DNA of 63,200 bases, the filler included, from Hausera hauseri (Eukaryota): assembly GCA_046269625.1 (NCBI GenBank). It is 11 parts of 11 records of this genome, joined end to end, with 100 filler letters (N's around TTAATTAATTAA, not from the genome) between each part and the next. Parts side by side here need not be neighbours in the genome. Positions count along the whole stretch, not along the records: positions 33,373 to 37,885 come from JBJURY010546453.1; 10 more parts are not named here. One strand, 5' to 3'. The position numbers and the translations under genes are program-made. The first letter of the stretch is position 1; each line of letters opens with the position of its first letter. Shown piece by piece: positions 1 to 63,200 of the stretch. Under the pieces are notes generated by a model that did not search any database, had not been told where the DNA came from, and was given only the letters and a program-made list of their open reading frames with translations.

Positions 1-3000
1 GATAAAACAACAACTCAATCAGCTACATGCTGAAAATACAGCACTACACGCAACAATTAGCAAAATTAACAGAAAATTAAATGAACCTTCCTTGCCCCGC
101 CGCAGGGATTTTGACGCTGATCGCGCCCATTTTGTACCTAGAAACCGGTCACCATCCCCGGTGCTGTCGTCTATCTGCTATTATCACAGCAGATTCTATA
201 AAAGTGTCAAAAGTTCTGCATAGAGTGCGAATTTTACAATAAAAGTTTTTTCGGACAGCGTTGTTTGCATTTACGACGCAAAGTTTAAAAATCAAGCTCG
301 TAAATGCATTCCAGGCTGCACTTTCAAAACAGATAAGAACGACAGACGTGCTACCTTTTGTTCTAATAGTCGTCCTAGTTCACCTATTCAAAAAAACTAA
401 ATTTGCCGCCATAAGTCACGGCAAACTCTGGCAAAGGCACTATTTCACCTTCTGAATGCCGACTCGCCTCTTTTGCTGTCTTTCCTCTAAAGGCTGCAGA
501 AACCGCTGCTACAACGCAATGCGTTAATTTCCTCATTGATACAGGTGCAGCCATTTCCTTATTGCCAAAAACTTTTCCTGTATAGAATTCACCATTCATA
601 ATTAAGTCTTTATACACCGTTTCAGGTCAACCGTTGCACATTTCCGGCATGGCTAAACTATCTTTTATCTTATCAAAATTTTCGTCACCTTTCCACTGGA
701 CGTTCACAGTTGCTAATATCCATATGGCAATTCTAGGTTCTGATATTTTATCACATTATAATTTATTGTTTGACTGCAGTCAACGATGTCTGAGGAGTGG
801 CACCACTGGAAGCGTTAGAAAGCACATAAATAGCATCTCGACTACCGCGCAGTCGATCGAGACGCAGAAATCAATTTTGGGGAAACCAAAACTAATTCAA
901 ATTTCCGTAACAATATTTCATTTCGTAAATTTTTAAATACTAATATTGATATTCACTCGAGGTTTGATGTCGCCAATTGTGGTACCGTCACCAACGTTAA
1001 TTCACTCGACTAAATCACTTTATCCAACACCATTTTTAATTCGACCATCTTGCACCAAATACCAGTTAACTTTATATCAGCAAACAATTCACAAATTGCA
1101 TCCGCTACTACTCAAGCTGTTTCACCATCATCACCAAATCTCTCAGTTGCCTACAACTTTGCAGCAATTCCTCAACACATCTTGTCCAGGCGTACTTAAA
1201 AAAGGTCGTACGTTTACTCCTGCAAACAGTACTTTATACCACATAGTTACACAGCATCAACGACCAATACCTCGTCGTAGGCAGGCCGTAGAAGCCAAAT
1301 TTCTTGAACTAGAGCACTTCGGAATTGTACGCCGTTTCAAATCTCCTTGGTCGTCACCTTTTCATATTGTACAGAAAAGGACGGAAATTTCAAACCATGC
1401 GGTGATTACCGACAGTTAAACAACTTGACTATTATGGATGCATACTCCTTGCCACTCATCAAAGATATCTTGCATCGCCTTAATTCAACTAAAATCTATT
1501 TGACCATCGATTTGGCCAAGCATATCACCAAATACCGGTGGTACCCGATGACATAGAAAAGACTGCTCTCACTACTCTTTTTGGTCTGTACGAGTACCTG
1601 TTTATGCCATTCGGTTTGCGAAATGCCGCACAAACTTTTCAGCGACGTATTGATTCAATTCTCTCATATTTCCCGTTTGCGCACCTTTACATTGATGATA
1701 TTCTAGTCGTTTCATCTTATGCTAAACAACACGAGGAACACCTCTGCGCAATATTCCAACAATTACTTTACCATAATCTCCAAGTCAATTTCGACTAATG
1801 TCATTTCAAAAAGTGTATCAACTTTCTGGGCCACGTTATTACACCAGACGGTCACTCTTCCCAACCAGGCCGAGTTGAAGCCCTTAAGAATATCCAGCTA
1901 CCACGTACGACCACTGAAATGCGCAGCTTCCTTGGCACGCTACACTTTGTACATAAACATGTACCATATTGTTCTGAACTGACAGCATCATTTGCACACT
2001 TAAGTGAAGGCAAAAAACATGAGCCAAATTAGTGGACACCTGCATTGGTTGATAAGTTTGATAAGCTACGCGAAGGAATTAAGACTGTCGACATTTTTTC
2101 TTTCTCCAAGCCTGACGCAGAACTTATCCTTAGCACAGAGGCTTCAACCACTGCGGTAGGTTCTGTACTTCACCAAATTCACAAAGGAGAAAATCAACCT
2201 CTAGAATTTTTTTCTCGTAAGTTAGCATCCACTGAAACTAGATATTCAACGTTCGATCGAGAATTATTGGCCATCGTTCTCGCTTTAAAGCATTTCTCCC
2301 ACCTTGTCGCTCGCCACTTTACCTTACAGACCGATCACAAACTTTTACTTAACATCATGGCTATGAAACATCCTTCCACATGCCAAGAACGACAGATATT
2401 ATATTTGTCGACATTTAACTTAGACGTATGACATATCAATGGGGTTAATCATTTGGTTGCCGATTTTTTATCTAGGTCGGTTAGTTCGATTAATTTTTCA
2501 CCAATCGTTACTCAAGCACAACTTCAACAGAACCAGCCACCTCAGGACATGGTTAATTCTTTTAAGTCTTGCACAATTGTTGAAGGCGTGGCTTTAGACA
2601 CTTCCAAACCAGGTCATTCGGTAATAATCCTTGCACCACCTTTGCAAAGACAAGCATTTAATAATGTACATTCGCTACACCACCCTGGTGCTAAAGCTAC
2701 TTTTCATTTATTTCACCGACAAGTCGTTTGGCCGTCAATGCGCTCCAATGTGCAGGCATGGGTTAAGGAGTGTGTGGCTTGCCAAAAATACAAAACAATT
2801 AAGCATTTAAAGCCACCACTATTCCACTTTCCTTGCACATGGCGTTTTGAATCCGTGCATATCGACATCGTCGGCCCTCTTCCTTCAGACAACGGTCATC
2901 AATTCATTCATACAATAATGTATGGTTTCTAGCGATGGCCAGAAGCCATCTCTCTGCGGAGCACAAATACCGACACCATAGCTGACGTTTTCATTCGTAC

Positions 3001-4133
3001 GTGGATTAGCAGGTTTGGATCACCTCGTTTCATTATCACGGACCAGGGTCCACAGTCTGAATCCAACCTATTCAAATTCGTTGTTAACCGATTGGGGATC
3101 CATCATATACATACTACCCCTTACCATCCCCAGTCGAATGGCTTTCTAGAGCGTTTCCACCGAACATTGAAAACGTCACTAAGAATGCTTGCAGAATCCA
3201 ACACTAGTTGGTCGATTTTTCCGTTTGTTCTGCTTGGCTGGCGGAACACTCCGTCTACGGGATACTCACCTACTGAAGCCTTATTCGGAGCTCCTGTATG
3301 AGCATTATTCGAACTAACTGCCCTAGACGACACTTTTACAGATGAAACGATACGGGCAGCGCAAAGATTCGCAGAACAATCCGCAAAGATTCGTTCTGCA
3401 GGCTACTTCACAAAGACAAAACATATCTACCCGAAGACTTGTATTCTGCAGTATTCGTATGGCTAAAAAATAAAACGCCGTACGGTTTCCAGCCGCGGTA
3501 TCTGGGGCTCTATAAATTGGTAGAGCTGAATTCGCACAGCGCTATTATTTTTAAAGACGAAAGAGACCTTACAGTGCATATTACCAACTAAAAGCCCGCC
3601 TTTTTGTCGATGACACTTCACCAATCGACAGGTCGACCTCTTTTCTCACTCCTACACTTCCTGCTGTTCCTATATTTGTTGCTATAGCTTCATCATTTTC
3701 TACACCTTCTACTTCTATTTCTATCTCTACCAATACCTCTGTTTCATTTTCTACTTCTACTCCTTCGCCTAATATAATTCTAATTCCTACTCCAATTTCC
3801 GTCTCTCCTTCTTCATTCTCCACTACGCCTTTTGCCAATCCCTTGTCTTCGAAAATTCTCTTGAACACCTTCAACTATCCAACTTCAACAATCTCTCTTT
3901 CTCCTTTACTTTTTTCTTCTCCACTTTCTGATTCGTTTTTGCATGACACAACACCCACAACAATATCTGACAATTTTTTTCTCCAACTTCAAACTCTGCA
4001 AGCAAACATATTGCATACAGACAAAACACGCAGAGTCACATTTAGCATGTATAGCAAGGAAAAATCAGTAAAATGCACCCAGCGTCTTGTTTACACTAAG
4101 ACCAATTGATACAGACATTTTTCCGTTTGGCGC
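1..4133 (+). mobile_element. Degraded Ty3/Gypsy LTR retrotransposon, CsRn1/Boudicca-like (Gag end, PR, RT, RNase H, integrase, S/T/P-rich tail)
   Basis: Gag knuckles ~176-330. Protease FLIDTGAAISLL ~529-565. RT (PCGDYRQLN, MPFGLRNAAQTFQ, YIDD) ~1330-1960. RNase H (RYSTFDRELLA) 2045-2431. Integrase (HSLHHPG..CVACQ, HIDIVGP, YHPQSNG) 2453-3600. Many stops and frameshifts. Confidence 0.95.
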
Positions 4134-4182
4134 TTGTGAGGATATAATTGATAACAGAAGTTCTGAATTTAAATCAGATACA

Positions 4183-4282
4183 NNNNNNNNNNNNNNNNNN
4201 NNNNNNNNNNNNNNNNNNNNNNNNNNTTAATTAATTAANNNNNNNNNNNNNNNNNNNNNNNNNNNNNNNNNNNNNNNNNNNN
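4183..4282. other. Artificial contig spacer N44-TTAATTAATTAA-N44 (first of 10)
   Basis: Identical 100-bp spacers also at 8618-8717, 19007-19106, 23592-23691, 28984-29083, 33273-33372, 37886-37985, 45552-45651, 49951-50050 and 55539-55638. The 12-mer gives stops in all six frames. Confidence 0.99.
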
Positions 4283-5809
4283 ACATATTAGTAAAGTAGC
4301 TGATTACCAGACGAATACATTGTACTTTTGATAAGATTAGGAGTTATGAAAGGAGTTTGGGTTTCACAACCCTAAACTTATGCTTTACTTATTCTAATGA
4401 TAGTCTAGGGTTTCTCCCTCCCACTAGACTTAAAATTATTATGTAGTCTTTAGAGCAGCCTGTGGAGTCTGCTTGATTTATTTGCCCTTATGGTGGGTTC
4501 GGTCGCAGGAAGGACACTGGCCGAACTATTATTTATTGAGATGATTTTAACTTACCCGACAATTACAGGTCAGGTACAAAAAGGGGAGTCAAAATTTATG
4601 ATATAATTATTTTACGATAAACTTTATTTACACTAAAACTCAATTAAAGAAGTAAAATTCTCATAAACTTTTAATATTCGCTAAATAGAATAAATATGCA
4701 AATAAAGACGAATAAAAATTCTATACAATAACTGCTAAAACTAAATATAAAAGTTAACAAAAACCTTAATAGACGTATAACATAAACTTACAAGAGTCAC
4801 AAAGCATCGTCATAAATAACAGTCTTTCGTTTCTTATTATTCTGTGTGAAGAGTGTACCAGTATTTATAGTTCAGTGGTTGAATAACAAAAATTAGAAAA
4901 AATTCCAAAAAGATTATACAAATTCCAGTAGAATGAAATTACAATTAAATTTATAAACAATGGTCTAGATGTGCGTATCAAAATAACAAATGTTAATCAC
5001 CATCTAAGTGTACAGTTGAAAATAACGAGTTCATAATGACGATCATAATTAATTCAAAGTCATCACAATGACGATTAATTCAAAGTTTTGTCGACATCAA
5101 CAAGATTATGTTCAGATAATTTGGTTATTAATAAATTGTTGTACCTTTATGTAGTTTTGCGTAAATATGCGTTATTAATCTCTACTCTTTTATTAGAAAT
5201 ATTAATAAATAAACTATCACTTCTACAAAATCTAACCATTCACAATATCCTTTATTCTAAGGGGTGTATCATAGACCACGCTTGTGCTGCTGCGGATATA
5301 GGTGCAACCTCAATTTTCTGCATATTTGGCAAAGTAGAAGATTCAACCACTTCAGATACATCAACAATCAACCTCGATGTTTTTTCAGATAGCTCAGTCT
5401 CAGTCTCAATCGCCAGCGGTTCACACAGTTCTTCACAAACTGATTTGGTAACTTCCCTCAAATCTTTATTACATTCTCAATTAGCTAGTCGTAGTCAGTC
5501 GTTAGTTAACCTTATGCCATCGTCTCATGACGATTATATTTTGCCACTGAGTATAGAATTCCTCTATCAAACTTTAGAAAGGAAACATCGACATCAATTC
5601 TAAATATCTTCCGTTTTCAATGCATACTAATTCGTAACATCACTCTACGACAAAATGAATCTAACAGAATACCATTGTCCAGTAAAATAAAAAAATAATT
5701 CATTTGATGATATGATTATTCTTAGACCTATTCAAATGTATTTTCATTTTGCGCAATCTTAACGTTGTACAAAAATAATTTCAGTTCATATAACATTAGA
5801 AATATTTCC

Positions 5810-6290
5810 TATAATGTTAAATGTCAGTTTAAATAACATTTCAATGAAATTGGAATTAGATACAAGTGCCAGATTATCTTTATGGGATTACTACGTGAGC
5901 TTTCCGCAATTATTGTCGATGGAAATTACATTCCTCTGTTCGGATAAATGCGTTTAAAATGGTAAGCGTTAATTATTAGGAAGCTAAATTCCACTTTCAG
6001 AAGAAAATTAAGAAATTGCTAAGAATTCGACGATTTATTTACATCTGATTTAGGAAAATTAAAGAATCTTCAAGCTCAAGAAAGATATGCCAACCGTGAT
6101 TCATAAATCAAGGCCAATGCCATTTACACTAAAGAAGGATGTTGAAGATGATATCAACAGATTAAATAATTTAGACGTTCTAGAACCAGTTGAAACAGCA
6201 CAATACGGGCAACAACCATTGTTGTGGTAAGAAAATCGAATAACAAAGTTCGAGTTTGGGATGATTTCAAGGTTATTTTAAATCCATATA
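5810..6290 (+). mobile_element. Mag-clade (K02A2.6-like) Gypsy protease/RT N-terminal relic
   Basis: Hand translation gives MKLELDTSARLSL (degenerate DTGA), then RPMPFTLKKDVEDDINRL..VLEPV..TIVVVRKSNNKVRVWDDFKVILNPY. Frameshifted. Confidence 0.8.
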
Positions 6291-7394
6291 GTTCACTCTC
6301 ATTATAACTCCACCCTTGCCTTCCGCTGGTGTTTTGTCCTGTCCCAATCGATATACAATTGGTTTTCTTGGTATAAAGCCATTCCCTCGCTGTTCTTACG
6401 CCGCTGATTTTCGTGTACATGTTATAACGCAGCTGTAGCATCATGTTGTATAAGGGTACCAGTATAAAAGCCTTCATCTGATTCTACATGGGCCAGCGTA
6501 TATTTTAGCAGTTTGTATTACGTCAACCACAGCCAATGGGACTGTCGGTTTCATAACTATCCGGTATTAGATATCTATCAATTATCGAGTGTAGATCCAT
6601 GAACGACCGAAATTGTTGACTGATTTGAATCAGACGATCTGTTAGATCTGGTTTCAGTAGAAATTCTTGCGTATGATCAGGGAAATATTCATCCATAAAT
6701 TGCAATCGTTTGCTCCTGTCCAAAAATTTAGTTCTGTTCGACACGTAACGTTCGATATTTGACACTGAGGTTTTGTCAAAAATTTGAAAATCTTTCAGAG
6801 ATTTAAAATCAGAAACGAAGGCATTCGAATAATTTTAGAAAACCTAATTGATTGTACAAATGCTCATAAAATTCATTGTCTGTGGTTATTGCCATATCGA
6901 AAAATATAAACACTGAAACCGTTTATTCAAAAGTTTTTACAAAATCCGAAATTGCATAATGATGAAATATTCAGAATGAAATAGTTCAGCAATATTGAGA
7001 ATGAAACAGTGTATTGATTATTAAAACAACTGTTCAAAATAAATTATTTACAAAAATGTTTCATTTTTTATGTGGGCTAAAACGATCATCATAGGGACTG
7101 TTTTAAAGGAGGTATGAATGCAGCCAGCATATCAAGTAGAGAGCTGAGTGGAGTATATCCGTCTATACGCTATACAGAATTTGCATCTCCATTTTTAATA
7201 GCCTTATTGTTGTATTGTGAGTTCCCAGAAGATTGTCAATTACCCTTGAGAAGAAGAAAAGTGTATGCGCGTTGTAAAATATTATCTTACGATGTCTAAG
7301 AATGAAATTGGAGAGATATTCTCACTTCCACGAAAAACTGTCCGAAATATTCTTAGTCAGGCTTAGAAGTAGGATAATTCTACTATTGGTTTGT

Positions 7395-8617
7395 CCAAGC
7401 AGCAGATTTGGAAAATTTAATGACTTGAAAGACGCTCTGTTTATCTGGTTCAACCAGAAGCGTGCCAGCAATACCATTATTACTGATGACCTGCTAAAAG
7501 AGAAAGCGGAGAAACTTGGCTAGCTGTTGAACGTTTCGGAGAACTTCATGTACAGTAGTTGGTGACTGCAGCGATTTAAGGCAAAATTTTATATTTCACA
7601 GCGACGGTTCTGTGGGGAAGGTGTGTCGATTTCTCCAGTCATCATTGAGGAGCACAATACTCATTTTAACAGTACGCTAGCGAATTCCGGCTATGACCCT
7701 GACGATATCTACAAGGCGGACAAAACATGGTTGTTTTTCAGCTTTTTCCAAACCGGATGGTGACCCGCAAGGATGAAAGCTGTCGTGGTGTCAAAAAGAT
7801 GAAGCAATGAGTCACTATTCTACTATGCTGAAACTCCACCGGAACGGACAAGCGACGATTGCCGATTATTGAAAAATGAGCAAAACCGTGATGCTTCGGA
7901 GCTTCAACCCACAATTCTACTGCACTTACACAGCAAACAGCAAAGTGTGGATGACCTGTAACATCTTCCAAGAATGGCTGCTGCAGTTCATCAAACAGCT
8001 TGTTTCTGAAGGACGTCGTATCCTTCTACTGTTGGTTAACGCCACATCTCATCGCGTCCCTAATGATGGTCTAAACAGTATACACTTCATCTCACCAAAT
8101 ATGACTGCCAGTCTGCAACCATTGGACAGTGGCTTCATAAACAGTTTCAAGGCTCAATATCGCAAGCTTCAACTCCAGAGAATGGTGGAATTGGCCGATG
8201 CTCATCTGCCCACCGAACTACGCCTGGACTAAGTGGTGCACTATTGTCAAATGGCCTGGGATTCTGTGAGCATCGACACCATTAGGAACTGTTGGAATCA
8301 CACGGATATTCGCCTCACTTTTCCTATTGCAGTTGAACCCATGCATTATAGAATTTTGTACGATAGCATTCGTGATATCTTGGCCATTGCACCTAAGAGT
8401 CCCATGATCGAAGACGAGTTTCAACATGTTGATGGTGTGCAGGGGCCAGAGATGGAGCTTACTGATGACACCTTGCTGGTATCTATTGCTACAGTGGAAG
8501 AAGAACCGGAAGAAGATGATGTTACAGTTACTCCGCGACTGCCATCTTTACAGGAAGGCAGAACGGCTGCTGAGGCGGTCTCACTGTTTCCAGGGCATTC
8601 ACAGAATGCAACGTCAC
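7395..8617 (+). mobile_element. Tigger/pogo (CENP-B-type HTH + DDE_1) transposase pseudogene
   Basis: LKDALFIWFNQKRA..ITDDLLKEKA (HTH_Tnp_Tc5), IYKADKT, NSKVWMT..FQEWL, LLLVNATSH, PNMTASLQPLDSGFINSFKAQYR, TIRNCWNH. Several stops; runs into the gap. Confidence 0.92.
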
Positions 8618-10788
8618 NNNNNNNNNNNNNNNNNNNNNNNNNNNNNNNNNNNNNNNNNNNNTTAATTAATTAANNNNNNNNNNNNNNNNNNNNNNNNNNN
8701 NNNNNNNNNNNNNNNNNAAAGCGTAAAAAAGAAAGAGAAAAAACCGCAAAACGAAAAAGTGTTTGTGTTAGCTGGCCTTAATGTGGACAAAACGTTGGGT
8801 GCCTTCTACTTATTTTTCTCGGCTATATTTGCTGAATGTGACTCTGCGTGTTTTGTTTTTATGCCGTGTGCGTGCTTGCAGAGTTTGAAGTTGGGGAAAA
8901 AATTATCGAATTTTGTTGTTAGTGTTGTATCGTGCAAAGATGAATCAGAATAAAGAGAAGGAGAAAGTGAAGGATGAAGAGAGATTGTTGAAAACGGATG
9001 GTTAAATGTATTCAAGAAAGTATTAGAAGATGGAGGGATGGTAACATGTGTAGTGACGGATAGAGGAAGAGAAAGAAAAGTTGGAGTAGAAGTTGGAAGT
9101 GAATTATGCGAGAGAGTGGAAGTAGAAGATGAAACAGAAGTTGTAGTAGAGAGAAGAAAAGAAATAGGGAAAGAGGTAGAGAGAGGAGGAAGTTGAGAAG
9201 CGGAAATGAGAGGAGTAAAAGATGATGTGTGCGGAGAAATGGGGAGAAAGTGCCGAAGATGAGGAAGATATGGAAATAGATGGACAGAGAGAAAGAAAAG
9301 ACGGCGAAGAGGTACAAGGCGAAAGAGAGCGCGAAGATAAAGAAGGCGGAGGAAAATAGTTGGCGAGTGGTGTGCAAAAGGTTGGAATGATGAAAGATGT
9401 GGATGGAGAGATTGGTGAAGTCGAAATGGTGTTTGATAGAGAAAGTGCTGTAAAAGGAGAAAGCAGATTGCTGTGAGGGGATGAAGGAGCTGGTGAAAGG
9501 CTTGAAGGTGCAAAATCGGATGGGGAGAAATGGACTGAATTGTGAGAAGAAATTAAAGTGGAAATTTTGGGAGAAAACATAGGCAAAAGTGGATTAAGAA
9601 ATTGAGCAGAGATGAAAGTTGAATTATTAAATTGCTGCGCGTCGTGTAAAGATGTTGTTGGAGAAGTGACTTCTATGGGAAACGTATCGTCGATGAGGAA
9701 GGCCGGCTTAGCGTTGTTGATGTAAACTGCTACTTCTTTGTCGTCTTTAAGAATGATGATGTTGTGGGAGTGTAAGCGAACTTCTTTGTACGGTCCGACA
9801 TACTGAGATTGAAAGCCACACGGCGTCTGATTTTTTAACCAAACTTGGCAGTTTATAAATCGTCGCGTATGTAGGGTTTATTTGCGTGTAACAATCTGCA
9901 AAATAAGTCTTTGCTGATCTCAACGAAGTGTGTCTGTGCCGCTTTTATGGTTTCGTCTGTAGGAGTATTGTCCAGCTCAGTCAGCTCGAATAATAATCTG
10001 ATCGAAGTGCCAAATAATGCTTCTGCCGGTGAATAGCCTGTAGAAGTAGATGGTGTGTTCCACCGGCCAAGCAGAACGTACGGAAGGAGTGTAGTCCAAC
10101 TGCGATTGGACTCAGCAAGGATTTTAAGAGACGTTTTCATTGTTCGGTAAAAGCCTTCGAGAAGGCCATTCGATTGGGGATGATATGGTGACATGTGAAA
10201 TCGGTTAATTCCCAATCGATTGACAAGAGCTTTAAACAAGTTGGATTCGAACTGTGGACATTGGTCCGAAATGATGTGGCGAGGTGATCCAAATCTGCTG
10301 ATCCAAGTGCGGAGGAAAACGTCTGCAATGGTTTCTGTGTCGGTGCTCCGAAGCAGGACAGCCTCTGGCCATCACGAGGAATGGTCCATCATTGTGAGGA
10401 TGAACTAATAGCCGTTGTCTAAGGGTAGTGGGCTTACAAGATTAATATGAACGAATTCAAAACAAGACGTGCAGGGAAATTTTTGGAATGCCACACACTG
10501 CCTAACCCATGCCTGCACGTCAGAGCGTATTGACGGCCATACTACTTGGTGTTGTAAGAGTCGAAAAGTGGCTTTGGCACAGGGATGGTGCAATGAATGA
10601 ATGTAGTTGAATGCTTCTTTTTGAAGCGATTCAGATAGAATGATTTTTGGATTATTAGGTTTGGAGGTGTTAAAGGTCACACCGTCGATGGTTTTGCAAG
10701 ATTTAAAAGATTTAAGGATGTCAGGAGGTGGCTGGCTTTGCTAAAGTTTGGATTAAGGAAAAATTGGTGTAAAATCAATCGAGCTGAC

Positions 10789-11736
10789 CTATCGGGACAA
10801 AAAGTCAGCTACTAAATTGCCGACTCTGTTTAAGTGCTTAATTTCAAAATTAAATGTGGACAAATACGATATTTGCCTCTCCTGACGTGGAGAAGGTGAT
10901 TTTATGGTAAGAATTTGAAGCAAGTGCTTGTGATCCGTTTGTATTGTGAAAGTTCGTGCGATTAGCAGATGCTTAAAGTGTTTTACGACAAGGACCATTG
11001 CAAGCAACTCTCGGTCAAACGTGGAATATCTTTGCTCTTGTGCTGTAAATTTTCGAGAAAAGAATTCCAATGGCTCATAGGATCCATTTTTGACTTTATG
11101 AAGGACAGCACCTGCAGCTGTTGCGGATGCGTCGGTGGTTAAGAAAAGTTTTGCATGGAAGTCTGGATAGGCCAGGATTTCCACAGATTTTAAGTTGTCT
11201 TTGACGCGATTGAAAACATTGACTAAATTGGCGGTCCATTGAATATGCTGTTTCTTCTTGCCAGAGCTTAGTGATGCAAATGGAGCGGTTAGAGTAGAAC
11301 AGTGTGAAACACATTTATGAATAAAGTGCAAGGTTCCGAGGAAAGAACGTATCTCTGTTAATGTACGTGGTAGTTGTATGTTTTTGAGCTGCGTGATACG
11401 CTCTGGCTGAGGTGAATGCCCAGAGGAGCTAATAACATGTCCCAGAAAATTCACCTTATGTTGAAAAAAAGAGCATTCGGCGAAATTAATTTGCAAATTG
11501 TTTTGGTGCAAACGCTGGGAGATTAAACGTAAGTGTTCAGAGTGTTGTTTGGGAGAAGATGATGCAATTATGATATAATCAATGTGGGGATATGCGAAGT
11601 CTAAGCCTAATAGGACTGTATCGATATGCCTATAGAAGGTCTGGGACGCGCTACGGAGTCCAAAAGGCATGAACAAGAACTCAAAAAGGCCGAAAGATGT
11701 AATTACAGTTGTTTTCGGAATGTCTGCTGGGGCCAC
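10789..11736 (-). pseudogene. pol: Reverse transcriptase-RNase H portion of pol
   Basis: MPFGLRSASQTF, degenerate YxDD (HIDY), TTDAS, RYSTFDRELLA, NLVADFLSR. Confidence 0.92.
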
Positions 11737-12754
11737 CGGAATTTGGTGGTATGCTTTGTGTAGATTAAATCAGGAAAAGATGGTCGCACCATGGAGCCTG
11801 TAAAGGATATCGTTGATTAATGGTAAAAGGTAGGCATCTATTGTTGTTATGGTGTTAAGTTGGCGGTAATCATCGCAGGAGCGAAAGGTGCCATATTTTT
11901 TGGAACCACGTGCAGTGGTGAAGACCAGGGGGATTTGGATCATCTGATTATGCCTGATTTTTCAAAGTCGAGAAACTCAGCCTCCACTGCCTGTCTGGGT
12001 CGATGCAATAGCGGGCGGAACTTTTGCCGGATTGGTGGTTGATGTGCAGTTACTATGTAATGGAAGGTGGATTTAGGTGGTACGAATGATTTGTCCTTTT
12101 GCAACAAACGCGTGCAGGAAGACGAAATGTATTGTTGTAGATCAGAAAGCAACGATAAGAAGTTATCCGATGGTACCTATGCATCGTGACTGGATGCAGT
12201 TGAGGTATGAGTTATAGACGAGGTGTTGTGACTGGGTGGTATTTGGTACAGGATGTTCATGTTGAAGATGGTGTTGGCAGCTGTGCTATTAGTAATATGT
12301 GCCACGCAGTTGGCAATATCTCATATGTCATCGTAGTAAAAGTTTCTGTATAATGAGTGATTATAAAAATAATTAATATCGAAAGTGGTTTGCTTCAGTA
12401 TTGAATTATTGGACACGATATATATAGGTGTGCGTACATTGTCTACTGTAAATTTCTATGTAAATGTGTTTGGGAGGTGTGGAAGAGTGAATGTTAATTT
12501 GGTAATTCCAAAAATTTGTAAAAGTTCACCGGACGCAGCGAACAGTTGCTTTTGTGACGTGTAATTGTGTTGAATGTGTGGAGTTGGTGACAGTAGAGAG
12601 ATTGCTGCGCCGCTGTCTATAAGAAAGTTCATTTTTTGTTTTGTTGTAGTGATGACTGCTGTTTCCAACGTGAGAACGGCAAAGGAAATGTGTCGGCTAT
12701 GTTTTTGCTCTTTGTTGCCTTTGCTAGGACTAGCCGTGTGTCCTAGCGGCAAAA

Positions 12755-13977
12755 TTAGTTTTTTGGAGCTGGTGAGTTTGGCCTACTGTTTTGTGTGAGC
12801 TTATTAGTGTTGGCCTTATTGTGTGTGCTGTAGGTACAGCCAGGTAGACATTTTTGTGCTTTTGTGCCAAATTGTGAGTTGTAGAGGCAAACAATGTTGA
12901 TTGTATTAAAACCAGGGGAATAAAATTTACAACCGATGCAGCATTTCTGAGCATTGTTGCCAAATTTGCTATGATAATAGCAAATAAATGACCGTGCGGA
13001 CGAAGGCGACTGTCTTTTACGTTGCTTGAATAAATTGGGGAAATCAGGCTTAAAAAAACCCCATCCAGGTAGTGTTAATGCGTTTAGTTTGTTGTTAATG
13101 TTGTTGATTGTTTTTTGCAATGTTTAATTTTCTGTGCGTAATTGCGCAATTTATTGCTGCAGCATTGCATTTTGTTGTGTTGATCTGTTGTCAATGCAGC
13201 AGAAATAGTTGGTGCTGCATGTGAATGCAGTACTTCGTATGCCTTGTCTGCCGGTTTGGCTAGCTTGTCAAGAGCCATGGATTCTTCAACCACAGTTAGC
13301 AAAGCTCTTATTTGAAGGGGCAATGCGTTTAGTAAATAGCGACGAAGAAGCAAGGGACTGTGTTCAGAGGTTACGCCAAGGGTGTTGAGGTGAGACAAAA
13401 ATGTGCGTAGGAATTCAGAACGCTTCTGAAAGCCCATGGAGTTGTCGTTAAAGAATCTTTGAATGGTTGAATCGATTGAAGGCTCAGTATGCTTGAGAAA
13501 GGTATTATAGAGTTGGGTATATGGGACAGCGTGTTGAAGGATATCGATTATATTGGCTATTAAAGTTTTGATGGAAGCTGGTAAGTGGAAAAAGAGGCTG
13601 TTGGCTTTGGCTAAATAGTCGACGACGTTTTGCGATTGAAGCCAAAATTGGTGCAGTTTTAACCACGTTTGAGTAGAGTTTTGGCTATCGAAAAAGCATT
13701 CGGTGCAGGGTGAATAATTGAGGAGCGTATGTTGTGTAGGGATGTTGGAAGCGCTGTGTTTGGTTAAGTGAATGATGGGGATTTTTTGTTTAATGAGTTT
13801 GCCCGTGGTGTGAATAGTGGGTGAAAAATCCATGCCACCACGGATACGGAAATGAATATGGATATGGATGTGGGTTGAGGAAAATTTTAGAGTTCGAGCG
13901 AAGGGTACTAAATATCTGTTGTGTAAAGTAAAAATCAGAGGAGTGAAGAGAAGTGAAGATAATTTCATGGATGGCAA
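12755..13977 (-). pseudogene. gag: Gag with tandem CHCC zinc knuckles (frameshifted)
   Basis: ORFs 13084-13977 and 12755-13120: ICYYHSKFGNNAQKCCIGC and VCLYNSQFGTKAQKCLPGC. Confidence 0.88.
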
Positions 13978-14052
13978 CTGTGTTTAAATGTGTTGCTGTA
14001 TGTGTGTTAATGTGTTTGATATTGAGATAAAAGAAAAAGAAATAAGAGGTAG

Positions 14053-14154
14053 TGTGCGTGGGGCGCGTTGCGGGGCTGAAGCGTAAGGCGCCTTCTGACC
14101 GACTGGCGCAGGGTGGGTAGCCAGGACCTCAGCCTCGCCGCGGTGGGTCTCACA
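14053..14154 (+). repeat. GC-rich structured terminal unit C (TGTG...CACA, 102 bp) at the gag end of the Gypsy element
   Basis: Purine tract 14024-14052 directly precedes TGTG. Stems GCGGGGCTGA/TCAGCCTCGC and GCGCC/GGCGC. Followed by CTCCCCTTAAAAGG (14171-14184). Motif and fold similarity to 15649-15761 and 41163-41275. Confidence 0.7.
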
Positions 14155-14189
14155 TTTCGGGGTGACCGAACTCCCCTTAAAAGGTTCTT

Positions 14190-15648
14190 TAATATCAATT
14201 TTCAACGATGAATGCATGGGAAGAGAATGTCGTAAATGTACCATCAATAGACTGGCTAACTGAGATCCGTTATCAGTTGATATAAATACATCTATATTCT
14301 TTATAATTGGTTCATTGTATATAGAATCATCAGCATGATTAGAAACAACAAAATTATCAATTTGTGCACTGATGGATGACAACTGACGTGGCCATTTTTT
14401 CATATAGTCGACATAATCTATTGGTGGAGTAGAAATAACAACCTTAGAGTCCTTCATAAACTTCACTTTACAATCGTCTGCTGCTTTTAGAATTCGCGCT
14501 TGATGGTCAGAATTCGTTACACAGTAATCTTCGGCAAGTTTCATACAAATCTTGTCCGAGCACGCTGAGTTCCGATTGGGACTAGCATCGGACATGAGGA
14601 GTTTGATTACTTCTTCATTGTGTTTCAGAAAGTCTTCGATTTCCAAATTCGCTTGACGGATTTGTGTATCGACATCTTTGGACAGGTTGTGGATGCGATT
14701 CTTCAATGAAAACGTTTCCGAAATGTCGTCGGTGGATTTTGAAGAAGACAGTTGTGCACTTTGTTTCAATTCAACATGTCCCTTCGTCAATAAATTCAGT
14801 TTCTCTTCGAAATGCTTCTTAAGTTTAATGCACTTGGCCTTCAGAACGTCATTCGCTCTTCCCGTGTCTCGGCATTTCGCCAGCGAACTGATCGTCGAGT
14901 GAAAGATGCGTTTTCCGAATTGAAACTGTCCCATTCCGATTTATAGTTGGCATTTATTGACGTCAATAATGCGAATTCCGTTTGTAAGTTCCGCAAAGCA
15001 TTTTCAATCGTCTGTTTTTCCAAATGTAACTTATCGTAAGCCGCTGTGGAATTCGCCAGAAACAAAGGTAAATCTTCATGCAGTTGGTTGCTTTCTTCGA
15101 TTTGTCGTTCTAACAGTTTCAGTCGAGCGGCGTAATCTTCAATTGTATTCGTTTGAGTTAATGTCTGGAGAACTACATAGGATTCGCTTAATTCGCTCGT
15201 CAACAGATCCATTTTGTCCTTGAAATTTGTAACTTGACAGTATTTTAGTGAACGCAAATCCATCTGGCTATTCAACGAGTCTCACTTTTACAACAATCTT
15301 TTTCAGTCTATTACAAATGGTGTCTTATTCGGCATCGTTTTCAATATTCTCAATCTTCTCACGCAGAATGTCCAGTTCTAGTTCCAGTTGTTGATTTTTC
15401 TTTACGAGTATATCTCGCAAATGAATTTCCAACAGTTCGTCGAGTTTTCCTTGCAGTAGAATTAATACGTCGGATAGACGAGTTAGGCGAACTTCAAAGT
15501 CTTCTTTTTCCCTTGATATTTGTGTTACTTCATCTTTCAATGCAACTAGTTCTTGTTCGAGTTTCGTTTTTTCATTCAATACGTTATTCGTCTTGTAAAT
15601 AGGATTCTTCAACTGTTCGACAATTTCCCTCGAAGTTTTCGTGAGTTC
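14190..15648 (-). pseudogene. Chimeric intronless coiled-coil pseudogene ending in a SARM1-type TIR fragment
   Basis: Heptad-rich ORFs 15325-15741, 14841-15275 and 13984-14934 broken by stops/frameshifts. IDVFISTDNGSQLASLLMVHLRH at ~14227-14304 matches the SARM1 TIR start (DVFISYRR..GSQLASLLKVHL). Confidence 0.7.
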
Positions 15649-15761
15649 TGTGGTGCCCGCGTCCATCGTCGCCCTCAGGCCCATTTGGTTGGGCACGGCC
15701 GGATTTCCGCTGCCGGCGCGTCGGGCACATAGGCAGTCCACATTTTTCCGCCTCGAAAGAA
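15649..15761 (+). repeat. GC-rich structured terminal unit B (TGTGG...CCACA at 15649-15742, plus conserved 19-nt tail)
   Basis: Ungapped 85/113 identity by hand count with 41163-41275. Its TG end abuts and truncates the coiled-coil ORF. Confidence 0.82.
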
Positions 15762-15814
15762 GATAAATTCAAAAAGGAACACAAGAACATCATATTGCTT
15801 TGACTAACTTTTAA

Positions 15815-17130
15815 ATGGATTTATCACCGGCTAAAGCTTGGAATCTGGCCTATGAACAGTACTCTCCAACAACGTTAACAAAACATCCCGCTATAATACT
15901 AACACATAGACGAATGTTGCTAATTGACTATGATAAAATTCCCGAATTGAAAAGCGTCGCTTGGTTTTCAATGACAAATGACGAATATTACTACGAAAGT
16001 TGTCTCGATTCGCTATCGCGCCATAGAAATAATACTGAAAAAATGAATACTCGATTACGGCTAAAAAGACTACCAACCGATTGGGAAAACCGTTTAATAG
16101 ATTTTCGGAAAAATGGAAGCGGTGTTTTTGGGCAAGTATTTCTTTGTGTTGACAAAATTATTGGAACCAAGTACGCATTGAAATCTCTAACAAATTTGAC
16201 AAAATTGGACGATAATGTTATTATTACACAGTATGCTACAATGTCTGCGATGATTGAAAGAAATGCACATATCAAAGCCAACGAAAGTGTTTTTATAACG
16301 AAATTATATGGTGCTTTTCAAGACAGCAGCCTGACATCATACTGGCTCGTTTTTGAATATTGTTTAGGTGATATGGCTAAGTATTTACAAACTATTCAGA
16401 TGGATGCGTTTGTGTATATGGATGATTTCTTAAAACGCGATGTGATGTCGGTGGTACGAGACAAAATAATGAAGGCGTTCCAAGTGGACATTGAAGAAAT
16501 TGGCCACATGGGGATTTGAAATTTTTGCTGGGCAAAAATGTTTTGGTTTCTACACAAGGACACTTGAAATTGGCCGACTTGGGTTTAACGCAAAAATTGC
16601 GTTAGTCCGAGAGAACCTCAGGTCTTCACTTATTAGTTCCAGGAGAACTGAAATCGGTATATTCTGTGAATGACACCTTTGCAGGAAATGGGCTTTACAA
16701 TGATCCGGAATCCATGGTACATTATGAATTCATTGCAGAAAAAAGGAGATTTATAAAAATATTACCACCTAATCCAGATTTACCTATCCGAGATGGAGCT
16801 CAGAATTTTCTTAGTGACTTATACGGTGGAGAATTATTATTAATGGATTTACCTTTTGCTTTCATGAATTTAATTATAGCTAAACGTTTTAGTCCTCATG
16901 TCAGTTTCACTTACAAAATAAACCAATTTAGCGAAGACGATGTTTTACTGTGGCTCATCAGATGTATCTACGACAAAAATGTTCATATTAACTTTTTACG
17001 TCAGGCCCTCAACAATCAAATTACTGAAAACAATAAGGATACTATTGGATTTCTGTTAGTCTGCTTTCAGTCCCGATTAAGATGAGCATTACAGTTTACG
17101 AGAGTTGTGGAATATTACGAATAGAAAAAG
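15815..17130 (+). pseudogene. Ser/Thr protein kinase (AGC-like) pseudogene, no visible introns
   Basis: GSGVFGQVFLC, YALKSL, ERNA, FITKLYGAFQD, WLVFEYCLGDM. After a frameshift: KNVLVSTQGHLKLADLGL, then FAGNGLYNDPES. HRD region disrupted; internal stop. Confidence 0.85.
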
Positions 17131-17694
17131 TTGATTGAGACCAGGGCAATAGATATAAATCGAGTTGAAACGTTGGAGTAATATCAGAAACGAAATATAA
17201 CACATTATAATGTTGTTCAAATTGAAATGCCAAAAACACTTTTTACGATTTACGACAAAATATTACCTCGAATTCAAGCTCGTACATTTCATGAATTGCT
17301 TGGGCAAATTACTTATGGGTCGCGAGTTTTTGGTCGGTCATTCAAAATGCGTACTTTTTCTTATATGGATTGAAATATCCATCTTTGATTTGCAATGGGT
17401 ATTTTGTAAAACAAACATTTCGTCAACAACCGCTTATTTGATATAGAAATATGTTGTAATCTGTCGAAACATTTGTTTTAATATTTTATTAATTATTTAC
17501 AAAAAATTGTAATTGAATGCAAATAAATCGATTTTTTATCCGACATCTTTTGTTGATTCAGATACCAGTTTACACATTTGTTCGAGCTAGAATCTTCGTG
17601 TTGTTATTTGGAATTTGTTGGAATTATTATTTATTATTGTTGGAATTTTATCACTTTAACATCGGACATTTATCGTTCTCTATCATTTAACAAT

Positions 17695-19006
17695 ACCATG
17701 TATCGGGTGTAATATTGCTTCAAAATCGCAATATATTACTATTGGTACTCTAAGCATTTTTTATCCTCCTTAAACATTATGTAATTCTCCCTTGGAAATT
17801 CAATCCGTAAGCCCTACTTTCATTGCAATACAGTTTGTGTTCTCGTATTTTCATCTGATTGGTATCATCATGGAATTTTGTGAAGTACTTTTGCACACTT
17901 CAATACCCCCATGGTAGTTGGAGGTTTGTATTTGGACCAGACGTGAAAGGCTTTTGATCCATACATAATAATTATTGTCCCATTCATTTAATAGAAGCAA
18001 GTCTCTATGACCTGTTTTTCACATTCACATTTTTTGAGTGAATATATTTTCTGTGAATGATCAGTCGCAAAGATATTGAATAAAATACATTTTTTTCCAA
18101 AATGTCTGAATATCATAAAATGATGGGGAAAGCTGATACATGAGAAGTCATGGCCATGCAGAAGATATCTGTATAATTCCTCCCTTTGTGCATACCTGAT
18201 TGTAAATTTTGATAAAATTGCATATTTAAACAAAATGGATCACTGTTCTTAACATTAATATATGTCTTTTTATTTTCAATTCAGTCAATCATCTTAATGT
18301 AAGAACTTTCCCTCCATGGAAAATACTTATGTATCCGTATGATTAAATTTTCAATCATCGAAAGTGTCCAACCGCTGTTTTTTCTTGACTTTCTTCTGCT
18401 TCATGTATAAGACGTCTGAACTCATTTTTCAAAAATTCACTAATGTTATTTTGTTCCAAAACTGGCTTGTTTTTTGTTTTAAATGATCTTTTTGATTTCT
18501 CATCATCTATGACACTATATACGGCTTCTAACATTAAATTAACTTTCATGGTTTTCAACTAATTCAGATTGTCTTCCAATATTCCTATTGATTCATTTAA
18601 AACGGAATCCAAAAAATCCTGCAGTGTATTTTGTCCTGTTTCAGGGAATACAAATTTCCGCATTCGGCTTTTAAAAGTAACAACATCTGGACGTCTCTGC
18701 CTGCTTTGCTTGAGTCCTCCGGTCAAAGTGACACTAGAGCGCTTTCGACCTCCTCCTGTTTGTACGGTTAAACTGGTTGATTGCTCATTGTCATTATTCT
18801 GTCTGAATAATTTTCTCTTCATCTCCAGTGGTCTCTTTTGATTTTGAAAAATCACCTTTTTCTTCTTTTGATAGAAAAAATCTCATTAAGAAAGTCCCGA
18901 TATAGTTTCACAGAATGACAAATAATAATGGGAATTATAATATTTTCCATTGTTCTGTGGCAATTTTCTTCATTGTGCACTGCGGAAGTGCAGTACTTGA
19001 CATTTC
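17695..19006 (-). mobile_element. Polinton/Maverick pPolB N-terminal region, decayed (divergent third copy)
   Basis: Collinear with 29155-30040: MKVNLMLEA..RSFKTKN, GWTL..IHKY..SSYI, FKYAILSKF, YVWIK, VPIVIYCDFEAIL. Confidence 0.85.
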
Positions 19007-19427
19007 NNNNNNNNNNNNNNNNNNNNNNNNNNNNNNNNNNNNNNNNNNNNTTAATTAATTAANNNNNNNNNNNNNNNNNNNNNNNNNNNNNNNNNNNNNN
19101 NNNNNNTTAATGTCACAAGAAATAATCAGAGAGTAGACATCAACACCCCAGAGCCCTCCAGGACTAGGAGTCTGATGACATTAGTCTCAGAGTTAGAAGA
19201 TAATAACAGGGAACAAAGAGCAGCCCTCCTTAGATCTCTGCACCACTCACCTCAGACCCTTCAATAGTCAAGGGGAGACATCAACACTGCCACTGAAATT
19301 GCTCTTGAACTTGTGCTTCACTGTTCCACAGCTGAAAAGCCTGCCAAATACTCTTTTGTATACCGCGTCTAATAAAACCAAGAAAGAAAAATAGCAGTAA
19401 CACGAAAATGTGCGTAATTTTCCATGA

Positions 19428-22400
19428 TCAGTAACTAAAGTAACTGTGGATCTTTCTGATAGTAATTTGTGACCCCGGCACAAATACTTTCGATTCATCA
19501 CCTTTACCATGGAAATGAATACGTCCGATTGACTCGCGATCTGCACAATTGGCAGGCGGTTTAAATGGTTGGCTGTCTGTGTGGGTGATGTCGAGTTTGT
19601 TCTTTTTCAGCTAAACAAGTCAATAATGGTTGATCAGCGGAATTCATAAAACCTTTTCAAATTGAGATTTCAGCTGATTTTTCATCGACATCTGGTTGAT
19701 AAAACTCTTAACGGAATTCGGCTGACTAATGTCGATAACATTTGACGAACTCAGATAGCTGTATATGTCACGGGTGAGTTGTTCTGATGTCGATACCATC
19801 AAGGAGATTTGGCCGATTTCCTCGGAACTTTCTACCATTGGTACAATGAGTGGTTTGAACAGGTCGATGTTACTCTAATATAATCACGTGTAATGTTGTT
19901 TAGCCCTACTCTTAACGGATATACCTTCGATATTCTGAACCGAAGCCTAACATTTTCGTTCCGTAAATTTTGTATTATTAGACGCAAAGTCTGAATTTCC
20001 GCAATGAATCCACCTATCTCACCAGCAGAACCTTCGGATACATCGACTATTTTGGAGTCCCCTGAAACAAAAGTCCACAGATAAACAAGCACAGAAGTTT
20101 ACTGGGTAAACTGATTGTGTCGAAAAAATTACGCTTCTTCGTTTCTTTTAATTGTCTTTTGAGGTCGTCTTTCTGGAGTTCAAGTGAATTTATATCGGCC
20201 TGCAATGCTTCACACGTTTGATCGAGTTCTCTGAAATCCATTATAACCGGATAAAAACCCAGTAGATCCATACCTCTCTTTACGAGATAATAAACCCTTC
20301 GTATGCTCCAGTTTTTGTTCAAGACGTTCAATCAGTTCATCTTTTTCTTTGACGGATGTCGTCAGTTTCCGTTCCGACACACTAAGTCTCACAGACATTT
20401 CACTCAATTCATCGCATTTTAACTTCAAATTTATTTTCGTTTGCCGAAGTTCTTCTTCCTTTTGTTCCAGTTTGAATTGAAGATTTTCCAGTTCAGTTAT
20501 CTCGTTTTTGAAATTAATGGCAATTAAATATACCGGTTCCTCTGACTACAGTATATATGATGATATCTACTCTATTCACTATTTCGTACCTTTGTAACGG
20601 GTGGCTCGTAATCAAACTCACCATGCTCCACTGAATCCGAAATTCGTGATGTGACTTTAAGAATGCTTTCTAATTTTGTTAACAGTGGTTGAGTAGTTGA
20701 AACGTTTCGAATTTCCAAATATTCTTCCAAATACGAAAACAAAGAAGTTACTTCAATAGATTTTAATTCATCCTCGTCGCTACCTGAAATGTGATCCAAA
20801 CAAAAAGACGTTATCGCTTTAACAACAGCAGTTAAATCAACAGTAGTCTTATCCAATAAGACAGATATTTCAGTTGGAAATAACAATGCTGAACTCTTCA
20901 CCGAATTTTTTCGAATATTTTTAGAATCATTTCTTAAATCGATAGCAAACTGTTGCATGCTTTTCATGAATTCGTGAATGTCACTGCCGTCTCTGTTAGC
21001 GTTAAATAACAAATTTAACGTTGCAACACAGCTCTCTTCAATTGCATCAGCTCCAGCTATAAACGTTTTGACCGCGTAGCTCAACTTTTGGCCACAATCC
21101 AGTAATTCATTGGCTAAATGTACTTGGTAAAATGTTTGGAAGTAACATATGGATCGTTCCAGAGTTCCCTTTCGAACAATGTCGATTAAATAATCAATCG
21201 ACTTCTCATTTGAGTTCATTTCAGTATATAACGAACCCAATCGAATGAACGTTGTTAACGGACAAGAGTTTAAAGTTCTGTGCGTATTTGTAACAATGTC
21301 ATATAATAGATTAAGTCACGAAAATGATCACTTTTTATAATGTTTCAAAATAGTGTTCCATATATTCAGAACAAAGATCAGTTTGTGACAGAAAGATATA
21401 CAAAATTGACTAGGAGGATTTTCGACATCTTCATCAATATTGATATATCTTTCTTTGATCTGATTTGTTAAAAGTTCAATTTTATTAGTAATTCGGTCTA
21501 TCAGAAGCACCATTTATATAGCATCGTTATCACCACCCGTTTTGAAAAATTTATCCGGTAAAAATTTTAACAGAATATTAACGTGTTTGTTGCTCTGGCT
21601 AATGAGCAGCTTTTGCAATTCTGTCTCGATAACATTAGCAATAGCTTTACTGTCCAACGCTTTCGCCTTGATAGCTTCAGGTGATTTGTCACTGACATAT
21701 GGATGTTTACTTTTGGCTGATACAGCACTACTGTCAACTTGAGATTTAAAATCTTTTATTTGATTTTGGAGATCTCTTACGAGATCACGAAACTTTTCAA
21801 TGGTATCCTCAAAATCCATAATACATTCATTTTTGGATATTAAAGCTTTATTTAACTCTTGGATACCCATGTCTTTTCTAACAACTTCCTTTGAGTTCGT
21901 TAATTATACCGGAATTGTTTTCATTTATTTCATTGTTCATATCACATAATTCTTCCAATTCTAGTTTAGCTTCTTCTAAGATACGAACACTTTCTTCCAG
22001 TGTCAAATTTTTTTCCGTCAAATTGTTTACCATTTCATCAGCCCCCAAAGCACTATCAATTTGTTCTTTTAATTCAATAATACTTTCTTGAGCACTTTTC
22101 AAATCTACTTCTAAACGGTCTCTTTCTTTAACCGTTTTGTCATGTTCTAATTCCAATTTAGAGAACTCTTTAGACAATTTTTCATTTTCCGCTTTCTGTG
22201 ATTCATTCAAATCTCTCATGACAATAACCGCGTCACGAAGTTTACTATTCTGAGCCTTTAAAACAACCAACTGCGCTTCAGCGTTGGCATTTTCACCGGA
22301 ACCCCCACGTTGTTCCAACTTCATAATTTCATTTTCCAACGTCAACTCTTCGATCTTTGTCTTTAATTCTTCTATTTCTGAACGAAGACCATCTAATTTT

Positions 22401-22615
22401 TCTTCGGCCATTTCTTTGTCAATTGTCAACATCTCAATATTATCAGCCATCATTGAGGTTTCCTCTCGGTAATTTTCAAACTCCATTAAGTTTTGCATTG
22501 TCTTGTTTTGTTTTGTCCATATTCCGTTGATACTCTGCTGCTTTGTCTTGAATATATTTTTTATTTTCCTCTAATTGTTGAACGTGGATTTTCATCTTTT
22601 CGTAAACTTTCAACA
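19428..22615 (-). pseudogene. DCTN1: Dynactin subunit 1 (p150Glued), CC1 to C-terminus; 5' half disrupted
   Basis: IEMLTIDKEMAEE, ELKEQIDSALGADEMVNNLTEKNL, DFEDTIEKFRDLV, EALQADINSLE. GT-AG introns 20546-20589, 20231-20273, 20062-20102, 19875-19924 and 19611-19652 splice to an open frame ending TGA at 19428. Stops and frameshifts lie between 21330 and 22500. Confidence 0.93.
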
Positions 22616-23591
22616 TTTCTTCAGACACTATTTCTTCTGTATCGGAATAACGTTCTATGAGAAATGCAGCTTTCTGATAAAAATAAATGGCTTTACTCCA
22701 TCTACTATTTTGTGTTAGCCTTTCAGCATATTCCATGGCTAATATCCAATCACCTTGTAATGCACAGTACCAAAAAAGTTCCCAATAACAATTACCACGG
22801 AGGTTTTTCCACTGATTCTGATAGTTTATTCTCGTTTCATAACCAACAATAGCTTCATCAATTCTGCCACACATTAAATCAATTCTTCCAATAAATAGCT
22901 CAAAAAATGCCCGCTTTTGATATTTAGCAAGACAAGGTGCAATTAATAGTTTTGCTTCGATAATCTGCTCTATGAATGGAAAGAAACCTATAACACCAAT
23001 GAACCAGTGATAGGATAATAACATTAATGATGCTAATAGTTGTCTAAGACCATTTTCAAGTACAGTTGTTTTGTTCATCTCATTTAATCCGAAATCCTTA
23101 TTCCTTTTAAACCCAATAAATTCCAATAGTTTTAAATTCCGTGTTGGAACCATCGAAATCATTAAATGGAATGTTCCAACACCTAAACTAATGCCACTTT
23201 CAAAGGTGACCTTTGAAAATTCACTGTCCCATTTTTCAATTTTTAATATATTCCAACAAGTCTCGTAGGTTTTGTAACATTCTCTGATTCTTATTCCACC
23301 TTTAATTAAGGCTAAAAGATTTTCGTCTTTAACAAAAGTAAGGAATGCTTTTTGTAAAAGACATTCAGTATAACATAGCTCTGCATGAGATTGTTCATCT
23401 GTAACCTTTGAATTTTCATCTAACTGCGATGACTCCGAATGAAGTTTAAATGATTCAGAAATACGGTTTTTTTCGATTTTTCTGACGCAGATTAAGACAC
23501 GTTTTCACAGCGTTAGAAACTTCTTGAATTCGTTCCGTTTCCATGTTAATAACAGTTTGTAAATAGTTGACAGTGGAATGTCCTAGAGAGT
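22616..23591 (-). pseudogene. TTC39: TTC39/IML2-family TPR protein fragment
   Basis: HAELCYTECLLQKAFLTFVKDENLLALIKGG, FESGISLGVGTFHLMIS, LKLLEFIGF, CYWELFW, SRWSKAIYFYQKAA. Intronless; disrupted near 23400-23480. Confidence 0.9.
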
Positions 23592-24562
23592 NNNNNNNNN
23601 NNNNNNNNNNNNNNNNNNNNNNNNNNNNNNNNNNNTTAATTAATTAANNNNNNNNNNNNNNNNNNNNNNNNNNNNNNNNNNNNNNNNNNNNCTTCCAGAA
23701 ACCGGACTGAGATTACTCGACCGTCAATTAATAGTCCTTTTGTGTTTATTTGAACAAAATTGTTCTTTGGGTTTTCAGTTATACTGGTGATATTTTCTTC
23801 CAGCATCCGCTTTACTGGGTCGACGGATTGGAGCATTTCATTGGGTTTTATCCCATGATGCTTGTTCCAAGCAGGGATAACTACTTGAAATTGTGGCTTT
23901 ATTTTGTATATTTTAGATAATTTCGGTGAATACAATCGATAGGTAAGGTTATAAGTATGTCAGAAAACCGTACTGCAACATTGCATTTGCTCTCCAGTCT
24001 CGAAATTACAATTCCTTGTTTCTTTTGTCATTATATCATCTAGGGCAATTTGAAGTCTTCCAACATTGTGGTGTGGTCTTTGTACCTTTAATCCAACGCA
24101 TGTGGAGTTGCGAATAATAATGAATTTTGACTGATTGTAACAACGTAATTCCTTCTTGTCTTTGGATTTCTTCTAATGTTGGTATCTTTTCCGTTTTATT
24201 AACCTCTCGTTTGGATCCACTTTTCTGCGCTCCGTATACATTTTTAGTGTAGATCCGTCGTGCCACCATTTAGTTTGTGCTCTCGGAATACAAGAAGTAA
24301 TTAACGATAATGATAAAACTATCTTCGCATACGGTATGTGTCTGGTGATAATCGACGAGGTCTTGTTTTCTCGTGGTCTTAAATTGTAATGTTTAGCTGG
24401 CCTTACTACTACTACTCTTTTAACTACTCTATGAATTGATACAACTTCCTCTTTTCCATTTTTATTGACATAAACCGTGGTTGGTGTTGTACGGATTGTT
24501 TATGATTGGTTTAGTCGTGTGAGTTTTATCGACTTAGATCTTCTCTAATTTCAATCACCAAA

Positions 24563-25746
24563 TGTTTTTACCAATACATAAACACTTTACTATTTTTTAA
24601 CGTGAGTTCGGGGCGGTTTGGTAACTTGTACCCAGCACCTGTATCGTTTTATAATTTATAAAAATAAGCCTCGATAAATACCTCTTGTCAATGCTATGCC
24701 TCTCGTCTCATAAGATATGCTCAATATCATCGGCCGGTAGTTTAACCTCTAGCAACTTATGTATTTACTTATGATTTACTTTAACCATTATTCTAGGATT
24801 GTTTTCTTCTTTTATCATCGGTTCATATGCAATTGATCAAATATTCAAACTTGTTATCCTTCTATAAGTTAATCCTTACCCTCATCGTTGGGAAGCTCTT
24901 TCAGTTCTTTAGGTAGTTAACCTGTAGGAAATCGTGTCTCGGTCACTCTAATGTCCGCGTTCGATTATATTTTAAGGGTGTATGGCCATTATAGATGGAT
25001 CCACTGCTTTGTTTATCAAATAAATTACCATTGTAACCGTTCACAAACAGTATCTAAATACTTTATGTTTATTATACTCGTAGAACCTTATCAAGTTTAA
25101 TTTATCCGCAAACAGATCTTTAATTATTATTCGTTATTCATAGATTAGTTTTACTTGAAGACGCCACACGCTTTACCTTTATAATGCTATATATATATAT
25201 ATATATATAATAGTTAAAAGGTCGCTTTGTATTAAAGTAATCGGCGTCGAGGGCATACCAACAAACCATCTTAACTTCTCTTCAACACTGCAGACCATCG
25301 TTCGCGAATCGGTTCAGTAACATTAACACGCTAATCAGATCAGTCTTCCAGGTCATCGAATACTTATCGGCACCAGTTCTTTATAGTTCTTTCGACTCTT
25401 TACAGATTTCCGCACGAAGACCAAATATGCATCGAAGCAACAGGTCGCGATCTATTTTGAATCTTTAGAACATCGGTCAACGAACTTTGTCGACGGTCCA
25501 AAGCGTAACTCATCAACATGGGCGTCCCACACACTGTATTCAATCATACTTCTCGTTCGACTCTGTAGTACCCATTGATTCATTAAATTCTTTTCTCGTA
25601 GTATCTTTCTCGCATCGTTGAAAATTGACAATGAGGTCCATCTTGGCTCCATTTAACCCGTTAGACATAAACATCTCTCCGACCCAATAATCACTCTGCC
25701 AACAAGATCTGTCCAATTTGATTCAATAAACATGTATTATGTTACA
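24563..25746 (-). mobile_element. Putative 5' LTR (~1.18 kb) of an AT-rich Gypsy element; decayed internal sequence continues to 23692
   Basis: Minus strand starts TGTAAC and ends ..AAACA, followed by TTTGGTGA (PBS-like). Contains (TA)n at ~25188-25209. No partner LTR in the contig. Confidence 0.5.
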
Positions 25747-26271
25747 AAATATACATGATAGAAATGTAAAAGGCGGAATTTATTTCACTACGATACTTTA
25801 AAAATTAAATTAATCATTACCTAAATTTTCTTCTTCCCGCTGATATTTGCATGATCATTAAGGCAACTGTCAATTGTGATTTGTATATTTTTTGTTAAAC
25901 TGTTTGATCGAGGTTCAAATTCACGCTTTAAATTTAGAATAGTTTCGGACTTATCTTGAATTTCGAATTGTAAGGCATTTATTGACTTTTGTAACATTTC
26001 CTTTTTAAAGACAAAATTCCTCTCCTTAATTTTGAACACGCCTTCCTCTGACTTCAGTTTCCAGTTCAAACAGCAAGTTCTGACTGGTAGAACTCTCCAT
26101 ATAATTTCCGATTACCGCAAAATAAATAAAATAATGATTACGGAATATTTATGCAGGGCAAAACCTTTCAAAAAAAATTTTTTTACAAAATTTTCTCAAC
26201 TATAATTTTTTAAGAACATGATTCAAGTTTTATGATTTTCGTATTAGTTCATTACGAGCCAAAAAGTAGAA

Positions 26272-26460
26272 ATGTTTTTGTGTAGAATGGAGGGAAATTT
26301 AGAGGAATTGTTGAAATTTCACCAGCTATCGTTTCTTGATCTTATAGACATTTTAGCCCAGATTCTCGAAGCAGAAGTGTACATGAATAAGAAATGTATT
26401 TGCAAAAATGTTCCCTATCAAATTTTCCTTTCAAAAATAGTTTGGAAAAATAATTTTTAA
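26272..26460 (+). pseudogene. Possible protein kinase subdomain V-VIa fragment
   Basis: GNLEELLK..LSFLDLIDILAQILEAEVYMNKKCI resembles kinase helix E. No catalytic motifs. Confidence 0.4.
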
Positions 26461-26499
26461 AATAGGAATTTTTTTGGAATATAGTAATTTCCCGTTGTT

Positions 26500-28983
26500 A
26501 AAACGTTTGGACGGAATGGTTGGTTTTGGCTATCTGGGAAACAAAATTCCACGTGCATTCAGATCGAGGTGGAATGTTTTGTCTGCTCGGTAGAGTTTTT
26601 CGCGTCAAAGCTGACAACGAAATGCGAACACAATAGTGTTGTGGCACATGTAAATTCCGTAATGGGACAACGGTTATGGAATGACTTGCTAACCGTGTCA
26701 GATTCGAACCGATGTCTGATTAATTATACAGCGAGTTTGTTTCATACGCCATGGTAGAAAGCATTTTGTGCTCTCGATTATGCATAGAAAACACGTTTTT
26801 TGGTAGTGCTAGAGTGTGTGTCGATTTGGCACGTGATTGAAATTGTTGTACACGTTGCATGGTTTCATGCAGCGCACTCGTTGCCTATTAAAAATGGCAT
26901 GAGTGAATGCCGGTATTGGCACTGTGGGTTCGCTCCCCACCTGTTTTGTTGCAGCGTTTGCGCTGCGTGCGACCAGGCATTTAAGTGAATGGTATCGGGG
27001 TAGGCCGTGTCGATAGGTTTTGTGTTAAGCGCTTGGCGAAGTAATGGCATTACAAAGGGGTTGTGCACGATGCAAATTCGTAGTAAGACAACGGTTCTAA
27101 CCGTGTCAAATTACAAATTGTTGGGTTTATCAGGGAGCTTCTAATGAGTCGCCTGGTTGTGTTTGGCGTGTCCGTCGAGTATAAAAGGCGGTATTAGTGA
27201 GTGTCGATTCGACACTGTGGGTTTGATCCCCACCTGCTTTGATGCGACGTGCATGCTGCATGCAATCGGACATTCGCTGTTTCGTTACGGTAGGACTTCA
27301 GTGAAGTCGGGGTATCTCTGATGACTTTTGGTGCGACTTGATACCGGTGCGGCAGCGGTTTAATTGCGTATCGTTGTTCGTTCCGTTTCCGGAAGTATGG
27401 GCGTTGGGGTAATATTTGTTTCAGTTTGGACCGGGGTTGGGTCATAGGCTACTGTTGTGTCTATATTGAATGGACCAATTTTCTCGTAGTTTTGTCGGAG
27501 TTTGTCTGTTTCTGACATGCTTGGTATGCTTTGTTCTATAGGATCTTCCGTGTGGAATCATGATAGCCGAATGCTGATTTTACGTTCGACAAGTGGACTA
27601 TATGTTTGTCGTTGTCGCGTATTATTTTGGCGTTGTGCTCAGTGATTTCTATAAGCTTGTAGGGGACCATATAATACGGTTCAAAACCGTGTCTTTGTTT
27701 GCTTTTGAGCCAGACAAAGGATGCGTCTTGTAGGTTCTTGGACATGATTGGTTTCTTGTGATTGTTATGCAACGCAGGGTTCGTGTCTATTGACAGGAAA
27801 TGCTTCCGGGCTTGGTTGAGAGCAGGAATTGAAATTACTTCCTCGTTGCTCACCAGATCTTGTGGGAATGTAAGGTGGGCACCAAATAATAGTTGTGCCG
27901 GAGAGGCATCAGTGCTAGTGTTCGGAGTGTTTCTCCATCTTAATAGCACGATGGGTAGTGCATCCAGCCAATTCTTGTTTTTGTGGCATAGGATTCGTAG
28001 AGATGATTTAGTGTACGATGAAATTGTTCGATCAAACCATTCGCTTGCGGATGGTAGGGTGATGTGTGAATATGCTTTAAACCAAGCGATTTGGTTAATT
28101 GCTTAAACATGGCTGACTAGAATTGGGTACCTTGATCTGTTATAATGTTTTTGGGTACTCCAAACCAAGAAATTCATGTATTGAGCAATACAGCCACAAC
28201 GCTTTGCGTTGTTATTTGGCGGATTGGAATGGCTTCAGGCCATTTCGTTTTCCGGTCCAGAATGGTTATGATATACTGATATCCGTTATATTCGGGAAGT
28301 GGTCCTACTATGTCCGTGTGGATGGTTTCAAACCGTAAGCCAGTAGGATAATGTAAGATTGGGGGTTGTCTAGTCTTGTTGACTTTGTATTGTTGGCAAA
28401 ATGAACATTCTTTTGTCCACCGCTTTATATCGTTTAGCATGCGAGGCCAACAAACTGTACTGCTTAATAAGCGAACTCTGGCTTTCAATCCAGGGTGATT
28501 GATGTTGTGAATGGTGTCAAACGCCTGTTTCCGTAGGCTTGCTGTCAGAATTTGGCGTGGACAACAATTGAGGATGGTATTGTAATGTATTCCATCCTTT
28601 GTGTCGACTGTGTTGAAGAATTTAACATCGTCTTCATGTGGGGGGTTCGATCGGAGAACCTCTTCCGTACAAATGGGGTCAAATGATATTGTCGATATCC
28701 CAGTTCTGGAAGAGAAATCAGAAACTGTGTTATCTTTTCCGGTTATGTGTTCTATCTGGAATGAGAATTCCGACAGAAATGAGATGTGTTGTTCTTGACG
28801 AGGGGATGGGTTCTTCATACTCATCATGTAAATGAGTGGTTTGTGATGCGTACGGATTGCGAACACATTTCCTTCGAGGAAATGTCGGAAGTGTTAGACA
28901 CTGAGAATTATGGCTAGTAATTCTCGGTCAAAGGTTGAATAGCGTTGCTCAGCCGAATTGAATTTGTGGGAAAAGAATTCAAT
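26500..28983 (-). mobile_element. CsRn1-like Gypsy 3' half (RNase H, integrase, Cys/His-rich repeated tail)
   Basis: RYSTFDRELLA, HNINHPG..CSFCQ, HTDIVGP, TDQGTQF, YHPQANG, GPY-like MVPYKL. 28600-28983 is nearly identical to 55160-55538. Confidence 0.92.
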
Positions 28984-29083
28984 NNNNNNNNNNNNNNNNN
29001 NNNNNNNNNNNNNNNNNNNNNNNNNNNTTAATTAATTAANNNNNNNNNNNNNNNNNNNNNNNNNNNNNNNNNNNNNNNNNNNN

Positions 29084-30826
29084 CTGGTCAAACAACCCTC
29101 CCAGATTACCTCTTATGCACAAAGAACTAGACAGAGGGGATTTTTCAGGACAACATGGCTGAGCTCAAAGCCCTTAAGGTGAATATGAAAGTGGAGGCCA
29201 CAAACATCAATGTTGGTGGCGAAGAATCCAATAGGGCCTTGAAGACCAAAAATAGAACCATATGGGAAATTACCAATATAGCAGAATGGATGCAAGAGGG
29301 GCACGAGAAGCTGATCCGTGAAGCCGGGGAGAGGCAGGATAAGAATAGCGGATGGAATCTGGCAACCATCAAGAGATTGATTGTGTATGTTCACAAGTAC
29401 TCCTCCATGCGGGGTAGTTCATATATTCAGCTCCCTGATTGGATCGCTAACAAAAAGGCATGTGTCAATGTCCATAATAACGACAACATGTGTTTCATGT
29501 ATGCCATTTTATCAAAACTCGTAACGGATCAAAATCATGCTTCACGAGTTTGGCTATATAAGGATGTGTAGCAGGACTATGACTTTCAATGTATCAAGTT
29601 CCGTCCATCCATAGATAAAGTTAAGAAATTTGGAAAAGTCAACAACATGTCCATCAATATCTTTGTATTGGATGAAGAAGATAAATTCTTTCCCCTGCAG
29701 ATATATGATGCTGAAATGGAAGATCATAGGGATCTGCTCCTACTAGACGATGGAGAAAAGAAACATTATGTTTGGATAAAAGACTTTGAGCGGCTAGTCA
29801 AGTTACAAATTACGAAACATCACGGACAAATAGAAATATGTAAACGATGCTTGTCCCATTTCAATGGCGATGTAGCTGTATTGAAGCTGAAAGATCACAT
29901 GATATACTGCAACAACAATTGTTGTATCAGGCCAGATTTTCCCAAGGAGGATTATATTGAAGTCAAGGAGTTCGAGAAGAAGCTCAAGGTCTTAATAGTT
30001 ACCTATTGCGACTTTGAGGCTATTCTGCGTCCAGTTCAGAGTTGCAGTCCTAATACCGAAGACAGCAGCACAAAAGTATACCAATATCATGAGCTCTCAT
30101 TATATTGCATGTATGCCAAAGACTGGGCAGTGAACCATATCTATTCAGGGGTACAAGCAACTTATTTCATTAAACGACTTGAAGATATGGCTCAGAATTG
30201 GAGATATGCAGCAGCATAAGGAGACAATGAGTACGTCGAAGCAACAAGAAGAATGGCGTAAGGCAACAGCATGTTACTTGTGCTCCAAATCATTCAACAA
30301 GGAGAATCATAAAGTCAGAGATCATTAACATTTTACAGGCAAATATCGGGGCACGGCATGCAACAACTGCAATCTACGCTGCAAAACATATATATGTGCC
30401 TGTAGTGTTGCATAATCTCAGTGGCTATGATTCCCATTTCATTGTTCTGGAACTGGTCAGCATTGAAGGAAACATTGATGTGGTCCTTAATAGTGAGGAA
30501 AAATACATCACATTTACCAAGCATGTTGGGAAAATCAGGCTCCGCTTCATAGACTGTTTCCGTTTTATGTCGTCTTCACTTGGCAATTTAGTGAAGAAAC
30601 TACCTGCAGAAGAACTCAAGGAGACGAAGCGGTTCTTTCCCACTGCATTTGACCTCGTCAAGAGAAAAGGCGCGTTTCCCTGTGACTATGTAACTTCTTT
30701 GGAAACACTGAATGAGACCTCATTGCCGACCAAGAAGGACTTTTACAATATCCTCTTTGATTGCGATATCAATGATGCTGACTACAAGCATGTTCAGAAC
30801 GTCTGGCATGCATTTCAATGCCGAAC
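29084..30826 (+). mobile_element. Polinton/Maverick protein-primed DNA polymerase B pseudogene (N-terminal/exonuclease part)
   Basis: GSSYIQLP..KKACVNV, HYVWIKDFERL, YCDFEAIL (ExoI), endonuclease VII-like CYLC..KVRDH.HFTGKYRG.ACNNCNL, HNLSGYDSHF (ExoII), RKGAFPCDY. Confidence 0.93.
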
Positions 30827-33272
30827 CTAATGTTACTGTCTCAATGTTATGAGCCCTAGACTGGATCCTTCGCATCTCTGATATGATGAGTCTGCTCATG
30901 CAGAACTCTCACATAGTCATTGAAGCCTGTCTTCTTGGCTAAGGTCGCCCTTTGAACCCCTTTAGCTCGATTCTTTACTTGGCCACATACATACATACAT
31001 ACATTTTGGACCTAAGAGCTACAAATCTCAAGATGATTGCTCCATTCACCTCGTCTTTGAATTTCCCAAGGACCTTTTTTTGGCTATTGAATATTTGGGA
31101 TGTTCCTTCGGATAATCCGAGGTATCCATGTTATGTGCCAATTGGGCGAAGTCCTTATAAATATCATCTGTATGGATCTGATAGATGAAACTATCAGTAT
31201 CCATATACATCAGCTGCATGGACTCGAACTTGGGGACCATGATGTCATAGTGGAATTTGTACATCAGGGTCTTTGACAGGTCCAGTATTACTATCCCCAT
31301 ATATATGGGCTTTTTGAATTGCAAGGATGTTTTCAGCATATAGATGCTGACCAAGTTCTTAGCATATATGGTGCTGCTGTGGAAGTTGGGATTGACAATG
31401 AGCTTCTTTGCCCGCTTCCACCCAGAGACCACTTCCATGTTGATCCTGTTGCGGATATTTGCCATGGTCTTGCCAAAAACGCTGATGTTGTACAGCTTAA
31501 ATGGGTCCTTCTCAAAGTGGTTCTTGGCATTTATCCGCAACTTCGTATTGAGATCTATGTAGGGCTGCAGCCAGTTGGACTGACTGAACTGCAGGGTTCT
31601 ATGGATCTCAGTAATGTGGAGTCCATTTCTGACCGCCTGCTGTAGAATTATGTAGTGGACTACATATCTGTCCCTAATATCCAGCTGGCAGAGCAGCTTT
31701 CTATGCTTTTCATGCGGCGGAGGCTTGCTCTCAGGGAGGAAAACAGCTGCTCATGCCTTGTGTGTATAGAAGCCGGATATTCCATATCAACTTCCAGTAT
31801 GCATCCCGTATCTCTAGTGGGATCCAGGTCCAGTATAGGGATATTTTCAGGATACTCAACCCACTTAAAGTTATCATATGGCAGTGGGGAGCTCATTGCC
31901 CATCCATATAAGTTGTTGCCATCCAGGTATGATATATATGAGGATTCCTTGGATGTATCATACTGAGTCATATACTTGTTGTTGGCTTTGCTATACCGAT
32001 GAATGGCTGGCATATTCCTCCTCTAATCCCTCTCTCGATCATAAGGAACATATCATAATCCTTAATAACCTGCAGCCTAATACTAGTATTTGGCAGCATA
32101 GCTGCCCAACTCATCCCTGGCGCCGTAAAGAAATGAGCCGGATCCAATGCATGGCTCTTTATCGTAACATCCCTGAAACTCTCAAAGACATATGTCAGAA
32201 GCAGCACATCCGTCTTGAGGTATATGTCGCTGTATTCTCCTAATGTTCGGCACTGGAATGTATGCCAGACGTTCTGAGCATTCTAATAGTCCTCATCATT
32301 GATATCGCAAGCAGAGAGGATATTGTAAAAGACCTTCTTGGCCCTCAATGAGGTCGCATTTAGTATTTTCCATAAAGTTTTATAGTCATAGGAAAACGCG
32401 CCTTTTTTGACGAGGTCAAATGCAGTGGGAATGAACCGCTTCGTCTCCTTGAGTTCTTCTGCAGGGAGGTTGCTTACTAAACTGTCAAGTGAAGATGACA
32501 CGAAACGGAAACTATCTATGAATCAAAGCCTGATTTTCCCAACATGCTTGGTAAATGTGATGTATTTTTCCTCGTTGTTGGAGATCACATCAATGTTTCC
32601 TTCAATGCTGCCCAGTTACCGAACAATGAAATGGGAATCATAGCCACTGACATTATGGAACACTACAGGCACATATGTACATGTTTCGCAACGTAGATTG
32701 CAGTTGTTGCATGATGCGCCCCGATATTTTCCAGTAAAATGGCAATGATTCCTGACTTTATGATTCGTCTTAGTGTATGATTTGGCGCACAAGTAACATG
32801 CTGTTGCCTTGTTTTATTTTTCTTCTTGCTGCTTCGTCATGCCCATTGTATCATTATGCTGCTTCATATCTGCAATCCTATGAGCCATATCTTCAAGTCG
32901 CTTCATGAAATGAGCTGCTGCGCTTGGACCACTGAATTGATATGGTTCACTGTCCATTCCTTTGGCATACATGCAATATGATAAGAACTCATGATATTGG
33001 TATTCCATTGTGCTGCTATGTTGGGGATTAGGACTGAAACTCCGAACTGGACGCAGAATAGCCTCAAAGTCGCAATAGGTAACTATTGGGACATTGATCT
33101 TCTTCTCGAACTCCTTGAATTCAATGTAATCCTCCTTGGGTAATTCTGGCTTAATGCAATAATTGTTATTGCAGTACATCTTGTGCTCTTTCAGCTTCAA
33201 TACACCTACATAGCTTCTAAAATTGGACAAACATCGTTTACATATTTCTATTTGTCCACGATGTTTTGTCAT
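30827..33272 (-). mobile_element. Polinton/Maverick pPolB pseudogene (exonuclease + polymerase domains)
   Basis: YCDFEAIL, YLKTDVLLL, RGIRGG, YLDGNNLYGWAMS (region A), FKLYNISVFGKTM (B), YMDTDS (C), LGKFKDE, ALRSKMY, RAKGV. Frameshifted. Confidence 0.94.
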
Positions 33273-33372
33273 NNNNNNNNNNNNNNNNNNNNNNNNNNNN
33301 NNNNNNNNNNNNNNNNTTAATTAATTAANNNNNNNNNNNNNNNNNNNNNNNNNNNNNNNNNNNNNNNNNNNN

Positions 33373-33567
33373 GTGAAAGCCTGCAAAAGATTCCGAGGCC
33401 GCCTGGAGGCTGTTATTGCTGCTGATGGGAATTTTTTTGAATGATTCTTGAACATCATCTATAATGAGTAAGTGTTTAAAAAATGATACTAATCCTGTAT
33501 GAAATAAAATAGTTATGGAATATTTTGTGCTTTGCCATTTTAATCCGAAAATAGCGCACGCACCCTG
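33373..33567 (+). mobile_element. 3' end of a Tc1/mariner transposon with right TIR
   Basis: VKACKRFRGRLEAVIAADGNFFE* (33373-33444). Ends ..CACCCTG followed by TA. Confidence 0.85.
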
Positions 33568-33574
33568 TATATAT

Positions 33575-35491
33575 ACCCGAACCGCTCTCATCAATAAATG
33601 AATACATTTCAGCACCAGAAGGATTATTCCTATCAGATTTAGAACCCCTATTCACCTTCGTATCCTATAATTACGTCACCACTCAATCCAATCCGACAAC
33701 TATCAACCAGACCATCATTGACATAACTGTACTAAATTATAAAGGCGAAATTTTACTACAACAACAAATGTATCCCAGACATAAAGTCGTTGACTGGAGA
33801 ACACCTATTACAGGTATAACAGATGATCTCACCCTAAATAAAATCAATAATGAAGACTTCTTACCCCTCATGCAAAATACACTGAAATATAAATTCATTA
33901 TAACAACACAACTCTATCTACTTCTGTGCTCATTGTAACTACCCATTACTCATACCAATGGCTTCTTCGAACGTAGCCATCACCATATCGCTACAAACTT
34001 TCTCACAGATCCAGTACTCATAATTCGTCTAAGTGAACAATTATTACATATTACCACCATTTCTACATATACGTCACCGCTGGTGCAAGCCTACCTACTT
34101 AGACAATTGCATAACCACCTGGAAAACTCATTTTATATTGAAGATACTACTAATCATACAGATCTTAATACCATTGAATTAAATCCCAATTAATTCTGCT
34201 TATTCTCAGATCTTCCATAATGTATAGAATGCCGAGTAATCCTCGATGTAGTGTACCGACTTACACCATTTCTACACATGCTATGTCTGTATTGCATAGA
34301 TTAAGCCCGATCCCAGGCAAATCCAGTGCCATATTGCCCAATCTGTAAATCCGAGATTAAATATTGCATCCAGCACAACGCTTACCCATTCGATGCTCAC
34401 CAATCCCTACTCGACGCTGAAACATTCCCAATCCTAGAACCCACCGATCACATCACATTACTATACTTGGGATGTTTCAACCTCTTTTTCTATTCCGTAT
34501 TTTCAACTTCATACATATTGCTTATGCCGCAAACCCAATAAAATCGCATGTCAGTTTAGTTGTTGTAACGCCGAATATTGCTCCCATTGTTACCAAATGG
34601 AATCCCACCATCAACACTTGATCTGCAGCATATGCTATTTCTGTCCTCAATTCATATATTCCTATTTTTATCACCCTAGAAGAGCCCCCCTCATAGTTAC
34701 TAACACTCCGATTCCTCAGTTACTTCCAACCAGATATTTTCGATTAGAACAACAATCGTCTGACAGAATTGAATTACAAATCCATCGCTTTATCCCGTCC
34801 ACAATAATTAGACCACCACCAATCGTATTCCAAGTACCCTTACCCCATATAAATATTACATTCTTATTGCGTCAACCATCATCAATACCATATCCGCATT
34901 ATGGTCCCGAACAAATTATTAGACCCTTACCTTCATTACTAGTACATACACCTTCAATAACACCAACATAGACTATCTCATAGCCACCACTTCCTTCATC
35001 CTTACAGAAAGATTGGTTCCCAGTTTTAAATAAATGTCCAATCGTCTTTATCTCCAACACAGCCCCACCAGATCTTTCGGCATCATTGTAAAACCTGTTC
35101 TACGATCAACGTCCGACCTATGAGTGCACTATATGCCTTACCGAGCGTATAACTGTGGTCCAATTCTAGTGCAATCATAATTTATGTGCAACCTGCTTCC
35201 ATAAACTTCGATCCCAATTCCTTCAATCGATTGAACAAAGTGACGTGCTCCGATTCCTGCATCTCACGTCCATACTGCCGTCAACCATCAGTTTATTACC
35301 ATTTCTCCTACACTTACGACAAGCGCACCCAACAATTATGCCATTGGATCAACCCAGTGAACGTTACGACATTAAAAATTAAACCCCGAAACCTCAGTTT
35401 CATCGATGTCGGCACCCAGAGTGATGCGGAGGACCAAATCCTTTTCATAGGGGGGATGTTAGGGTTTGTTAATCAACGTATTCATCACTGA
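33575..35491 (+). pseudogene. Accessory region of an LTR element: DEDDh (REX4/ISG20-like) exonuclease-like domain + three RING-like fingers
   Basis: ITVLNYKGEILLQQQMYPRHKVVDWRTPITGITDD (~33720-33830). CIEC..HMLCLYC..CPIC (34221-34350). CLCRK..CCNAEYCSHC..CSIC (~34515-34640). CTIC..CNHNLCATC..PYCRQP (35125-35290). Runs into a PPT. Confidence 0.75.
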
Positions 35492-36674
35492 CCACACCTT
35501 AATTAATCCAAACAGAAAACCAAAAATATCAAACGCAACCAATTCAATTACAGAATATATGATCCTAAACATTAACAATTGATCGTGATCCCAATAAAGA
35601 CTATGACTGTTATATGGTCAATCCAGTATTGTAGACTGACTGTGTATATTATTGTGATAATTAATGGACCTTGTATATATAATTGTCTTGCCTTCTGAAC
35701 TATTGTTGAACCATTTATGGGTGTCCCCACCACTCCTGTTTCATGTATGAACGTTGTTAACCAAAGCGGTTAAATAATAATTAATAAACTTAGAAACTTA
35801 AATTTTAAACTCTAATCAATAAATTCAACAATATAAACCCTAAAACCTATCAATATCTAACAAATGGAAAAGAATACTAACTGAATAAATGTTATTCCAA
35901 CGACCAAAACTAAATCCAATCCTTAATTGGAAGTAACAAATATAATCTATTAAGATACCACATTGCCAGTAAATTAGTCTTAGAAGTAGTAGTTTCTCAC
36001 CTAACTAAAGTCAAACGAAATTAATTTTTTTCTCCTTTACGAAGACCCGAAACGTGGCAACCGGCATAGTGTTTATCTAAACCGCCAGCAAGAACATACC
36101 CATAAGAAACTCTCAAAATTGGTTAGTAAAAATAAATAATAGAAACAAAAACCCGAGCTTCATAATTAAGTAATTCGATAATAAAAATCCATAGAAATAA
36201 ACACAAGTATAAATACCAAGTGAAAAACAAACACAGACACAGAAATTTTCTACTACGCTACCACTACACAAGTAATTCGGTTTTAGAATTAGTGGGTTAT
36301 TTCAGTCGTTCATAGATAAGACATATACGCTAATAGGAGACAAACGATCAGATCCAGAACTTGCAAACCTCTGCACGAATTAGCGTTAAAGTAATTAATC
36401 TTCTCTCAATTAATTAAAATGTTGCGAAGATGGCCCATCAACAGGAGAGTTCCCAGGAGCAATTGGAGAGTGAATCAGTTGGTGAGTAAAGAGCTATTGT
36501 TTTAACACAACCAAAATATATACATAAACTTGTTTACATAAATACTGTTATTATTATTATTAAGATACTAATACCGCTGATTTATTGTATTTATTTTGTA
36601 ATAAATATTAAATAAAAAATTTTAACTGAGGAAGAGTGAAGTGTTTTTGGTTAAAGGGCAATTCGATCGTTACA
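35457..36674 (+). mobile_element. 3' LTR preceded by PPT (AGGGGGGA, 35449-35456)
   Basis: PPT followed by TGTTAG. TATA-like TATAAATA ~36209, AATAAA ~36611, ends GTTACA. An alternative end is CTAACA at 35862. Confidence 0.6.
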
Positions 36675-37985
36675 CTTACCTGATAATATCTTGTACTATT
36701 AATGCTGAAAACGTCAATCATCAAGAGAGACAAGCTAAGTCCACATGTCAGGAATTCATTACTTCGCTGATATCAACGGGAGAAGTAAATACAGTCGAAT
36801 AATTATGGTCATGAAGGAACCACTAAAAAGTGACGATGATGATCAAAAGGCCAGAATTATCCCGATGTCTATTGGTTGTAATTACCTGTCGACCAGAGAT
36901 GCAGCCATCAATGCAATGGATATAATGTTGCGAGGGAGTGGTGTAAACAACAATGCTACGATTATCGTCACGGCTAACGTTCCCTAAGTGTCACAATCTT
37001 GTCATAGATTTTCTGATTAAAGGCGAATTGCCATTAATTAGAATTATGATATGTAGAAATCGAAGGAAAGCTCGGATGATAACACTAAAGTACCCAAGTG
37101 AACAAAGGAGAGATTTATACGGAAGTAAAAGCGAATCCAAGGCAACATATTCGCGGGATCAAATTTGATGAAAGCCGTCATTCGATGGTTGTTGATAATA
37201 GTTCGCCAAAAATGTTACGCCAGAATTGATGTAATGTGCAATGATTCATTGAAACGCCTTGTCTTGCACGTGGTGATAGTTGATAAGTTTGTCATTGAAA
37301 ACCAAATTGATAAAATTGCATTAAACGTTAAAATTGATGAATGAAGTACATGCATTGTCGTCATGGGCCAAATGACCAAGGAACTAATTGTTACCTGAAT
37401 GAAATTGCCTCCAGTACATTATGGATATGAAGACTAATTACTATGCATGGGCAGGACAGCATCAAACAACTGGCTAGTCACCTTGATCCTAAGGAGTCAT
37501 AATCTGCACTGGAGGCTACGTAAATCAGGATAGAGATACTCTCGCTGTCTTGTGATTAGTCACAAGAGATATACATAGGTATAGGTAAATACATAACCAT
37601 GAAACAACGCGTTAGCCCGAAAACAAATGACATTTTACAGGGAATCCCGCTACTGAAATTGTTTAAAGTTAGTCGAATTAGAATCAAATGATATTGAAAT
37701 CATTATTTAACTCATTAATTCTATGAATTCCTACCGTTATTAAGATGGGTATTTCCCTAGAATTAATAAAGCTTTAGACGAAGGTTACTTAGGTAGCTGG
37801 ACCGTTACCGACTTCATCCTTCAGACCATATGACTTTTTCTTTTATATGTTGGTGTATTCAGATGGAGACCCAAATATCATTAACNNNNNNNNNNNNNNN
37901 NNNNNNNNNNNNNNNNNNNNNNNNNNNNNTTAATTAATTAANNNNNNNNNNNNNNNNNNNNNNNNNNNNNNNNNNNNNNNNNNNN

Positions 37986-40900
37986 AAAAGATAGCCGACA
38001 CATTTCTTTTGCTGTATTCACGTTGGAAGCAGCAGTCGTCACTCCAACAAAGCAAAACATTAATTTTTTATATAGACACCGGCGCAGCAATCGCTTTACT
38101 ATCACCAACACGGCACATCCAAAACAATTTCACTTCAAAAAAACAACTGTTCACTGTGTCCGGTGAACCTTTACAAACTTTGGTGTTACTAAATTAACTT
38201 TTACACTTCCAAATTTCTCAAACACATTCACTTGAAAATTTACAGTAGACAATGTACGAACACCTATATTGGGTTCAGACTTTCTGTCCCACTATAATTT
38301 ACTAGTAGACTGCAAACGATGTTCCTTAAAGAGCGGAAATAATTTTAATCAAATTAGCAGCATTTCGGTGACCACCAGGACGATCACTTCCAGCAGGTCA
38401 ATACTAAAGAAGACGACTTCCGATTGAAATTATTTTTATAATTATTCATTATATAAAAATTTTTATTACGGCAACAAATACGATATTGCCAACTGCGTGG
38501 CACCTATTACTGATAGTACAACTACCAACACCACCTTCAATACGAACATGCTGCACCTAATACCACCTTGTCACAACACCTTGTCTACAACTCATACCTC
38601 AACTGCATCCAGTCACGATGCATTGAAACAATCGGATAACTTTTCATCTTTGCCCTCTGACTTACAGCAATATATTTCGTCGTCCTGCACACGTCTGTTT
38701 CAAAAGGACAAATAATTCCGACTCCCGTGCAGCACTCTTCTTAACCACGGAGGCATAAACAACAGCTGTAGGTGCAGTGCTCCATTAATTTAAAAATGGA
38801 TCCCATGAGCCATTAGAATTCGTTTCTCAAAAATTCACGGCTCAAGAGCAAAGATATTCCACCTTTGACAGAGAGCCGCTTGCAATGGTCTTTGCCGTAA
38901 AATGCTTTAAGCATCTGCTAACTGCACGAACCTTTACCATACAAACGGACCCCAAGCCCTTGCTTCAAATTCTGACCATGAAATCGCCTTCTTCACGTCA
39001 GGAGAGGCAAATATCGTATTTGTCCACATTTAATTTTGAAATTAAGCACTTAAACGGAGTCGACAATTCAGTAGTTGACTTTTTGTCCCGATCTGTCAGC
39101 TCGATTGATTTTACACCAAATTACCCTCAATCCAAACTTCAACAAAACCAGACACCTCCTGACATCCTTACATCTTTTACATCGTGTGAAACTATCGACG
39201 GTGTGGTTTTTGACACCTCCAAACCCAATAATTCTAAAGTCATCCTTTTTGAATCGCTTCAAAAAGAAGCATTCAACAACATCCCTTCGTTGCACCATCC
39301 TGGTGCCAAGGCCACTTTTCGACTTTTACAACGCCATGTAGTATGGCCCTCGATGCGCTCTCACGTGCAGGCATGGGTTAGGCAGTGTGTGGCATGCCAA
39401 AAATACAAAGTTACTAAGCACTTAAAGCCACCACTATATCATTTTCCCTTCACGTCTCGTTTGAAATCTGTTCATATTGAACTTGTAGGACCACTACCCT
39501 TAGACAACGGCCATCAGTTTATCCTCACAATGATGGACAGATCCGCGCGATGGCCAGAGGCTGTCCCGCTTCGGAAGACCAACACAAAAACAATTACAGA
39601 CGTTTTCATCCGCACTTGGACCAACAGGTTTGGATCACCTCGCCACATCATTTCGGACCAAGGTACACAGTTCGAATCCAACCTGTTTAAAGCTCTTGTT
39701 AATCGATTAGGAATTAACCACATTCACACGTCACCATATTATCCTCAGTTGAATGGCCTTCTTGAATGCGTTCACCGAACGATGAAAACGTCACTCAAAA
39801 TACTTGCTAAGTCCAATCGACGTAGGACTACATTCCTTTCGTACGTTCTGCTTGGCTGGCGGAACACACAATCTACGTATACAGGTTTTTCACCTGCAAA
39901 AGCATTATTTGGTACTTCTACCAGATCATTATTCTAGCTGGCTGAGCTGGACAACATTCCCATAGACGAAACCATACAAGCGGCCCAGAGACACTTCATT
40001 GCGATCAGCAGACTCATTTTGTAGACTATTACACGGAAATAAACCCAACATACCCGAGGAATTAAATACTGCTAAGTTCGTAGGGATAAAGAATCAGACG
40101 CCGTGTGGTTTTCAACCTCAGTATGTTGGCCCTTAGAAAGTAATTCGCTTACACTCTCACAATATCATCATTTTCAAGGACGAAAAAGAAGTAACAGTAC
40201 ACATCAACAACGCTAAAACGGCTTTCTTCATTGACGATACGTTTCCCATCGAAACCACTTCTCCACCAACATCTTCACGCGATGCGCAGCAGTCCAACAA
40301 TTCACTTTCCATCTCTGTTCAATTCTTTAACCCACTTTCCCCAAAGATTTCTTCTAAGACTTATACTTTAATTTTTTCTGACAATCCATCCCCTTTTTTC
40401 CCATTCCGATCTTGCACCTTCCAGCCTTTTAGCACCTCCCCCATCCCCTGGTGACAACCTGCTTTCTCCTCTTACAAGACCTCCTCCGCCAAACACAACT
40501 TCGAATTCACCAATCTCTCCATCTTCATGCTCTCTTCCTTTTTGTCCCTCTTCGTCGTTTTTCCTCTCTCCCTCTCTCCTTCCTTATCGTCGGCGCTCCT
40601 TTCCTCCCTCTCTCCTCCCACAACGTCTTTTACTCCTTTCATTTCCGCTTCGCAACTTCCTTCTCTCTGTACTCTTAGCCCTATTTCTCTTCCTATCTCT
40701 ACTACTACCTCTGTTTCATCCTCTACTCTTACATTTTCACCTAATACAATTTCAATTTCTATGCAACTTTTCTTCTCTCCTTCTTCATCCGCCACTACAC
40801 CTCTCTTCAGTCCTTTGGCTTCCAACACTCTCTTGAACACCTTCAATCTCCTGTCTCCAACAATCTCTCTTCCTCATTCGCTCTCTTCTTCTATTTATTC

Positions 40901-41162
40901 TGACGCATCTTCGCACGACACAACACTCACAACAAAATCCGAAAAATTATTCCCTAACATCAAACTCCGCAAGCAAACACATCGCATAAAGACAAAACAC
41001 GCAGAGTAACATGTAGCAAGTATAGCAGTGAAAAATCAGTAGAAGGCACCAAACATCTTGTTCACACTAAGACCAACTGACACAGACACTTTTTCGTTTG
41101 GCGATTTTTTCTTTCTATGTTTTACTCTTTATAGTTTTCGCTTTGCCACGGGAGAGGGGTGA
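37986..41162 (+). mobile_element. CsRn1-like Gypsy copy with RT deleted; integrase, S/T/P tail and PPT present
   Basis: PR IDTGAAI ~38070. Jumps at ~38718 from pre-RT to RNase H. ORF 38885-39937 covers RH-integrase. PPT GGGAGAGGGGTGA at 41150-41162. Closely related to 8718-14052. Confidence 0.94.
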
Positions 41163-41275
41163 TGTGGTGCCCACCGCGGCCGGTGCCCTTTGGCCCATTT
41201 GACTGGGTACGGACGGGTGTCCCTTGCCGCCGCGTCGGGTCCATAGGCGGGCCCCGATATTCCGCCTTGAAAGAA
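41163..41275 (+). repeat. GC-rich structured terminal unit A (start of 3' LTR)
   Basis: Begins TGTGG immediately after the PPT; 75% identical to unit B. Confidence 0.85.
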
Positions 41276-41282
41276 TTCTAAA

Positions 41283-41837
41283 ATGCCGCCAGATTCTGCT
41301 TTGAAAAGCGCAGTCAGTAATCGAATGACATCAAGAAATCATCCTACAATTGAAAGGTTTAGCAAAGGAAATTATATGTTATGTGATCATAGTTTAAATG
41401 GTACAATTTTGAAAAATGAAGATATCATTTGTTTCGGTAATGTTAATGGTGCGAATATTAAAGCAGGAGAAGCCGTCACTCCATTTGCAATTGATCTCAA
41501 ATATTGTGTTGAAATTGTCAAATTTGTCCAACAGAAATCTGCGGAAAAAGCTTCCAATCAGGACTTTTTAAACTTCCTCAACGATGATATTTGTGAGAAT
41601 ATTAGTTCAGATTCTGTTCATGCTACTTGTAAAATGTTTGTTAACACTTACGGTGCTATGCCGTACAAATTGGTTACATCAGAAAGTCCACAGGATTTGT
41701 GTTCAATGAATATCGGGGATCGTTCACAGGTGCCTCTAAACATTACGAATAATGAAGTTTTGAAGTCAAAAATTCTGGAGATAAAAACTATCACCGAATT
41801 AGTGAAGAATACATTTCTACATGATCAAGCCAACTGA
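41283..41837 (+). pseudogene. FHA-domain fragment (TCF19-like), internally deleted
   Basis: SRNH..I......YMLCDHSLNGT|ILKNEDIICFG carries the FHA SRxH and SxNGT motifs. The N-terminal GR motif and the strand after NGT are missing. Confidence 0.6.
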
Positions 41838-42074
41838 CGATATCTTTTGCTCTTGTTATCTGATTCCATATTTATTCTCATTTTTGTCACCGTTTAATAG
41901 ATAACCTTTTGGGACATGATGGATTTGTGCCGTGTTAAATATGTAAAAAAAATTTGTTTTTAAAAAAAAATTTGTTGTTTTAAAGAAATAAAACAAAGTT
42001 TTTTTGAACACGCTTGAATTAATGTTAAATAATATGATGCGCCATATTTTTATCTGTCTATCAATCTTAATGGT

Positions 42075-44861
42075 TTGGGTCATTTAAAGAAAAAAATTGG
42101 AATATTAAATTTATTAAAAAGAAACAGTCTATCTTGTATTCATGATGATCTTCTGAAAGCCGTTATGTCAATCGATGAAGGTATGTCGCTTTCAGCTGCT
42201 GAGAAACTACACGTCATTCCGTGGGCAACTTTATCAGAACATTGTCATAGCAAATCCGTGAAGAGAAAATCTGAAAATGTTTTGCCTGAAATAGATGAAG
42301 AGCGTATTGCTGAATTTTTGCGTTATGCATGGGTCTGCGGATGGTCATTGGATTTGCCATTAATTAAAACCGTCAGTCCAGCTGGGAATTTTGTCCGACG
42401 TTTCGAAAAGCGTTGGGAACGTGTATTGCCTGAACAAAATGACTATATGATCAATAACGTGCGATATTCAGGAGAAACTAGTGATGCATTCGATGAATTT
42501 TTCCAATTGGTAACAAATTTCTGTGAACAGTACTCATTATAAGATGCTGTCAATCAAATTTGCTACACAGAGGAAATTTTTCCGAATACGTTAGGGAATA
42601 ATTCGGTTGGCCGTATGCGATGTTGGTCTGACGGTGTCATCATGCATGTTGACGATGGGAATTATTCCGTATTGACTTGCGGCAATGCCGATGCATCTTT
42701 CGTTATGCCACCGTTCGTTGTTTACAAAGCGAAAAATCTGCATGCGTCATGGTGCCAAGATGGACCCACTGGTACTCAATATTCCATCAGTCCAACGGGA
42801 TTTGTTGACACGATGCAGTTTGAAAATTGGGTCGCAACTCAACTCATCCCACACAAGAAAGTGCACCACGGCGACAATCCCATTCTTGTCTATCTCGAAA
42901 ATCGTAACAACAATCTCACATTCAACGTTGCATCACTTTGTCTAGAAAACGAAATAATGCTTGTCTGTTTGCCACCGAAATCTAGTCATGTTGTAAAAGT
43001 GTTCGACGCAAATTTTCTTCAACATTTCAGAGCCGTTTGGAAGGGTGTACTGACGGAATTGAAATTTCCAAAAGTGGATAAGAGTAAATTTCCATCTCTT
43101 CTCAAGTTTTTATGGGGGAAAATCAATTTCCAAATGTTGACAAGTGGATTTCGTAACTGCGGCCTGTTTCCTTTAAACAAGGAAATGGCTTTGGAAAGAT
43201 TAGTTACAGCACAGGACCAGTTGAAGTCGTCAATCGACAGTCTGACAAATGATATTCTCAATGGAACGTTGAAGCCGTCGAAACAGTTTATTGATGAAGT
43301 AAAACAGACGAATAAAAGACAAAGGAAAATACCGAGGAAATATTGTGACAGTCCAGTTTTCTCTGTGAAGAAAGAAGCCGCAAGGGAAAATCTAAAACCC
43401 ATCGTTAATCATTCTGCAGATGGCGACAGTGTTTCATCGTCATCGTCAGCAGAAAATCTGAAAGCTGCCATTTACAAAGCCATTGATTCGTCGAATTCCC
43501 ACAGCGCACAGAAACGGCTGAATACAACACACAACAAATCTCAATCAATAGACGATGTCAAAGCCGCAATTATCAAATCGATATCACATTGTGTGCGTCC
43601 AAACAATCCACAATATTCCGATGACAGCAGTATTGATGACAATTCATCAACAGAAAAATTGAAAGCTGCCATTTTAAAAGCCATGACTTCTGGCGAACTG
43701 TGTAATGCCGGCAGTGGAAAGAAACGAATCCAAGTGAAATTCTGTAATGAACTGTCGAATACAACGCAAATGAAAGCACAAATCGGCCGTCCGATTGCAC
43801 TTGATGACAGTAGCAACGTGACGAAATTCAAATCGTCCACGAGCAGATCGATAAATACCGGAAATCAGATCGGTCAGAAAAGACGGAAATCGGTAACCAA
43901 GGAAATGACGTACGACGAATTGATTGAAGAATACGCCAGTTGCAGCAACAGCAGCTGCAATTCGTCGACGGAAAATCTCAAGGCCGCCATTCTCGAATCG
44001 ATGACGCCGTCAGCATCTCGATACCGCACGGACGGGCTGGTCAACGGCGGCGGTCAGAAAAAACGTGTCCAAGTGAAATTCTGTCAAGACGCAGCATCCG
44101 AATGCCAACCGAAGAAACGGATGAAAATGGAGACCGTTCAAAATCGAAAATCAACGAACAATGTTGTCCGCAGTGATTCGTCGTCATCGTCATCAATTGA
44201 TAATTTGCGGGCAGCCATTTTGAACGCAATGACCAAACCGGCAGGCCGTAACGGTCAAAAACCCACAAACGACTCATTGAAATCCAACCCGACGAAGAGC
44301 AAATCCTCTGCAGACAATTCCAGCAAATCACCAACATCGGCACCAGCTGCAGACAATCTGAAAGCCGCCATTCTCAAATCGATGTTTTCATCGTCATTCG
44401 GCGGTGAATTTGCCATCAGGAATCAAACGAAAGATCCATCCGGTGAGGTGTTGGCTCTGGAGGAGCCGTTTGCGGTCGACTCTGATTCTGGCCATCATGA
44501 CACCGTCTGCCGCAGTTTGCCGTGTCCCACAACAAAGAAGACAATTTATTCCGGACCGATTTTGAGTATAACAGAAGATGATTACGTTGTCGTAAAGAAC
44601 GTTTCATCTGGCACCAATCCTCATCCAATTTATCACGTGGGATCTGTGTTGAATAGAGTGGAACAACCAGAATCCGGGTGGAAAATTCAGTGCCTCCAGA
44701 AGTATGATGAGGGGCCGAGTCAGTTCGTTTATCCTCCTCAGAGTCACGTTGCCTTTTATTTGGTCAATGATATCGTTCGGGTTTTGTCTCCACCAAATAT
44801 TTTGAACACAATTTATCAGTTCAATGATGACCTATCGGAGTTTGATAAATATATGAGATGA
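42075..44861 (+). CDS. pogo/CENP-B-type transposase-derived protein (HTH_psq + degenerate DDE_1 + repeated helical motif); one in-frame TAA at 42540-42542
   Basis: ORFs 42075-42542 and 42615-44861 share a frame. AVMSIDEGMSLSAAEKLHVIPWATL, SVLTCGNADASFVMPPFVVYK, CLPPKSSHVVKVFD, SGFRNCGLFPLN. True start uncertain. Confidence 0.82.
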
Positions 44862-45326
44862 TTTTATGAATTTTTCCCATCTTTCTTGTTTATACATTGA
44901 ATATATGTTTCATACTTCTACATCTCGTGTATTATCTGTCGAATAGTAGCAAAATTCTAGTCCTGGCTTACATCCTTCTCATCCCCTGCAGCCAATCAGA
45001 AGCGTGCTTGATGCGCACACAAGCACTGGCTAGGTAGAATCGGCGACGGAGATTTCAAAAACACGCCATTAAAAAGTGCACGGTCATGTGTGGCACAGAT
45101 ATGATGGGACACCAAAGGCGCATCGAAAGTCGAAGGGATGCAGCGCCGAAGCACGAGGCGAAGGAAAAAAAGTGAGCCTGTACCGGCATATGGTTCACGG
45201 AAAAACGTTATCGGTGTGTCGGCACTGGTCCCGTAACAATTGGGCAATAAGTAGCCGAACGGTAACGGAAAGACTAAAAGATAATAGCAAAAAGACTAAT
45301 TTTTATAATAAAACATTTGTACAACA

Positions 45327-45551
45327 TTACACATATTGGCTTATAAGCCATTCTATACAATAATTTCCACACAACATAGTCAATTGATTTTGATACATAA
45401 TGTTATTGTATTCCACCGGAGTAGACATTCGCTCTATTTTCGTCACCAAAGCAGCAGGGTAGTACATTCCCAACGGGTCGAAGACTCGAATAATATCTGA
45501 TCTCACATCAATAGCTATCCAATGTTCACCTGGCAGATTCGCAGTATGAGT
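45327..45551 (-). CDS. Adenain-like cysteine protease (Polinton PRO), C-terminal 74 aa
   Basis: Hand translation THTANLPGEHWIAI..VFDPLG..YQNQLTMLCGNYCIEWL*, with catalytic H, D, Q and C present. 5' end lies in the gap. Confidence 0.85.
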   Translation of the reverse strand, partial: THTANLPGEHWIAIDVRSDIIRVFDPLGMYYPAALVTKIERMSTPVEYNNIMYQNQLTMLCGNYCIEWLISQYV

Positions 45552-45651
45552 NNNNNNNNNNNNNNNNNNNNNNNNNNNNNNNNNNNNNNNNNNNNTTAAT
45601 TAATTAANNNNNNNNNNNNNNNNNNNNNNNNNNNNNNNNNNNNNNNNNNNN

Positions 45652-48600
45652 CCTACATATTACCGACCCTTCCATTGACAGCATAATACAAAAATACTTT
45701 AATGAACATGCTATCGGAACTCAAAAGCCGTCTGATTTCCTTACAACCGCAATTTCTCAACTAAGTTCCTTAGGCGTCACTCCTGCAAACAATGCCGATC
45801 TTCTTCGTCGGTATTTTCTTTCTTCCTTACCCACCTCTATCAGAGCGTTGCTTACTGTCCTAGACGATTTAACGGCACTCGAGAAACTAGCCTTACTGGC
45901 AGATAGAAGTTTCGGCAACCTACAGTCAAATAGCTCACAACCAGTAGCTGCAGCAACCGCTTATAAGCCATCACACGCAGATAACACTTTATTTTCACAA
46001 CAACTGAATATGATGCAGAAATAATTTGACACACTTCAACAAGCAATTTCTGCGATTACAGCCCAACTTAGTGATTTATCTGTGCCTCGAAGAAGTGAAA
46101 ACCGTGTTTCGCGCAATCGTAGTCTTTCCAGGCATTCCTTTCGATCCAAATCTTGAGACGGAAGAATAATTTGTTTTTATCATAACAAATTCCACAGAGA
46201 CGCAAGAAAATGTCTTTTGGGCTGTCGATTTTACGACGAACGCAATGCAGTAGACAGCCAAACCTGCATTTATCACACAAAGTATCAGTCCAAGGCTAGG
46301 TTGTCTGTGTTAGAATGCAAATATTATAAAAAGAATTTTAGTTTTTTTCCATCTTCGCCTCCTAGCTCTTATCATTCCTCTTCTTTTTCCCAACAAAGCT
46401 CAAAAAACTAACAACACCGCCAGATGCCATGGCACATTCTGGTATATGCAATGCCGTTGAATGTTCTGGGCGTCTTAACACCGCCTCTGTAGTTTTTCTG
46501 TTAAAAGCTGCATTGCTCCACAACAATGCTTCACACATAGACTTTTCCATCGATTCAGGAGCTGCCTTTTCGTTCCTTCCCTTGTCCATCACTCATATAT
46601 CCACTATAATTTCATCTCCACCACTTTTTACTGCCAGTGGTCAACCGTTGTACATCGTAGGTACCAAGGAGCTGATTTTCACATTCGCCAACTTGCCAGA
46701 TAAGTTTGTCTGGAAATTCCACGTGGCTAATATTAAATCCCCCATAAACGGCTGAGATTTTCTCGCCGCACATGATCTGCTAGTTCACTGTAAGTATCGC
46801 TGTCTTCTGCGCAGAAACTCCGTCGTGGATGCTAAGAAATATCTACCAAACAGCCCAGTAAAACTCTTGTTTTCGGCTGTAAACGCGCGTGTGAATTTGA
46901 AAACTTATTTGTGGGTTAATAACGGTACATTTAGCACTTCATCCATTTCTTCCATCACATCAAACGTATCTAAGTGGGTTTTAAAACAACCGAGTAAACG
47001 GTTGTTGATGGTGTCAGTTGCGGTTGTTCTTCATCAATACCATCCACTGTCGCTTCTAATGATATGCCTGAATCATTATCATAGCTGGATTCCAATCTGA
47101 AATCCTATATCACAACTTCTTGTTTGTGCGCACTCAGAAAGGACGTCAACATCAAGCCGCTTTCTACAACTTATAACCACATAGACACCAAACACCAAAA
47201 ACCTATCAGACAAAAGGTCAGACCACTGTCACATCGTAGGCGAAAAGCCGTTGAATCAGAGTTCAAAGAACTAGAAAAGGCCGGCATCAATCGAAGATCA
47301 AAATCACCACGGGCTTCACCATTGCATGTAGTAACAAAGAAAGATGGCACTTACAGACCATGTGGTGACTATCGGCAGTTAAACAACCTAACAGCCCTGG
47401 ATGCTTATCCTTTACCTCTCATAAAGGACATCCTGCACAGTCTTACCAATACTAACATGTACTCCACAATTGACTTGCGTAAAGCTTATCATTAAATTCC
47501 GGTTTCACCTGATAATATTCCCAAAATTGCTGTTATTTCTCCATTTGGCTTCAATGAATATATCTTTATGCCGTTTGTTTTATGCAGCACTTCCCAAACT
47601 TTTTGACGACGCATAGATACCGTTCTATCATGCATTGACTTTGTTCATCCATACATTGATGATATATTAGTTGCCTCCACATCTGGCAAACAACATCAAG
47701 AACACATCCGTATTATATTTCGCAGACTACATCATAGCAATTTGCAATTCAATTTCTCCAAGTGTCATTTCTTTCAAAAAAGTGTTAATTTCCTAGGCCA
47801 CGTGATCACTCCCCGCGGCCACTCTCCACAACCGGATCGAATACAGCAATTAAAAAACATAACGCTACCAACGAATACCACGGATATAAGGAGTTTCTTA
47901 GGCACCCCTACTTCATCCACAAATGCGTACCACATTGTTCTGAGCTTACAGCATCTTTCGCGCATTTATCATCCGGAAAAAAGAGGCAATTAATCCACTG
48001 GACTCCTGGTTTAGTCACCAAATTCTGTCACCTACGCGAAGGCCTAAAAACCGTCGAAATACTATCCTATCCAAAGCCCGACGCAGATCTTATGCTTACC
48101 ACCGATGTCTCTGCCACAGCTACCGGTGCAGTATTACACCAGATATCTAACGGCGTCGACAAACCATTAGAATTTTACTCCAGGAAACTCACACAACCCG
48201 AAAGCCGTTACTCAACATTTGACCGTGAGTTTCTCGCCATAGTTCTGGCAGTAAAACATTTCAAACATCTACTTCTCTCTATCCATTTGTTATTCAAATT
48301 GACCACAAGCCCCTCCTGCATATCATGTCGTTAAAACAGCCATTACCGAGGCAAGAACGACATATATAATACCTGTGTACATTCAGTTTTGTTTTAGAAT
48401 ACATTTCAGACACAGACAATTTGGTAGCAGATTTTCTATCGAGGTCGGTTAGCTCCATTACAGTTAAGCCGATATTCTCATCCGAAGTCTTAAAGGCAAA
48501 TCAACCGTCTGCTGACTTCCTTAGCCTTTTCAAATCCTTCGAAATCATCGGTGGTATTGCTTTTGATACGTCGAATTCAGGTAATAAAAGATCACTCTAA

Positions 48601-49950
48601 CTCCACCGTTACAAAAGCCAGCATTCCTTCATACGCATTCACTCCATCATCCGGTTTCGAAAGCAACCTTTAGCCTGTTTCAACGTCATGTAGTATGGCC
48701 ATCAATGCGCAAAGACGTACAGGGCGAGGTTGAGTAATGCGTAGCCTGTCAAAAATACAAAATCAACAAACACCTTAAACCGCCGCTCTACCACTTCCAC
48801 TGTACATCATGATCTCATGCAGTTCATCTTGATTTCGTTGGCCCTTTACCTTCTAACAACGGGTATCAATATATCCTTACTATGAGGGATCGTGTTTCTC
48901 GCTGACTTGAAGCCGTTCCTCTTTGTTCAACGAACACTGATTCAGTAGCCGACGTCTTCATAAAAATCTAGATCAGTCGTTTTGGTTCCCCACGTTATAT
49001 AATAACGGATCAAGGTCCACAATTTATATCGAAACTCTTCATATCACTTGCTAAACGCTTGTGGATATTCCATTTTCATACAACACCATATCATCCTCAA
49101 GCAAATGGCCTCCTTGAAAGGTTCCATCGAACAATGAAAATTTCTTTAAAAATCTTGGCTGACAATCATCGTAATTGGATGTCCATTCTACCATTTGTTC
49201 TATTAGGGTGGCGTAACACACCCTCAAATACTACCGGTTGTGCGCCAGCCGAGGCACTCTTTGGGACTCCAATTCGAGCTTTATTTGAACTTTCTGATCT
49301 CGACGACAATCCCACGGACAAAAACATTCGTGCAGCACAATCTTATATCGTCGAGGTCAGCTCAGACTCGTTCTGTTGTCTCTTTAACAATAACAAATCT
49401 TATATTCCGAAGGATTTGTACTCCGCCAAGTTTGTGTGGCTGAAGGATCAATCGCCTTCGGGTTTCAGACCTCAATATGTTGGCCCATACAAACTGCTGA
49501 ATCTCTCATCTCACACGGCTATCATATTACGCCAAAACAAACCTTACAACGTTCATATTTCAAATCTGTAGTCCGCTTTCTTCATTGATGACAATCTCGA
49601 TGCCAATTTTGCCTCAAATTCGAACTCAACTCTTACTCCTCACATTCCATCCTACAATTTTCTAAATTACATTTCGACGTTGCAGCAATCACTTTTCTGT
49701 TTCCCCATTTCATCATCTCCACCGCTTTCTTCACTTCCATTACCTACATCGACTGTTTCATCGCCTTCAGTTGCATTGCCTCTTTTGCTTGACATATTCT
49801 CCTCATCACCTTCATCAGTTTCATCACAAGCAACACCACACATTGAACCAGATAATCTCACCAAACTTCCATCACAAAATGTCGCTCAACAGCCAAGCAC
49901 AAATCATTCAAGTAAGGCACGCAGAGTGACATTTAGTATCTACAGCAAGG
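45652..49950 (+). mobile_element. Degraded CsRn1-like Gypsy copy (gag to post-integrase tail)
   Basis: Knuckles ~46172-46322, PR IDSGAAFS, RT RPCGDYRQLN/YIDD, RH TTDVS..RYSTFDRE, integrase YHPQANG/GPY, tail RRVTFS. Confidence 0.95.
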
Positions 49951-50199
49951 NNNNNNNNNNNNNNNNNNNNNNNNNNNNNNNNNNNNNNNNNNNNTTAATT
50001 AATTAANNNNNNNNNNNNNNNNNNNNNNNNNNNNNNNNNNNNNNNNNNNNAGAATAGGTGAATTTTATCATACGTTTGATCAAACCTTAGGAATTTCATA
50101 GCCGCAACTACACATACAGAATAAAATGAGCACGAAATCTTCCAACAGTTAATAGCGAATATTAAGCAAAGCGTTAATGATGAAAAGTTAAAAGATATG

Positions 50200-51180
50200 A
50201 TTAAATTAATAAAGGAATTTTAAAAAATCTTTGTACTTAATGATGTTGACATAGGATGTACAGATCTAGTAGAATTTCGTTTAAATTTGATAACTGATGA
50301 GAAAACCGGTAAGGAAATAGATTTGAATAGACAACCTATGCCAAAATGGTATCCATCACCACATTTATTACAAGCTGAAGTGGAAGAACAGGTGCAAGAT
50401 TGGTTAGACAAAGGAATAATGGAACCTAATCAAGCCTCCTGNNNNNNNNNNCAAAGAAAAATACTACTAAAAAAAGATTGTGTCAATTTCGTTAAATTAA
50501 ATAAGTACTTAGAGAACCATATTTATCCTATTCCTAGAATTAAAGAAATAATAAATTATATGAAAGGATTCACGTTGTTTACTGCATTGGATTTAAAATG
50601 GGGTTTTCTAAACATACCCATAACAGCAGCTAATAGATGCAAAACAGCTTTTAAAACTCACACTGGAATATGCCAATTTACAAGAATGCCGTTCGGATTG
50701 AAAACTGCCCAACATTTTTCAAGAGTGTATAAGAATAATACTAAAAAATATTAGAAGTTTGTCGTATATAGACGACATTCTAATAGCCTCTAGAACTTGG
50801 GAAGAAAGTATACATCAACTTCGAGAAGTCCTTGAGAGACTAAGAGATGCGAAGTTAAAATTAAATCCACTAAAATGAGGCTGATGTCAAACTTTAGTAA
50901 CATATTTAGGTTTTAAAATATCGGCTGAAGGAATTTNNNNNNNNNNACATAGTCGCTAAAGTATTGGAATTTCCAGCGCCAACTAATAAAAAGAAATTGC
51001 AGTGATGTCTAGGACTCATTAGATTTTACAGCATTTTCGTAGAAAACTTCGCACAAATTAATAGTGTACAATATGAATTACTGCGAAATGATAAGAAATA
51101 CATTTGGAAAGAAAAGCATCAAAACGGATTTGATATTATGAAAAAGAAAATGGTTTCTGCACCATTTCTACAATACTCCA
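50200..51180 (+). mobile_element. AT-rich Gypsy RT fragment of a different clade
   Basis: YPIPRIKE, FTALDLKWGF, KTAF, RMPFGLKTA, YIDDILIAS, APFLQY. Confidence 0.88.
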
Positions 51181-52328
51181 TCTAAGGTCCCACCTTAAAA
51201 TAACATAAAATTTAAAATCACAATTTAATATCATGGTTTCGGTCAAATAAAATATACCAAAATCAAATTTTTTAACATACCAAAATACAAAATAGAAATA
51301 TTAAAAATCGGGATCACAAGTGCCGAAGTAACTAGCACTTGTAATAAATAAAAAAACTAACAATCAAAATCTGCGGATGCAAATCCATTTGTTTGAATCC
51401 ACAGTTTAAAAAAGATCAGAATTATTTAAAAAACATCTCTACATTAATGTCAGAAACGTCGCATACAGTTGGGAAGGGTCGCACAACGGAGAAGTCAATC
51501 ATGTCTGTGCCGCTTCCCGTCAAACCGAAAATCGGTGAACCTATAACCGGAAACCACGTACGGCAATCACTTCACAACCGGAAGTCAACAAAGTCATTAA
51601 TTTGACATCAGGATACCGAATCCCTAAATGGTCCCAACCAGAACTGGCGAGAACACAAGGCCCGGATAACAGTCCAGTCTCAACCCTCAAGCCAGAGCAG
51701 CCATACTCGACCTGGCGAGATACCGCCTCCCGCGGAAAATGACACCGCAACACCGAAAAGACAGCCCCGTAACGGTCCTACTCGGACTTTCTGACGGTAC
51801 GGGAGCTATTGCAGCGGAGCCGCTTCATACGACACCTAGTCAGGTTGGGCCGAAATGACCCCTACTCTTTACCCGTGGGAACACTCCATCGGTTCTACAA
51901 GGACGGGGAGAATCGACGTCTCTTTGACTCGTCGGTTTTCCTGCCGGTCTTCCTGAGATTGATGACGGCAGCAGACCGCCTCTACGAATCATTAGCTCCC
52001 TCGGAGAGCCAGCTGATCCCGTTACACCGACACTCCGAACAACGGCAGGTTAAGATGGTGAGCCCCAACGACTTACCGAACCTGCGTCGCAAACGCCGTC
52101 CTGACCCAGCACGAAGGAAACCTGGGCCGTTGGATTCAACCTCGGACGACGCTCCGACTTGCACACGCCGAAATCTCCAAACTGATCCGGCACTGTCGTC
52201 GACGGACGCACCATACGCCTCGGCTGGCGAACCAATGGTAGAACAAAATAAATGTTTTAAATCTTACTTGTTCTTCATTTTTTGTTTTGCGTTTTATAAC
52301 ATTTAATTACTCTAAAATGGTGGCAGCG
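51181..52328 (+). mobile_element. Putative ~1.1-kb LTR with tRNA-Leu-type PBS (TGGTGGCAGCG, 52318-52328)
   Basis: Interrupts the RT fragment. AATAAA ~52247 with a T-rich tract. The PBS is complementary to the 3' end of animal tRNA-Leu. TG/CA termini are degenerate. Confidence 0.5.
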
Positions 52329-52339
52329 AATACCGCACA

Positions 52340-55300
52340 CACGTCCCTTTCGTACAGAACCGTACATACTGCTCCGGGCATTTCGACAAATTCGGGCATT
52401 TCGTAATCCGGCTCAAACTTAAAGAAATACCATGGAAATGAATCCGGTAAATACATTCACTAAGCAGTAGAAAACAATCCGGGCACAAATACCCACATCA
52501 TTAAACGTGACGACACAAGACCCGCCAACCATACGACCATCAACAAGAAAATTACAATGAGCTATTCTGAACAAATGCTAAACTATACTAGCACTAGCAC
52601 GCACGATGATAACGCGAACTCGGCGCACAAATCCGATAAAGCAGCGACTCCGCAAGAAATCCAGCTTCTTGTGCGTGACCTACACAACACGAGAGCACAT
52701 CATTTCTCGTCTAATATGTCCGTGAAGGCGATGCTACAATAGCTCGCGAGCTCTTATCCGGACCACTCTTTCTTACATAACGCAAGGATCTTGCGGCCAT
52801 GGAATAATCCCATTTCGGACTATTTCCCCACACACAATGCGACACTGCTGGAACACCTAAAATGAAAGGGCGTTGACACAATTACGCTTGACAAAAAAGC
52901 CGAAACACATCATCTGCACCGGCCAAACCTCCAAAATTAGCGTGTCCCACTTTCTTCATAGGTTCGGATGGAACTCCATTGAAGTGGTTCCATGTGTTTG
53001 AAACATGGGCTATTCAATGCAGCATCACCGGCCAACTAAACAAGGCCTTAACATTAATACAGTACATGCAGCCAACAACGCTTGGACACATTATTGTCAG
53101 ATAAAAAGCCGTTTGACAAAACCAAAGCAGCCATATGCAAAGCATATCTGCCATCCCAACAAGACCAATTCAACCTGGTTTTCACCAAGCGATAGACAGG
53201 GAATATGAAACCTTCTGCTCTGCTTCAAAAGTTACGCTCAGACTTGAGCAATTCTGAGTTGGACCTCCACAGCAACCAGCACATATTACGACGCTGCTTC
53301 CTGAGTAGTTTGCCAAACCAAATTCAGGCGGCCCCTGTGCTATTACCGCCCGACACGACATTGGACAATATGGCATCAAAAGCCGACAAAATATATGAGT
53401 GCACTAAAGGCACCGTAGAATCCGCATTGATGGAAAACATCAACTCCGTCACAGCGACCCAGCAAAGTCAGCTGGACACAATTATTGCCGCACTGCAGAC
53501 ACTTGTAAAGCACAAGAATACGCCAGCCAGAGACAAACTTTTATCTCGGTGCCAATCCCCCAAGAGAAAGAAAGGCGAATTTCCCACTATTTGCCATTTC
53601 CACGCACGATTTGGCGAATCCGCCTACAAATGTTACTATGGTTGTCAATTCGACAAGCCATCTGCAAGTATAAAAATGCAAGACACTTGAATTTATCACA
53701 ATCATTTCGGTCCAGATGCAAAAATCTGTCGACGCAGCTGCAAATTTCACAAACCATCAAAAAACTAAATGGGCCCAGACAACCAACGATGCATCGACTG
53801 GAAATCCAATCACCACAACTGCCGTATGCAAATAGCAAACGCATTGTCGATGCTATTTTTACTCTCGAGGTGGAGCCACTACACTCTGACATCTCGAAAC
53901 AACTCGACTTTCTAATCGACACTGGTGCAGCTTTATCGCTGATACCTAGCGCATACACTAGACATACGCTGGTCTCGCACGCATTGCTCAAAGCTGCCAA
54001 TGGCACGCTAATAGCAACCACAGGTACACTGTACATGCAATTTCATCTACAAAGCCGACCATACGCTTGGTTATTCATATTGGCCGATTATTCGCACCAT
54101 TGCTTTAAGCGCAATAATCTAACTTGTTGAAACGCTTAACAAAACCAACACAGAACGAGGTGAAAACATCATACTTTCTCGTCATATCATGTGACCGACC
54201 GATTCGGCAACCCCGGAGGGAGCTTGACCCTGTCAAGAGAACAGTCGCGGAAGCCGAATTCCGACACCTTGAAGAAGCTGGCATAATACGCCGCTTTACA
54301 TCACCGTGGTCATCACTATTACACATGGTTTTCAAAAAGAACGGTTCATACCGGCCTTGTGTTGACCACAGAATGTTACATAACGTCACCATCCATGATT
54401 CATACCAAACACCGTTGGCAACAGATATGTTGCATTACCTACATGGTGCCGCAATAATCAGCACAATCGATCTGGAAAGCCACCATATCCCAGTGGCTAC
54501 CAAAGACATTCCAAAAACAGCCTTAAGTATGCCTTTTGGTTTGTTTCAGTATCTACGCATGCCCTTCGGCTTATTGAATGCAAGTCAAACATTCCAACGC
54601 CGCATAGACCAAGTCCTCATCGACATTCCTTATGTAATCCCATGTATAGATGACATATTTATTGCATCACCCGATGAAGCGACTCACAAAACACATTTCG
54701 AACATGTGTTTCATAGGTTGAATGAAAACAACTTACAGTTGAACATTAACAAATCTTCATTCTTTAAAAATGAAGCCGTATTTCTCCTACTTCGGTTAAC
54801 ACCATGTGGTCATAGTCCACTTCCTGAGAGACTAAAAACCGTCAAACAAATACCGAAGCCATCCACAGTGACTCGACTTCGCAGCTTCCTTGGCACGATC
54901 AATTTCTGCCATCGCTACATTCCACACTGCTCGGAAATCCTGTCACCTCTATCTGCTCTAAGTAAAGGACCCAAGAAATCCCAGGTAAATTGGACGGATA
55001 AAGCTGAACAGGCATTTGCCAATGCAAAAACGGCGCTTTTTCGCATACCTACACTACACTATCCTAAACGAGATGCACCGTTTATCTTAACAACAGATGC
55101 ATCCACCATCGCTGCAGGTGCCCTGCTTGCCCAGTCAATCGAGGATAAAAATGCTCCCAGTGAATTCTTTTCCCACAAATTTAATTCGGCTGAGCAACGC
55201 TATTCAACTTTCAACCGAGAATTACTAGCCATAATTCTCAGTGTCAAACACTTCAGACATTTCCTCGAAGAAAATGTGTTCACAATCCGCACGGATCACA

Positions 55301-55538
55301 AAGCACTCATACATGATAAGTATGAAAAACCATCGATTCGTCAATATCGACACATCTCATTTCTGTCGAAATTCTCATTCCAGATAGAACACATAACTGG
55401 AAAAGATAACACAATTGCTGATTTTTTTCCAGAACTGGAATATCGACAATATCCTTTGACCCAATTTTCACGGAAGAGGTTCTCAGATCGAACCCTCCAC
55501 ATGAACACGATGTTACGTTTTTCAAAACAGTCGACACA
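52340..55538 (+). mobile_element. CsRn1-like Gypsy 5' half (gag, PR, RT, RNase H), second subfamily
   Basis: KPSALLQKLR, ICHFHARFGESAYKCYYGC plus a second knuckle, FLIDTGAALS, ORF 54124-55590 (MPFGL, CIDD, TTDAS). Confidence 0.94.
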
Positions 55539-55638
55539 NNNNNNNNNNNNNNNNNNNNNNNNNNNNNNNNNNNNNNNNNNNNTTAATTAATTAANNNNNN
55601 NNNNNNNNNNNNNNNNNNNNNNNNNNNNNNNNNNNNNN

Positions 55639-58600
55639 TTAAAAAAAGGGGGTTAAAAATAATGAAACCGGAATCACGCCAGAATGCTTTGCTTTTGGGT
55701 GGGAATAGTGAAACCTCAAACACTCCAGAATGCTTCGATTTTGGGGTGGAAATATTGAATCCACGATTACGCCAGAATGCTTTATTTTTGCGGGTGGGAA
55801 TAGTGAAACCACGATCACGTTAGAATGCCTTGTTTTTGGGGGTAAGTATAATAAAATCTCGATCACACCAGAATGCTTTATTTTCGGGGGTGGTAATAGT
55901 GAAATCTAGATCACGCCAGAGTGCTTCGTTTTTGGGTGTGGGAATAGTGAAACAACGACCACGCCAGAGTGCTTTATTCAAGGGGTGGAAATAGTGAACC
56001 ACGATTACGCCAGAAATTCCTTTGTTCACTACCAAAATTTAAAAAAAGGCGGGTGGGAATGGTAAAACCAGAATCACGCCAGGATGCTTTGTTTTTAAAA
56101 GTTGGAAAAGTGGAACCACGATCACGCCAGAATTCTTTGTTTTTGGGGTTGGGAATAGTGAATGCAGGATCATGCTAGAATGCTTTGTTTTTGTGGGCGG
56201 GAATAGTGAACCAAGTTCACGACTGAGTGCTTCGTTTTTGGGGGTTGGTATAGCGCAACCAAGATCATTCCAGAATGCTTTGTTTTTGGGGTTGATTATA
56301 GTGAAACCAGGATCACGCCAAAAATCCCCTTGTTCACTACCAAAATTTAAACAAAAAGGGGGCGGGAATAGTGAAACCACGATCACTCCAGAACGCTTTG
56401 TTTTTTGGGGTGAAAATAGTAAATCAACTATAACGAGGGAATGCTTTGTTTTGGGAGTGGGAATAGTGAATCTACGAACACGCCAGAATTTTTTATTCGA
56501 GGGGAAGGAATAGTGAAACCACGATCATGCCATAATACATTGCTTTTGATGTTGGGAATAGTTAAACCAGGATTATGCCAAAACTCTTTGCTTTTTGGGG
56601 ATGGGAGTAGTGATATCAAGATCACGCCAGTATGCTTTGTTTTTGAAGGTGTAAATAATAAAACCACCATAACGCCAGAGTGATTTGCTTTTGCTGGTGG
56701 TAACAATGAAAGCACGATCACACCATAATGCTTGGTTTTGGTGGTGGGAATAGTGAAATCACGAATAGTGAAATAAATATCACGCCAGAATGCTTTGTTT
56801 TTGAGAAATGGAATAATAAATCCACGATCATTCCAGAATGCTTTGTTTTTAAAGTCGGGAATAATGAAACCTAAACCACACCAGAATGCTTCGTTTGGGA
56901 GCGGGAATAGTGAATTTACGATCATGCCAGAATGCTTTGTTTTTAAGGGTGGGAATAGTAAAACCACAACTACGTCGGAATGCTTCGTTTTTGGGGGTGG
57001 GAACAGTGATATCACGATCACGCCAGAATGCTTTCTTTTTGGGTATAGGAATAGTGAATCCACGATTACTGCAGAATGCTTTGCTTTGGTGGTGAGAATG
57101 GTGAAACGGTGATTGGGCCAGAATACTTTTTTCGAGGGTTGGAAATAGTGAAACTACGATCACGCTAGAATTCTTTGTTTTTGCGGTGGTAATAGTGAAA
57201 CCACGACTACGCCGGAATGCTTTCCTTTTGTGGGTGGGAATAGTGAAATAACGATCACGCCAGAATGCTTTGTTTTGAGAAAGGGAGTAATAAATCCACG
57301 ATCACTCTAGAATGCTTTGATTTGGGAGTGGTAATAATGAATCAACGATGACGCCAAAATTGCTTTGTTTTTGCGTTGGGAATAGTAAAACCAGGATCAT
57401 GCCAGAACGGTTTGTTTTTGGGGGTGAAATTAGTAAAACCACGATCACGAGAGAATGCTTTGTTTTTGCGGGTGGGAATAGTAAAACCAGGATCACGCTA
57501 GAATGCTTTATTCCACGGGTGGTAATAATGAAATCACGATCACGCCAGAATGCTTTTTTCAAGGGGTGGTAATAGTAAAACCACGATCAGGCCAGAAATT
57601 CCTTTGTTTACTACCAAAATTTAAAAAAAGGGGGTTAAAAATAATGAAACCGGAATCACGCCAGAATGCTTTGCTTTTGGGTGGGAATAGTGAAACCACG
57701 ATCACGCCAGAAATCCTTTTGTTCACTACCAAAATTTAAAGCAATGTGGTTGGAATAGTGAAACGACAATAACGACAGAATGCGTTGTTTTTGGGAGTGT
57801 AAATAATGAAGCCAAAATCATGCGAGAATGCTTTAATTTGGGGGTGGGAACAATGAAACCACGATCACGCCTAAATGGTTTGTTTCAGGGGTGGGAATAG
57901 TGAAACCATTCATCCCAGAATGCTTTGTTTTTGGGATTGGGAATAGTAAAACTGCGATCAGGAGGGGATACTTTGCTTTTGGAGGTGGGAGTAGTGAAAC
58001 CTGGATCACTTCCGAATGCTTTGTTTTTGGGGTTTGGAACAGTAAAATCACGATCATGCCAGAATGCTTCGTTTTTGGAGTGGGAAGAGTGAAACCACGA
58101 TAACGCCAGAATGATTTGCATCTTGGCTGAGAATGGTGAAAGCACGATCACGCCAGAAATCCCTCGTTTACTACCAAAATTTAAACAAAAAGGGGGTGGG
58201 AATAGTAAAACCATGATGACGTCTGAATGCATTGTTTTTGGGGTTGGGAACAGTAAAATCACGATCACGCTAGGATGCTTCGTTTTTTGAGTGGGAAGAG
58301 TGAAACCACGATAACGCCAGAAATCCCTCGTTCACTACCCAAATTTAAACAAAAAGGGGGTGGGAATAGGAAAACCATGATGACGCCGGAATGATTTGTT
58401 TTTGTTCTGTAAACAGTAAAATCACGATCACGCCAGGATGCTTTGTTTTGGGGTTGGTAATAGTGAAACCAGGATCATGCCAGAATGCCTTTTGCCAGGG
58501 GTGTTAATAGTGAAACCACGATCACGCCAGTATACTTTTCGTTAGGGGTGGGAGTAGTGAATTTACGACCACGCCAGAATGCTTTTTTCCGGGGTGCGAA

Positions 58601-61600
58601 TGGTAAAACTAGGATCATGCCAGAATGCTTTGATTTGGGGGTGGGAGTAGTTAAACCATGATCACGACAGAATACTTTGCTTTGGGGGTGGGAGTAGTGA
58701 AACCATTATTACGCCCGAATGCTTTGTTGTTGGGGTTGGGAACAGTAAAATTACGATCATGCCAGAATGCTTTGTTTTTTGGCGTGGGAATAGTAAAACG
58801 CGATCCTGACAAAATGCTTTGTTTTAGGAGGTGGGAGTAGTGAAACCTGGATCACTCCCGAATGCTTTGATTTTGGGGTTGGGAACAGTAAAATCACGAT
58901 CATACCAGAATGCTTCGTTTTTGGAGTGGGGAGAGTGAAACCACGATAACGCCAGAATGCTTTGTTTTGGGGTGGGATTAGTGAAACCAGGATTATGCCA
59001 GAATGCCTTTGCCACGGGTGTTAATAGTAAAACCACGATCACGCCAGAATACTTTTTGCTAGGGCTGGGAATAGTGTATTCACGACTACGCCAGAATGCT
59101 TTCTTTTGGGGGTGGAAATGGTGAATCCTCGATCACGCCAGAATGTTTTGTTTTTGTGGTAGGAAATAATGAAACCAGGATCATATCATAACGCTTTATT
59201 TTGGGGTGGGAATAGAGATACCGCGATCACGCCAGAATGCTTTGTTTTTGGCGTTGGGAATGGTGAAACCAGAATCATGCCAGAACGGTTTGTTTTCGGG
59301 GGTAAATTTAGTGAAACCACCATCTCAAGAGAATGCTTTTTTGGGGGGTGGGAATAGTGAAACCACGATAACGTCGGAATGCTTTGCTTTGTGGTAGGAG
59401 CAATGAAATTACGATTATGCCAGAATGCTTTCTTATTGGGTACAGGAAAATTGAATCCATGATCACGCCAGGATGCTTTGTTTTGTCGGGTCTGTAATAG
59501 TGAAACCACGATTACGCCAAAATGCTTTGCTTCTTGGGTGGGAATAGTGAAAACAGGATCACGCTAAAATGTTTTGTTTTGGTGTACGGGAATAGTAAAC
59601 CACGATCACGCCAGAATACTTTTTGCTAGGGTTGGGAATAGTGAATTCACGAACGCGCCAGAATGCTTTCTTTTGGGGGTGGGAATGGTGAAACCACGAT
59701 CACGCCATAATGTTTTGTTTTTGGTGTAGGAAATAATGAAACCAGGATCATGCCATAACGCTTTACTTGGTGGTGAGAATAGTGATACCGCGGTCACTCC
59801 AGAATGCTTTGTTTTTGGCGTTGTGAATAGTGAAACCAGAATCATTCCACAACGGTTTGTTTTTGGGGGTAAAATTAGTGAAACCACGATCACGAAAAAA
59901 TGCTTTCTTTTGGGGTGGGAATAGTGAAACCACGATCACGCCGAAAAGGTTTGATCGAAACAGGGGAAAAGTGAAACCAGGATCATCCCAGAATGCTTTG
60001 ATTTTGGGGATGGGAGTAGTTAAACCATGATCACGACAGAATACTTTGTCTTTGGGGGTTGGAGTAGTGAAATCATGATCACGCCGGAATGTTTTGTTTT
60101 TGGGGTTGAGAACAGTAAAATCACGATCATGCCAGATTGCTTTGTTTTTGGGGCTGGGAATAGTAAAACGCGATCACGACAGAATACTTTGTTTTTGGAG
60201 GTGGGAGTAGTGAAACCAGGATTATGCCAGAGTACCTTTGCCACGGGTGTTAATAGGAAAACCACGATCACGCCAGAATACTTTTTGCTAGGGTTGGGAA
60301 TAGTGAATTCACGACAACGCCAGAATGCTTTCTTTTGGTGGTGGGGATGGTGAATCCTCGATCACGCCAGAATGTTTTGTTTTTGTGGTAGGAAATAATG
60401 AAACCAGGATCATATCATAACGCTTTATTTTGGGGTGGGAATAGAGATACCGCGATCACGCCAGAATGCTTTGTTTTTGGCGTTGGGAATGGTGAAACCA
60501 GAATCATGCCAGAACGGTTTGTTTTCGGGGGTAAATTTAGTGAAACCACCATCTCAAGAGAATGCTTTTTTGGGGGGTGGGAATAGTGAAACCACGATAA
60601 CGCCGGAGTGCTTTGTTTTTGCGGGTGGGAATAGTGATCCCACGATCACGCCAGAATGCTTTGTTTTTGGAGGTCGGATAAGTGACATCACGATCATTCC
60701 CGAATTCTTTATTTTTGGGGGTGAAAATAATAAATCCACGATCACGTAGAATGCTTCGATTTTGGGGTGGAAAGAGTGAAACCACGATGACGCTGGGGTG
60801 CTTTGATTTGCGGGTGGGATTAGTGAAACCACCATTACGCAGGAATGCTTTGTTTTTGTGGTTGGAACAATGAAATTACGATCACGCCAGAATGCTGTGA
60901 TCTTGGATCGGGAATAGTGAAACCACGATCACGACAGAATGCTATTTTTTGGGGTGGGAATAGTGAAACCACGATCACGCCGGAATGGTTTGTTCCAGGC
61001 GTGGGAATAGTGAAACAAGGATCATCTCAGAATGTTTTGTTTTTTACGGTCGGAACAGTACACCTCCATCACGCCACAATGCTTTTTGCCAGGGGTGGGA
61101 ATAGTGAAACCAGGATCATGCCAGAATGCTTTCTTTTTGGGGGTGAGAATACTGAAACCACGATCACGAAAGGAAGCTTTCTTTTTGGTGTAGGAATAGT
61201 GAAAGCACGATCGCACCAGAAGTCCCTCGTTTACTAGCAAAATTTAAACAAAAGGGGGTGCGAATAGTGAAACCACGATCACGCCGGTATGCTTGTTTTT
61301 CGGGTGGGAATAGTGAAACCAGGATCACGCCAGAATGCTTTATTTTTTGGGGCGGGAATAGTACATCCACGATCATGTAGAATGCTTCGGTTTTGGCTGG
61401 AAAGAGTGAAACCACCATCACGCCGAAATGCTTTGTTTTGTGGTGGGAACATTAAAATCACGATCACGCCAGAATGCTTTGATTTCGGGTTAGGAATAGT
61501 GAAACCACTGTCACGCCAGAATGCTTTGCTTCGGGGTTGGGATTAGTGAAACCACGATCATTCCAGAACGCTTTGTTTTTGGGGGTGAAAATAGTAAATC

Positions 61601-63200
61601 TGCGATCACGAAAGAATGCTTTCTTTTTGGGGTGGGAAATGTGAAACCAGGATCACGCCAGAATGCTTTGCTTCTTGAGTGGAAATGGTTAAAGCACGAT
61701 CACACCAGAAATCCCTCGTTCACTACCAAAATTTAAACAAAAAGGGGGTTGGAATAGTAAAACCACGATCACGCCAGTATGCTTGATTTCCGAGTGGGAA
61801 TAGTGAAAGGCGATCACGACAAAATGTTTTGTTTCTCGGGGTGTAAATAGTAAATCCACGGTGACGTAGAATGTTTTGTTTTTGGGGTGGAAAGAGTGAA
61901 ACCACCATCACGTCGGAATGCTTTGTTTATGTGGTGAGAACAGTGAAATCACGATCACTTCCGAATGCTTCGTTTTTAGAGTGGGAAGAGTAAAACCACG
62001 ATAACGCCAGAATGCTTTGTTTTGGGGTGGGATTAGTGAAACCAGGATTATGCCAGAATACCTTTGCCACGGTTGTTAATAGTAAATCTACGATCACGCA
62101 GAATGCTTTATTTTTGGGGTGGAAAGAGTGAAACCACGATGACGCTGGAATTCTTTGTTTTTGCGGGTGAGATTAGTGAAACCACCATCACGTCGGAATG
62201 CTTTGCTTTTGTGGTGGGAACATTGAAATTACTATCACGCCAGAATGCTGTGATTTGGCGTTGGGAATAGTGAAACCACCATCATGCCAGAGTGCTTTCT
62301 TTTTGGGTACAGGAATAGTGAATCCACGATCACGCCAGGATGCTTTGTTTTTGGGGTTGGCAATAGTGAAATCAGGATCATGCCAGAATAGTGAAACCGA
62401 GATCACTCCAGAATACTTTTTGCTAGGGGTGGGAATAGTGAATTCACGACCACGCCAGAATGCTTTCTTTTGGGGATGGGAGTAGTGAAACCATGATCAC
62501 TCCCAAATGTTTTGTTTTTGGGGTTGGGAACAGTAAAATCACGATCATGCCAGAATGCTTTGTTTTTGGTGGTGGGAATAGTAAAACGCGATCGCGACAG
62601 AATACTTTGTTTTTTTGGGTGGGAGTAGTTAAACCATGATCACCACAGAATACTTTGTTTTTGGAGTGGGAGTAGTGAAATCATGATCACTTCGAATGTT
62701 TTGCTTTTGGGGTTGGGAACAGTAAAATCACGATCATGCCAGATTGCTTTGTTTTTTGGCGTGGGAATAGTAAAACGCGATCCTGACAAAATGCTTTGTT
62801 TTTGGAGGTGGGAGTAGTGAAACATGGATCACTCCCGAATGCTTTGTTTTTGTGGTTGGGAACAGTAAAATCACGATCATGCCAGAATGCTTCGCTTTTG
62901 GAGTGGGAATAGTGAAGCCACGATAACGCCAGAATGCTTTGTTTTGGGGTGGGATTAGTGAAACCAGGATTATGCCAGAATGCCTTTACCACGCGTGTTA
63001 ATAGTAAAACCACGATCACGTTAGAATACTTTTTGCTAGGGGTGGGATTATTGTATTCACGACCACGCCAGAATGCTTTTTTTGGGGGTGGGAATGGTAA
63101 AACCACGATCACGCCAGAATGTTTTGTTTTTGGCGTTGGAAATAGTGAAACCATAATCATTCCAGAACGGTTTGTTTTTGGGGGTAAAATTAGTGAAACC
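55639..63200. repeat. Satellite array, ~47-bp diverged monomer
   Basis: Approximate consensus GGGGTGGGAATAGTGAAACCACGATCACGCCAGAATGCTTTGTTTTT, head-to-tail for >7.5 kb, with occasional longer variant monomers. Confidence 0.98.

What the first reader, a model, noticed from the sequence alone, without database searches (positions are those of the whole stretch)
33575..35491. LTR element 3' region encoding an exonuclease-like domain plus three RING-like fingers
Mostly missed by the ORF track because of stops. Hand translation gives a REX4/ISG20-like DEDDh segment with the ExoI acidic residues apparently lost (FVSYNYV), followed by three Cys/His clusters with RING spacing, ending at PPT + TG. Extra exonuclease ORFs are known in bdelloid LTR elements. 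An RNA-binding pseudo-nuclease joined to multiple E3-like fingers would be a plausible anti-silencing factor (inference).
Basis: partly seen in the sequence, partly recalled or inferred. Interest (0 to 1): 0.7.

Follow-up and report, generated by a model that had tools for sequence, protein, structure and literature searches.

The report
Retrotransposon dead-nuclease and triple-RING cassette
This is a broken copy of two extra genes at the tail of a much-repeated, likely LTR-type jumping gene: a disabled relative of the antiviral RNA nuclease ISG20 and a separate protein with three RING-like zinc fingers, which together would likely help the element shield its RNA and disarm host defences.

Summary
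33570-35462 is a decayed copy of two genes lying before a purine tract and a TG-starting putative LTR (35457 to about 35845), in a high-copy repeat. Gene A: intact relatives (349-357 aa, 58-66% identical) carry an N-terminal cupin-type barrel, lost here, plus an ISG20/REX4-fold domain (Z 18.6) lacking all five catalytic residues; all three relatives stop where this copy stops. Gene B: intact relatives (383-425 aa) hold three zinc fingers; fingers 1 and 3 have RING-HC spacing, finger 2 is atypical, and 22 of 23 cysteine columns are conserved. Both end in purine codons plus Cys, matching tract plus TG. Gene A belongs to a wider family (11 of 21 aligned members keep the catalytic set); one distant member sits directly behind a gag-env-pol gypsy polyprotein. 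gag-pol linkage of this exact family was not seen. Likely role: RNA-end shielding plus ubiquitin-based counter-defence, untested. Bdelloid elements carry DEDDy, not this DEDDh, type. New variant of a known kind.

The parts
33373..33569 (+). Unrelated repeat that replaces the 5' part of gene A; looks like the 3' end of a Tc1/mariner-type DNA transposon ending in CACCCTGTA before a TA (family label recalled, not tested positive)
   Evidence: Match to gene A relatives begins at 33570; summed depth 1162 in 33373-33523; no Pfam hit on the 23-codon piece; no second copy in the window
33570..34193 (+). Gene A, 3' 205 codons: linker plus ISG20/REX4-fold pseudo-exonuclease; internal stop at 33936, conserved terminal stop at 34191-34193; N-terminal cupin-type domain (about 150 aa) absent
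   Evidence: 66% identity over 205 aa to P0004; alignment A1; fold of P0004; catalytic columns; stops
34194..34209 (+). Candidate splice acceptor (pyrimidine run + CAG) between the gene A stop and finger 1; inferred
   Evidence: Tied for the best pyrimidine score (10 of 12) among 45 YAG sites in 33575-35457, shared with 2 others; no in-frame ATG between the stop and finger 1
34210..35462 (+). Gene B, triple zinc-finger protein, broken here: stops at 34218, 34302, 34969, 34981, 35089, 35167; frame changes near 34460, near 35250 and at the purine tract
   Evidence: tblastn of P0032/P0033: three colinear segments, 58-63% identity to P0032; stops
34221..34346 (+). Finger 1, RING-HC spacing; one ligand position altered in this copy
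   Evidence: Pfam zf-C3HC4 on P0032 (E 1.8e-4, 21.8 bits against a cut-off of 21, best stretch 9-41); weak BRCA1 alignment E 0.05
34516..34644 (+). Finger 2, RING-like spacing with CCN in place of CxH; one ligand position altered in this copy
   Evidence: Cys invariant in P0032/P0033; no Pfam or PDB hit; 32% over 34 aa to finger 3
35125..35284 (+). Finger 3, RING-HC spacing with a 27-residue loop, split over two frames here
   Evidence: Pfam RING_XB3-XBAT31 E 1.9e-8 and zf-C3HC4_3 E 1e-4 on P0033, both under the cut-offs
35449..35456 (+). Polypurine tract
   Evidence: Sequence; both intact gene B relatives end in RGEKC, i.e. purine codons followed by TG
35457..35845 (+). Putative 3' LTR; 3' end uncertain (35845 best; 35862 or about 36054 possible)
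   Evidence: 11 of 13 terminal inverted match, reached by 18 of 1000 shuffles; depth 262-605 over 35487-35788, 16 in the next bin, 2-16 beyond

Best explanation
The region is a decayed copy of a two-gene accessory cassette at the 3' end of a high-copy, likely Ty3/gypsy LTR retrotransposon family: gene A is an ISG20/REX4-fold protein without its catalytic residues (with a cupin-type barrel in intact relatives) that would likely bind and shield RNA ends, and the separate gene B is a triple zinc-finger protein that likely acts as a RING E3 ubiquitin ligase against host restriction factors. Shown: the two genes, their folds or motifs, their separation by a shared stop, selection on both in intact relatives, the repeat nature and the tract + TG boundary. 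Inferred: LTR/gypsy membership of this exact family; expression of gene B from a spliced subgenomic RNA using the acceptor at 34209 (about 50%; read-through of the gene A stop about 25%; other starts about 25%); RNA binding; E3 activity, most plausibly through finger 3; a counter-defence role (about 45%). This copy itself cannot make either protein whole.
For: Intact relatives of both genes, with matching contig lengths (19467 for P0004 and P0032, 3286 for P0005 and P0033), so likely side by side. Both domains of gene A are 69-75% identical among P0004-6 against 21-42% in the linker although all five catalytic positions are lost. The ISG20 R53 position, which contacts the ribose 2'-OH (PMC10085690, passages), is Arg in this copy and in 3 of 3 close relatives but in only 1 of the other 18 aligned family members. 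Cys columns of gene B: 22 of 23 conserved against 217 of 360 others, Fisher p 2.6e-4. 5981 contigs of one run lie on the stretch, mostly under 95% identity. Distant family member P0016 starts 70 nt after a 3184-codon polyprotein with zf-CCHC, fusion glycoprotein, protease, RT, RNase H and integrase in gypsy order.
Against: No gag or pol in this contig and no second LTR or target-site duplication to check. Context was seen for only 1 of 21 aligned family members, a distant one (blastp 37-53 bits to P0004-6), and that locus ends about 160 nt after the gene, so no RING gene could be seen there. Finger 2 has no library hit and the gene B model failed (pLDDT 27.5). Most RING scores are under Pfam cut-offs. 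ISG20 positions M14 and D90 are not kept. The strand is pyrimidine-rich, so the acceptor is weak evidence. No functional data.
Confidence: 0.6

Rival explanations
1. Genes A and B are made as one protein (cupin, pseudo-nuclease, three fingers, about 790 aa) by read-through of the shared stop, giving an RNA-targeted E3 ligase.
For: Finger 1 is in frame with gene A, 10 codons after the stop, with no ATG between; the called starts of P0032 and P0033 fall inside finger 1.
Against: 3 of 3 relatives keep the stop; no unusually stable structure downstream (z -0.57); an acceptor-like site lies in the gap.
Confidence: 0.2
2. Same anatomy, but the proteins serve the element's own replication (RNA export, packaging, particle assembly or turnover of its own proteins) rather than counter-defence.
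For: Accessory ORFs of LTR elements with housekeeping roles exist, e.g. CERV of Cer1 in RNA export (PMC10309623, search listing and start of abstract only); 11 of 21 family members keep an active site and could trim the element's own RNA.
Against: Does not readily explain three conserved fingers; the inactive members sit on long branches, which fits conflict but is not specific to it.
Confidence: 0.3
3. The cassette belongs to a non-autonomous or non-gypsy mobile element (LARD-like, BEL/Pao, Penelope-like or DNA-virus-derived), not to an autonomous gypsy.
For: No pol seen for this family; RING look-alikes in the Atlas are mostly from large DNA viruses, at scores of 0.90 or less; bdelloid DEDDy genes are shared between LTR and Penelope-like elements (PMC5408684).
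Against: Tract + TG boundary shared with two other contigs; terminal inverted match; family member behind gypsy pol.
Confidence: 0.12
4. A captured host gene fragment decaying neutrally, or a host pseudogene.
For: This copy has 7 internal stops and several frame changes.
Against: Intact reading frames in relatives at 58-67% identity, domain-wise and Cys-wise conservation, high copy number.
Confidence: 0.03

Closest known systems
Bdelloid Juno/Vesta LTR retrotransposon ORF3 exonucleases (Rodriguez et al. 2017, PMC5408684; passages read)
   Same: Extra 3' ORF with a DnaQ-like 3'-5' exonuclease fold in an animal gypsy-type element
   Different: Those are RNase D-like DEDDy enzymes with intact residues (DEED); here the fold is ISG20/REX4 DEDDh, fused to a cupin-type barrel and dead in this clade; 'RING' has 0 occurrences in that paper's main text
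Human ISG20 / ISG20L2 / REX4 exonucleases
   Same: Fold: Z 18.6, rmsd 3.3 over 159 residues to 1wlj; family profile E 1.4e-27 to ISG20L2; R53 position kept
   Different: All five catalytic residues lost; about 20% identity; extra N-terminal barrel; carried by a repeat
Planarian Burro elements and GAG-ENV-POL errantiviruses (PMC6431247 section 7; PMC13524379 abstract, section 5 part 1, section 8, passages)
   Same: L001 has the single-ORF gag-env-pol layout with a weak ubiquitin-like signal (UBX E 0.0015); Burro carries ubiquitin- and apoptosis-related extras
   Different: Neither text mentions an exonuclease, cupin or triple-RING gene after pol for these elements; env and pol of the window's own family were not seen
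Orchid gypsy AlkB/2-ODD ORF (PMC9289625; abstract and section 12 read)
   Same: Accessory double-stranded beta-helix domain in a gypsy element, proposed against RNA-level host control
   Different: That one is an active m6A demethylase with a Pfam hit; here no Pfam hit, no HxD...H triad visible in alignment A3, and cupin versus 2OG-oxygenase is unresolved
Maelstrom, EXD1, Exuperantia (inactive DEDD-fold RNA binders; first two as described in PMC5408684, Exuperantia as a Z 10.5 match)
   Same: Precedent that a dead DEDD fold works as an RNA-binding module
   Different: Host-encoded and from other DEDD branches

Membership tests
Ty3/gypsy LTR retrotransposon | Polypurine tract directly before a TG-starting LTR | tested here: met
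   35449-35457; RGEKC ends of P0032 and P0033
Ty3/gypsy LTR retrotransposon | LTR with short terminal inverted repeat (TG...CA) | tested here: inconclusive
   11 of 13 match ending at 35845 but ending in AA, not CA; 18 of 1000 shuffles as good
Ty3/gypsy LTR retrotransposon | Paired LTRs and target-site duplication | not testable with these tools
   5' part of the element is not in the contig; no genome held
Ty3/gypsy LTR retrotransposon | pol in order PR-RT-RH-IN upstream of the cassette | tested here: inconclusive
   Met for distant family member P0016 in L001; absent from this truncated contig; contigs of the close relatives could not be fetched
Ty3/gypsy LTR retrotransposon | Dispersed multi-copy repeat | tested here: met
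   Summed depth 1378-10776 over 33524-35486 against 2-16 from 35789 on; 5981 contigs laid (one run, possibly the source sample; depth is not a copy number)
ISG20/REX4 DEDDh exonuclease | DnaQ-like fold closest to ISG20/REX4 | tested here: met
   on P0004 or the family; links the window copy
ISG20/REX4 DEDDh exonuclease | Catalytic D, E, D, H, D | tested here: not met
   All five lost in P0004-6 and in the window copy (A1); kept in 11 of 21 family members
Bdelloid ORF3 DEDDy exonuclease | RNase D-like DEDDy type with intact residues | tested here: not met
   Active relatives have His in ExoIII; best folds are DEDDh
RING-HC E3 ligase | C3HC4 ligand spacing, fingers 1 and 3 | tested here: met
   P0032/P0033 spacing; Pfam RING models, mostly under cut-off; first ligand of finger 1 lies upstream of the called start and is seen only in the window copy
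RING-HC E3 ligase | RING fold for finger 2 | tested here: inconclusive
   No Pfam/PDB hit; model unusable; CCN instead of CxH
RING-HC E3 ligase | E2 binding and ubiquitin transfer | not testable with these tools
   Finger 3 keeps the Ile, Pro and following Arg that typify E2-binding RINGs (recalled rule); fingers 1 and 2 keep them only in part
AlkB / 2OG-Fe(II) oxygenase (N-terminal domain of intact gene A) | Double-stranded beta-helix fold | tested here: met
   Z 8.9-9.7 to cupins and to prolyl hydroxylase/Ofd2, tied; Atlas cupin matches TM 0.48-0.57 for P0007
AlkB / 2OG-Fe(II) oxygenase (N-terminal domain of intact gene A) | HxD...H iron triad and Pfam 2OG-FeII_Oxy hit | tested here: inconclusive
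   No such Pfam hit in 27 proteins scanned; triad not visible by eye in A3; domain not folded alone

The most novel reading that the evidence does not exclude
An undescribed, widespread accessory gene of animal gypsy elements, a cupin barrel fused to a captured ISG20/REX4 nuclease, was turned from enzyme into an RNA-end-binding decoy in several lineages; in this family it is paired with, and by stop read-through perhaps fused to, a triple-RING ligase, forming an RNA-guided device that ubiquitinates host silencing or antiviral proteins, a retrotransposon counterpart of lentiviral accessory genes.
Probability: 0.25. Interest if true: 0.8.

Novelty: new variant of a known kind. Interest (0 to 1): 0.55.

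Why it matters
Few counter-defence genes are known for animal retrotransposons. Here a repeat family keeps two non-essential genes under selection, one derived from a nuclease family that in mammals restricts retroviruses. Natural active and dead versions of the same two-domain protein exist, so the step from nuclease to RNA binder and the activity of element-encoded RING ligases can be tested directly with intact natural proteins.

Tried and rejected
Context for close relatives: scans of JGI metagenomes with A2, of viral contigs with A2, A4, A6, P0037 and A7 and of prokaryote genomes with A6 and A7 found no confirmed locus; only one search did (1 of 19 pattern matches). No RNA holder listed for the stretch. 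Structure of gene B: pLDDT 27.5, not searched. Tree of 26 exonuclease domains: 5 changes of the active/dead label, only 2 forced by strong branches, one of them inside a cellular-type protein, 4 long branches; repeated loss is suggested, a single loss among element proteins is not ruled out. BCL2-like and dUTPase-like stretches seen by eye in L001 were not confirmed; ubiquitin-like only weakly. Idea that 36055-37885 is the primer site and gag of the same family: rejected, it is near single-copy, has no useful Pfam hit and no match to the L001 polyprotein. Idea that the other gypsy fragments of the window are the same element: no match to genes A or B. No tRNA; one sub-threshold Rfam hit, taken as chance. 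No read-through structure. Earlier scan notes: 4 look-ups, nothing. Seven of the 26 hits were left out of alignment A3 (P0008, P0014, P0023, P0026, P0029 cellular REX4-like; P0028 bacterial DnaQ-like; P0020 a short repeat match, not examined). One search was an uninformative self-comparison.

Full report
Setting. The window is 11 contigs joined by N linkers; no whole genome is held. The finding is in contig 33373-37885. The host was not identified; the repeats around it look like those of an animal genome (inference).

Observation. With X at stops, frame 33555 gives an exonuclease-like stretch with FVSYNYV, a stop at 34191-34193, then a Cys/His cluster. Two more clusters lie in the frame of 34438, and the last Cys pair of the third lies in a third frame. 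On this copy Pfam gives only sub-threshold RING hits for fingers 1 and 3 and none for the nuclease or finger 2. A relaxed half-RING pattern matched 2 times here, 0 times in 500 shuffles.

Gene A. A search with residues 1-305 found 3 proteins among 1748 candidates: P0004-6, 349-357 aa, 58-66% identical. All three end where this copy has its stop and none continues into a finger. They have about 150 extra N-terminal residues with no match in the window; the match starts at 33570, right after a different repeat that looks like a Tc1/mariner end (recalled). A profile search of 1.84 billion representatives gave 26 hits. I aligned 18 of them with P0004-6 (A3, 21 rows) and left out 7. Sixteen of the 21 rows carry all or part of the N-terminal domain. 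Eleven keep D-E-(D/E)-H-D, one is truncated, nine have lost catalytic residues, P0004-6 all five. The A3 profile hits ISG20L2 at E 1.4e-27 and ISG20 at 4e-17. The model of P0004 (mean pLDDT 77) matches ISG20 at Z 18.6, rmsd 3.3 over 159 residues, well above the next family at 15.0; the N-terminal part matches cupins and 2OG oxygenases at Z 8.9-9.7, tied, and viral cupins and plant-virus replicases in BFVD. A profile of active members alone detects the window copy. Among P0004-6 both domains are 69-75% identical and the linker 21-42%, so the dead enzyme is kept under selection. Counting along the alignment, ISG20 R53 falls on the Arg of DWRT, present in this copy, in P0004-6 and in 1 of the other 18 rows; R53 and M14 contact the ribose 2'-OH (PMC10085690, passages). 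M14 and D90 are not kept, so RNA binding remains an inference.

Gene B. A search with residues 12-258 of the second frame found 2 proteins among 1145 candidates: P0032 (425 aa, cluster of 3) and P0033 (383 aa). Their contig lengths equal those of P0004 and P0005, so A and B are likely neighbours there too (contigs not fetched). P0032 maps colinearly over 34224-35455 in three frames, so the three fingers are one gene in intact copies. Fingers 1 and 3 have C3HC4 spacing and Pfam RING hits, one just above its cut-off; finger 2 has the same 2-11 spacing as finger 3 but CCN for CxH and no library hit. Cys columns are conserved 22 of 23 times against 217 of 360 for other residues. Both relatives have STQT near the end and this copy GTQS, resembling a dynein light chain LC8 site (recalled, untested). 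The gene B model failed. The called starts of P0032 and P0033 fall inside finger 1, and this copy has no in-frame ATG between the gene A stop and finger 1, so a whole finger 1 needs splicing or read-through. A pyrimidine run + CAG ends at 34209 (tied best of 45 sites); no stable structure follows the stop. I put splicing at about 50%, read-through at about 25%.

Element. Both intact B proteins end in RGEKC, which requires purine codons followed by TG, and this end aligns with the tract at 35449-35456 and TG at 35457. An 11-of-13 inverted match to the start ends at 35845 (18 of 1000 shuffles). In run X1, possibly the source sample, 5981 contigs were laid (366 at 99% or more, 2856 under 90%); summed depth is 1378-10776 over the genes, 262-605 over 35487-35788 and 2-16 beyond. 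Depth is not a copy number, but the contrast marks a large diverged family and an end near 35800-35850. For pol linkage, one scan gave 1 confirmed locus of 19 pattern matches: L001 encodes P0016 directly after a 3184-codon polyprotein with zinc knuckles, a Monjiviricetes-type fusion glycoprotein, protease, RT, RNase H and integrase. P0016 is a distant relative, and the contig ends about 160 nt later. Eight other scans found nothing. So gypsy linkage is shown for the gene A family, inferred for this element.

Mechanism. Most likely an accessory cassette: a non-cutting RNA-end binder that shields element RNA or competes with host 3' nucleases, and a RING ligase that removes restriction factors. 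Anatomy and selection are shown; binding, ligase activity and counter-defence are inferred. A housekeeping role in the element's own cycle is a serious rival (0.3), a read-through fusion another (0.2).

Known systems. Bdelloid LTR elements carry intact DEDDy ORF3s (PMC5408684, passages). Planarian Burro elements carry env between gag and pol and ubiquitin-related motifs (PMC6431247, section 7); GAG-ENV-POL elements are reported from nematodes, bryozoans and flatworms (PMC13524379, abstract, section 5 part 1 of 2, section 8 and passages), with no occurrence of exonuclease, RING, cupin or AlkB in its main text. Orchid gypsy elements carry an active AlkB domain (PMC9289625, abstract and section 12). 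PMC6338049 (one passage) only cites the bdelloid case; PMC13238120 (passages) added nothing. Ten full-text searches showed, in their listings, no report of a cupin-ISG20 or triple-RING accessory gene in an LTR element. The library lacks most subscription papers, the original Burro paper was not held, Repbase was not searchable, and I read no supplements, so an annotation there may exist.

Verdict. Observation confirmed, interpretation partly supported. New variant of a known kind; interest 0.55.

Noticed in passing
window 36040-36480: Near single-copy flank after the putative LTR holds a primer-site-like TGGCAACC at 36055, an A-rich leader and a short ORF ending at a GTGAGT donor-like site; decayed coding-like sequence follows to about 37560. 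Possibly the 5' end of another old element; no library hit.
   Followed up: partly
window 1-4182, 8718-12400, 23692-28983, 37986-41160, 45652-49950, 50051-55538: Several decayed gypsy pol regions unrelated to genes A and B; three share a Ser/Thr/Pro-rich open frame after integrase.
   Followed up: no
window 29084-33272: Two inverted, 85% identical decayed copies of a DNA polymerase B2-like region (Pfam DNA_pol_B_2 E 2e-5), Polinton-like by recall.
   Followed up: no
window 42033-44861: DDE_1 (pogo-like) ORF of 772 codons, with a further open stretch upstream, whose long C-terminal tail has six copies of a 41-nt repeat; looks domesticated.
   Followed up: no
window 55639-63200: Diverged satellite of 47-48-nt units filling the whole contig.
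   Followed up: no
window 20572-23504 (minus strand): Long intron-free frames that resemble a TTC39-like and a dynactin-like protein side by side (by eye, recalled).
   Followed up: no
L001 17-9568: Single 3184-codon gag-env-pol frame with a weak ubiquitin-like signal before env and about 400 residues after integrase ending in a hydrophobic segment.
   Followed up: partly
protein P0008: 733-aa protein with what look like four tandem REX4-like domains, only the second keeping the catalytic residues (by eye).
   Followed up: no
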